Shown: piece by piece, positions 1-49,474 of the stretch
How positions within the stretch are numbered: position 1 is the stretch's first letter
Layout of the letters: each line of letters opens with the position of its first letter
Assembly (NCBI RefSeq): GCF_044338735.1
Contig: NZ_JBIIWV010000001.1
Location: 1-49,474, forward strand
From: Flavobacterium sp.
GTDB taxonomy: Bacteria > Bacteroidota > Bacteroidia > Flavobacteriales > Flavobacteriaceae
Direction of reading: 5' to 3'
Length of the DNA: 49,474 bases
Notes under the pieces: model-generated
Seen by the model: the letters and a program-made list of their open reading frames with translations, nothing else
Databases searched by the model: none
Told to the model about the DNA's origin: nothing
Made by a program: the position numbers and the translations under genes

Positions 1-2
1 TA

Positions 3-833
3 GAAGGACAAAAGGCAATTCAATCATTAGTTGAGGTTTATTCAAATTGGGTTCCAAAGAACAAAATAATAACAACTAATTTATGGTCTTCTGAATTATC
101 TAAATTAACAGCAAATGCTTTTTTAGCGCAACGAGTTTCTTCAATTAATGCACTAAGCGAATTATGTGAAAAAACGGGTGCCGATGTGAATGAAGTTGCT
201 CAAGCAATTGGATTAGATAGTAGAATTGGCCCAAAATTTTTGAAAGCTTCAGTAGGTTTTGGAGGATCTTGTTTTCAAAAAGATATATTGAACCTAGTAT
301 ATATTGCAAAATCTTATGGACTTGATGAAGTAGCCGACTATTGGGAGCAAGTAATAATCATGAATGACCATCAAAAAAGACGATTTGCAAAAAATATTAG
401 TACTACATTGTATAATACTGTTGCGGGTAAAAAAATAACTTTTTTAGGTTGGGCTTTCAAAAAAGATACAAATGATACAAGAGAATCAGCTGCTATTTTT
501 GTTGCAGATGACTTGCTAAATGAACAAGCAAATATTGCTGTTTTTGATCCAAAAGTAAATGAAAAACAAATATTATCTGATCTAGATTATCTAGGTTCAA
601 GATTACCTAACGAGAATCAAAAACAACTAAAAGTTTTTAATAATCCCTATGAAGCGTGTCATCAAGCACATGCAATTGCTGTTTTAACAGAATGGGATGA
701 GTTTAAATCGTATGATTGGCAAAAAATATATGATCAAATGTTGAAACCTGCATTCATTTTTGATGGTCGAAATATTTTGGATAGAAAAGCATTGGAAAAA
801 ATAGGTTTTGTGTATAAAGCAATTGGGAGTTAA
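3..833 (+). CDS. ugd: UDP-glucose 6-dehydrogenase, 5' truncated by window edge
   Basis: Frame is open from base 3 (…TTNLWSSELSKLTANAFLAQRVSSIN…). It has the catalytic GFGGSCFQKD motif and a C-terminal LGWAFKKDTNDTRES…FDGRN. Confidence 0.93.
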   Translation, partial: EGQKAIQSLVEVYSNWVPKNKIITTNLWSSELSKLTANAFLAQRVSSINALSELCEKTGADVNEVAQAIGLDSRIGPKFLKASVGFGGSCFQKDILNLVYIAKSYGLDEVADYWEQVIIMNDHQKRRFAKNISTTLYNTVAGKKITFLGWAFKKDTNDTRESAAIFVADDLLNEQANIAVFDPKVNEKQILSDLDYLGSRLPNENQKQLKVFNNPYEACHQAHAIAVLTEWDEFKSYDWQKIYDQMLKPAFIFDGRNILDRKALEKIGFVYKAIGS

Positions 834-849
834 TTCTTAGAAGAGAATA

Positions 850-880
850 GAAAAAGCCTTTACTTAGTAAAGGCTTTTTC
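850..880. terminator. Bidirectional intrinsic terminator between convergent ugd and SLBB gene
   Basis: Perfect 14-bp inverted repeat gaaaaagcctttac-tta-gtaaaggctttttc with A/T tracts on both sides. Confidence 0.85.
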
Positions 881-939
881 TTTATAAAAGATAATTAATT
901 TTTATAAATTAAATTATATAAGAAGTTTTTGAACAGATT

Positions 940-3231
940 TTATCTAAATACTGCTAATAGTATTCCAGCTAAACTGGCCAATACACTTGAAATTCCTACA
1001 ATTTCTCCCGTACTTGTTTTTTGTCTTTCTGGTCTTTCTGGCACAATAATTTCACTACCTGGTAACACTTTTGGATAACTTCTAAATCCTAAAAAGGAAC
1101 CACAAGTACTTGCTGAGCCATTTGCATGAACTACATAAACTTTCTTCAACCAGCCTTTATCGTTAACACCTCCAGAGTTACTTAAATAATATTTAAGACC
1201 TTTCCCTTTTTTATAAGGCACTTCTGTAGAAAACATAACATTGCCAGAAACAATTACTGTCAATTTCTTTTTAGGAATACTAATAGAATCGTTAAGTTCT
1301 AAAAATAAGTTGCGTGAACTTGCCGGTTTTTTAGAAATTTCTTCCCAATCAATTGGAATATTTAATTTGTTTCGTATTACTTTAATAGCATTAGCATCTG
1401 CTTCATCAGTTAATCCTCCAGCTCTAGTAATGAAATCTAAAACACGTTCCTCTTTTTTTACAATAGCATAGGCACCAGGGTATAAAACCTCTCCAGTAAC
1501 TTTTACCATTTGAGGGGTTTCAAATGTTACGATACGTCGAACTACAACATGGTCTTGTGCTTCTAAAATAAATCCAGATGCTTGTTCTGGGTTTTTAGGA
1601 TCTATATTCAAATCAAATGAAATTATTTTTTCCTTATCATTAGGGTTAAAAACAGCATCTTTTTTATTTCTAAAAACAGTCACATTACTCGCCGCTTCAT
1701 CTGTAAAATACTCTGATTCAAGTAATAAATCATAAAGTGTCATGCCGTTTGCATAATTATAAGTTCCGGGTTTACGTACTTCACCATCAATTGATATTTT
1801 ATAGGTATCAAGAAGTTCTTGATTATAAAAAATGAGTAGCACGTCTTCTTTTTGCAAAACGAGATTAGCAGACGCATCACCATTTAATACATCTTGTAAA
1901 TTGATGTTAAGATATTCTTTTGTAAAATCTTCTTTTTGACGAATAAGAGAAGCTTTCTTTACATATACATTTTCTTTAAGTCCATCTGCTTTAGCAATCA
2001 AATCTTTGATGGTCATTGCTGATTGGTTAGAAAGACTATATTCGCCAGGACGATAAACCGCTCCTTTTATTTGTACTCGATTTTCATAACGATCTAAAAT
2101 TTTATCTACACTAATTAAATCACCTGCTTTAGGCATATAATTAGCAAATGTTTTTTCATTTAAATCGGTTACCTTTAACTCACTGGTTGTTTTTTGTTTG
2201 ACTAAAATTCTATTTTTATAAGCATTATCGGTAAATCCTGAAGCATATGTAATAATTTGTTGTAAATTTTCAGTTGCTACAACTTCAAAAATACCAGGTC
2301 TTTTAATTTCTCCTTCTAGCGTAACTCGGGCTTCATAACTTGGGATTCGAATCATATCATTATCCGTAAGGGAAACATTATCACTTTGGTCACCTTTGGT
2401 TAAAAAACGATATAAATCAATGGTGCGAATAATTTTATTATTTCTAATTAATTCTATTTTTCGGTAACTTCCAATATCGCTAGGACCTCCTGCAACATGT
2501 AAAGCATTATAAACCGAACTCATGGCACTCAATCTGTAATTACCCGATTGTTGTGCACCTATTATAGTAACTAAAATAGTACGATAATTTGAAACGCTTA
2601 CCGAAATTTTGCTGCTTCCAGAAGCAACAGTTGAATAAATTCTGGAAATTTGTTTTTGCAGTTTGCTTTTAACGGCTTCAAAAGGTAAACCGCTCACAAA
2701 CACTTCACCTACATTTGGAATATTTATGGTTCCATTTTTTGATACTAATCCTGTAAAATTAAACTGTTGAACCCCATATATGTTGATGTCTAATTCGTCT
2801 CCAGGCCCTAAAATATAGTTGGAAGAAGTTGGCATGTTTTGATTGGGTTCAAAGGATAAGCTTTTTGAGGTAAACAATTCGGATCCAAAAACAACTACAT
2901 TTTTAGCAGCCAATACACTTCCGTCTTGAGTAATTACAGCACCTGCTTTTTTCTGTTCTTCTTTGACTTCGGTAGGCACAACCGTATTGGATTGTAATCT
3001 AACTTTTAACTGTGTGAATTCCGAGGCGGACATCCCTTTGGCTAAGGCCAAGGGTTCTGCTTGTTCTATGGTCATTTGGTTGGCTTTGAGTTCCTTGCCA
3101 ATTTGTGCAATTTGGGCCTCCGAAAATTGAGCGGCTCTGACCTGACTTAAATCAGACCCTTTTAAAAACTCTTGTCCAAATGATACTGTAACAAATAGAC
3201 TAAAAAAACAAACCAATATAATGCGCTTCAT
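940..3231 (-). CDS. Polysaccharide export protein with multiple SLBB domains (Wza/KpsD-like)
   Basis: Poly_export motif NYILGPGDELDINIYG, repeated SLBB motifs (GEIKRPG, GAVYRPG, GEVRKPG, GEVLYPG) and a C-terminal hydrophobic helix. Start moved to ATG 3231 (MKRIILV…SFGQ signal peptide) because the ORF-track TTG at 3261 sits inside a promoter -7 box. Confidence 0.88.
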   Translation of the reverse strand: MKRIILVCFFSLFVTVSFGQEFLKGSDLSQVRAAQFSEAQIAQIGKELKANQMTIEQAEPLALAKGMSASEFTQLKVRLQSNTVVPTEVKEEQKKAGAVITQDGSVLAAKNVVVFGSELFTSKSLSFEPNQNMPTSSNYILGPGDELDINIYGVQQFNFTGLVSKNGTINIPNVGEVFVSGLPFEAVKSKLQKQISRIYSTVASGSSKISVSVSNYRTILVTIIGAQQSGNYRLSAMSSVYNALHVAGGPSDIGSYRKIELIRNNKIIRTIDLYRFLTKGDQSDNVSLTDNDMIRIPSYEARVTLEGEIKRPGIFEVVATENLQQIITYASGFTDNAYKNRILVKQKTTSELKVTDLNEKTFANYMPKAGDLISVDKILDRYENRVQIKGAVYRPGEYSLSNQSAMTIKDLIAKADGLKENVYVKKASLIRQKEDFTKEYLNINLQDVLNGDASANLVLQKEDVLLIFYNQELLDTYKISIDGEVRKPGTYNYANGMTLYDLLLESEYFTDEAASNVTVFRNKKDAVFNPNDKEKIISFDLNIDPKNPEQASGFILEAQDHVVVRRIVTFETPQMVKVTGEVLYPGAYAIVKKEERVLDFITRAGGLTDEADANAIKVIRNKLNIPIDWEEISKKPASSRNLFLELNDSISIPKKKLTVIVSGNVMFSTEVPYKKGKGLKYYLSNSGGVNDKGWLKKVYVVHANGSASTCGSFLGFRSYPKVLPGSEIIVPERPERQKTSTGEIVGISSVLASLAGILLAVFR

Positions 3232-3258
3232 GTGTTCGATACTAATAATTATATGTTG

Positions 3259-3288
3259 CAAATATACTAAAAACTTCTTAAGGTCAAA
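3259..3288 (-). promoter_or_regulatory. Bacteroidota sigma70 promoter for SLBB gene
   Basis: Minus strand reads TTTG (3288-3285), an 18-nt spacer, then TATATTTG (3266-3259), matching the TTTG/TAnnTTTG consensus. Confidence 0.65.
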
Positions 3289-3342
3289 CAGGGTGCTTAG
3301 ATTCCAATTATATTGAAAATTTCAATGGTTTAATAGTGACTT

Positions 3343-3376
3343 TTTGAACAATATTTCAGTGAATAGAGTATATTTG
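3343..3376 (+). promoter_or_regulatory. Bacteroidota sigma70 promoter for upxY, probably leaderless
   Basis: TTTG at 3343-3346 and TATATTTG at 3369-3376; the ATG follows at 3381. Confidence 0.62.
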
Positions 3377-3380
3377 CGAA

Positions 3381-3839
3381 ATGAATTGGTATGCTATTTA
3401 CACAAAGCCTCGAAACGAAAAGAAAGTCGCCGATAAATTAGAATCTATAGGTATAGAAGCGTATTGTCCTACAGTTACCACCACTAAACAGTGGAGCGAT
3501 CGTAAGAAAAAAGTGACAACTCCCGTATTACCTTCCTACATATTCGTGAAAATTACCGAACCTAGGCGCAATGAAGTTTTTGTAGTATCAGGTGTGGTGC
3601 GTTATGTCTTTTGGCTGGGTCAACCTGCTATTATTAGACAAGTTGAAATTGATCAATTGAAAGAGTATCTTGCACAAGATTATACTAAAGTAATTCAAAC
3701 AGCACTGCAGCGCGGAGATAAATTAATTATTCCGTCAGGTCCTTTTAAAGGTCAAGAAGGGGTAATAAAAACTACCACAAATTCTAAAATTCAATTGGTA
3801 TTGGAATCCTTAGGCATTTTACTGACATTGGAAAAATGA
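3381..3839 (+). CDS. upxY: UpxY-family (NusG paralog) transcription antiterminator
   Basis: NGN domain MNWYAIYTKPRNEKKVA…WSDRKKKV…PVLPSYIFV and KOW motif GDKLIIPSGPFKGQEGVI; polysaccharide-locus context. Confidence 0.93.
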   Translation: MNWYAIYTKPRNEKKVADKLESIGIEAYCPTVTTTKQWSDRKKKVTTPVLPSYIFVKITEPRRNEVFVVSGVVRYVFWLGQPAIIRQVEIDQLKEYLAQDYTKVIQTALQRGDKLIIPSGPFKGQEGVIKTTTNSKIQLVLESLGILLTLEK

Positions 3840-4210
3840 ACAAAGTTGAACTTAAATCAATGATATAATATCCTAACTTCAAAAGATATTTATTAGTAAA
3901 TTTACAAAATGAAAACAGCAGATTTGAACCCTATTTTTCAAACCCTGATACCAGAAGCAGAATGGAGCTTGATAAAAAAAGTAAGCCTAAAATTTAAGGA
4001 TTTAACCTGTTTAAAGTGGATCAGTTTTGGCAATAAATCATCTATCGTCGTTATTATTTAAAGGCAATCTAAAAGGATCAATTGGTAAAAAAAGTAGCCC
4101 TTTCCAAAGCTACTAAAGGCGAATTAAAGCAAAACATTAAATCCTTTAATCAATATTTGAAATCTGATGTTTAGCAACCTTACTTTTTTTGCTATTTTTT
4201 TCAAAAATAA

Positions 4211-4240
4211 TTTGAAATATAAAAAATAAGAGTACTTTTG
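4211..4240 (+). promoter_or_regulatory. Probable promoter of the wHTH gene and downstream long operon
   Basis: TTTG 4211-4214 and TACTTTTG 4233-4240, 19 nt upstream of ATG 4260. Confidence 0.6.
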
Positions 4241-4259
4241 TTATTCAATCCAATTCTGC

Positions 4260-4766
4260 ATGCTTGCAAATTTAATTACTTCAAAAACTAGGTTGCGCTT
4301 ATTAGTGAAGTTTTTCATTAATACAGCAAACGACGGCTATTTGAGAGGATTGGCCACCGAAATGCACGAAAACACCAATTCCATTCGTAAAGAACTAAAC
4401 AACCTGTCCGAAGCAGGGTTTATTATACGCAAGGAGCAAGAATCAAAAGTTATTTATAAAGCAAACAAACAACACCCGTTTTTCTCATTATTACAACAAA
4501 TAGTAAGGAAACACATTGGGTTAGATGATATTATTGAATCAATTGTAGATAGAATTGGTTCAATCAACCGTGTTTTTTTAATTGGCGATTATGCAAAAGG
4601 CATCGATTCGGGCCAAATAGATGTAGTGATTGAAGGCGATGTAGTTGACGAAAAGTACCTTGCACAATTGAAACCAAAAATTGAAATCGAAATACAAAAA
4701 ACCATCACCTTTCATATTACCAAGTATTATGAAGGCAATGGGGTATTGGTTTTTCAACAAGAATAA
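4260..4766 (+). CDS. Winged-helix (ArsR/MarR-like) regulator with degenerate nucleotidyltransferase-like C-terminal domain
   Basis: N-terminal SKTRLRLL…YLRGLATEMHENTNSIRKELNNLSEAGFI wHTH. The C-terminal VFLIGDYAKGIDSGQIDVVIEG resembles the MNT GS…DxD motif. Confidence 0.72.
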   Translation: MLANLITSKTRLRLLVKFFINTANDGYLRGLATEMHENTNSIRKELNNLSEAGFIIRKEQESKVIYKANKQHPFFSLLQQIVRKHIGLDDIIESIVDRIGSINRVFLIGDYAKGIDSGQIDVVIEGDVVDEKYLAQLKPKIEIEIQKTITFHITKYYEGNGVLVFQQE

Positions 4767-4796
4767 GTAAACCAAATAGGTTTATAAACCAAAATT

Positions 4797-4833
4797 GTTA
4801 GCCCAAAAATGGGACTGACCAGGCGAAGCCGTG
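4797..4833 (+). promoter_or_regulatory. Candidate pause hairpin plus ops-like UpxY recruitment element
   Basis: Hairpin GTTAG-CCCA-aaaa-TGGG-a-CTGAC (4797-4819), then GGCGAAGCCGTG (4822-4833), 8/12 identical to enterobacterial ops GGCGGTAGCGTG. It lies upstream of wzz. Confidence 0.5.
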
Positions 4834-4839
4834 GAGTTA

Positions 4840-5060
4840 ATTAGTTAATTTGAAAATTCGTTATTCAATATTTATTGTTCAGTATTACTTAATCAAACGT
4901 AGACTTCAAGAGCCTCAGTCAACTGATATAACAACAACCCAATACTCACTTGGTCCTTTGCGAAATCCTTGCGAACATTGCGGTTAAAATAAAAACAAGT
5001 ATAACTAAAAAGTAAAAGGGCATTAGCTAAACCCTAACGCACAAAACCTTTAACCTAATA
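4840..5060. repeat. Intergenic mosaic of degenerate short tandem repeats
   Basis: ttcgtta/ttcaata 7-mers and a 9-10-nt period element cttggtcctttgcgaaatccttgcgaacattgcggttaaa (4949-4988). Confidence 0.6.
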
Positions 5061-5069
5061 CCCGAAAAA

Positions 5070-6134
5070 ATGGAAACACCAAACGACGAAATCACCCTAA
5101 AAGAACTCCTTCTTAAAGCAAAAGAATGGTATGTTTTTTTACTTTCTAAATGGAAAACAATTGTTTTAGCCGGAATCGTTGGCGCCCTTCTAGGTTTGGG
5201 CTACTCGTTTTACAAAAAACCAGTATATACTGCCACACTCACTTATGCTTTAGAAGACGGAAAACCCGCAGGAGGTGGATTAGGAAGTTTGGCCAGTTCA
5301 TTCGGATTAGATTTTGGAAGCGCAGGAAGCAATAGCGGGGCGTTTTCAGGATCCAACTTAATGGAATTATTTAAATCGCGTGCTATGGTAGAGCAAACGT
5401 TATTAGCACCCGTATTACAAAACAGCAAAACCATTTCCTTAGCCGAAATGTACATAAAAGATAAGAAGTGGCGTGAAAACTGGGATGAAAATCCTGCTTT
5501 AAAAAGCCTTACATTTTTACCTAATTCCGATAGAACTAAATTTACCAGAGCACAAGACAGCATTTTTGGTGTAATTTATTCGGATTTATCCAAAAACGCC
5601 CTTGTTGTAGAACAAAAAGATAAAAAGGTAGCCATTGGAACCATTACTATGAAAGGCACTAACGAATATTTTGCGCAACAGTTTAACTTAGCATTGACGC
5701 AAACCGTTACCAATTTCTATATAGAAACCAAAAGTAAACGCGCTAAAGAAAATATGGATATCTTAGAACGCCAAACCGATTCCATTCGTGGCGAACTTAA
5801 TGGCGCGATAACAGGTGTAGCCGTCGCAAATGACAACACATTCGGATTAAACCCGGCTCTAAACGTAAAACGCGTTCCTTCGGCCAGACGTCAAGTAGAT
5901 GTGCAAGCCAACACCGCTATATTAAACGAAATTGTAAAACAAACTGAATTAGCCAAAGTAACCCTTCGTAAAGAAACTCCATTAATACAAGTCATCGATC
6001 AGCCTATTTTACCGTTACCAAAAGAAAAATTCGGAAAAGCGAAAGGAATTATATTAGGCGGCATCTTAGCTGGTTTTTTAACCATTTTAGGATTGATAAT
6101 AAGAAGGATTTTTAAAGAAATTTCGGGTAGTTAA
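5070..6134 (+). CDS. wzz: Polysaccharide chain-length determinant (Wzz family)
   Basis: DEITLKELL N-terminus, TM1, KPVYTA motif, coiled coil, PLIQVIDQPILP proline-rich motif and TM2 (GIILGGILAGF). No kinase domain. Confidence 0.88.
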   Translation: METPNDEITLKELLLKAKEWYVFLLSKWKTIVLAGIVGALLGLGYSFYKKPVYTATLTYALEDGKPAGGGLGSLASSFGLDFGSAGSNSGAFSGSNLMELFKSRAMVEQTLLAPVLQNSKTISLAEMYIKDKKWRENWDENPALKSLTFLPNSDRTKFTRAQDSIFGVIYSDLSKNALVVEQKDKKVAIGTITMKGTNEYFAQQFNLALTQTVTNFYIETKSKRAKENMDILERQTDSIRGELNGAITGVAVANDNTFGLNPALNVKRVPSARRQVDVQANTAILNEIVKQTELAKVTLRKETPLIQVIDQPILPLPKEKFGKAKGIILGGILAGFLTILGLIIRRIFKEISGS

Positions 6135-6425
6135 TTTGATAATTTGGCAATTTGAAGATTTGAAAATTCGTTGTTCAATATATTAAGAAGTGAAAAGTGA
6201 AAAGTGGCAAAGTAGCAAAGTAGCAAAGTGAAAAGTAGCAAAGTTCGCTCATTCCTTCATTCGCTAATCCGCTAATTAACTAATTCCAAAATCGTCACTT
6301 CGAGTGTTTTTTATAAAATTGCCCAAGCTATTTTGTAAAAAATGTATCGAGAACAACGGAAAATAATTATACAATTACACAATGTGCCAATTTGATAATG
6401 CGTCAATTTGAAAATTTGAACCTAT
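6135..6425. repeat. Intergenic micro-repeat mosaic
   Basis: 8-mers atttgata/atttggca/atttgaag/atttgaaa, 7-8-mers aagtgaa/aagtagca (6188-6244), ttcgctca/ttcgctaa, and aatgtgcc/aatttgat/aatgcgtc. Confidence 0.75.
6294..6353. repeat. REP-like imperfect palindrome (gtcacttcgag…tatcgagaa type)
   Basis: tcga…ttttttataaaat (6307-6319) pairs with attttgtaaaaaa (6330-6342)…tcga. Confidence 0.55.
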
Positions 6426-6722
6426 TTGCATCAGAATAAAACAAAGCTTAACTTAAAACAATTGATTAAAGATAAAATAATATACCAACCTAATCATCAT
6501 TTAGAATCATCTATAGAAGTATGGATTGAAGATGAAACCGTTTGGCTTACACAAGCTCAGATGGCACATCTTTTTGAGGCTACCAAACAAAATATTAGTC
6601 TTCATATTAATAATGTTTTTAAAGAAAAAGAACTTCAAGCCGATTCAGTTGTCAAGGAATACTTGACTACTGCTTCTGATGGAAAAAGGAGTCAAAGCCG
6701 AACAAAGCGCAGCAAAACCTGA
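6426..6722 (+). pseudogene. Truncated RhuM-family (virulence RhuM / Fic-associated) N-terminal fragment
   Basis: IIYQP…IEVWIEDETVWLTQAQMAHLF…KQNISLHINNVFKEKEL…SVVKEYLTTASDGK is the typical RhuM N-terminus. Similarity stops abruptly at about 6690, where the KxY…YYNLD continuation is missing. Confidence 0.75.
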
Positions 6723-6751
6723 AACATTAAACCTGAAACAAAAAAACTAAA

Positions 6752-7168
6752 ATGAAAAAAGCCATAATAGTCTCCGGATATTTCAACCCCATCCACAAAG
6801 GTCATATTGAATATTTCAACAATGCCAAAGCGTTAGGCAATTATCTTATTGTAATTGTCAACAACGACAAACAACGTGCTTTAAAAGGCAGTAAAGAATT
6901 TCAAAAAGAAGACGAGCGGGTATTTATCGTGTCCAACATTAAAAGTGTAGACCAAGTGTTTCTATCTATAGATGAAGACCGAACCGTTTGTGCCACCATA
7001 CAATTTATACACAAACAATTAAATAATGACTACCAATTGGCATTTGCTAATGGTGGCGACCAAAACAATAATTCCATACCCGAAGCACCAGTTTGTAAAA
7101 CATTGGGAATAACATTACTAGATGGGTTGGGCGATAAAATTCAATCGTCAAGTTGGTTGTTGAAATAA
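6752..7168 (+). CDS. Cytidylyltransferase (TagD/RfaE-domain-II-like, HIGH superfamily)
   Basis: VSGYFNPIHKGH HIGH motif, ANGGD and C-terminal KIQSSS. Confidence 0.85.
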   Translation: MKKAIIVSGYFNPIHKGHIEYFNNAKALGNYLIVIVNNDKQRALKGSKEFQKEDERVFIVSNIKSVDQVFLSIDEDRTVCATIQFIHKQLNNDYQLAFANGGDQNNNSIPEAPVCKTLGITLLDGLGDKIQSSSWLLK

Positions 7169-7190
7169 TAGACTAAATTAATTTCGTGAA

Positions 7191-8159
7191 ATGAGTAAAA
7201 TTTTAATAACAGGGGGAGCAGGTTTTATAGGGTCAAATCTTTGCGATTATTTTATTCAAAAAGAATTTAAAGTTGTCTGTTTAGATAATTTTGCAACAGG
7301 ACATTTGCATAATTTAGATTCTATTATAAATAATCCGAATTTCACATTGATTGAAGGAGATATAAGGAATATTGAAGATTGTCAAAAAGCAGTTGAGGGA
7401 GTTGATTATGTTCTACATCAAGCCGCTTTAGGTTCTGTACCTCGTTCTATAAATGACCCTGTTACAACAAACGATGTGAATGTTTCAGGATTTTTAAATA
7501 TGTTGACCGCCTCACGTGATGCTAAAGTTAAGCGTTTCATCTATGCTGCTAGCTCCTCAACTTATGGAGATTCGCAGGGATTGCCAAAGGTGGAAGACGT
7601 AATAGGTAAACCTCTTTCTCCATATGCCATCACCAAATATGTAAATGAATTGTACGCTGAAATTTTTAGTAAAACGTATGGGATTGAGACTATAGGACTA
7701 CGTTATTTCAATGTATTTGGTCGCAAACAAGATCCAAATGGAGCATATGCCGCAGTAATACCTAAATTTGTTATGCAGTTTATGAACTATGAAAGCCCTG
7801 TGATTAATGGAGATGGAAATTACTCTAGAGATTTCACTTATATAGACAATGTTATTCAAATGAATGAATTGGCTATGTTAACTGAAAATCCTGAAGCTGT
7901 AAATACAGTTTACAATACGGCTTTTGGAGACAGAACAACCCTTACTCAATTAGTCCAATTATTAAAAGATAATTTGGCGCAGTTTGACCCAAAAATTGCT
8001 GAGGTGGAGGTAATATATGGACCTAATAGAGCGGGAGATATCCCTCATTCTTTAGCCAGTATTGAAAAAGCTAAAAATAACTTAGAATACAATCCTAAAT
8101 TCTCAATAGAAGCTGGAATTAAAGAAGCGGTTTCTTGGTACTTTCATAATTTAAAGTAA
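7191..8159 (+). CDS. wbpP: UDP-GlcNAc(A) 4-epimerase (WbpP/TviC family)
   Basis: GGAGFIGS, HQAALGSVPRSINDP, SSSTYGD, PLSPYAITK and QDPNGAYAAVIPK, all characteristic of WbpP/TviC. Confidence 0.88.
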   Translation: MSKILITGGAGFIGSNLCDYFIQKEFKVVCLDNFATGHLHNLDSIINNPNFTLIEGDIRNIEDCQKAVEGVDYVLHQAALGSVPRSINDPVTTNDVNVSGFLNMLTASRDAKVKRFIYAASSSTYGDSQGLPKVEDVIGKPLSPYAITKYVNELYAEIFSKTYGIETIGLRYFNVFGRKQDPNGAYAAVIPKFVMQFMNYESPVINGDGNYSRDFTYIDNVIQMNELAMLTENPEAVNTVYNTAFGDRTTLTQLVQLLKDNLAQFDPKIAEVEVIYGPNRAGDIPHSLASIEKAKNNLEYNPKFSIEAGIKEAVSWYFHNLK

Positions 8160-8228
8160 ATAGCAGTTGTTGGTTTTGGTTACATAGGTTTGCTTATAGC
8201 GGGTTTATTTGCCACAAAAAATAATTAA
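8160..8228 (+). pseudogene. 5' remnant of a nucleotide-sugar dehydrogenase (WbpO/TviB-like)
   Basis: Directly after the wbpP stop the DNA reads IAVVGFGYIGLLIAGLFATKNN*. This aligns with IGIIGLGYVGLPLSVAFAEK at the start of the intact gene at 19568. No start codon. Confidence 0.7.
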
Positions 8229-8403
8229 TATTTGTACTTTTATTTTTTTAATTATTACACGTTTTTTAGAGTTTTTAATATTGAAAATCTAAACTTCATA
8301 TAAGTGAGTTGTAAATTTCAAAAAATCAATTAACAAAAATGTAGTATTTATGTATACACAGTATTTCTTTTAGTGAATAGATAAATAATTTATTAAATAT
8401 ATT

Positions 8404-9438
8404 TTGAAACAATATACTTTAACTATTCAAGAAATCCATAAAGAAACGGAGGATACCATTACGCTTTGTTTCAAACAGCCGGGTTTACGAAAAATAAAAT
8501 ACCAAGCGGGGCAATACATTACTTTAATTTTAAGAATTAATGGAAGAAAATATGCTCGCCCTTATTCTTTTTCATCAGCACCATCAGTAGATGCCGCTTT
8601 ACAGGCAACCGTAAAAAGAGTACCTAACGGAATCGTTTCTAATTATATTAACGAAGAATTGAAAGCCGGGGATGTAGTTGAAGTTATGGAGCCGATGGGT
8701 GATTTTATTTATAATGCAATAAATCCAGAAACAGAAATATACTTATGGGGTGTTGGAAGTGGAATTACTCCGTTGTATTCTCTTACTAAAGAAATATTGA
8801 ACACTCAGCCCAATACTAAAATTCATTTAGTATATGGTAATAAATATAAGACCTCAACTATATTTTTGGATCAATTGGTTCAGCTACAAGAAAAGTATAA
8901 TTCTAATTTCAAATTATCAAATTTTTATAGTCAAGAGGATACAATAGATGAAAAAGAAGGATTTAAGGGAAGAATTTCTTCTAGTTTTGTATCTGATCTG
9001 GTATCTAAAAATATCAATTGCAAAGAAAGTCTACATTTCATTTGTGGGCCAAGTGGTTTAAAAGAAACGGTTAAAAACGCATTGATTAATTTATCTGTTC
9101 CGTTATCAGCTATACTTACTGAAGAATTCGAAATGGTTATTGACCCGAAAGAGTTCTATGATGTTGAAGATTCAAAAGTAATTATCGATTTTCAAGGGCA
9201 ACAATCAGAAATTTTTGTTCCAAAAGGCAAAAGTGTTTTAGATGTTGCTTTAGATAATAATATAGAGATACCTTATTCATGTCAAACAGGGAATTGCAAT
9301 ACCTGTAAAGCAAAATTAAAAGAAGGACAGTTAAAAATGTTGGGATTAACAAAAGAAAGAGAAGATTTAGCGCAAGACGATTTTTTGCTATGTTGCAGTT
9401 ATCCCTTGACTAACAATATTAGTTTAGAAGTAATTTAA
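8404..9438 (+). CDS. FAD/NAD oxidoreductase with C-terminal [2Fe-2S]; probable E3 (AscD/DdhD/RfbI-equivalent) reductase
   Basis: RPYSFSS FAD motif, GSGITP NAD motif, ICGP, and a C-terminal ferredoxin CQTGNCNTC…LLCC. It lies immediately upstream of rfbF/rfbG. Confidence 0.8.
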   Translation: MKQYTLTIQEIHKETEDTITLCFKQPGLRKIKYQAGQYITLILRINGRKYARPYSFSSAPSVDAALQATVKRVPNGIVSNYINEELKAGDVVEVMEPMGDFIYNAINPETEIYLWGVGSGITPLYSLTKEILNTQPNTKIHLVYGNKYKTSTIFLDQLVQLQEKYNSNFKLSNFYSQEDTIDEKEGFKGRISSSFVSDLVSKNINCKESLHFICGPSGLKETVKNALINLSVPLSAILTEEFEMVIDPKEFYDVEDSKVIIDFQGQQSEIFVPKGKSVLDVALDNNIEIPYSCQTGNCNTCKAKLKEGQLKMLGLTKEREDLAQDDFLLCCSYPLTNNISLEVI

Positions 9439-9449
9439 GAAGTATAAAA

Positions 9450-10226
9450 ATGAAAGTAGTAATTTTTGCAGGTGGTTTTGGTACACGTTTAATGGAGGAA
9501 ACTGAAGCCAGGCCTAAGCCAATGGTGGAAATTGGGGGCAAACCCATTTTATGGCATATTCTTAAAATGTATGAACATTTTGGATACAATGATTTTATTA
9601 TTTGTTTAGGCTACAAAGCAACCTATATTAAAGAATATTTTTACAATTATTACCTACACAATTCAGACGTAACAATTGAATTAGCAAATAATAACATAAA
9701 GGTTCATTATACAGAATCGGAGTCATTTAAAATCACGTTGATTGACACGGGTTTGAATACCAATACAGCAGGACGCTTGAAACGCGTACAAAAATATGTA
9801 AAAGACGAAACATTTATGTTAACCTATGGTGATGGAGTTGCCAATGTTAATTTTAACGAATTGCTCGCGTTTCATAAAGCCCATGGACGATTAGCAACAT
9901 TGACAAGTGTTCAAATACCGGGCCGTTTTGGAAATTTAGAAATTAACACAGCCGGTGAAGTAGGTACTTTTGTTGAAAAACCAGTAGGTGATGGGATGTG
10001 GATAAATGGAGGTTTTTTTGTTTTAGAACCAGGGATATTTAAATATTTAGATGGTGAGATGGACGATATTCAATGGGAAAAAGGACCTTTGGAAGTTATT
10101 GCTGCAGATAATCAGTTATCAGCATACAAGCATAACGGTTTTTGGAAATGTATGGATGCATTGAGAGACCGTGTTGAATTAGAAGAAATGTGGAACTCGG
10201 ATAACGCACAATGGAAAACGTGGTAA
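9450..10226 (+). CDS. rfbF: Glucose-1-phosphate cytidylyltransferase
   Basis: AGGFGTRLMEET…PKPMVEIGGKPILWHI, TAGRLKRV, LTYGDGV, WINGGFFV and FWKCMD. Confidence 0.95.
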   Translation: MKVVIFAGGFGTRLMEETEARPKPMVEIGGKPILWHILKMYEHFGYNDFIICLGYKATYIKEYFYNYYLHNSDVTIELANNNIKVHYTESESFKITLIDTGLNTNTAGRLKRVQKYVKDETFMLTYGDGVANVNFNELLAFHKAHGRLATLTSVQIPGRFGNLEINTAGEVGTFVEKPVGDGMWINGGFFVLEPGIFKYLDGEMDDIQWEKGPLEVIAADNQLSAYKHNGFWKCMDALRDRVELEEMWNSDNAQWKTW

Positions 10227-11302
10227 ATTTTCAGCAATTAGAAAACACTTATAAAGGAAAAAAAGTCTTCTTAACCGGGCATACTGGTTTTAAAGGGGCT
10301 TGGCTTTTAAAGACGTTGTCTTTATTAGGCGCAGAAATCAAAGGCTATGCTTTAGAGCCACATACCCCGAATGATTTATTTAATTTGATTGAGGGCGAAC
10401 AATTATGCCACTCTGTTATTGCGGATTTGAGAGATAAGAAAAGATTGGAATCTGAAATAGTTGCTTTTCAACCCGATTTTATTTTTCATTTGGCGGCACA
10501 ACCTTTGGTTCGGTTGTCTTATCAGATTCCAGCCGAAACTTTTGAAGTAAATGTAATCGGTACGGCAAATGTTTTGGATGGGGTTAATTTATTAAAAAAA
10601 AAATGTAGTGTAGTTTTGATTACTACAGATAAAGTGTATCATAACAATGAATGGGATTATCCATATCGTGAAAATGATAAGTTAGGTGGTTACGATCCGT
10701 ACAGCGCCAGTAAAGCCTGTGCAGAATTATTGATAGATTCCTATCGTAATTCGTTTTTTAATTTTGTAAACTATAACAAACATTTAAAGGGCATTGCCGT
10801 GGCTCGTGCAGGAAATGTTATTGGAGGAGGAGATTGGTCGAAAGACAGATTAATTCCTGATATTGTTCGTTCATTGATGGTCGATAAAACGGTCGTTATT
10901 CGAAATCCGAATGCCATTCGCCCTTGGCAGCATGTATTGGAGCCCGTTATTGGATACTTAAGTTTAGGTATGCATCTTGAAAATCAACCTGTTGAATTTG
11001 GGCAGGCTTATAATTTTGGTCCAGAATCAGAAGATGCATTGTCAGTAGAAGAAATGGTTAAACTAGCCACAGCTTCTTGGGGTTCTGGAGAATATCAAGT
11101 TGAACACGATGAAAGCCAGCCACACGAGGCAGGTATGCTAAAATTAGATATCACAAAAGCCAAATTAAAGCTGAACTGGTTGCCTAAAATGAATGCCAAA
11201 CAAGCAGTAAACTTAACTATTGATTGGTATAGTATGTTTAGTTTAGACAAAAACAAAATAAATGATTTTACTACATTACAAATACACAATTTTATAACAT
11301 AA
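10211..11302 (+). CDS. rfbG: CDP-glucose 4,6-dehydratase
   Basis: TGHTGFKGAWL, HLAAQPLVR, TTDKVY, DPYSASK, RAGNVIGGGDW and RPWQHVLEP. Confidence 0.95.
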   Translation: MENVVNFQQLENTYKGKKVFLTGHTGFKGAWLLKTLSLLGAEIKGYALEPHTPNDLFNLIEGEQLCHSVIADLRDKKRLESEIVAFQPDFIFHLAAQPLVRLSYQIPAETFEVNVIGTANVLDGVNLLKKKCSVVLITTDKVYHNNEWDYPYRENDKLGGYDPYSASKACAELLIDSYRNSFFNFVNYNKHLKGIAVARAGNVIGGGDWSKDRLIPDIVRSLMVDKTVVIRNPNAIRPWQHVLEPVIGYLSLGMHLENQPVEFGQAYNFGPESEDALSVEEMVKLATASWGSGEYQVEHDESQPHEAGMLKLDITKAKLKLNWLPKMNAKQAVNLTIDWYSMFSLDKNKINDFTTLQIHNFIT

Positions 11303-11304
11303 AT

Positions 11305-12357
11305 ATGAACTCAAATACTATAATTAAGGAAGATTTGAGAACTATTTTTAATTCAGATATTGATTGGTCAAAATTCTTTAATAAAACGATTTTAATATCT
11401 GGAGCTAATGGCTTTCTGCCTGCTTATTTGGTAGAAACTTTATTGTATTTAAATTTTGTAAATCCATCAAATAATGTAAAAGTTGTTGCCTTGGTGAGAA
11501 GTATAGATAATGCTAAAATCAGATTTAAAGCTTATTCCGAAAATCCAAATTTAATATTTATTGTTCAAGATGTTTCAAATCCAATTCAACTTAGCACAAA
11601 AATAGATTTTATAATTCATGCAGCAAGTCAAGCAAGCCCAAAATACTATGGGATAGATCCTGTAGGAACATTAAGTGCTAATGTTTTAGGGACATTTAAT
11701 TTACTTAAACTAGCTAGAGAAAATAAAGTTGAATCATTTTTATTTTTTAGTTCTGGAGAAGTTTATGGCGAGCTTGATGTAAGTCAAATTCCAATTGATG
11801 AAAATACTTTTGGCTATGTAAATCCAACCAATGTAAGATCTTGTTATGCCGAAAGTAAGAGAATGGGAGAAAACATATGCGTTAGTTATCATCATCAGTT
11901 TGATGTTCCAATTAAAATTGTTAGACCTTTTCATACTTATGGACCAGGAATGAAGTTAGATGATGGACGTGTTTATGCAGATTTTGTATCAGACATTTTA
12001 AATAACCAAAATATTTGTATGCATAGTGATGGTGCTGCCGTAAGGGCTTTTTGCTATTTGTCAGACGCAACCATTGCATTTATTAAAGTTCTTTTAGAAG
12101 GGAAAAATGGCGAAGCATATAATGTAGGTAATCCAGAGGAAGAATATAGCGTTTTAAAATTAGCTAACATATTAGTTGATTTGTATCCCCACAAAAAATT
12201 ACAAGTAATTAAAAAAGTTATCAATAATAGTAACAATTATTTAAAGAGTCCGTTAAAAAGCAACTCGCCAAATATTACTAAAATTAGAGAACTAAATTGG
12301 CGTCCTTTGGTTGCGGTACAAGAAGGTTTTAAAAGGACTATAGAAAGTTATAAATAA
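11305..12357 (+). CDS. NAD-dependent epimerase/reductase (extended SDR), candidate YerF-like ketoreductase
   Basis: GANGFLP nucleotide-binding variant, HAASQASP, SSGEVYG and CYAESK (YxxxK). Confidence 0.82.
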   Translation: MNSNTIIKEDLRTIFNSDIDWSKFFNKTILISGANGFLPAYLVETLLYLNFVNPSNNVKVVALVRSIDNAKIRFKAYSENPNLIFIVQDVSNPIQLSTKIDFIIHAASQASPKYYGIDPVGTLSANVLGTFNLLKLARENKVESFLFFSSGEVYGELDVSQIPIDENTFGYVNPTNVRSCYAESKRMGENICVSYHHQFDVPIKIVRPFHTYGPGMKLDDGRVYADFVSDILNNQNICMHSDGAAVRAFCYLSDATIAFIKVLLEGKNGEAYNVGNPEEEYSVLKLANILVDLYPHKKLQVIKKVINNSNNYLKSPLKSNSPNITKIRELNWRPLVAVQEGFKRTIESYK

Positions 12358-12362
12358 ATAGT

Positions 12363-14189
12363 ATGAAAGTTTCAGATTTAATAGCAGATTTTTTAGAAGA
12401 AAAAGAAATAAAACACGTTTTTGGAATTATAGGGGCAGGTAACGCTCATATTTTTGATTCCATACAGAAAAAAGGGTATACTGAAATCATTTGTGTACAT
12501 CATGAACAAGCTGCCTGTATGGCGATGCAAACGTATTACAGAACAAATGGTAAAGTAACCGCAGCTATACTTACAACAGGTGCTGGATCTACAAATGGAA
12601 TTACAGGAGTTGTTAGTGCTTGGGCAGATTCAATTCCGGGAATTATTATTTCTGGAAATGAACATTCAAAATTTGTTGATTCACACAAAAATCTTCGGAT
12701 GTGGGGTGTTCAAGGATATGATAGTCCAGCTATGGTTGAAAAAGTTACCAAATATGCGACACAAGCATTAAACCCTAATTTGGTTATATATGAGTTAGAA
12801 AAGGCTTATGCGATAGCTGCACACGGACGACCTGGACCATGTTGGGTTGATATACCATTGAATTTACAATCTACAAATGTTTCCTCAAACGATTTGTTGC
12901 GTTTTAATAGTTCAGAGTTACCTGATTTAAATTTGAACTCCGATGAAGAATTAACAAATAACATAGAATCCATTTTGGAAGGATTGAAAAAAGCAAAACG
13001 TCCTCTGTTTTGGTTTGGAAATGGTATAAGATTAGCAAATGCAGAACAATTATTGGAGCCCTTATTGGAGAAATTTAATGTTCCTTCACTAGTTACATGG
13101 GCAGGTATAGACTCAATTGACTCCCATCACGCATTGGTTTATGGACGAGCTGGAACCTATGGGCAACGCTGCGCTAATTTTATACTTCAGAATTGTGACC
13201 TATTGATTTGTATTGGAACCAGAATGGCAATTTCTCAGATAGGATATGATATAAGCGAATTAGCACGTGATGCAGATATTGCCGTTGTAGATATTGATAA
13301 ATATGAATTAGATAAATATAAAGAAAGATATAAGTTCTCAATAAATGCCGATGCCAAAGATTTTATAAGTGGGTTATTGAATATTAATTTGAATCAATCT
13401 TTAGATTATTCGAGTTGGATTGAAATTTGCAATAAATATAAATTAGATTATCCTTGGGTAAATGATTTAGATCATCCTGATAAAGATGGATTTATTAATT
13501 CATATAAATTTATGGAAAAATTAAATTCACATTTAAAAGAAGATCAACATATAACCACAGATATGGGGACAGCACTTTTAAGCGGACATCAAGTGCTGAA
13601 AATTGGCAAGAAACAAAGATTGATGACGTCCACGGGATTAGGTGAGATGGGGTATGGTTTGCCTGCTGCTATTGGTTCCTCGATTGCAAGAGGGAAAGGC
13701 GAGGTAATGTGTTTAAATTGTGATGGAGGTATGATGATGAATCTTCAAGAACTACAAACCATAGTGCATTATAAACTGCCTATTAAGTTATTTATTTTTA
13801 ATAACGATGGTTATTTAATGATTAAACACACACAAAATGCCCTTTTTAATGGAAGAAGAGCCGGTGTTGATAGTAATTCTGGAGTAACTTGTCCTAATTT
13901 TAGTTCATTAGCTGTAGCTTTCGGAATTCCTTCATTTCAAATTAGAACTTGGGAAGATTTTGAAAATATAATTCCTCAGGTTCAAGAAATAAATGGCCCA
14001 GTAATTTGTGAAGTATTTATGCATCCCAACCAATTATTTGTTCCAAAATTAGGGTTGGCGATTCAAAGTGATGGGAGTTTAATATCTCCTCCTTTAGAAG
14101 ATTTATCTCCATTTATTTCAAGAGAACAATTGAAAGAAAATATGTTAAACGGATTGCATCCTAAGTCAGTTGCGATTGAATCTAAATAA
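12363..14189 (+). CDS. ThDP-dependent acetolactate-synthase-like carboligase (YerE/ErwE-like sugar-branching enzyme)
   Basis: Catalytic Glu in HHEQAA, GRPGPCWVDIP, and ThDP motif variant CDGG…NNDGY. It is embedded among CDP-sugar genes with no ilvN/ilvC. Confidence 0.85.
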   Translation: MKVSDLIADFLEEKEIKHVFGIIGAGNAHIFDSIQKKGYTEIICVHHEQAACMAMQTYYRTNGKVTAAILTTGAGSTNGITGVVSAWADSIPGIIISGNEHSKFVDSHKNLRMWGVQGYDSPAMVEKVTKYATQALNPNLVIYELEKAYAIAAHGRPGPCWVDIPLNLQSTNVSSNDLLRFNSSELPDLNLNSDEELTNNIESILEGLKKAKRPLFWFGNGIRLANAEQLLEPLLEKFNVPSLVTWAGIDSIDSHHALVYGRAGTYGQRCANFILQNCDLLICIGTRMAISQIGYDISELARDADIAVVDIDKYELDKYKERYKFSINADAKDFISGLLNINLNQSLDYSSWIEICNKYKLDYPWVNDLDHPDKDGFINSYKFMEKLNSHLKEDQHITTDMGTALLSGHQVLKIGKKQRLMTSTGLGEMGYGLPAAIGSSIARGKGEVMCLNCDGGMMMNLQELQTIVHYKLPIKLFIFNNDGYLMIKHTQNALFNGRRAGVDSNSGVTCPNFSSLAVAFGIPSFQIRTWEDFENIIPQVQEINGPVICEVFMHPNQLFVPKLGLAIQSDGSLISPPLEDLSPFISREQLKENMLNGLHPKSVAIESK

Positions 14190-14198
14190 ATTATAAAA

Positions 14199-15074
14199 AT
14201 GAAAAAACTTAGAGTAGCAATATTAGGAAGTGGAAATATAGGGACTGATTTATTAATAAAAACGCAACGTTCCGAATTCTTAGAATGTGTCTTGTTTATT
14301 GGAAGAAACTTATCTTCTCCGGGTATGGCTAAAGCCATTGCGATGGGAGTTAAGGTTTCAGATGAAAGTATAAATGCAATAGTTAAAAACTCAGATTTAA
14401 TTGATTTAGTTTTTGATGCTACATCTGCTAAAGACGCTAAAATTCATTGGGATATTATAGATAAATTAGGAAAGATAGTTGTAGATATGACTCCTGCTAA
14501 AATTGGAGTATTTTGTATTCCAGCTGTTAATTTAGATGAAGTTTTAGAGTACAGAAATGTAAATATGATTACTTGTGGTGGTCAGGCATCAATTCCTATT
14601 GCCCATGTAATTGGTAAAACACAAAAAAACGTAAAATATATCGAAGTAGTTTCTAGTATTGCTTCCAGAAGTGCTGGGCCGGCCACTAGACTAAATTTAG
14701 ATGAATATGTAGATACAACAGAAAATGCTATTAAACATTTTTCTAATGTTCCAAGAACAAAAGCAATTTTAAATTTGAATCCTGCTAATCCATGTATAGA
14801 TATGCAGACTACCATCTTTGCGCAAGTTGAAAATCCAGATATGGATTATCTACAAAAAGAGATTGACGTAATGATAAAAAAAATACAAGAATATGTGCCC
14901 GGATATAGTTTATTGGTTCCGCCAGTTTTTGAAAATGGAAGAATAGTTATTATGGTTAAAGCACAAGGGTTAGGCGACTATTTGCCGAAATATGCAGGTA
15001 ATTTGGATATTATAAATTGTGCAGCAATTGCAGTTGCAGAACAATATTCAAAAAAAATTTCAAACATAAAATAA
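14199..15074 (+). CDS. mhpF: Acetaldehyde dehydrogenase (acylating), DmpF/MhpF family
   Basis: AILGSGNIGTDLL, FDATSA, DMTPA, NVNMITCGGQA (catalytic Cys), SRSAGPATR and GDYLPKYAGNLDI. Confidence 0.93.
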   Translation: MKKLRVAILGSGNIGTDLLIKTQRSEFLECVLFIGRNLSSPGMAKAIAMGVKVSDESINAIVKNSDLIDLVFDATSAKDAKIHWDIIDKLGKIVVDMTPAKIGVFCIPAVNLDEVLEYRNVNMITCGGQASIPIAHVIGKTQKNVKYIEVVSSIASRSAGPATRLNLDEYVDTTENAIKHFSNVPRTKAILNLNPANPCIDMQTTIFAQVENPDMDYLQKEIDVMIKKIQEYVPGYSLLVPPVFENGRIVIMVKAQGLGDYLPKYAGNLDIINCAAIAVAEQYSKKISNIK

Positions 15075-15080
15075 AACACC

Positions 15081-16091
15081 ATGATTAAACAAATATTAAT
15101 AACTGATTCTACATTACGTGATGGCAATCATGCTTGTGCACATCAATTGAGTATTGAACAGATTGCTATTTATGCAGCGGCAGCGGATAAGGCAGGTGTT
15201 CCAATTGTGGAGGTTGGTCACGGTAATGGTTTAGGAGCCTCTTCACTTCAAGTTGGTCTTAGCAAAGAAACAGATAAAGACATGCTTGAAACCGCTCGAA
15301 AGCATCTTAGTAAAAGTAAGCTAGGAATTCACGTAATTCCAGGGTTTGCTACCATAAAGAGAGATTTGGTTAACGCTATCGATATTGGAGTTGATGTAAT
15401 TAGAGTAGCATCACATTGTACGGAAGCCGATATTACACAACGTCATTTAGGATATGTGAGAGAAAGAGGTAAAGAAGCATTCGGTGTGTTAATGATGAGT
15501 CATATGGCATCTGCAGAAGTTTTAGTTGAAGAAGCCCAAAAAATGGAACTTTATGGAGCAGAAGGAATAATAATTATGGATTCAGCAGGGGCATATTTGC
15601 CTTCGGACGTACAAGAAAAAATATCGGCTTTAGTGAACGGGCTAAAAGTTCCTGTAGGTTTCCATGCACACAATAATCTTGGGATGGCTATAGCCAATTC
15701 TATAATGGCAATTGAATCAGGAGCAAAAATGCTTGATGCAACCGCTAGAGGTTTTGGAGCTGGAGCTGGAAACGCACAAATTGAAGTTTTGGTTGCTGTT
15801 TTAGAAAAAATGGATTATGTAACGGGTATAGATTTGTTTAAAATTCTTGATGCATCTGATGTAGCGGAGGAAAAAGTTGTTACTACTGTTCCAATCATTA
15901 AATCAGACAGTATCGTTAGTGGATTATCAGGCGTTTTTTCTGGTTTTTCAAAACACGTTACAAGAATTTCAAGTGAATATGAAGTAGATTCAAGGGATGT
16001 TTACCGTGAGCTGGGAAAAAGAAAAATTGTCGCAGGTCAGGAAGATATTATTATAGAGGTTGTAATGGATTTAATAAGAAATCGTAAATAA
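15081..16091 (+). CDS. dmpG: 4-hydroxy-2-oxovalerate aldolase, DmpG/MhpE family
   Basis: DSTLRDGNH, EVGHGNGLGASS, SHCTEAD, MMSH, HAHNNLG metal site and C-terminal VAGQEDII communication domain. Confidence 0.93.
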   Translation: MIKQILITDSTLRDGNHACAHQLSIEQIAIYAAAADKAGVPIVEVGHGNGLGASSLQVGLSKETDKDMLETARKHLSKSKLGIHVIPGFATIKRDLVNAIDIGVDVIRVASHCTEADITQRHLGYVRERGKEAFGVLMMSHMASAEVLVEEAQKMELYGAEGIIIMDSAGAYLPSDVQEKISALVNGLKVPVGFHAHNNLGMAIANSIMAIESGAKMLDATARGFGAGAGNAQIEVLVAVLEKMDYVTGIDLFKILDASDVAEEKVVTTVPIIKSDSIVSGLSGVFSGFSKHVTRISSEYEVDSRDVYRELGKRKIVAGQEDIIIEVVMDLIRNRK

Positions 16092-17146
16092 TGAGTTCAG
16101 CTAAAAATAAAATTGTCTTTGATGACTGTAAAAAGTCATGTGTAGAAATCGAGTGTTTTTCAGTTTTAAACGGTAAATCAATTCTAGTTACAGGTGGAAC
16201 GGGCTTTATTGGTAAATGGATTTCAGAAATGGTATCTTATATAAATTACACTAGCAATCTAAATATAAAACTATATTTATTAGGTCGAAATATTGTTAAG
16301 TTTAAAGAAGAAGTTCCTCACTTGGCAGAAAAATCTTTTATTAATTTAATAGAGCAAGATGTGCGGTATCTACACGATTTACCAAGTGATGTAAATTATG
16401 TTATACATGCAGCAGGTTCACCAGACAGTAGGGAACATGTTTCTGATCCATTGAAAACAATTGAAACATTTTATAAAGGAACACAATCTTTATTAGATTC
16501 AGCTTCACGAATTCAGGATTTAATAAAAATAGTGCATTTAAGTTCACATCAAGTTTACGGAAAAAATGAAACGGAACAACTATTAACCGAAAATTCTTTT
16601 GGATCTTTTGAAGCGCTTAATGTATCTAATTGTTACGCCGAGTCTAAAAGAATAGCAGAAACTTTATGTTCTTATTTTAAAAACAATTTAAGGTTACCTA
16701 TAATTATTTTAAGACCATTTGCTTTTATAGGACCATATCAAGATATTGAAAAACCATGGGCAATTAATAGCTTTATTCGAGACGCTATTTTGGGAGGCCC
16801 GATTCGAATTTTAGGAAATGGGATGACAGAAAGAAGTTATCTTTATGCAAGCGATATGGCATATTGTATTTTAAAATCATTAATTGATGGTAAAATTGGG
16901 GAAATTTATAATCTAGGAAGTAATACTCCAATATCTTTAAATGATTTAGCTTTTAAGATAAAAAATCATTCGCCTTCTGAAATAGAAGTACTCTCTAAAT
17001 CATCAAAAGAAAATTATTTAAGTGTTTCTAAATTAGTGCCAAATACTGATAAAATTAATAAAGAATTTAATTTTAAAGAAATATTTACAATTGATGAAGC
17101 TATATCTAGAACTATTTTATGGAATAAATTATTAAAATCTGAATAA
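16091..17146 (+). CDS. NAD-dependent epimerase/reductase (extended SDR), second copy
   Basis: GGTGFIG, SSHQVYG, CYAESK and RPFAFIGP. Confidence 0.82.
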   Translation: MSSAKNKIVFDDCKKSCVEIECFSVLNGKSILVTGGTGFIGKWISEMVSYINYTSNLNIKLYLLGRNIVKFKEEVPHLAEKSFINLIEQDVRYLHDLPSDVNYVIHAAGSPDSREHVSDPLKTIETFYKGTQSLLDSASRIQDLIKIVHLSSHQVYGKNETEQLLTENSFGSFEALNVSNCYAESKRIAETLCSYFKNNLRLPIIILRPFAFIGPYQDIEKPWAINSFIRDAILGGPIRILGNGMTERSYLYASDMAYCILKSLIDGKIGEIYNLGSNTPISLNDLAFKIKNHSPSEIEVLSKSSKENYLSVSKLVPNTDKINKEFNFKEIFTIDEAISRTILWNKLLKSE

Positions 17147-17161
17147 TAAAATTTAAAAAAT

Positions 17162-18100
17162 ATGAACATAAAAGAAACAAAAATTAAATTTAAAAAAAAC
17201 GAAATAAATAAAATTGAATTTGTGAATTCAATGCATAATTTACATAGTGTGCTTTTTGATTTTTCTGAAAATTTGAGAAATACAGAAATTTCAAAAATAG
17301 AGATTGAAGACGGACAAGTTATTTTTACATCGCGAAAAACTGAATTACATCCTGGTGGAGCAAAATTTTATATAGATGTTTTAGATAAGCGCATTACACC
17401 TGTAGAGGCATTTAACTTTAATATGTATGAACAGGAAGATTCAGAAATGCTTTATAAATTAGTAGATAGTGATGATGTTATTTTTGATATTGGCGCAAAT
17501 ATTGGTTGGTATTCAAATCACTTATCTAAAAAAAACCCAAATAGTGTAATTTATGCTTTTGAACCTATTCCAGAAACTTTTAATAAGGTAAAGAGAAATA
17601 CAGAATTAAACAAAGTTAATAATATTCATTTAAATAATGTTGCGTTATCTAACAAAATTGAAACACTAACTTTTTTTTATTCACCAAATGTAACAGGCGC
17701 GTCTTCTTCTATAAATATTACTGAGAATGAAAACATGCTGAAATTAGAATGTCAAACCAATACAATTGACAACTTTATTAAAGAGAAAAATATTTCTAAA
17801 CTTGATTTTATAAAATGTGATGTTGAAGGCGCAGAGCTAATGGTATTTTTGGGCGGCGAAGAGAGCATAAACAAATATAAACCTATTGTATTTTCTGAGA
17901 TGTTACGAAAATGGGCGGCAAAATTCGGATACCATCCAAATGAAATTATAACTTTCTTTGATAAGTTAGGATATAAATGCTATGTCAACAAAAATCATAA
18001 ACTAAAACTTATAGAAAAAATAGATGAAGACACTGTGGAAACAAATTTCTTTTTCTTACACCCTATTAAGCATGCAGATAAAATAAAAAAATTAGGTTAA
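17162..18100 (+). CDS. FkbM-family SAM-dependent methyltransferase
   Basis: [18 protein letters not shown] and IKCDVEGAE. Confidence 0.9.
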
Positions 18101-18101
18101 T

Positions 18102-19403
18102 ATGCTAGTAAATTTAACAGACGCCAATCTTTTAACTAGTTTAAGAGAAATCGCAAAAAAAAATTCGAGCAAAGATATAATTGCTGGAGAAAATTACATA
18201 CCCGTTACAGGAAAAGTATTGGATGAAGAAGATATTTTGATGGGAGTAGAAGCCGCTTTAGACGGTTGGTTAACAGCAGGTCGTTTTGCTAATAAATTTG
18301 AGCATGATTTTGCCCAATATTTTGGAGTACACAAAGCGTTATTAGTTAACTCAGGATCATCTGCTAATTTGGTTGCTTTCTATGCATTAACATCACCTAA
18401 ATTAGGCGAAAGAGCCATTCAGCCTGGAGATGAGGTAATTACTGTAGCCGCTGGTTTTCCTACTACTGTTAATCCCATTATTCAATACGGAGCAATCCCA
18501 GTATTTATTGATGTAGATATTGCTACTCACAATGTAAAAGTTGAGATGATAGAGGCGGCAGTTAGTCCAAAAACAAAAGCGATAATGATAGCACACTCAT
18601 TAGGAAATCCTTTTAATTTAGATGAGGTAATGCGTGTTGCTAAAAAGTATAATCTTTGGGTAGTAGAAGATGACTGTGATTCTTTAGGCGCTACCTACAG
18701 AGGACAAAAAACAGGAACTTTTGGCGATATAGCTACTTTTTCATTTTATCCTGCCCACCACATCACTATGGGAGAAGGAGGAGCCGTTTTAATTAATAAT
18801 CCAATCCTAGCTAAAATTGCCGAGAGTTTCCGTGATTGGGGACGTGATTGCTATTGCGAACCCGGTAAAGACGATACTTGTGGTTGTCGTTTTGGGCAAC
18901 AATTAGGTACTTTACCTTATGGTTATGATCATAAATATACCTATTCTCATATTGGGTTTAATTTAAAAGTAACCGATATGCAAGCCGCTTTTGGGCTTTC
19001 TCAAATTAGTAAAATTGATGCTTTTGTAAAAAAACGTAAAGAAAATTTCGATATTTTATATAATAAAATGAAAGAATTTGAAGATGTGTTTATTCTGCCT
19101 GAAGTTACAGAACATGCTGAACCATCTTGGTTTGGTTTCCTGTTAACTTTACGCGATGGTGATGCAAATGATAGACATATGCTAGTGCAGCACTTAGAAA
19201 AAAACAAAATAGGAACTCGTTTATTATTTGGAGGTAATATATTAAGACAACCTGCTTATGCTAATATAAAACACCGAGTAGTTGGTGATTTATCGAACAC
19301 AGATACAATTATGAACCAATCTTTTTGGTTGGGAGTTTGGCCAGGTTTAAATGAGTCCCATTATGATTATATTTTAAAAGTAATAAGAGAATATCTAAAT
19401 TAA
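18102..19403 (+). CDS. rfbH: CDP-4-keto-6-deoxy-D-glucose 3-dehydrase (E1; RfbH/DdhC/AscC)
   Basis: DegT-fold with [14 protein letters not shown] (His replacing the PLP lysine), Fe-S cysteines in RDWGRDCYC…TCGCRF, and [10 protein letters not shown]. Confidence 0.95.
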
Positions 19404-19567
19404 AATTATCTTTTAAAATTAATGCTAATTAATAAAATTGAGCTTTTTTGTGAAACTTAGAATCAGCTTTAATGCAATTAAATAAACTACGAAATATAAA
19501 TTTTTTACTGTTTAAATAGTATTGAAAAATATCTAACTAGTTTGGTTTTTAAAAATTAAAAATTAAT

Positions 19568-20854
19568 ATGAATAAAATTGAAAAAAAAATCGGAATAATA
19601 GGACTTGGTTATGTTGGTCTTCCATTGTCTGTGGCATTTGCCGAAAAATATAAAGTTATAGGCTTTGACATAAATTCTTTGAGAATAAATGAATTAAATT
19701 CTGGCCATGATAGCACACTTGAAATCCAAGACGATTTTTTGAAATCAGTTTTAGATACAGATAATTTTAAAGAAATTGGGTTACACATAACCACAAAAAA
19801 AGAAATATTAAACGATTGTAATGTTTATATAGTTACAGTACCTACACCCACCGACAAGCATAATCGTCCCGTTTTGTCTCCGCTAATTAAGGCAAGTGAA
19901 ACAATTGCAGAGTTTCTCAAAAAAGGAGATATTGTAATTTATGAATCAACAGTATATCCTGGTGTAACTGAAGACGAAATGGTTCCAGTACTTGAAAAAA
20001 TTAGTGGATTAGTTTATAATGTTGATTTTTTTTGTGGGTATTCACCAGAGCGAATTAATCCAGGCGATAAAGAGCATACCGTAACCAATATACTAAAAGT
20101 TACAAGTGGCTCTACTCCAGAAATTGCAAATGTAATTGATGAATTATATAAATCAGTAATAACAGCAGGGACATTTAAAGCTTCTAGTATAAAAGTAGCA
20201 GAAGCCGCCAAAGTAATTGAAAACAGTCAACGAGACATCAATATTGCATTTGTTAACGAACTTAGTAAGATTTTCAATTTAATTGGGATTGATACACATG
20301 AGGTATTGGAAGCAGCAAGTACTAAATGGAATTTTATCAACTTTAAACCTGGTTTAGTGGGCGGACATTGTATTGGTGTTGATCCTTACTACTTAGCTCA
20401 AAAAGCTCAAGAAGTTGGATATCATCCCGAAATCATATTAGCTGGAAGAAGGATTAATGATTCGATGGGGAAATATGTGGCTACTGAAGTTTTAAAACTA
20501 ATGACACGCCAAAACACAAATGACACAAAACGTAAAGTTTTATTGCTTGGCTTTACATTTAAAGAAGATTGTCCAGACATTCGTAATACCCGAGTTATTG
20601 ATATTTACAACGAGTTAGTAGACCTAAATATTCAAGTTGATATTTATGACCCGTGGGCCGATGCTGCACAAGTAAAGCGCACGTATGATATAGATATTAA
20701 AAATAAAAAACCTTCTGAAAAATATACCGCGGTAGTTTTAGCAGTAGCACATAAATTGTTTTTAGACATGGATTTACGTTCTCTAACCCCTCAAGGAATT
20801 GTGTATGATGTAAAAGGCGTGCTTCCAAAAAGCAGTATAGATTCAAGATTATAA
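19568..20854 (+). CDS. wbpO: UDP-N-acetylhexosamine 6-dehydrogenase (WbpO/TviB)
   Basis: GLGYVGLP, YESTVYPG, YSPERINPGD, AEAAKVIENSQRD, PGLVGGHCIGVDPYYL and FKEDCPDIRN. Confidence 0.9.
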   Translation: MNKIEKKIGIIGLGYVGLPLSVAFAEKYKVIGFDINSLRINELNSGHDSTLEIQDDFLKSVLDTDNFKEIGLHITTKKEILNDCNVYIVTVPTPTDKHNRPVLSPLIKASETIAEFLKKGDIVIYESTVYPGVTEDEMVPVLEKISGLVYNVDFFCGYSPERINPGDKEHTVTNILKVTSGSTPEIANVIDELYKSVITAGTFKASSIKVAEAAKVIENSQRDINIAFVNELSKIFNLIGIDTHEVLEAASTKWNFINFKPGLVGGHCIGVDPYYLAQKAQEVGYHPEIILAGRRINDSMGKYVATEVLKLMTRQNTNDTKRKVLLLGFTFKEDCPDIRNTRVIDIYNELVDLNIQVDIYDPWADAAQVKRTYDIDIKNKKPSEKYTAVVLAVAHKLFLDMDLRSLTPQGIVYDVKGVLPKSSIDSRL

Positions 20855-20961
20855 TACTCAAAAAAATAGTAGAATTAAAGGTTATTTTATTACCCTCTTC
20901 TACTAGTAAATTTCAACCTTATATTATTTTATAATAGTAATTATTTTTTAAAAGCATTTAA

Positions 20962-21984
20962 ATGAGTTTTATAGTATCTATATGCATTCCCACTTTTAAC
21001 CGTAGTCTCAATATCAATAATTTATTACAGCAATTGCATGAATTGGTGAAAGTAAACAGGCATGACATAGAAATATGTATTTCCGATAATTGTTCAACTG
21101 ATGATACCAGTGAAGTAATTAAAAAGTGGGACAGTTTGTTTACTATTAATTCGATAAGGCAACCCTATAATAAAGGAGGTACTGCGAATGTTAAGGAAGT
21201 AGTTAAACTTGCTAAAGGCAAATATACGCTCCTTATCGGAGATGACGACGGCATTGATGTTAATCAATTTAGCTCTTTAATTGAGCAACTTAAAATAGAA
21301 GAAGATTTTTTCTGGAATATTGGTATTTCTAAAAATGATAACAGTAAAGATTGTTTTAATTTGTCTAATGTTGGAACGTATGATAAAATTCAATTTAGTA
21401 CTATTTTAGAAAAAAAAGGCCTAATTTCTCTAGGTTTTATAGGAAAGCATATAGTACCAACTTTTCTAGTACAAAAAATGTCTGAACTAGAAACAGATAA
21501 AATTATCCCTTGGCCACATTTGCACCTTTTTTTTTCAACTTATAATTCTTTACCAACAAGAATTGTTCCTTTTTCATTTTATAATCAGGCTGTTCATGGC
21601 ACACAATTGTATTGGGACTCTAAGGAAGGCCTTGAAATTATCCTTGCATTTCAAAAAATATTTTCTTCTGAATACATAAATTCTGACTACAAACCCCTTA
21701 GATTAAAAGAAGTAACAAGATTTTATTTATTTCTTGGTTTTTTAAAGCATTTTTTATTAGACACTAAAGATTTTAGGAGTTTTGCAGTTTTAAACTTTCG
21801 TAAGGTTTTAAAACCCGGAGACAATTATAAGTTGAAAATTATAATTTTTATAAAAACATTGCAATTTCTTTCTTTAACTTCTCCAATTTTATCTCCAACG
21901 TTTAAATATCTCAACGTGGTAAAGAAACACAAAAAAATTAAAACAGCAAATCCAGAAAAGTTTGCATTTAAAAGAGGCATTTAA
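20962..21984 (+). CDS. GT2 glycosyltransferase, candidate CDP-dideoxy/branched-sugar transferase
   Basis: SICIPTFNR, ISDNCSTDDT and LIGDDD; the motif style matches abequosyltransferase-like GT2s. Confidence 0.85.
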   Translation: MSFIVSICIPTFNRSLNINNLLQQLHELVKVNRHDIEICISDNCSTDDTSEVIKKWDSLFTINSIRQPYNKGGTANVKEVVKLAKGKYTLLIGDDDGIDVNQFSSLIEQLKIEEDFFWNIGISKNDNSKDCFNLSNVGTYDKIQFSTILEKKGLISLGFIGKHIVPTFLVQKMSELETDKIIPWPHLHLFFSTYNSLPTRIVPFSFYNQAVHGTQLYWDSKEGLEIILAFQKIFSSEYINSDYKPLRLKEVTRFYLFLGFLKHFLLDTKDFRSFAVLNFRKVLKPGDNYKLKIIIFIKTLQFLSLTSPILSPTFKYLNVVKKHKKIKTANPEKFAFKRGI

Positions 21985-21995
21985 CAGTATATAAT

Positions 21996-23294
21996 TTGAA
22001 CTTTATAAATTTTTTAAGCAATAAAAACACATTAGTTGTTTTTATCTATAGATTAACCACCGTGTTTTCTGGATTGATAGTATTGTTTATTGTTACTAAT
22101 TTGTTTGAAATTAAAGAGCAAGGACAATATTATTTAATTTTAAGTTTGGTTGCTTTACAATCTTTTGTTGATTTAGGAATTATTCCCGTAATGAGCAATG
22201 TAATATTAAGGGATTGGACAGAGTATAAGAATACCGTTTCTGACCATTTACAAAGTAACAAAATTTCTAAAATTAGAGGCTATTTTTATTTTTTTTTAAA
22301 ATGGTATTCAATTCTTAGTTTTATATTACTTTTTATTTCAGTAATTTTTTCATTAAATTTTAGAGAAGATAGTCAATTATTTAATCTGCTAATTTCTATA
22401 TCTTTTATTGTTGTTTTAAATTTTTTTCTTAATTTATTTTGGTTGTTTCTTGAAGGAATAGGTGATTTTTATAACTTATACTTGTTTAGAACAATTCAGC
22501 TTTTATTTTCAACTGGTTGTCTGTTCTTTTTTATCACTTGTGATTTTGGAATACATTCCCTTTTATTTTTTTATTCATCCCTTTTTTTTTCAAGTGTAAT
22601 TTTTATATTTTTCAAGTGGAGGACTTTTAAATTTTTAATCTTTGGTGAGAGAATTATTTTTCAATATTTTAAGGAGATTTTTCCTTTTCATTTTAATGTA
22701 TTTATTCAATCCCTTTTTGGTTATTTTACTTGGCAAGCATTGATTCCATTGTTTTACGATAAAACGGGAGCTTTGTTTTCTGGAAAATTAGGAGTAACGC
22801 TTCAAATAGCAGCATTGTTTCTTTCGTTTTCTACTTTCTTAGTGTATTCAAAGTCTCCAATTTATTCTAAACTATTATTTTCAAAAAGTCATCACGATGT
22901 TTTGAATATTTGGAAGAAAGATTTAATAACATCTTATTTAATTTTTATATTTTTAATTCTTATTTATTTATTTTTATTTTATATGGATGTCTCGCTATTT
23001 AGACCATTTTTCAATCGTAGTTTAAATGTTACAAATAGTTTTTTAATTTTTATAATCCATTTCTTTTACGTTTTTAATCATTCTATATCTGTACTTAGTA
23101 GATTAAATAAAAAAGAACTGCTTACTGTTAGCGGTGTATTTGTCCCAATTTTATCATATGCAATAGTGTATTTTTGTATAGATTTATTTTCATTAGATAT
23201 CATTTTTGTAATGTTGTTGTTCTTAAACTCTTTATTTTTCATATATAATTACTTAAAATTCAAAAAATTCAAATCAGATTTTAAATCTATTTGA
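21996..23294 (+). CDS. wzx: O-unit flippase
   Basis: About 12 hydrophobic segments, EQGQYYLILSLVALQSFVDLG N-terminal MOP motif, very AT-rich. Confidence 0.8.
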   Translation: MNFINFLSNKNTLVVFIYRLTTVFSGLIVLFIVTNLFEIKEQGQYYLILSLVALQSFVDLGIIPVMSNVILRDWTEYKNTVSDHLQSNKISKIRGYFYFFLKWYSILSFILLFISVIFSLNFREDSQLFNLLISISFIVVLNFFLNLFWLFLEGIGDFYNLYLFRTIQLLFSTGCLFFFITCDFGIHSLLFFYSSLFFSSVIFIFFKWRTFKFLIFGERIIFQYFKEIFPFHFNVFIQSLFGYFTWQALIPLFYDKTGALFSGKLGVTLQIAALFLSFSTFLVYSKSPIYSKLLFSKSHHDVLNIWKKDLITSYLIFIFLILIYLFLFYMDVSLFRPFFNRSLNVTNSFLIFIIHFFYVFNHSISVLSRLNKKELLTVSGVFVPILSYAIVYFCIDLFSLDIIFVMLLFLNSLFFIYNYLKFKKFKSDFKSI

Positions 23295-23432
23295 TAAGCT
23301 CTAAGAAAATTATTGATAAATACTTTTATAAACGTTTAACTGTCTTAAAGTTGTTAAACTGTCCTAGAAACAAACAAAAAACATCTGTTAAAATAGTCAC
23401 ATCATTATTCTTTTAAAATTAAAATCATTAGC

Positions 23433-24506
23433 ATGAAACCACTACTATTCTTAATAATTTTTGGTTCTTTAGTAATTAGGGTTTTTGTCAGTTTGGTTTT
23501 ATTAAATGATAATGTTATACTGCCACCCTCAGATTCTACAGATTTCCATAATTTAGCTTATGAGTTAAGTAATAATTTCCACTTTGATAATTTTTACATT
23601 GGTTGGATATATTCTTATTGGTTAAGTTTTTTTTATTCTATTTTTAGTAACTCTCGAATTGTTGGGTTTTTATTATCTTGGATTGTTTGGCTAATAAGCG
23701 CAATTTATTTTAAAAAAGTTTGTACTCTATTAGGATTTAGTAACAAACAAGTTAAAATTTATTTATTTTTATACTGTTTCTTGCCGTCTTCTCTTTTTTA
23801 CGCAAGCGACACAATGAGGGAGGCATATCAAATGCTGTTTTTAATTTTTGTTGTTTATTTTGGGATAAATTATATAAAATTTGGTAAGGTTTCATTTTTT
23901 TTTAAATTATTTATTTCATTATTTATTTTATGTCTGCTTCATCATGTTTTTATTGGTTTTTCTATTTTAATTTTAGCTTATTTTCTATTAAGTAAATTTA
24001 CTATTAAGAAATCGGTTTTTGTTTTTGTAATTTTTTCAATTTTGTTTACTTTTTTTGGTTCTTTGTTTAAAGGATATCTCATACCTTCATCAAGTTTGTC
24101 AGAAAGTGTTGAAAAATTTAATGAAATAGGAAGATCTTTAGAAGCAAACTCAACTTATCCAATTTTGTTCGGTACTTCTAATCCTGTTATAGGGTTTTTC
24201 ACAAACTTTTTACAATATTTACTTGAGCCATTTCCTTGGCGTGTAAAAAACTTTTTTGATGTTGTAGTTTTTGTAGAAAATTCATTACGATTTATATTTT
24301 TATTTTACACAATCAAATATGTTTTTAACAAAAAGACAAGAAGTAAATTTGATGCAGATTTAAGGTTTCTATTATTTTGTTTTTTCGTTATGGAAGTCCT
24401 TTGGTCTTTAGGAACTAGTAATTGGGGTACAGCAATTCGACACCATTTACCTGCGGTAGGCGTTTTACTTTTTTTAATAGGTAAATTGAAATCTATTAAA
24501 ACCTAA
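23433..24506 (+). CDS. wzy: Probable O-antigen polymerase (multi-TM membrane protein)
   Basis: About 10 TM segments, an early D-x-x-x-F loop, MREA and SNWGTAIRH loop motifs; positioned after wzx. Confidence 0.65.
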   Translation: MKPLLFLIIFGSLVIRVFVSLVLLNDNVILPPSDSTDFHNLAYELSNNFHFDNFYIGWIYSYWLSFFYSIFSNSRIVGFLLSWIVWLISAIYFKKVCTLLGFSNKQVKIYLFLYCFLPSSLFYASDTMREAYQMLFLIFVVYFGINYIKFGKVSFFFKLFISLFILCLLHHVFIGFSILILAYFLLSKFTIKKSVFVFVIFSILFTFFGSLFKGYLIPSSSLSESVEKFNEIGRSLEANSTYPILFGTSNPVIGFFTNFLQYLLEPFPWRVKNFFDVVVFVENSLRFIFLFYTIKYVFNKKTRSKFDADLRFLLFCFFVMEVLWSLGTSNWGTAIRHHLPAVGVLLFLIGKLKSIKT

Positions 24507-24594
24507 TTTTTGCAATTAAAAAGCATTTTATATATTTTAGCACAATAGTTTTCTAATTAATTGAAAATTTAACTAATTTTTTTATCAAAATAAT

Positions 24595-26325
24595 ATGATT
24601 AAAATCGGAATTTTAATTGATGGCTTTGAACAGCCGCTTTGGGTTAATGAAATAGTTGATAGAATCCTTAAAGATTCCAGTTTAAATTTATCATTAGTTG
24701 TGCTTAAAAACAATAAAAGCCAAACGGATAATAATAATTTATTAAATAGATTTTTTGAAATAAAATATTACCCTTATTTCTTAATTAAGATTATTAATAA
24801 ATTTATATATAAATACATTATAAAAAACAATGATTATGTAAATCTCTTTTCAAATTTATCTATTGAATCTAAATTGTCATTAAATTCAACACCCATTTTG
24901 CGTGTGGAAGTAATAGAGAATAAATTTACGGATGAGTTTAAGTCGGGGGATATTGATAACATCGCCCAACATGAATGTGATTTATTTATAAGATTTGGCT
25001 TTAGAATATTAAAAGGCGGGATACTAAATTTACCTAAATTAGGAATTTGGTCTTTACATCACGGTGATACAAAGGACAGTAGAGGTGGACCTGCTGGCTT
25101 TTGGGAATTTATTGAAAAAAAGAACACTACCGCCGCTACATTGCAGATATTATCTGAGGTATTAGATGGAGGTTTGGTCTTAGATAAAGTTTCAGTTCAA
25201 ACCAATAAAATTAATTATTTTTCAAATATTTCTACCTTGTATGCAAATGCCGCTGGTATGTTATGGGATAATTTAGAAAAATTTAAGATTTTGGGTATCG
25301 AAAATTACTTAGTTAAAATAGACAAACTTCGTAAGTCTAGAGACATAGACATTTATTCATATCCTATTTTTAAAAGACCAACTTTTTTAAAAGGATTTAT
25401 ATTATTATTTAAGTTATTAGTAGGATATTTTTATTTAGCAGTATATAAATTTTGGTATTTTGAACAATGGCAATTGTGCTATAAATTTCTTAAAACCAAC
25501 GACAATATTCACTTAAACCTATATAATTTCAAAAGAATTATTCCGCCATTTGACAGATATTTTGCTGATCCTTTTGTAATTGAACATGATGACACAATAT
25601 ACGTGTTTATTGAGGAGGTTATTTTTTCCCAAAATAAAGGAACAATCGCATTACTTGAAATTAATAAAATTTCAAAAAAAGTTATTTACAAGGGAAAAAT
25701 TTTAGAGGAATCTTTTCATATGAGTTTTCCAAATGTATTTTTTCTGAACGGCGAATACTATATGATTCCTGAAACACAGAAGGCAAATCAAATTAGGATG
25801 TATAAAGCACAAAAATTTCCATACGAGTGGACATTAGAAAGAGTATTAATTGATAACATACATGCTGTAGATCCTGTATTACATATTCATGATGGTGTTT
25901 TTTGGCTTTTAGTAAATGAATCTACCTTTTTAGGCGCTTCACCTTCATCTAATTTAAATTTGTATTACACCGATAATCTCTTTGAGGGTGAATTTAAAAA
26001 ATTTGTTAACAACCCGGTCTCTTCCGATATCAAATTTAGTAGGAACGCTGGGGCAATATTTAAATTAGCTAATAAAACATTCAGACCATCACAAGATTGT
26101 TCTGAGAGATATGGTTATTCGGTTAATATTAATGAAATAGTAGAAATAAATAAAGAATCTTATACTGAGACTTTACGTGATGTTATTCTTCCTAAATGGG
26201 ACAACAGCGTTAAAGCTGTTCATACATTATCTATTTCTGAAAACATTGTGTTTGTTGACATTGATAGAAGAATACCAAGAATTAGTAAGATTTTTAATTT
26301 GTTTTTTAAAAAAGAGTTGTCGTAA
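24595..26325 (+). CDS. Fusion of formyltransferase-like N-terminal domain and GH43-like/GINT1-N five-bladed beta-propeller
   Basis: DLFIRFGFRILKGGIL…IWSLHHGD…RGGPAGFWE…LDGG (formyl_trans_N-like); YFADPF…VFIEE, HMSFP…YMIPET, AVDP and RNAG propeller blades. Confidence 0.7.
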   Translation: MIKIGILIDGFEQPLWVNEIVDRILKDSSLNLSLVVLKNNKSQTDNNNLLNRFFEIKYYPYFLIKIINKFIYKYIIKNNDYVNLFSNLSIESKLSLNSTPILRVEVIENKFTDEFKSGDIDNIAQHECDLFIRFGFRILKGGILNLPKLGIWSLHHGDTKDSRGGPAGFWEFIEKKNTTAATLQILSEVLDGGLVLDKVSVQTNKINYFSNISTLYANAAGMLWDNLEKFKILGIENYLVKIDKLRKSRDIDIYSYPIFKRPTFLKGFILLFKLLVGYFYLAVYKFWYFEQWQLCYKFLKTNDNIHLNLYNFKRIIPPFDRYFADPFVIEHDDTIYVFIEEVIFSQNKGTIALLEINKISKKVIYKGKILEESFHMSFPNVFFLNGEYYMIPETQKANQIRMYKAQKFPYEWTLERVLIDNIHAVDPVLHIHDGVFWLLVNESTFLGASPSSNLNLYYTDNLFEGEFKKFVNNPVSSDIKFSRNAGAIFKLANKTFRPSQDCSERYGYSVNINEIVEINKESYTETLRDVILPKWDNSVKAVHTLSISENIVFVDIDRRIPRISKIFNLFFKKELS

Positions 26326-26403
26326 AAAAAATTATTTTAAATATAATACTATCTAACATAATTTTAAATAAGTTATTATTCAATAATATAATATACTAAC
26401 GTA

Positions 26404-27537
26404 ATGAGAATATTACACGTAATTGTTGGTCTAAATGTTGGTGGAGCTGAAATGTCTTTATTACGTTTATGTACTAAACTTTATGAGAGAAACGATTTTG
26501 ATATTAAGATTGTTACTTTAACTCCACCAGGAAAGTTGCTCAAAGAATTTGAGTCATTAGGCATTCAAGTGATAAGTTTAAATATAAAAAATGTATTTAG
26601 TATTCCTTTAGCTGTTTATACTTATTTAAATTTAATTCGAAAATTTAAACCATCATTAGTTCATTCATGGATGTATCATTCTAATGTTTTTGCAGGTTTA
26701 TTATCATTTTTCTCAGCACCAGTAATTTGGTCGTTGCGTTCAACTCATAGTTCATTGAATAAAATGTCAATGACTTATTTTATAAATTTAATCTCTGCAT
26801 TTTTTTCATATTTATTACCCGTTGAAATTATTTGTGTTTCAGAATCTGCAAAAAAATCTCACAAGTCCTTGGGATACAACAGTAAAATTATGTCTGTTAT
26901 TCCTAATGGTTATGACTTTACTGAAATTGATGCCTTTACTAATAATAATTTACCTATTGAGATTAAAAGAATTAAAGATAGTGGCGCGCTTATTATTGCA
27001 TCTGTAGCTAGGTATGATTCTTTTAAAGACCACAATAACTTTATAGAGGCAGCAGGCCAAATATTAGAATTTTATGATAATGTTTATTTCATTATGGTTG
27101 GCGAAGGTGTTGATAGGAATAATGATTTTCTTACAAAAAAAATCAAGGAGGTTACCCAAAAAGTTGATAATATTCTATTAATGGGTTACAGGTCTGATGT
27201 TAACAATATTTTATTTAATTCTGACATTTATTGTTTGCACTCTATTTCTGAAGGATTTCCAAATAGTCTTGCAGAAGCCATGTGTGTTGGTTTGCCATGT
27301 GTTTCAACTGATGTTGGAGATGCGGCTTTAATGCTTGGAGAAGCGTGTGAAAAATCTATTGTTCCGATAAAAGACTCTAATAAACTTTCATCAGCTCTCA
27401 AATATTTAATTGATTTACCTGAATATGATAGAAAAAAATTAGGTAATTATTTAAAAATTAGAATTCAAGAAAATTATGGTATTGATGTATTGACCCAAAA
27501 AATTATTGGCAAATATGAAAAAGCAAAATGCAAATAA
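26404..27537 (+). CDS. GT4 glycosyltransferase
   Basis: GLNVGGAE, HSWMYH, VIPNG and SEGFPNSLAEAM…TDVGD. Confidence 0.92.
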   Translation: MRILHVIVGLNVGGAEMSLLRLCTKLYERNDFDIKIVTLTPPGKLLKEFESLGIQVISLNIKNVFSIPLAVYTYLNLIRKFKPSLVHSWMYHSNVFAGLLSFFSAPVIWSLRSTHSSLNKMSMTYFINLISAFFSYLLPVEIICVSESAKKSHKSLGYNSKIMSVIPNGYDFTEIDAFTNNNLPIEIKRIKDSGALIIASVARYDSFKDHNNFIEAAGQILEFYDNVYFIMVGEGVDRNNDFLTKKIKEVTQKVDNILLMGYRSDVNNILFNSDIYCLHSISEGFPNSLAEAMCVGLPCVSTDVGDAALMLGEACEKSIVPIKDSNKLSSALKYLIDLPEYDRKKLGNYLKIRIQENYGIDVLTQKIIGKYEKAKCK

Positions 27538-27780
27538 AAGCAGGGTCTGTAGCTTTAGTGATGATTGGGAAATATTTGATCCGTCTGATTTGATAGCTAA
27601 TGAACATTCAGAATTATTTGTCGGTATTTTTCATTCAAACGCTTTCGATGAGTGTACGGAAACTTCGAATAACATAGATTTTTGTTATTCATCATACAGA
27701 ATGTAGCGGGTTTGGTCGAAATTAAATTTAATAACACTGTCCCGTTCTGGTGTGCAGTTGGAATAAAAAAATAATATAAT

Positions 27781-29739
27781 ATGTGTGGAATAAATGGATT
27801 TTTAACTTCCGTTAATACAAATGAATTAGAGCTTATTAAGGTACTTAAGGATAGTACAGATAAAATAATTCATAGAGGACCTGATTCAAATGGATTTTGG
27901 GTTGATAGTACGAAAGGAATTTATTTGGGGCACAGAAGGCTTTCAATTGTAGATTTATCGCCCACTGGTGCTCAACCCATGTCGTCAAATGGGGGTAGAT
28001 ATACGATTTGTTTAAATGGTGAGATTTATAATCATCTTGAGCTGAGGAATGAATTGTCTTTATGTACCACTACTAATACTACTATCGTATGGAAGGGTAG
28101 TTCAGACACGGAAACGCTAATTAATTGTTTTGAAGTTTGGGGTATTGAGGCTACTTTAAAAAAAACAACCGGTATGTTTGCTTTTTCTCTTTGGGATAGT
28201 TACACAGATGAACTAACAATTGGTCGTGATAGATTTGGGGAAAAACCATTGTTTTATGGATGGCAAGAAAGCACCTTTTTTTTTAGTTCTGAGTTAAAAT
28301 CAATTAAATCAAACCCGCTTTTCAAATCTGAAATTGATAGAAACGCTCTAGGATTATATGTTAAGTATGCATACGTAACCGCACCATATAGTATTTATAA
28401 AAATATTTACAAATTATCTCCTGGATCATTTCTCACGGTTTCTTTAAATTCAAAAAACTCAAAACCAGCAGTGTATTGGTCTTCTTTAAATCAGATGATG
28501 GATTCTTATGAAAAACCTTTTACTGGAAATAAAGATCAAGCGGTTGAACAATTAAATAGTATATTGACAAATGCGGTAAAAAAACAAATGATGGCCGATG
28601 TGCCTTTAGGAGCTTTTTTATCAGGCGGAATTGATTCTTCTGTAATAGTAGCCTTAATGCAATCGTTGTCAGACGCACCCATTAAAACCTATACCATTGG
28701 GTTTAAAGAAGATGGTTATAATGAAGCGCATTATGCAAAGAAAGTAGCAGAACATATAGGAACAGATCATACGGAACTATATGTAACTGAAAAAGATGCT
28801 TTGAATGTTATACCTCAATTACCTTATTTTTATGATGAACCTTTCGCTGATTCATCTCAAATACCAACCTATTTAGTTTCAAAATTAGCCAGTGAGTCGG
28901 TTACGGTTTCACTTTCAGGTGATGCCGCTGATGAGTTATTTGGTGGATATAATCGCTATTTATTTGCAAATAATTTATGGAAAAAAATAGCTATATTTCC
29001 AATTGGTTTGAGGCAAATTATTTCCAAATTACTTACAAGCGTTTCACCTCAAACATATAATTCTCTTTTTAAAATTTTATCTTTCGATGCCTCTTTTAAT
29101 AAAAAACGAAATATTGGAGATAAAATTCATAAAGCCATGGGGATTATAACTAGTTCTAGTAATTTGGAACTATATGACCGAATAATTTCTTCTTGGTACA
29201 CACCTTCTAGTATTGTAATTGGGGGCGAAGATGTATTTGCATTAAAAGAAGCTGCACCTAGTCAAATTAATAAATTTGATCCCATTTCTAAGATGATGGC
29301 AATGGATTTAATTTCTTATTTGCCCGATGATATTTTATGTAAAGTGGATAGGGCTGCCATGGCAACCTCATTAGAAACTAGAGTGCCTTTTCTTGACCAT
29401 AGTGTAATGCAGTTTGCATGGAGTTTGCCTTTAGACTACAAAATATTTGACAATAAAACCAAATGGGTTTTAAGAGAGGTTTTATATAAATATGTTCCAA
29501 AAGAACTAATTGACCGACCTAAAATGGGATTTGGCGTCCCAATTGATACTTGGTTGCGAGGTGATTTAAGGGATTGGGCGGAAAAATTATTAAATGAAGA
29601 TAGACTTTTGCAAGAAGGGTTTTTTAACCCGAAGCCGATTAGAAAAAAGTGGGAGGAGCATTTATCTGGTAAAAGAAATTGGCAACAGCAACTATGGGTA
29701 ATTTTAATGTTCCAGTCTTGGCTGGAAAAAAACAAATAA
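27781..29739 (+). CDS. Asparagine-synthetase-like glutamine amidotransferase (polysaccharide amidation), copy 1
   Basis: MCGING Ntn start, HRGPD, NGEIYN, LSGGIDSS, SGDAADELFGGY and KVDRAAMA…ETRVPFLD. Confidence 0.9.
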   Translation: MCGINGFLTSVNTNELELIKVLKDSTDKIIHRGPDSNGFWVDSTKGIYLGHRRLSIVDLSPTGAQPMSSNGGRYTICLNGEIYNHLELRNELSLCTTTNTTIVWKGSSDTETLINCFEVWGIEATLKKTTGMFAFSLWDSYTDELTIGRDRFGEKPLFYGWQESTFFFSSELKSIKSNPLFKSEIDRNALGLYVKYAYVTAPYSIYKNIYKLSPGSFLTVSLNSKNSKPAVYWSSLNQMMDSYEKPFTGNKDQAVEQLNSILTNAVKKQMMADVPLGAFLSGGIDSSVIVALMQSLSDAPIKTYTIGFKEDGYNEAHYAKKVAEHIGTDHTELYVTEKDALNVIPQLPYFYDEPFADSSQIPTYLVSKLASESVTVSLSGDAADELFGGYNRYLFANNLWKKIAIFPIGLRQIISKLLTSVSPQTYNSLFKILSFDASFNKKRNIGDKIHKAMGIITSSSNLELYDRIISSWYTPSSIVIGGEDVFALKEAAPSQINKFDPISKMMAMDLISYLPDDILCKVDRAAMATSLETRVPFLDHSVMQFAWSLPLDYKIFDNKTKWVLREVLYKYVPKELIDRPKMGFGVPIDTWLRGDLRDWAEKLLNEDRLLQEGFFNPKPIRKKWEEHLSGKRNWQQQLWVILMFQSWLEKNK

Positions 29740-29757
29740 CTTAAAGAATATATTTCT

Positions 29758-30540
29758 GTGAAAAATATTTTTAACTTGTTTTTTTTACTTTCAATTTGTC
29801 TTACGGTGGTAACTATTTTTGGAATTTCTTTGCCACCCAAGTCAACTGTTCAAGCTGGAAATATCCCTGGTTATAATTATCAGATTTATTCACGAGATAC
29901 ATTATTAAACCTGATTAATCGTCAGCAAATAAAAAAAGTTGATGCTAATTTTTTTTATACTCTCAATGAAGTGGTGTTTAAAACATTGCCACATGCTGTT
30001 GCTCCTGCTGCATTGAAGTTTCAACATAATTGGCTTTTGTATCTTCTTCATTTTATTAAAGGAAAAACAATTTTATATACGCAAAATTCAAAATATATTG
30101 TGCTTAGCGATGCCGCTGTATGTTCTCAAAAAGCTAGAGTTATAAATGACATAGCAAAATTAAACAACATCAATGCACGTTTTGTAAGTTTTGAGGGCCA
30201 TGTTTTTTCAGAGGTATTTGTTAACCAAAAATGGCTTATTTTGGACCCTGACTTTGGTATAGTTTTACCTTTTGGTTCTTCTGAATTAAATAATTTTCAA
30301 AATCATTATTTGATTCGAAGTAAGCTTTTAAAATTAGGGTATAAAAAAAACAGTATTGATAATTACATAAATATTGTTTCAAGTAATAAAATAAAAGTAC
30401 ACAAAGTTCACGAAGCGCATGAAACAAAAGTTTGGTATATAGAGTTAACAACGCGATGGCTTAGTTTGGGTTTACCTATTCTCTTTATAGTATTTTTTGT
30501 TTATACTAGATGGTATAAATTATATCATTATCAAATTTAA
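29758..30540 (+). CDS. Membrane-anchored transglutaminase-like (Cys-His-Asp) protein
   Basis: N-terminal signal/TM, AVCSQ, GHVFSEV, WLILDPDFG and a C-terminal TM. Confidence 0.55.
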   Translation: MKNIFNLFFLLSICLTVVTIFGISLPPKSTVQAGNIPGYNYQIYSRDTLLNLINRQQIKKVDANFFYTLNEVVFKTLPHAVAPAALKFQHNWLLYLLHFIKGKTILYTQNSKYIVLSDAAVCSQKARVINDIAKLNNINARFVSFEGHVFSEVFVNQKWLILDPDFGIVLPFGSSELNNFQNHYLIRSKLLKLGYKKNSIDNYINIVSSNKIKVHKVHEAHETKVWYIELTTRWLSLGLPILFIVFFVYTRWYKLYHYQI

Positions 30541-30552
30541 AAATTAAAATAA

Positions 30553-32439
30553 ATGTGTGGAATTAATGGTTTTTTAGCTATAAATAAGGGTAAAAATATT
30601 GCGGAGCAATTGGAGAAAATGAATAACTTAATTATTCATAGAGGTCCAGATGCTGATGGCGAATTTGTTGCTATGGAGGATCATTTTGGCATTGCGATGG
30701 GTATGCGTAGGCTGTCTATAATCGATTTAAGCACGGGTAATCAACCTATTTATTCAGAAGATCAATCTAAAGTTATAGTTTTTAATGGAGAAATTTATAA
30801 TTATAAGGTACTAAAGGAGCAATTAATCGAACAAGGCTGCAATTTTAAAACTAATTCGGATACAGAAGTAATTTTAAAACTCTATGAAAAAGAAGGCGTG
30901 AAATCTTTTGGAAAGTTAGACGGAATGTTTGCTTTTAGTATTTATGATAAAACTATTGGAAAAGTCCTTATAGCTAGAGATTTTTTTGGAGAGAAGCCGT
31001 TATATTATTCACAAACAAATGATGGTTTTATATGGGCTTCCGAATTAAAATCGATAATAGCAACATTACCAAGCAAGCCAGAAATTGATACAACTGGTTT
31101 GTCATTATATTTTCAATTGACATATATCCCAGCACCGTTTACTATTTATGAAGGAATTCATAAATTACAAGCCAATCATTTTATTGAATTGGATTGTAAT
31201 GAAAATTCTTATTTAATAGTTGAAATTGAAAAGCCAATCAATAAGTTTACTATACAATCAAAAAAAGAAGCAACAAAAACAACACACGATTTAGTTCAAA
31301 ACAGTGTGCTTACACGAGCTATCTCCGATGTTCCGCTTGGTACTTTTTTATCGGGTGGTGTAGATTCTTCTGTAGTGTCTTTGTGTTTGTCACAACAACA
31401 AGAAAAAAAAATAGACACCTTTTCTGTTGGCTTTGAAAAAAAATCATTTGATGAGTCAGACAAATCGCGTTTGGTATCAAAATTAATTAATAGTAATCAT
31501 CACGAATTTATTATTTCTGAAAAAGATTTAACAGCTAATATTGACGAAATTATATTAAATTTTGATGAGCCTTTTGCCGATTCTTCTGCATTGGCTACTT
31601 ATTTGGTGTCAAAAAAAACTAAAGATTTTGTTAAAGTAGCCTTAACAGGTGATGGCGGCGATGAGGTTTTTGGAGGGTATAATAAATACTACATGGGTAG
31701 GTTAAATCAAAAATACACGTCCCTAATTCCACAAAAATTGCATACCAGTAGTTTGCAAATAGTAAATAAATTGTTAAGCACTAAACAGGATTCAAGAGGA
31801 CTTAGATTTAAAGCTAGTAGATTGCTTAAGTCAATAAACTATGAAGGTGATTTTTATTATAATATAATTTCGTTAGGATTTAATGAAGTTGAGATAAAAG
31901 ATATATTACAATCAAATGTTTATAAACCAAAAACCTTAAATTATTATAAAAATTTAATAAATTCTAAAAACAATTCAATAACTAATTTTAGAGCCATTGA
32001 CAAACAATTGAGTTTGGAAGGAGACATGTTGGTTAAAGTGGATAGAACTAGTATGTTGGCTTCATTAGAATGTAGAGCGCCGTTTTTAAATAAGAAACTT
32101 TGGGATTTTACCAATCAATTACCAGATTCCTATCTTATAAATGGTTGGGATAAAAAACACATACTTAAAGAAGCGTTTAAAGATTATTTTCCAAAAGATT
32201 TTTTAAATAAATCCAAAAAAGGGTTTGGCGTGCCTGTTGGCGATTGGTTACGTTCTGAGTTGCGTTCAGAATTATTATCGTATATTGATAAAGTATTTGT
32301 CATCAAACAAAATATATTTCAATTTGATGTTATTTCAAAAATGGTAGAAGATCACTTGAGTTCAAAAATGGACAATACTTTTAGAGTTTGGACCTATTAT
32401 TGTTTTCAAAAATGGTATAAAAATACGTATGAAGCCTAA
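30553..32439 (+). CDS. Asparagine-synthetase-like glutamine amidotransferase, copy 2
   Basis: MCGING, HRGPD, RRLSIID, LSGGVDSS, TGDGGDEVFGGY and KVDRTSM. Confidence 0.9.
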   Translation: MCGINGFLAINKGKNIAEQLEKMNNLIIHRGPDADGEFVAMEDHFGIAMGMRRLSIIDLSTGNQPIYSEDQSKVIVFNGEIYNYKVLKEQLIEQGCNFKTNSDTEVILKLYEKEGVKSFGKLDGMFAFSIYDKTIGKVLIARDFFGEKPLYYSQTNDGFIWASELKSIIATLPSKPEIDTTGLSLYFQLTYIPAPFTIYEGIHKLQANHFIELDCNENSYLIVEIEKPINKFTIQSKKEATKTTHDLVQNSVLTRAISDVPLGTFLSGGVDSSVVSLCLSQQQEKKIDTFSVGFEKKSFDESDKSRLVSKLINSNHHEFIISEKDLTANIDEIILNFDEPFADSSALATYLVSKKTKDFVKVALTGDGGDEVFGGYNKYYMGRLNQKYTSLIPQKLHTSSLQIVNKLLSTKQDSRGLRFKASRLLKSINYEGDFYYNIISLGFNEVEIKDILQSNVYKPKTLNYYKNLINSKNNSITNFRAIDKQLSLEGDMLVKVDRTSMLASLECRAPFLNKKLWDFTNQLPDSYLINGWDKKHILKEAFKDYFPKDFLNKSKKGFGVPVGDWLRSELRSELLSYIDKVFVIKQNIFQFDVISKMVEDHLSSKMDNTFRVWTYYCFQKWYKNTYEA

Positions 32440-33598
32440 ATTATTACGAGTTACAACAGTACCGGAATCTCTTAAAATATTATTGAAAGGGCAGCACAAA
32501 TTTATGTCAACCAACGGATTTGAAGTGATTGGAGTTTCAAGCGCTGGCAGTACATTGCACGAAGTAAGTAAAGAAGAAGAAATTAGAGTAATTGAGATTG
32601 AAATGAGTAGAAAAATTACTCCAATTAACGATTTTTTTTCTGTATATCATCTTTACAAAGTAATTAAAAAAGAAAAACCAATAATTGTTCATTCCCATAC
32701 GCCTAAAGCGGGTATAGTTTCAATGTTAGCCGCAAAGTTGGCAAATGTACCTATCAGATTACATACAGTTGCCGGATTGCCCTTAATGGAAGCTACAGGA
32801 ATGAAACGCAAAGTATTAAATTTTGTTGAAAAAGTTACTTATGCTTGTGCCACAAAAGTTTATCCTAATTCAAAAGGGTTGTATGAATTTATCGTTAATC
32901 AAGAATTAGGATCATCTGTAAAAATGAAAGTTATTGCAAATGGAAGCTCTAATGGAATTGATACAACTTATTTCGATTCAGAAAGAATTTCAGAAGAACA
33001 AAGGCGCGAATTACGAACTAAATTAAACATTCAAAAAGCAGATTTTGTTTTTGTTTTTGTTGGACGATTGGTAGGAGATAAAGGAATTAATGAATTAATT
33101 GATGCGTTTTCTAAAATAAAAGATTGTAATGTAAAATTACTTTTAGTCGGCGGGCTTGAACCTGATTTAGATCCTTTATTTAAACATACAATTAATGAAA
33201 TCGATAAAAATTCAAATATTATTTCAGTTGGTTTTCAAAGAGACGTACGCCCTTATTTTGCTGTAAGTAATTGTTTGGTTTTTCCTAGCTATCGGGAAGG
33301 ATTTCCTAATGTTGTTATGCAGGCAGGAGCTATGGCATTGCCAAGCATAGTTTCAAATATAAATGGTTGTAATGAAATTATTGAAGAAGGCATTAATGGA
33401 ACTATAATACCTTTAAAAGACGCTGATTCTTTATTTGAGTCAATGCTCAAAATACTCAATGACAAATCATGGAGAAATCAATTAGTTAGTAATGCAAGAG
33501 ACAAAATAGTATCTCGTTTTGAACAACAATTAGTTTGGGATGCTTTATTAAATGAATATAATAATTTGTTAATTGAAAATAAGCAGCATAATGTATAG
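32429..33598 (+). CDS. GT4 glycosyltransferase (PglA/CapM-like, second-sugar transferase)
   Basis: HSHTPKAG, GSSNGID, GRLVGDKG and PSYREGFPNV. Confidence 0.9.
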   Translation: MKPKLLRVTTVPESLKILLKGQHKFMSTNGFEVIGVSSAGSTLHEVSKEEEIRVIEIEMSRKITPINDFFSVYHLYKVIKKEKPIIVHSHTPKAGIVSMLAAKLANVPIRLHTVAGLPLMEATGMKRKVLNFVEKVTYACATKVYPNSKGLYEFIVNQELGSSVKMKVIANGSSNGIDTTYFDSERISEEQRRELRTKLNIQKADFVFVFVGRLVGDKGINELIDAFSKIKDCNVKLLLVGGLEPDLDPLFKHTINEIDKNSNIISVGFQRDVRPYFAVSNCLVFPSYREGFPNVVMQAGAMALPSIVSNINGCNEIIEEGINGTIIPLKDADSLFESMLKILNDKSWRNQLVSNARDKIVSRFEQQLVWDALLNEYNNLLIENKQHNV

Positions 33599-34193
33599 AA
33601 GTTATTTAAAATTCTTAATAGATTTCATCTTTTCTTTAGTTGTTTTTAGTATATCTTTTCCAATTTTGTTACTAGTTATTTTACTTTTGATTATTGCAAA
33701 TCAAGGAAAACCGTTCTTTTTTCAACTAAGACCGGGCAAAAACGGCAAAATATTTAAAATAATAAAGTTCAAAACTATGAACGATAAAAAAGATAATGAA
33801 GGAAATTTACTTCCGGATGCAAACCGATTAACAAAAATTGGTGCTTTTGTCCGAAAGACTTCTTTAGACGAAATTCCACAATTATTAAATGTACTAAAAG
33901 GAGACATGAGTTTGATAGGGCCAAGACCTTTGTTACCCGAATATTTGCCCTTATATAACGAATCGCAAAATAGAAGACATGAGGTAAAACCAGGTATTAC
34001 GGGTTGGGCACAAGTAAACGGAAGAAATTCTATCAGTTGGCAACAAAAATTTGAATACGATACATGGTATGTGGATAATATGTCATTTGTATTAGATTGT
34101 AAAATTTTATTTTTAACAATTAAAAAAGTGTTTAAACGAGAAGGAATAACCGCTGAAAATTCAGTTTCAGCAGAAACATTTAAAGGAAACTAA
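33591..34193 (+). CDS. pglC: Initiating phosphoglycosyl transferase (PglC-like)
   Basis: Start at ATG 33591 (MYRSYLKFLID), KFKTM, RKTSLDEIPQL, GPRP and PGITGWAQV. Confidence 0.88.
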   Translation: MYRSYLKFLIDFIFSLVVFSISFPILLLVILLLIIANQGKPFFFQLRPGKNGKIFKIIKFKTMNDKKDNEGNLLPDANRLTKIGAFVRKTSLDEIPQLLNVLKGDMSLIGPRPLLPEYLPLYNESQNRRHEVKPGITGWAQVNGRNSISWQQKFEYDTWYVDNMSFVLDCKILFLTIKKVFKREGITAENSVSAETFKGN

Positions 34194-34194
34194 T

Positions 34195-34809
34195 ATGTAT
34201 TTATTTGGAGCTAGCGGACATTGTAAAGTGGTAATTGATATCATTCAAAAATCAAATTTAGATGTAATTGAAGGTATTATTGATGACAAACCAATTGTCG
34301 ATAAAATTTTCAACATTCCAGTTATTAAGACACCAGAAACAAATTTTTTTCATAATAAATCTTTAATTATTTCAATCGGGAATAATAAAACAAGACAAAA
34401 GATAGTGAGTCAAATATTCACTAATTATCTAACAGCAATTCATCCAACATCAATTATAGCTACTCATGTAACTATAGAAGAAGGCACCGTTATTATGGCG
34501 GGTGCAATTTTAAATCCCAATGTTAAAGTAGGGAAACATTGTATCGTTAATTCAGGCGCGGTTATAGAACATGATTGTGTTTTAGATAATTTTGTACACC
34601 TATCACCAAATGCCGCTTTGGCTGGAAATGTTTCCATAGGAGAAGGCGCTCATATAGGAATTGGGTCGTCCATTATCCAAGGTGTTAAAATAGGAAAATG
34701 GGCAACCATTGGCGCAGGAACAGTTGTGCTAAATGATGTTCCTGATTATGCTGTGATTGTTGGAAATCCTGGAAAAATTATAAAATATAATTCTATAGAA
34801 AATGAATAA
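34195..34809 (+). CDS. pglD: Sugar N-acetyltransferase (PglD/NeuD family)
   Basis: GASGH, IEHD catalytic motif, hexapeptide repeats and VGNPG. Confidence 0.85.
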   Translation: MYLFGASGHCKVVIDIIQKSNLDVIEGIIDDKPIVDKIFNIPVIKTPETNFFHNKSLIISIGNNKTRQKIVSQIFTNYLTAIHPTSIIATHVTIEEGTVIMAGAILNPNVKVGKHCIVNSGAVIEHDCVLDNFVHLSPNAALAGNVSIGEGAHIGIGSSIIQGVKIGKWATIGAGTVVLNDVPDYAVIVGNPGKIIKYNSIENE

Positions 34810-35947
34810 CTCAAAAATATGGCTTTCCTCGCCACACATGGGAGGAACCGAACAACAATACATACAAGAAGCCTTTGATGCCAATTGGGTGGCGCCTTTA
34901 GGTCCAAACGTAAACGGATTAGAACAAGACTTAGAAAACTATTTGGGGAATAATGCTCACGTAGGCGCATTAAGTTCAGGCACAGCTGCTATTCATTTAG
35001 GTTTAATCTTATTAGGTGTACAACCGGGTGACGAAGTAATTTGCCAAAGCATGACATTTTCAGCATCGGCAAACCCAATTTTATATCTTGGTGCCACACC
35101 TGTTTTTGTAGATAGCGAAACACAAACTTGGAACCTTTGTCCCGTAGCATTAGAAGAAGCTATTTTAGCTCGAATCCAAAAAGGAAAGAAACCAAAGGCG
35201 ATTATTGCAGTACATTTATACGGAGTGCCTTATCAAATTGAAGCAATCAGAGTCGTAGCAGATACGTATCAAATTCCAATTCTTGAAGATAGTGCAGAAG
35301 CATTAGGCAGCACATACAAAGGACAAAAATGTGGTACGTTTGGAAATATTGGTATTTTGTCATTTAATGGTAATAAAATCATTACTACTTCTGGTGGTGG
35401 AGCAATAGTCACGCAAACGGAAGCACTAAAAGAAAAAGCCATTTTCTATGCTACACAAGCTAGAGATAACGCACCGCATTACCAACATAGTGAAATAGGT
35501 TACAACTACCGCATGAGCAACATTTGTGCAGGTATTGGACGAGGGCAAATGGAAGTATTAGACAAGCATGTTGCCTTACGAAGACAAATGCACGATTTTT
35601 ATGTAGAAGTATTTGCAGGAGTTGAAGGCGTGGAAGTATTTTCTTCTCCAACTGAAGACTATTATGCTAATTATTGGCTAAGTGCCATTACCATTGACGA
35701 AAACAAAACCAAAGGCATCACAAGAGAAACACTTAGGTTAGCCTTAGATGCTGAAAATATTGAATCCCGTCCGTTGTGGAAACCCATGCATTTACAACCC
35801 ATTTTCTTCAACTACCCGTATTACGGAAAGCAGGTAGCCGAAACACTTTTTGAAACGGGATTGTGTTTGCCTTCCGGTTCTAATCTTACTGATGAGGATC
35901 GCACCCGAATAAAAAAAGCAATACATACTATTTTCAAACACCAATAA
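34802..35947 (+). CDS. pglE: PLP-dependent UDP-4-keto-6-deoxy-GlcNAc 4-aminotransferase (PglE/EpsN-like)
   Basis: IWLSSPHM, NWVAPLGP, EDSAEALG, SFNGNKIITTSGGG (PLP Lys) and RPLWKPMH. Confidence 0.87.
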   Translation: MNNSKIWLSSPHMGGTEQQYIQEAFDANWVAPLGPNVNGLEQDLENYLGNNAHVGALSSGTAAIHLGLILLGVQPGDEVICQSMTFSASANPILYLGATPVFVDSETQTWNLCPVALEEAILARIQKGKKPKAIIAVHLYGVPYQIEAIRVVADTYQIPILEDSAEALGSTYKGQKCGTFGNIGILSFNGNKIITTSGGGAIVTQTEALKEKAIFYATQARDNAPHYQHSEIGYNYRMSNICAGIGRGQMEVLDKHVALRRQMHDFYVEVFAGVEGVEVFSSPTEDYYANYWLSAITIDENKTKGITRETLRLALDAENIESRPLWKPMHLQPIFFNYPYYGKQVAETLFETGLCLPSGSNLTDEDRTRIKKAIHTIFKHQ

Positions 35948-35977
35948 AAAAACCGCCAGATGGCGGTTTTTTTATTG
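35942..35977. terminator. Bidirectional intrinsic terminator ending the long operon
   Basis: caataaaaaaaccgcca-ga-tggcggtttttttattg, a perfect inverted repeat overlapping the pglE stop. Confidence 0.9.
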
Positions 35978-36019
35978 TCTATTTCATTTTTTATTTCAAA
36001 ACTCACGTATAAGTTAATT

Positions 36020-36430
36020 CCCTTTGCGTTCCTTGCGAAAAACTTCGCGAACCTTGCGGTTAAAGCATTCAGTTTTCAGCAATTATTACTATTTAATTTG
36101 AAATAAATAAAATCTTAATGCTCTTAATGCCTCAATGTTTTAAAATCGCTTATTTGTGCTATTGAATGCGAAGCATTTTCTTATATTTCCTTATATGCCT
36201 TATATGGTCACACTTCAACATCCAAAACACGCTTTATACAATTCTCATAGCGCGCTTGGCGTAAAACTTCGCGAACTTTGCGGTTAAAGCATAAGCTGTC
36301 AGCAATCAGCCGTTAGCTTTTCGTAAATCCCAAATCGTAAATCTCAAATTTCCACTTCATCAATCTAACAATCTAAATATCTAATTCACTAATTGGCACA
36401 TTAGCTCATTGGCACATTGACTAATTACCC
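36020..36430. repeat. Intergenic mosaic of at least seven different 7/8/9-nt repeat runs
   Basis: cttgcg-type runs (36022-36068, 36246-36292), cttaatg x3, cttatat x3, tcagcaa/tcagccg, cgtaaat/cccaaat/ctcaaat, aatctaac/aatctaaa and attggcac/attagctc/attgacta. Confidence 0.8.
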
Positions 36431-36979
36431 TCAAATTTTCCAAATCAAATTCACCCCACCACGATAAGGCAACCATTCGCCACTTTTATTAAATTTATCG
36501 GCATCTTCATAACGCACACCAGTTGTGCTATCGTATCCTTTATAAAAACTTTGAATCGTACCACCACCTACAAAAGCTTCTAAAGCAAACTTCTCGGTTA
36601 TGGCATACACATAACCAATACTAATACCGGCCATATAATTATACCCTTTCTGATAATAATTAGTATTTTCATAACCATATTTTTGCAAATTAAACGTACT
36701 TCCTCCAATATGTCCTCCCACATAAAAACCGGTTAGCTCGGGCTTCGAATAATAACGAATTTCAGGGGTAACAATTAAAAAGCGCAAGGGCATACCGTTA
36801 TAACTATTGAACACGGAACCAATAGCATCAATATGAAAGCTAAATCGTTTGCCCAAGCCTTTTTCATAACCTACTGAAGGAAAGCCAAGTAGCGTAGTAG
36901 CCGCATTCACATGAACCCGTTGTTGCCCAAAAACATTACTAAAAAACAACACAAAACAAACAACCAAAAAACGATTCAT
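36431..36979 (-). CDS. DUF3575-like outer-membrane beta-barrel protein
   Basis: Signal peptide ending FG-Q, PSVGYE, TPEIRYY…GFYVG, alternating beta-strand pattern and terminal GVNLIWKI. Confidence 0.72.
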   Translation of the reverse strand: MNRFLVVCFVLFFSNVFGQQRVHVNAATTLLGFPSVGYEKGLGKRFSFHIDAIGSVFNSYNGMPLRFLIVTPEIRYYSKPELTGFYVGGHIGGSTFNLQKYGYENTNYYQKGYNYMAGISIGYVYAITEKFALEAFVGGGTIQSFYKGYDSTTGVRYEDADKFNKSGEWLPYRGGVNLIWKI

Positions 36980-37067
36980 ATTTAAAATTTTGGTAAATAT
37001 AAGTATTTAAATTTTCAACAAGAACTGAAAAAAACCAATCTTATATTTTTTTTAGTCAAAAAAAGTA

Positions 37068-37075
37068 TAACTTTG
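37068..37075 (+). promoter_or_regulatory. -7 promoter box for pglF-like gene
   Basis: TAACTTTG, 20 nt upstream of ATG 37096. No clear -33 TTTG. Confidence 0.5.
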
Positions 37076-37095
37076 TGTATAATAATTCCCCAAGT

Positions 37096-38985
37096 ATGCA
37101 ATCTAAAATTAAAACCTTCATAAATTTAAAAAAACTTAGTTTTTTACCCTCATGGTCTATTTTATTAATTGATATAGTTATTTCTTTTATAATTGGCACT
37201 ATTTCCTTTTTTATTTTTAAGAAAATAGGGGTAAAATTCCACAATGCCTTTTCTGTCCAAGTTCGACTAGCATTCTTAATTTTTACCTATGGTTTCTATT
37301 TCTTTATTTTTAGAACCTACAAAGGAATCATTCGTTACTCTAGTGTGGGGGATGCTGCCCGAATTTTCAAAGCAGTTTTTTCTTCTTTCGTCACTATAGC
37401 TATACTAGATTACGGTTATTTTTTTATACAAGGGCAACACGTGTTTGTAATATTAACTGTTTTTTTCTCCGCACTTTTCATCTTTTTTTCATTAGTTTCT
37501 TTCCGAATTTTAATTAAAACACTTTTTAAATATTTCACCGGAAACGAAGAAATCTCTGTAATTGAAAACATTGTATTTATTGGAGTTAACAGTACTACAA
37601 TTGCAATGGCAGAAGTATTTGTTAATGATAATTCGCAATACAAGTTGCAGTTTTTTATTGACAAAAATAAATTCCTAAACGATAAAAAAGTATTGGGAAT
37701 TCCCGTTATAGCCAAAACCAATTCAATCATTGCTATTTTACGTTACAACAAAATAAAACATGTGGTTTTAATTAAGAATTATTTACCAGAAAATGAAGAA
37801 GTAGAATTATTAAATGATTGTTTGCGCTTTAAAATTAATGTCTACAACCCTAAATTAATGAGCGGATTTGATTCCAATGCAAACACTTTAAAATCCCTTA
37901 AAAAATACACCATTGATGAATTGATGTTTCGCGACACAATAAGCATTAACAACCCAAGCGTCATCAATACATTTAATGGTAAAACCATATTAGTAACAGG
38001 AGGAGCTGGATCTATTGGAAGCGAAATTGTCAACCAACTATCCAATTTTAATCCCAATCAAATTATTATTTTAGATCAAGCAGAAACGCCGTTGAATTCC
38101 ATTCAACTTACCATTTCAGCAGCTTTTCCAAACTTGATTTGTAACTATGAATTAGTAGATGTCACCAATAAAGCAGAAGTTACAAAACTGTTCCAAAAAT
38201 ACCAACCCGATATTGTTTTTCATGCTGCAGCATACAAGCACGTTCCAGTCTTAGAAACTAATTTCATGCAAGCGGTAAAAGTAAATATTTTTGGCACGAA
38301 AAATATACTAGATGCTGCTTTAGAATTTAAAACCAACCGATTGGTTTTCATTTCTACGGATAAGGCTGTGAACCCAACAAATGTTATGGGTGCTTCAAAA
38401 CGAATTGCAGAAATAATGGTGCAGGCGCGTTTTCATAACCAAAAAAGTTCAGATAAAACACAAATCATCACCACACGTTTTGGTAATGTGTTAGGTTCTA
38501 ACGGTTCTGTGGTGAATTTATTCGAAAAACAAATTAAGGAGGGCGGACCCATAACCGTAACGCATCCAGAAATTAACCGTTTCTTTATGACCATTCCAGA
38601 AGCTTGTAAGTTAGTTTTAGAAGCAGGAACCATGGGAGCAGGGGGTGAAATCTATATTTTTGATATGGGTAGACCCATTTTTATCAAAGATTTAGCAGAA
38701 AAAATGATTCGCTTAAGCGGAAAAGAACCCTATGACGACATTGACATTATCTATACCGGTTTACGTCCAGGTGAAAAGTTATATGAAGAAGTCTTAGCTG
38801 ATACTTCAAAAACGCTACCTACGTATCATCCAAAAATCTTAATTGCACAAGATCCAATATTTTGTTACGAAAAAGTAGAGGAATTTTTATTCAAATTAAA
38901 CAACAACACGTTTGAAAATAAAGCGGAATTAATTGAAGCATTTACCGAATTAGTACCCGAATTTATTCATACACCTCAAGAATAG
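37096..38985 (+). CDS. pglF: Membrane-bound UDP-GlcNAc 4,6-dehydratase (PglF/CapD/WbpM)
   Basis: Four N-terminal TMs, TGGAGSIGSE, FHAAAYKHVP, STDKAVNPTNVMGASK, RFGNVLGSNGSV and GLRPGEKLYEE. Start moved to ATG 37096 because GTG 37075 overlaps the -7 box. Confidence 0.9.
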   Translation: MQSKIKTFINLKKLSFLPSWSILLIDIVISFIIGTISFFIFKKIGVKFHNAFSVQVRLAFLIFTYGFYFFIFRTYKGIIRYSSVGDAARIFKAVFSSFVTIAILDYGYFFIQGQHVFVILTVFFSALFIFFSLVSFRILIKTLFKYFTGNEEISVIENIVFIGVNSTTIAMAEVFVNDNSQYKLQFFIDKNKFLNDKKVLGIPVIAKTNSIIAILRYNKIKHVVLIKNYLPENEEVELLNDCLRFKINVYNPKLMSGFDSNANTLKSLKKYTIDELMFRDTISINNPSVINTFNGKTILVTGGAGSIGSEIVNQLSNFNPNQIIILDQAETPLNSIQLTISAAFPNLICNYELVDVTNKAEVTKLFQKYQPDIVFHAAAYKHVPVLETNFMQAVKVNIFGTKNILDAALEFKTNRLVFISTDKAVNPTNVMGASKRIAEIMVQARFHNQKSSDKTQIITTRFGNVLGSNGSVVNLFEKQIKEGGPITVTHPEINRFFMTIPEACKLVLEAGTMGAGGEIYIFDMGRPIFIKDLAEKMIRLSGKEPYDDIDIIYTGLRPGEKLYEEVLADTSKTLPTYHPKILIAQDPIFCYEKVEEFLFKLNNNTFENKAELIEAFTELVPEFIHTPQE

Positions 38986-39003
38986 ACCCGTTAAACTTCT
39001 AGT

Positions 39004-39558
39004 ATGGTAATTCTGTTAATTGCTTTTGTTTTTTTACTTTTAGTGATAGCTATCACAGCAATTGACACACAATCAAATGGTTTTTTTACACAAGAGCGAA
39101 TAGGGCAATACGGAAAATCATTTCTGATTTATAAGTTACGAACCCTACATGTCAAAACAAATAAAACCTCCTTGTGGGGAAGAATGTTACGAAAAACCAA
39201 GTTAGACGAACTTCCGCAACTTCTTAATATTTTAAAAGGCGAAATGACGTTAGTAGGACCTCGTCCAGATGTAGCTGGCTATGCCGATAAATTAGAGGGT
39301 GCAGACCGTATTATCTTAAACCTAAAACCAGGCATCACCGGTTTAGCTTCCTTAAAATACCGCAACGAAGAACACATCTTAGCGCAACAAACTCACCCAC
39401 AACACTACAACGATGAGGTCATCTGGCCAGACAAAGTACGAATAAACAAATGGTATGCAGAAAATCGCACTATTAGTATGGACGTCCAAATTATTTTTTT
39501 CACGCTAGTTCCCATGCCTTTTGATGTGGATCGTTTTATAGAGGGGAAAAGGGATTAG
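39004..39558 (+). CDS. Second phosphoglycosyl (sugar) transferase, possibly N-terminally shortened
   Basis: FFTQERIG, KLRT, RKTKLDELPQL, GPRP and PGITG; the usual N-terminal KRxxD segment is missing. Confidence 0.8.
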   Translation: MVILLIAFVFLLLVIAITAIDTQSNGFFTQERIGQYGKSFLIYKLRTLHVKTNKTSLWGRMLRKTKLDELPQLLNILKGEMTLVGPRPDVAGYADKLEGADRIILNLKPGITGLASLKYRNEEHILAQQTHPQHYNDEVIWPDKVRINKWYAENRTISMDVQIIFFTLVPMPFDVDRFIEGKRD

Positions 39559-39559
39559 G

Positions 39560-39776
39560 GAAGAGTGAAAAGTAAAAAGTGATAACTGACAACCGACAAC
39601 AGAGAACAGACAACCGAAAACAGACTTACAACCTACTTTACCATATTTCATGGCTACTTCCTTATATGTTTAATTAAAAAAACCTTTGCGCTCCTAGTGC
39701 CTTCCTAGTGTTCTTTGTGGTTTAAAAAACTTCTCACTCCCAACACCCATCATCCATCACCCAACACTCCCACATT
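39560..39776. repeat. Intergenic micro-repeat mosaic
   Basis: agtgaaa/agtaaaa, actgaca/accgaca/acagaga/accgaaa 7-mers, cctttgcgctcctagtgccttcctagtgttctttgtggtttaaa (39683-39726) and cactccca/cacccca/catcca. Confidence 0.75.
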
Positions 39777-39799
39777 TATTAACAATTTGTTAATACTTT

Positions 39800-39833
39800 T
39801 TTGCTTTTATCGATGATTATTTTATTATTTTTG
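39800..39833 (+). promoter_or_regulatory. Probable promoter of T9SS gene 1
   Basis: TTTG 39800-39803 and TATTTTTG 39826-39833, upstream of ATG 39882. Confidence 0.45.
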
Positions 39834-39881
39834 AAAAAGAATAATAAATCCCTAATAGATAACTTTTTAAACAACAATTTT

Positions 39882-42800
39882 ATGAAATACATACTACCAT
39901 TTAATTTTTTAATCCCTTTGGCATCAAGCAACTCAGAAAAAAAGGCAATACGGTTGAAGAATCTGCTAGCACTAGTGGTGACGGTGTTGGGAATGGGTGT
40001 GAGTTGGGGGCAACTGCTTCAATGGAATACTTTTGCGAATACAGGTACTGAAACAACTGAACCAAGTATATTCAATAATGCAAATATTTCAGCAGCTAAC
40101 CTTACTCAGGGGACTATTACTTCTGCTTCAAATTCAAACAGATTTGGAGGTACCGGGTGGTTCAATACTGGAAATACTGCAACTGCAGCAGGTAATACTT
40201 TGTCAGAAGCTATAGCGGGAAATGATTACATACAATTTATTGTTACTCCAAATTCAGGTTTTAGTTTTACACCAACCTCTTTTGTTTTTCAATGGGATAA
40301 ATCTGGGACTGGACCAAAAAGTTTAACCTTGCGCTCTTCAGCTGATGCTTTTGCTGCAGACTTAGGAACTATATCAACTGCAGCTGCGTTGGGTACATCG
40401 AATACTATTACTATTTCTGGGTTAACGAGTTTAACAACAGCTACAACCTTTCGTATTTATGGTTATGGGGCCACAGCAACTAGTGGTAGTGGTGGCTTTG
40501 ATGTTGGTTCAAATATAGTTAATGTTCAGCTTAATGGAACAACAGCATCTACCGCAACCCCATCTATTGCACTCTCATCACCTTCTCAGATAGCGGCAGG
40601 TAATGTAAATCAAGGGGCTACATCACATATATTATCAAATTTCCAAGCTGCAGTTACAGTTGCAGATGCGAGTTTAAATGCTATGACAGTAGTAACAGAT
40701 GGAACTTATTCTACAAGTTCACACGTTAGTAATTATAAATTAATGTACAACGCTTCATCAAATACATTTGGTTCAGCAATCCAAATAGGAACCACTCAAC
40801 CAAGTGTAGCTTCAGCAGGTACAATTACATTTAGTTCTCTTAATACAACAATTACAAATGGTAATATAGGATATTTTTGGATAACAGCAGATATTGATGC
40901 AAATGCTACAGCCGCTCAAACTGTAAGTATTGCTGCAAACCCAACGTTTACTTTTGCTTCAGGTTCACCAACAGGTTCCATTTCGGCATCAGGCGCACAA
41001 ACATTTGTTGCTGTTACACCAAATATTGCTATTTCAAGTAATCACCCAACAGCATCTGGTATTAATCAGAATGCAACCAACCAAGTTTTTGGTTCGATTG
41101 CTTTGGCTGCTACTACTGCTAATGCCTCTTTAAATAGCGTTACAATTACTACTGGCGGTACCTATCAAATTAGTGACTTAGTGGCTTCAAGTTTTAAATT
41201 ATATTACACCACTTCCAATGTTTTTTCCGCTGCTACTCAGCTAGGTTCGGCTCAAGCAATTGTTGCTTCAGGTAATACTATTACGTTTTCAGGTTTAAGT
41301 CAAATCATTAATTCAGGTGTTACTGGTTATTTATGGTTTACTGCTGATGTTGCGTACAATGCAGTTAATGGAAGAACTTTATCAACTGCTTCAACTGCAT
41401 TTAACAATATTACTTTTGCAACTGGTAACAAAACAGGAGCTGACCCAGTAGTTGCTGGAAATGACCATACAGTCACAACTGTTTCGCCAAACGTAACTAT
41501 TTCACAGGTGGGTCCAACGGTTGGGAACATTATTAATAATATAAACAATCAAATATTATATCAATTAAGTCTTGTAACTGCTGATAATGCAACAGATATT
41601 AATAGTTTAACTTTAACTACTGCCGGTACTTATGTACCTAGTGATTTAACAGCAAATGGTTTTAAACTTTGGTACAATACCGTAAATAGTTTATCGGGTG
41701 CAACACAACTAGGATCAGGACAAGGGATTGTTTCTACTGGAAATACTATAACATTTTCAGGTTTGACACAAAAGTTAAATATTGGAACTAGCTTCTTATT
41801 ACTAACTGTGGATGTTGCGTCTGGAGCTACTCCAGGAAATAATATAAATATTACGTCTACCCCTTTTACAAATATTACTTTATCAGCGGGTAACAAATTA
41901 GGAGACAATCCTTCAACTGCAGGGGGGGTAAAAACTATTAGAATAGATATTGCTGTTGGTGATGTGGTTATTAATCAGTTTAGTCCAGATTATTCAGGTG
42001 GATCAAATGAATATGTTGAAATAGTTAATAAAACAGGGAATACCATCGATTTGTCTACTCTTAAATTATCATACCAATCAAGTTCTGGAAGTTCAGGGAC
42101 CGCTGGAGCAACTCTATCAGGTAGTTTAGCACCATATAGTTTTTGGTTATTATCGCCAGATACTACTATAACAACAGGTCTTACTAGTAACTTAACTAGA
42201 GATGGTTCTTTTACGGCAGGTTTTGCCGGGGCGAGTGGTCAAATAGCCATACAGCGCGTTTCAGACAATACAATTATTGATGCTGTTGGATATGGGACTT
42301 TAACTGGAGGAACTTTTTCTGAAGGTACTCCTGCTTCAACACCACTAGTAGATGGTGGTTTAAGAAGAGTAATAGATGGTGCTGATACGGGTGTTAACAG
42401 CACAGATTATACAACAGTTACTAATGCAAACATTTATTTAAGAAATAGCAATTCTAGATTAGGTATTGCAGGAAGTACTATCGGCGCTGGAACTTTTACA
42501 GATTTTGTTGTAACCGGAAACACCTCGTTGAGCGGCGCTGTGAATGTTACAAATAGATTATCACTAATTGGTGGAACTTTAACTACTGGTGATAACTTAA
42601 CTTTAAAATCATCATCAACAGGAACCGCAAACGTACCACCAATTACTGGAGCAATAACCGGCAACGTAACAGTAGAACGCTACATTCCATTAGGAAAACG
42701 CGCATTCAGATTATTAAGCCCTGCGGTAACCACCACAACGTTTATTTCAGGCAACTGGCAAGAACAAACCCATATTACTGGTGGTTTAGGTGCAACTGGT

Positions 42801-44099
42801 TTAGGCTTTGATGCTACTGAAACCAATAATCCGTCGATGTTTACCTATGACAACCAAGCGGCACAGGGTGTAAGCGGTTGGACACCAATTCCCAACACCA
42901 ATAATACAAATTTAATTGCAGGAGTAGGATATAGAGTTTTAATTAGAGGTGACAAAACGCCTGCAAATATCACTTCAGCTTCAGCTAATGATATGAATGC
43001 TGCCATCACATTAAGCGCTACAGGAACCTTAAAAACAGGAACCGTTGCCTTAAGTTCAAGTAGTACACCATCAATTAATAGTACAACTAACACAGTTACT
43101 AATGGTTATAGTTTAGTGGGCAACCCATACCAAAGCGCAGTAGATTGGCATTTAGTTACTAAAACGGGTATTGAGGATACGTATTATGCCTGGGCTCCAA
43201 ACATGGGGACAGGAGCTGCGAGAGGTAATTATGTAGCTTATAATGTTTCAACAGGTAATAGTGGTGGAGGCTCAGTAGGTCAATTCATTCAACCTGGTCA
43301 AGCGTTTTTCGTAAAGAATACAGGTTCAAGTGCAGGTACATTAACCTTTGAAGAAGCGCACAAAGCGACAACTAGTGCTAATGTATTTAGAACCGCAAAT
43401 ACTCCTACTTTGGCGGTAGCGTTATATGATCCTAACGAACTAGCAATAGGAGCGTATCCTATTGATGCAACGAAAGCTGTTTTTAGTTCTGATTACTCAA
43501 ACGAATTAGGACTTGGTGATGCTACGAAATTAGAAGCAGCAGGTGAAAACATCGCATGGTTTAGAAACAATACTAAACTAGCCATTGATGCAGCGGCACC
43601 AGTAACTACATCAGATGAGTTAGCGATGAAAACTATGCGTTTAGGAGCAAATAAAAATTATACGTTTAAAATTCAAACTACTAATTTTGACACAGCTTTA
43701 ACACCTTATTTAGTAGATAATTTCTTAAACACACAAACAGAAATTACTACTTCACAAGCATATTTAGCATCATTTGCAACGACAAGTAACCAAGCTTCTT
43801 ACAGTGAGGATCGTTTTAAAATTGTATTTCAAACCAGCGCATTAACTACGGATGATTTTGTAAAAAACATCAAATTATATCCTAACCCAGCAAAAGCAGG
43901 AGGTAGTTTCTATGTTGATGGCATTACAGAAGCAACAGTTTCAGTATACAATGTTGTAGGACAAAACATTCCGGTAACGGTAATGAGCCAAGGAAATGCC
44001 ATTCAGGTAACACCAAGTGCTAGTTTAAGTAAGGGTGTGTATTTAGTAAGCATTACTTCACAAGGCGTAACCAAACAAGTAAAATGGATTGTAGAATAA
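39882..44099 (+). CDS. Large T9SS-secreted adhesin-like protein with three internal repeats, lamin-tail domain and type A CTD
   Basis: Signal ending SWG-Q; repeats starting at about 40557, 41016 and 41484; LTD motif GDVVINQF…NEYVEIVNKTGNTIDLS; C-terminal IKLYPNPA…LSKGVYLVSI…KWIVE. Confidence 0.9.
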   Translation: MKYILPFNFLIPLASSNSEKKAIRLKNLLALVVTVLGMGVSWGQLLQWNTFANTGTETTEPSIFNNANISAANLTQGTITSASNSNRFGGTGWFNTGNTATAAGNTLSEAIAGNDYIQFIVTPNSGFSFTPTSFVFQWDKSGTGPKSLTLRSSADAFAADLGTISTAAALGTSNTITISGLTSLTTATTFRIYGYGATATSGSGGFDVGSNIVNVQLNGTTASTATPSIALSSPSQIAAGNVNQGATSHILSNFQAAVTVADASLNAMTVVTDGTYSTSSHVSNYKLMYNASSNTFGSAIQIGTTQPSVASAGTITFSSLNTTITNGNIGYFWITADIDANATAAQTVSIAANPTFTFASGSPTGSISASGAQTFVAVTPNIAISSNHPTASGINQNATNQVFGSIALAATTANASLNSVTITTGGTYQISDLVASSFKLYYTTSNVFSAATQLGSAQAIVASGNTITFSGLSQIINSGVTGYLWFTADVAYNAVNGRTLSTASTAFNNITFATGNKTGADPVVAGNDHTVTTVSPNVTISQVGPTVGNIINNINNQILYQLSLVTADNATDINSLTLTTAGTYVPSDLTANGFKLWYNTVNSLSGATQLGSGQGIVSTGNTITFSGLTQKLNIGTSFLLLTVDVASGATPGNNINITSTPFTNITLSAGNKLGDNPSTAGGVKTIRIDIAVGDVVINQFSPDYSGGSNEYVEIVNKTGNTIDLSTLKLSYQSSSGSSGTAGATLSGSLAPYSFWLLSPDTTITTGLTSNLTRDGSFTAGFAGASGQIAIQRVSDNTIIDAVGYGTLTGGTFSEGTPASTPLVDGGLRRVIDGADTGVNSTDYTTVTNANIYLRNSNSRLGIAGSTIGAGTFTDFVVTGNTSLSGAVNVTNRLSLIGGTLTTGDNLTLKSSSTGTANVPPITGAITGNVTVERYIPLGKRAFRLLSPAVTTTTFISGNWQEQTHITGGLGATGLGFDATETNNPSMFTYDNQAAQGVSGWTPIPNTNNTNLIAGVGYRVLIRGDKTPANITSASANDMNAAITLSATGTLKTGTVALSSSSTPSINSTTNTVTNGYSLVGNPYQSAVDWHLVTKTGIEDTYYAWAPNMGTGAARGNYVAYNVSTGNSGGGSVGQFIQPGQAFFVKNTGSSAGTLTFEEAHKATTSANVFRTANTPTLAVALYDPNELAIGAYPIDATKAVFSSDYSNELGLGDATKLEAAGENIAWFRNNTKLAIDAAAPVTTSDELAMKTMRLGANKNYTFKIQTTNFDTALTPYLVDNFLNTQTEITTSQAYLASFATTSNQASYSEDRFKIVFQTSALTTDDFVKNIKLYPNPAKAGGSFYVDGITEATVSVYNVVGQNIPVTVMSQGNAIQVTPSASLSKGVYLVSITSQGVTKQVKWIVE
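42851..43840 (+). repeat. Copy 1 of a near-identical ~1 kb block shared with 48481-49470
   Basis: Offset is 5630 bp at both ends; 3 mismatches in the first 120 bp compared by eye. Confidence 0.92.
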
Positions 44100-44113
44100 T
44101 AATACGAAGCAAA

Positions 44114-44299
44114 ATGAAAAATACAGCAAAAATAATATACAGTATCGCTTTAGTGTTAGTTACTTTCACACTGCAAGCACAAGAACCTTTTCAAGATGAC
44201 ACACAAGACGTTCCGGTAGATGATTATTTACCATTGCTTTTTATAACAGCAATAGGAATAGCATATTGGCTAATTCATAAAAGAAAACTGGTTAAATAA
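44114..44299 (+). CDS. Small PID-CTERM-like protein (signal peptide, ~11-aa acidic peptide, PVD motif, TM helix, basic tail)
   Basis: MKNTAKIIYSIALVLVTFTLQA-QEPFQDDTQDV-PVDDYLPLLFITAIGIAYWLI-HKRKLVK. Confidence 0.75.
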   Translation: MKNTAKIIYSIALVLVTFTLQAQEPFQDDTQDVPVDDYLPLLFITAIGIAYWLIHKRKLVK

Positions 44300-44304
44300 A
44301 TAAC

Positions 44305-44335
44305 AAAAACCGTCTCAATATGAGGCGGTTTTTTT
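44305..44335 (+). terminator. Intrinsic terminator after T9SS gene 1 and PID-CTERM gene
   Basis: aaaaaccgtctca-ata-tgaggcggttttttt. Confidence 0.85.
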
Positions 44336-44389
44336 ATTTTATTTGGTAAAAAGGTATAGGGTATACGCTAAAAAAAAATTATTTTAACT

Positions 44390-44475
44390 TCGTTATTCCA
44401 ATTTATTTTCAAATCTTCAAATCTCCAAATTGTTAAATTGATTCATCACCCATCACCCATCACCTATCTCCCCTA
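44390..44475. repeat. Intergenic micro-repeat mosaic
   Basis: ttcaaatc/ttcaaatc/tccaaatt 8-mers followed by catcacc x3. Confidence 0.7.
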
Positions 44476-44608
44476 AACAGCTTTTCATCGAATAAATAAA
44501 CCCTTCATCGAAAATAATGTAAAAATAAAATTAATTAATTGTAAAATTGTAGATTATATTAATTTAAAGCTAACAATACCCTATTTATTAACCTATTTTA
44601 TTGCATTT

Positions 44609-47600
44609 ATGATAAAATCAATTACACAAAAAGGCACTAAAAATCTAGTGCGTAACTTAAACAGCTATCCTATAAGTTGTATTAAACCAATCAAACACCT
44701 TACTTGTTTACTCATCTTACTTTTTTCAAGTATGGGTTGGGGGCAGGTCTATTTGGCTAATCAATCATTTGATGGGACAACATTCGTGCCTTCTAGTTGG
44801 ACTAATTTACTTACTTCAGGATCAAATACTTGGACAAGAGCTACATCAGGAACATATCCAACATGTTCTCCTCGTTCAGGAACAGGTATGGCAATGTTTA
44901 ATTCATATTCTAGTCCAGGTACAGGAGTAAGATCTTTAATAACGCCTGTATTAGATTTTTCTACTGCTGGAACAAAACGTATAACATTTTGGATGTATAG
45001 AGATAATGGATATCCTACTGATGCTGATAAAATTGAAATTTATACAAACACTAGTGCTAATTTAACAGGTGCTACATTATTAGGTACAATAAACAGATCA
45101 AGAAGTTTAGCTCCTACTGTTGGTTCAGATGGATGGTATGAATACTTTTATGATGTTACTACAACAAGTGCTACAACATATGTTATTTTTAAAGCAATTG
45201 GTGCATATGGAAATAATATGTACGTTGATGATATTAAAGTTGAAGCACCACCAACACCTTGTTCAGGTACGCCAACAGCAGGTACTATTTCTACAGCAAA
45301 TCAATATTTGTGTAGCGGTGCAACCGTACCAAATCTAGTGAATACAGGTTTTTCTTCAGGAGTTACTGGAATTACGTTTCAATGGGAGCAATCTACAGAT
45401 AATGCTACTTGGGCTAATGTTACTACTGGTACTGGTGCAACAACAGCCACTTATACGCCACCTGCTTTTGCAGGTACAACTATTTACTACCGTTGCAATG
45501 TAACGTGTGCTAATGGTGGCGGTGCTGCGGCAACACCCTCTGTGTCAATTAATCCGCCCGCTAATCCAGTAACACAGGTTACCAATGCAGTAGCTTCTTC
45601 AATTAGTTATACAGGTTTTACCACTACATGGGTAAATGGTAACGGAAACAGACGTGTGGTGTATTTAAGCGATACAGCCATCGTTGATCCTTCAAATGCA
45701 ACAGGTGCAGCAGTGCATACAGCAAATACGGTTTATACAGGAAGTGGCCAACAAATTGTCTATGACGGAACGGGAACAAGCGTTTCAGTAACAGGTCTTA
45801 CTTTAGGTACTACCTATTATGTTAAAGTTTTTGAATATACAAGATGTGGTGCTGCTCCTTATGATTATTATTACAGCGCAATTTCTGGCACTAACGCCAT
45901 TTCAGTGTCAACGTCAAGTATTTCTCCAACACCTTGGTCAGAAGGTTTCGCAACAGGAGTAGCTACCTTTCCAAACTGGCTAGTAACAGCTGGTTCTGTA
46001 GGAACAATCACAGCTGTAAATCCAGCGTTAAGCTCCAATTATTACTATGTAAATTTATATGGCACTCAACCTGTAGCTGCTATTACTACGCCAATCATTG
46101 GTTCAATGCCATCAAATTACCGTTTTGTAGTAAAGTATAAATTAGCAAATTATAGTTCTCCGTATGCTCCTCCAGCAAGTGGAAGTGGTAATTTTATCGT
46201 CGCTATTTCTACAGATAATGGCTCAAGTTATACAGATGTTGAAACTATTGCAAACAATGCTGTTGCTGGATGGCAAGAATATATACTTAATTTAAGTGCT
46301 TATGTCGGTCAAAACATTCGTATTCGTCTTACTGGAAATAGAACAAGTGGCGATTATTATTTAGCATTTGATAATTATAGTGTGGAAGCCATACCCTCTT
46401 GTTTATCTCCAAACACATTAGTTTTATCATCTATTACAAACAATAGTGCTTCATTATCTTGGACAGCACCTGCATCTGCTCCAGGAAGTGGTTATGATGT
46501 GTATTATAGCACAACGAATACTGCGCCAACTGCTGGGACAACCCCATCTGCCAATGTGCCTTCAGGAACAACTTATGCGTTTAGTGGATTAACAGCAAGT
46601 ACCACTTATTATTCTTGGGTACGTTCTAATTGTGGTTCTGGTGATGTAAGTTTATGGGTAGCAAGTGCTAGTTTTACAACATCGTGTAATCCTGTTTCCT
46701 CTTTGCCTTGGACTGAAGGATTTGAAGGGTTGTCAAGCGTAAGCACAACAACATTTCCAAGCTGTTGGCTAGAAGGAACGGGTATAAATTGGGGTTCACT
46801 AAGTGCATCTACTTCATCATATAACGACCCAAGAACAGGAAATTATTATATTGGATGTATGTATGGAGGTACAAATGATCGTATTTGGACACCTGGTTTT
46901 CAATTAACAGCAGGAGTATCCTATGATTTTAGTACATATTTTGTTGGTGATGGTTACAGTGGTTGGACAGGAGACATAGTTTATAATACATCTGCATTAG
47001 CTTCAGGTGAAACAGTTTTAGGGACTTCTTTTATTACCAGTTCTACAGCGTCTACTACTGCTATTAATTATTCACAAATTACTAGAACTTTTGTTCCTTC
47101 AACTTCGGGTATTTATTATTTTGGAATTAGAATAACTTCGTCATATGTTCCTTATAGTTATTTAGCATTTGACGATTTTAAGTTAGAGTTATCCCCAACA
47201 TGTTCTGCTCCAACATCACTTTCAATTTCTTCAATCACGAATTCGGCGGCAAATTTATCTTGGACAGCTCCTGCATCTGCACCAGCAAGTGGTTATGATG
47301 TTTATTACAGTACGACGAATACTGCGCCAATAGCTGGAACAAGCCCAACTGCCAATGTGTCGTCAGGAACTAATTATGCTTTTACTGGATTAACAGCAAG
47401 TACCACTTATTACTCGTGGGTACGTTCTAATTGTGGTTCTGGGGATTTAAGTACTTGGGCTGCAAGTGCAAGTTTTACAACACAATGTAATCCTGTTTCA
47501 GTACCCTATTCTCAAGATTTTGAAAGTGTAACTATTCCTGCGTTACCTATTTGTACCAGTATTGAAAATGCAGGAACAGGTAATAATTGGAAAACAGCCA

Positions 47601-49474
47601 GTCCAGGATTATATGGTTTTACTACTAAATGTTTAAATTATTCATATAATGGCAATAATCCTGCTAACGCTTGGTTTTATACAGCAGGAATTAATTTAAC
47701 GGCAGGTACTTCATATCGAATTTCCTATAATTATGGTAGTAGTTCAACAACTTCTTACCCAGAAAATTTAAAAGTAGCTTATGGAGTTGCTGCGTCAAGT
47801 GCTAGTATGACAACAACATTAGCAACTCATACTAATATATTAACGAATTCGGCGCCTTCAAGTACTGTAGATTTTACTCCAAGCACTACCGGTATTTATT
47901 ATTTTGGCTTCAATGCTTTTTCTGATACAGATATGGAGGACTTATATGTTGATAATATTTCAATAATACTTACTCCAAACACCTGGACAGGTACCACAAG
48001 TAATTCTTGGAGCACAGCAAGTAACTGGTCATTAAGTACGGTACCAACTTCTTCAGATGATGTATTAATTTCTTCAAACGGTTCAAATGCACCGGTTATG
48101 GATGTAGATGTTACTATTCCTGCAGGAAAAAGTTTAACAGTAAGCGGTACAGGAACATTAAATATTGCGCCAGGTAAAGTATTAACTATAGCAGGAACCG
48201 CTAATTTTGGAGCAAGACCAGTAACCTTTAAATCAGATGCCACAGGAACAGCTATGTTAGGTCCATTAACAACAGGAACCCTTGCGGGTGCAACCAGTGT
48301 TACCGTAGAACGTTACATCCCTTTAGGCAAACGCGCTTTTAGATTATTAAGTCCGGCGGTAACCACTAGCAACAATATTTCACAAAACTGGCAATTGGCT
48401 ACACACATTACGGGTACGAGTGGTGCTTCAGGCGGCTTTGATGTTACTGAAACCAATAACCCATCTATGTATACCTATGACAACCAAGCGGCACAGGGTG
48501 TAAGCGGTTGGACACCAATTGCCAACACCAATAATACAAATTTAATTGCAGGAGTAGGATATAGAGTTTTAATTAGAGGAGACAAAACGCCTGCAAACAT
48601 CACTTCAGCTTCAGCTGATAATATGAATGCAGCCATTACATTAAGCGCTACAGGAACCTTAAAAACAGGAACTGTTGCCTTAAGTTCAGGCAGCACACCA
48701 TCAATAAATAATACAGCAAATACAATTACTAATGGTCATAGTTTAGTGGGCAACCCCTATCAAAGTGCTGTAGATTGGCATTTAGTTACTAAAACAGGTA
48801 TTGAGGAAACTTATTATGCCTGGGCTCCAAATATGGGAACAGGAACTGCGAGAGGTAATTATGTAGCTTATAATGTTTCAACAGGTAATAGTGGTGGAGG
48901 CTCAGTAGGTCAATTCATTCAACCTGGTCAGGCGTTTTTCGTAAAGAATACAGGTTCAAGTGCAGGTATATTAACCTTTGAAGAAGCAGATAAAGCGACA
49001 ACTAGTGCTAATGTATTTAGAACCGCAAATACTCCTAGTTTGGGGGTAGCGTTATATGATCCTAATGAATTGGCAATTGGCGGGTATCCTATTGATGCTA
49101 CAAAAGCTGTTTTTAGTTCAGAGTACTCAAACGAATTAGGTCTTGGTGATGCTACAAAATTAGAAGCAGCAGGTGAAAACATTGCGTGGTTTAGAAACAA
49201 TACTAAACTAGCTATTGATGCAGCGGCACCAGTAACTACTTCAGATGAATTAGCGATGAAAACTATGCGTTTAGGCGCAAATAAAAATTATACGTTTAAA
49301 ATTCAAACGACTAATTTTGACACAGCTTTAACACCATATTTAGTAGATACTTTCTTAAACACGCAAACAGAAATTGCTACTTCACAAGCGTTTTTAGCAT
49401 CATTTGCAACCACAAGTAACCAAGCTTCTTACAGTGAGGACCGTTTTAAAATTGTGTTTCAAACCAGCGCGCTA
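44609..49474 (+). CDS. Second giant adhesin-like, probably T9SS-secreted protein (cleaved-adhesin/choice-of-anchor-J-like and FN3 domains), 3' truncated by window edge
   Basis: Not in the ORF track because no stop is reached. ATG 44609, signal ending MGWG-Q, adhesin-type motifs (RSLITPVLDF…NMYVDDIKV), FN3 repeats. 1622 codons end in frame at 49474 (…SEDRFKIVFQTSAL), matching gene 1 just before its CTD. Confidence 0.88.
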   Translation, partial: MIKSITQKGTKNLVRNLNSYPISCIKPIKHLTCLLILLFSSMGWGQVYLANQSFDGTTFVPSSWTNLLTSGSNTWTRATSGTYPTCSPRSGTGMAMFNSYSSPGTGVRSLITPVLDFSTAGTKRITFWMYRDNGYPTDADKIEIYTNTSANLTGATLLGTINRSRSLAPTVGSDGWYEYFYDVTTTSATTYVIFKAIGAYGNNMYVDDIKVEAPPTPCSGTPTAGTISTANQYLCSGATVPNLVNTGFSSGVTGITFQWEQSTDNATWANVTTGTGATTATYTPPAFAGTTIYYRCNVTCANGGGAAATPSVSINPPANPVTQVTNAVASSISYTGFTTTWVNGNGNRRVVYLSDTAIVDPSNATGAAVHTANTVYTGSGQQIVYDGTGTSVSVTGLTLGTTYYVKVFEYTRCGAAPYDYYYSAISGTNAISVSTSSISPTPWSEGFATGVATFPNWLVTAGSVGTITAVNPALSSNYYYVNLYGTQPVAAITTPIIGSMPSNYRFVVKYKLANYSSPYAPPASGSGNFIVAISTDNGSSYTDVETIANNAVAGWQEYILNLSAYVGQNIRIRLTGNRTSGDYYLAFDNYSVEAIPSCLSPNTLVLSSITNNSASLSWTAPASAPGSGYDVYYSTTNTAPTAGTTPSANVPSGTTYAFSGLTASTTYYSWVRSNCGSGDVSLWVASASFTTSCNPVSSLPWTEGFEGLSSVSTTTFPSCWLEGTGINWGSLSASTSSYNDPRTGNYYIGCMYGGTNDRIWTPGFQLTAGVSYDFSTYFVGDGYSGWTGDIVYNTSALASGETVLGTSFITSSTASTTAINYSQITRTFVPSTSGIYYFGIRITSSYVPYSYLAFDDFKLELSPTCSAPTSLSISSITNSAANLSWTAPASAPASGYDVYYSTTNTAPIAGTSPTANVSSGTNYAFTGLTASTTYYSWVRSNCGSGDLSTWAASASFTTQCNPVSVPYSQDFESVTIPALPICTSIENAGTGNNWKTASPGLYGFTTKCLNYSYNGNNPANAWFYTAGINLTAGTSYRISYNYGSSSTTSYPENLKVAYGVAASSASMTTTLATHTNILTNSAPSSTVDFTPSTTGIYYFGFNAFSDTDMEDLYVDNISIILTPNTWTGTTSNSWSTASNWSLSTVPTSSDDVLISSNGSNAPVMDVDVTIPAGKSLTVSGTGTLNIAPGKVLTIAGTANFGARPVTFKSDATGTAMLGPLTTGTLAGATSVTVERYIPLGKRAFRLLSPAVTTSNNISQNWQLATHITGTSGASGGFDVTETNNPSMYTYDNQAAQGVSGWTPIANTNNTNLIAGVGYRVLIRGDKTPANITSASADNMNAAITLSATGTLKTGTVALSSGSTPSINNTANTITNGHSLVGNPYQSAVDWHLVTKTGIEETYYAWAPNMGTGTARGNYVAYNVSTGNSGGGSVGQFIQPGQAFFVKNTGSSAGILTFEEADKATTSANVFRTANTPSLGVALYDPNELAIGGYPIDATKAVFSSEYSNELGLGDATKLEAAGENIAWFRNNTKLAIDAAAPVTTSDELAMKTMRLGANKNYTFKIQTTNFDTALTPYLVDTFLNTQTEIATSQAFLASFATTSNQASYSEDRFKIVFQTSAL
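46454..47499 (+). repeat. Internal FN3-coding duplication in T9SS gene 2
   Basis: About 245 bp at 46454-46698 is repeated at 47255-47499 (offset 801 bp), both encoding LSWTAPASAP-SGYDVYYSTTNTAP…GLTASTTYYSWVRSNCGSGD. Confidence 0.85.

Follow-up and report, generated by a model that had tools for sequence, protein, structure and literature searches.

Among the described systems closest to the locus analyzed here is the erwiniose pathway of Pectobacterium atrosepticum, for which Steitz et al. (2022) demonstrated the carboligation catalyzed by ErwE in vitro with a model ketone, and deduced the steps assigned to ErwI, ErwJ, and ErwF from the gene cluster (PMC9306805). ErwE prefers the (R) donor and rejects pyruvate, and its conversion was higher with a C6 donor (76%) than with a C5 donor (49%) (PMC9306805). 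In yersiniose biosynthesis the branch stereocentre is set by YerF, and the branched sugar of Rhodopseudomonas palustris CGA009 is O-methylated. A further carboligase, JanthE, uses pyruvate as well as a number of other donors, among them 4-hydroxy-2-oxovalerate with benzaldehyde as acceptor; the available part of that source mentions no ketone acceptor and reports the physiological substrates as unidentified (PMC12188165).

The first-pass annotation of the present DNA had pointed to a possible precedent in Pectobacterium ErwE, correctly so, as the erwiniose scheme is that of Steitz et al. (PMC9306805). The pathway type is thus already published, which accounts for finding enzymes of aromatic catabolism within a sugar cluster. 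In the literature that we searched, which covered few subscription papers, the ErwI aldolase was found solely in this 2022 study, and we found nothing linking 4-hydroxy-2-oxovalerate aldolase to O-antigen and CDP-glucose, nothing on Pectobacterium O-antigen with rfbH and acetaldehyde dehydrogenase, and nothing on yersiniose in Flavobacterium O-polysaccharide. The cassette described here is likely a variant of this pathway that differs in its branching enzyme, in a probable methylation of the sugar, and in the predicted reversed handedness of its aldolase.

Gene Content and Genomic Setting

The window (the whole stretch of 49,474 nucleotides that was analyzed) comes from a Flavobacterium-like genome, and the cassette sits in a Wzx/Wzz-type polysaccharide locus. 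An ORF check returned all ten cassette ORFs on the + strand at the coordinates given by the first-pass annotation, and its description of a tightly coupled ten-gene run holds, with inter-gene gaps (n = 9) of -16 to +15 bases and family models that were passed. The features are as follows:

8404..9438, +, FAD/NAD/[2Fe-2S] reductase of domain order FNR-Fer2, likely E3 partner of RfbH (Pfam, position)
9450..10226, +, RfbF, glucose-1-phosphate cytidylyltransferase (TIGR02623)
10211..11302, +, RfbG, CDP-glucose 4,6-dehydratase (TIGR02622)
11305..12357, +, SDR1, likely branch C1' NADPH ketoreductase in the YerF/ErwF role (slot, motifs, PDB 8v4g)
12363..14189, +, JanthE-type ThDP carboligase, CDG motif at C453 (PDB 8rph, identity)
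14199..15074, +, DmpF/ErwJ-type acylating acetaldehyde dehydrogenase (TIGR03215)
15081..16091, +, DmpG/ErwI-type pyruvate aldolase with His84 and Phe286, predicted (4R)-selective (TIGR03217, 1nvm alignment)
16091..17146, +, SDR2, dmpG companion whose NADPH reductase motif looks intact (motifs, co-occurrence)
17162..18100, +, FkbM-family SAM methyltransferase, likely O-methylating the branched sugar (TIGR01444, PF05050)
18102..19403, +, RfbH/E1, C3 dehydrase (NF011936; FYPAHH and Cys motifs seen)
20962..21984, +, GT2 glycosyltransferase, candidate for branched-sugar attachment (PF00535)
21996..23294, +, putative Wzx-like flippase of the host polysaccharide locus (23% to relatives' membrane proteins)

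Scores exceed the curated NCBIfam cut-offs (score/cut-off) for RfbF (386/300), RfbG (466/278), DmpF (376/282), DmpG (384/286), and RfbH (705/423), and FkbM passes its model at 112/38. Pfam finds all three TPP domains in the ThDP enzyme, PF01370 in both SDR1 and SDR2, and FAD-, NAD-, and C-terminal Fer2 domains in the reductase. The gene set for CDP-4-keto-3,6-dideoxyglucose is thus complete, with rfbF, rfbG, and rfbH identified by these cut-offs and the reductase by its domains and position. The significance of the FYPAHH and Cys motifs of RfbH we take to be that known from work on AscC. Downstream, GT2 genes related to that at 20962..21984 follow the cassette in many loci, and the Wzx-like protein, which had no match in the Pfam scan, is 23% identical to multi-pass membrane proteins downstream of the cassette in relatives.

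No ring-cleavage dioxygenase or hydratase was found among the 29 window ORFs scanned, as the first-pass annotation had stated for the run itself. Searches of the full assembly (87% complete, 6% contaminated) gave no match to the DmpE hydratase model and a single weak one, far below cut-off, to the catechol 2,3-dioxygenase model. Annotations that take such dmpFG genes as evidence of aromatic degradation would be wrong.

Occurrence Across Genomes

The arrangement recurs in 80 fetched JanthE-type loci from many phyla (the best 80 of 217 ThDP matches, in which kin are not independent), and because of this recurrence we do not consider it a product of chance. Within these best 80 loci, dmpF is present in all 80 and dmpG in 78, both misses stopping at contig ends; the per-locus count of rfbF, which an overlap filter makes too low, was left out. 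The FNR-Fer2 reductase precedes rfbF in 17 of the 80, all from Bacteroidota, and a Fer2-first reductase (F26) occurs in eight others; in Pseudomonadota loci, a Fer2-first reductase occupies the position of the window's FNR-Fer2 enzyme. The JanthE-type enzyme was found neither in the E. coli genomes nor on the plasmids searched, the latter giving just 4 matches at ~29%, two of them annotated ilvG, and a class-wide YerE search added one new locus among 400 scored genomes.

The gene set had been thought undescribed in Flavobacterium; its presence is, at least, not confined to the window genome, as named Flavobacterium isolates (L001, L004, L005, L011) carry the cassette. Among 400 same-genus genomes there were three dmpG matches, all in the cassette. 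One further locus of the same genus (L116) carries an ErwE-type enzyme (45% to ErwE) in place of the JanthE-type one, while its DmpF, DmpG, SDR2, RfbF, and RfbH are still 85-94% identical to those of the window.

The Branching Enzyme

The ThDP enzyme had been likened to ErwE, an assignment that we revise. It matches the JanthE structure (PDB 8rph) with an E value of 7e-243 and is 59% identical to JanthE (P0168) over 606 residues, vs 31% to ErwE (P0382, WP_011093010.1) and ~30% to a YerE-type enzyme. The ThDP-binding motif reads CDG (C453-D-G) instead of GDG, as in 81 of 81 aligned sequences, and of the JanthE active-site residues V121, Y268, Y297, and K567 are kept, with P293 replaced by Ser. 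By sequence, this carboligase is of the JanthE type and is not an ErwE orthologue.

In Janthinobacterium sp. HH01, the aldolase belonging to JanthE lies three accessions off (ELX11383/ELX11386). Because JanthE-type loci carry dmpFG, and because L116 swaps in an ErwE-type enzyme, the natural donor of JanthE is probably 4-hydroxy-2-oxovalerate, which provides a likely physiological donor for this structurally solved biocatalyst. JanthE also takes pyruvate, and some C2-branched by-product is therefore possible.

The Aldolase and Its Predicted Stereochemistry

The window DmpG shares 61% identity with ErwI (CAG74339.1), which lies three accessions after ErwE (CAG74336.1, equivalent to WP_011093010.1), and ~37-46% with catabolic-type plasmid homologues. 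It keeps the fold and the catalytic Arg, Asp, and three His residues. In an alignment to 1nvm, His84 and Phe286 fall at the positions of Leu87 and Tyr290 of BphI; the His/Phe pair is found in 78 of 78 cassette aldolases from the best 80 of 217 ThDP matches, as well as in ErwI and the HH01 aldolase, and the Leu/Tyr pair in 8 of 8 catabolic aldolases. The phylogenetic comparison with catabolic DmpFG that had been suggested places cassette and catabolic DmpG on separate branches in a quick tree (SH-aLRT 100).

According to the available parts of the BphI literature, the wild-type enzyme is (4S)-only, Y290F alone gives both enantiomers, and the L87N/Y290F and L87W/Y290F variants are (4R)-selective; the position-87 substitutions reported there are Ala, Asn, and Trp, with His not among them, and Leu89 is the aldehyde-length position. 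Since the His/Phe pair resembles the engineered (4R)-selective BphI variants, and fits the use of (R) donors by ErwE, the cassette aldolase is predicted to give (4R)-4-hydroxy-2-oxovalerate, of opposite hand to the product of catabolic BphI. With this two-residue rule, biosynthetic and catabolic DmpG can be told apart, and a natural aldolase of (4R) selectivity is predicted, such selectivity being reported in those parts of the literature through BphI engineering. At the Leu89 position, all 78 cassette aldolases from the best 80 loci have Ile or Met.

Reductases and Methyltransferase

The SDR1 slot holds exactly one of four SDR families in 72 of the best 80 loci (of 217 ThDP matches), and the gene is absent from 7. 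In the yerE clusters that lack dmpFG, the sole SDR of this kind belongs to one of two slot families, F16 and SDR3. Among cultured environmental carriers of the cassette, F. aquidurense and F. hercynium have SDR3, F. undicola has SDR1 but no FkbM, and Mucilaginibacter agri has both SDR1 and FkbM. SDR1 has a conserved Arg, Ser-Ser, and YxxxK, and matches the NADPH-dependent CDP-fructose reductase of PDB 8v4g (E 6e-36), whose NADP(H)-binding Arg is present in both SDR1 and SDR2. From slot, motifs, and PDB match, SDR1 is likely the NADPH-dependent C1' branch ketoreductase, in an exchangeable, YerF-like slot. The best PDB score was to UDP-glucuronate decarboxylase, an identity that we set aside as unlikely, since the cofactor-specificity site has Arg in place of Asp and SDR1 appears to fill the YerF-like slot.

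SDR2 occurs in 74 of the best 80 loci and also in ErwE-type clusters. It was not seen in eight yerE clusters without dmpFG, is absent from three complete Pseudomonas loci among the best 80, and had no orthologue found in two Pseudomonas genomes with the cassette. SDR2 probably acts as another NADPH-dependent reductase, one that belongs specifically to the C4-branch route. FkbM is found only alongside SDR1 (16 of the 16 loci among the best 80 that have it), and a search of solved structures gave no informative relative; as judged from its family, it likely O-methylates the branched sugar. Of the earlier suggestion that the extra SDR and the methyltransferase mark a new variant, the part concerning SDR2 does not stand, this gene being standard (74 of the best 80 loci), while SDR1 and FkbM do vary.

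Proposed Pathway and Alternative Explanations

In the proposed pathway, RfbF, RfbG, RfbH, and the reductase would form CDP-4-keto-3,6-dideoxyglucose by established chemistry, assigned here at family level. DmpF would convert acetyl-CoA to acetaldehyde, which DmpG would couple with pyruvate, His84 and Phe286 predicting (4R)-4-hydroxy-2-oxovalerate. The JanthE-type enzyme would then decarboxylate this donor, drawing the reversible DmpFG steps forward, and place a 3-hydroxybutanoyl group on C4, a step with analogues in ErwE and, from the available part of the source, in JanthE with benzaldehyde (PMC9306805, PMC12188165). SDR1 would reduce the C1' ketone with NADPH, thereby fixing the C1' configuration, and FkbM may methylate a hydroxyl of the SDR1 product. 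The logic of synthetic DmpFG, a ThDP-dependent C4 branch, and SDR reduction had been put forward in the first-pass annotation, and is supported by the same roles in PMC9306805 and by the resemblance of DmpG to ErwI (61%). We consider it probable that the predicted product is a CDP-activated C10 3,6-dideoxy-4-C-(1,3-dihydroxybutyl)-hexose, which has the erwiniose skeleton, probably carries an O-methyl group, and would be destined for a surface polysaccharide of the Wzx type.

Against the C10 reading can be set the two reductases for one obvious ketone, the better performance of ErwE with a C6 than a C5 donor, which makes a propionyl-derived branch chemically possible, and the use of pyruvate by JanthE, unlike ErwE, reported in the available part of its source. 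We regard it as rather unlikely that the JanthE-type enzyme acts mainly on pyruvate to give a yersiniose-type sugar with a C2 branch, either by itself or together with the C4-branched product, each SDR reducing one branch length. The acceptance of pyruvate by JanthE (as far as that source is available, PMC12188165), the two reductases, and the partnership of the F16 and SDR3 slot families with YerE in clusters without dmpFG would all fit such a product; however, dmpF, present in all of the best 80 JanthE-type loci, would be superfluous for a pyruvate-only route, F16 and SDR2 also occur in ErwE-type clusters (L127, L128) although ErwE rejects pyruvate, and in four Pseudomonas-type loci (L043, L050, L121, L123) a YerE-type gene is retained in addition to the JanthE-type one, which suggests different donors. 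Also unlikely is a C4-type branch that departs from erwiniose by more than methylation, whether through a propionyl-CoA-derived C5 branch, or through epimerisation by SDR2 or a second dideoxyhexose, in which SDR2 would reduce the unbranched 4-keto sugar. SDR2 is conserved, with intact motifs and no assigned step, and ErwE takes 4-hydroxy-2-oxohexanoate well (PMC9306805), but no smaller residue than Ile or Met occurs at the Leu89 position in the 78 cassette aldolases from the best 80 loci, ErwI of a known erwiniose maker shares the His/Phe pair, and the 8v4g-type NADP(H) Arg in both SDRs would suit reductases better than NAD+-cycling epimerases.

That DmpFG is catabolic, or an acetaldehyde scavenger, and lies in a glycan locus by coincidence seems highly improbable: while the NCBIfam names of dmpF and dmpG derive from catabolic enzymes, upstream catabolic genes were not found in the window or the assembly (87% complete), the dmpFG linkage is kept across many phyla, the stereochemical residues differ from those of catabolic copies, in line with the tree split (SH-aLRT 100), and all three dmpG matches in 400 same-genus genomes fall in the cassette.

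Returning to the C10 product, we tentatively entertain a wider reading, possible though somewhat short of an even chance, in which these loci reveal the natural reaction of the JanthE family, a natural (4R)-selective aldolase clade altered at the two positions that were later engineered in BphI, and a swappable reductase/methyltransferase code by which one C10 skeleton would give rise to several undescribed sugars, epimeric and O-methylated, in many phyla. The window genome would then make a methyl-(epi)erwiniose. The pairs in this proposed code are SDR1 with FkbM and F16 with a TIGR04371 enzyme, with SDR3 standing alone. By such a gene-content rule, cultured strains of Flavobacterium, Pedobacter, and Mucilaginibacter are predicted to make a rare C10 sugar in new forms that differ in stereochemistry and methylation.

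Comparison with Known Systems

The erwiniose cluster of P. atrosepticum SCRI1043, like the window, combines CDP-3,6-dideoxy-4-keto sugar genes with a DmpF/DmpG pair, a ThDP carboligase, and an SDR, and its ErwI shares the His/Phe pair of the window DmpG at 61% identity. ErwE has a GDG motif, in contrast to the CDG motif of the window carboligase (31% identity); the ErwE-type clusters L127 and L128 have a gene of the F16 family at the ErwF position, where the window has SDR1; and the window adds an FkbM methyltransferase to the erwiniose set. The R. palustris CGA009 cluster for a methylated C6-branched sugar likewise includes a putative SAM methyltransferase (PMC9306805), but its branch is C6 and its aldolase is 58% identical to an aldolase/citrate-lyase-family enzyme of M. 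marinum (Scheme 4 of Steitz et al., PMC9306805).

The yersiniose system (YerE/YerF of Yersinia pseudotuberculosis O:6; PpYerE, PDB 5ahk) uses the same acceptor sugar and the same order of carboligation then reduction, whereas YerE-type clusters without a JanthE-type gene (n = 8) lack the dmpFG and SDR2 found in the window. Catabolic DmpFG/BphIJ/MhpEF share the fold and the catalytic Arg, Asp, and three His, but combine Leu87/Tyr290 with a meta-cleavage context, unlike the His/Phe aldolase of the window, which stands without meta-cleavage genes and on a separate quick-tree branch. Finally, JanthE of Janthinobacterium sp. HH01 (PDB 8rph) matches the window enzyme at 59% identity, in the CDG motif, and in four of five named active-site residues, differing in P293, which is Ser in the window enzyme, and has a His/Phe aldolase of the window type three accessions from janthE; its natural substrates are given as unidentified in the available part of PMC12188165, and the window context points to 4-hydroxy-2-oxovalerate.

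Cassette, Surrounding Locus, and Distribution

As the first-pass annotation had described, positions 8404–19403 hold a run of ten open reading frames. Intergenic gaps are −16 to +15 bases. RfbF, RfbG, DmpF, DmpG, and RfbH each score above the curated NCBIfam cut-off, as does the methyltransferase for the FkbM model. The cassette lies in a polysaccharide locus with glycosyltransferases and TviB/TviC-like genes (profile matches, the latter below their cut-offs) and an end that reads, from its domains, as PglC/D/E/F-like; the host glycan would be either an O-antigen or a capsule.

Features in and around the polysaccharide locus
940–3261, minus strand, gene with a long-protein counterpart in relatives
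3381, UpxY
4260, small protein without Pfam match
5070, Wzz-like gene
8404–19403, plus strand, ten-gene cassette
20962, GT2 glycosyltransferase
24595, GINT1_N-domain protein
27781 and 30553, asparagine-synthase-like amidotransferases
29758, weak transglutaminase-like match
39801–44099, 1432-aa protein with lamin-tail and type IX secretion C-terminal domains

The 5′ end of the locus (940–4766) looks rearranged: the minus-strand gene has 36–45% identity to a long protein whose gene, in relatives, lies on the plus strand ahead of wzz, and is followed by UpxY and the small protein. At 19568–39558, the TviB-like dehydrogenase, the amidotransferases, and the PglC/D/E/F-like set suggest that the glycan has uronic acids in amidated form and a starter sugar of the bacillosamine type. 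No open reading frame of at least 100 aa was found at 44099–47899.

In a scan of species-representative genomes, the ThDP enzyme had 217 relatives; the loci of the best 80 were fetched. These JanthE-type loci, many of which end at contig ends, carry dmpF (80/80), dmpG (78/80), SDR2 (74/80), and rfbH (66/80). A dmpG gene occurs in three of 400 further genomes from the window's genus, at 90–92% identity and always inside the cassette. We infer a patchy, rare occurrence of the cassette, as would be expected of serotype genes. Among named organisms, the closest carriers are Flavobacterium isolates (ThDP enzyme, DmpF, and DmpG at 83–95%). We also note that the putative E3 reductase (8404–9438) has a PaaE-like FNR–Fer2 domain order in 17 Bacteroidota loci, with a Fer2-first reductase instead in 8 Pseudomonadota loci (both among the best 80 of 217), so that its use as E3 looks like an independent recruitment; contig C120 holds a 34% paralogue.

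Erwiniose Route and Aldolase Signature

In the excerpted text of Steitz et al. 2022 (PMC9306805), the proposed erwiniose route takes acetaldehyde from ErwJ and 4-hydroxy-2-oxopentanoate from ErwI, followed by C4 unit transfer by ErwE and reduction by ErwF; there, ErwE is active on a model ketone, rejects pyruvate, and prefers the (R) donor. The DmpFG/ThDP/SDR logic first proposed for the window matches this route, and its headline idea, DmpFG in branched-sugar synthesis, is thus already precedented.

Aligned to DmpG (1nvm), the window DmpG retains all catalytic residues, but the positions of Leu87 and Tyr290 in the catabolic aldolase BphI are occupied by His84 and Phe286. According to the excerpted review PMC3962088, wild-type BphI uses the (4S) enantiomer only, Y290F loses stereocontrol, and L87N/Y290F and L87W/Y290F are (4R)-selective; His at 87 is not among the substitutions it reports. 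We predict from these residues that the window DmpG is (4R)-selective. This signature fits the (R) preference of ErwE (PMC9306805, excerpt), which would give the cassette a reason to keep its own aldolase.

His/Phe is found in 78/78 full-length cassette aldolases (the window's and 77 from the best 80 of 217 loci, leaving out two cut off and one broken), and in 139/139 close homologues, a set picked for closeness and not independent, including ErwI (CAG74339.1) and the Janthinobacterium sp. HH01 enzyme. Leu/Tyr is kept in 8/8 catabolic copies of checked context, hand-picked from 349 plasmid records, and in one plasmid copy of unclear context, while Tyr is missing in 4/4 more copies from plasmids, none of them in a clear meta-cleavage operon. 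Phylogeny against catabolic DmpFG had been set as a check beforehand, and the two kinds of aldolase split in a quick tree (SH-aLRT 100; no bootstrap). Other plasmid dmpFG pairs stand beside ATP-grasp/aminotransferase, NRPS, or ThDP genes in Phaeobacter (L085), Streptomyces (L086, L098), and Paraburkholderia (L096); their aldolases lack Tyr290, are closer to the window enzyme (52–56%) than the catabolic copies are, and fall on the cassette side of the tree, and they probably represent other biosynthetic uses of the pair. Our literature search found no paper linking an ErwI-type aldolase to the BphI stereo residues; within it, the ErwI aldolase came up only in Steitz 2022, which the three BphI mutant papers listed predate.

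Reductases and Methyltransferases

SDR1 and SDR2 fall in separate families (quick tree, 37 selected rows), and both retain Ser-Ser, YxxxK, and an Arg aligned to Arg56 of the NADPH-dependent CDP-fructose reductase 8v4g (PMC10918830, excerpt). Among the best 80 of 217 loci, exactly one of the families SDR1, SDR3, F16, and F80 fills an exchangeable slot in 72, with two in one locus and none in seven (SDR1 34, SDR3 20, F16 17, F80 3). F16 comes after yerE in 7/7 Pseudomonas YerE clusters, and SDR3 accompanies the eighth YerE cluster. Since SDR1 shares its slot with these yerE partners, and the choice between yersiniose A and B lies with YerF (review PMC5399914, excerpt), SDR1 is likely the C1′ reductase; its product may be a C1′ epimer of erwiniose.

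SDR2 accompanies dmpG, ErwE-type loci included. It is missing from the 8 YerE clusters that lack dmpFG, as well as from three Pseudomonas cassettes that are complete; a search of two of those three genomes found no orthologue. Its presence in 74 of the best 80 of 217 loci, and in ErwE-type ones, overturns the earlier suggestion that the extra SDR marks a new Flavobacterium variant.

FkbM occurs with SDR1 in 16/16 loci from several phyla, and the TIGR04371 putative sugar O-methyltransferase only with F16 (6/6: L046, L051, L058, L061, L066, L068), a parallel pairing (both among the best 80 of 217); together these suggest that methylation depends on the reductase product. Related loci are not independent, and co-occurrence counts are therefore given without P values.

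Carboligase, Donor, and Product

The best solved relative of the window ThDP enzyme is JanthE of HH01 (PDB 8rph, E 7e-243). The HH01 protein P0168, which has the residues named for JanthE (V121, Y268, P293, Y297, K567), shares 59% identity with the window enzyme. In contrast, identity to ErwE (WP_011093010.1, P0382) is 31%, and ErwE has GDG where 81/81 aligned ThDP sequences have CDG, so that the window enzyme is not an ErwE orthologue. The excerpted PMC12188165 lists pyruvate, longer keto acids, and, with benzaldehyde, 4-hydroxy-2-oxovalerate as JanthE donors, and calls its physiological substrates unidentified.

Three lines of genomic context point to 4-hydroxy-2-oxovalerate as the putative donor of the JanthE-type enzyme: the dmpF linkage (80/80 of the best 80 of 217 loci) compares with 0/8 other YerE-type clusters (7 among 400 Pseudomonas genomes, 1 among 400 genomes of the class); HH01 carries a cassette-type aldolase three accessions from janthE; and in L116, a locus of the same genus, the JanthE-type gene is replaced by an ErwE-type enzyme (45% to ErwE) and an HpcH-like gene, while DmpF, DmpG, SDR2, RfbF, and RfbH remain 85–94% identical to the window's.

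The HpcH/HpaI-family aldolase gene adjoins the ErwE-type gene in L116 (6003–8521, genome G099), L128, L134, and L033; within the best 80 of 217 JanthE-type loci it occurs in L033 only, which has both carboligase types. Beside DmpG, it may catalyse a second aldol step or lengthen the branch. In L043, L050, L121, and L123, adjacent YerE-type and JanthE-type genes with one SDR suggest that a single locus makes both C2- and C4-branched sugars.

The product would be a CDP-3,6-dideoxy-4-C-(1,3-dihydroxybutyl)-hexose whose C3′ centre is (R)-derived and which probably carries an O-methyl group, and the GT2 at 20962 would transfer it; we hold this whole reading with reasonable confidence. Direct results here are the family assignments and the co-occurrence counts, whereas we infer the direction of the pathway, the donor, the stereochemistry, the roles of the reductases, and the methylation. 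A branch derived mainly from pyruvate would suit the pyruvate activity of JanthE (PMC12188165, excerpt), but the dmpF linkage argues against it and we consider it unlikely; a different C4/C5 branch variant is likewise rather unlikely. That DmpFG is catabolic is scarcely credible: the absence of ring-cleavage and hydratase genes noted at first held across the assembly (2.2 Mb, 87% complete, 6% contaminated), with no match to the DmpE hydratase model and one weak, sub-cut-off match to the catechol 2,3-dioxygenase model.

With the 1,3-dihydroxybutyl reading, the cassette would work like the erwiniose pathway, but with a carboligase of another type. The pathway logic is already in print; the aldolase signature, the proposed JanthE donor, and the reductase–methylase modules are concrete and cheaply testable additions to it.
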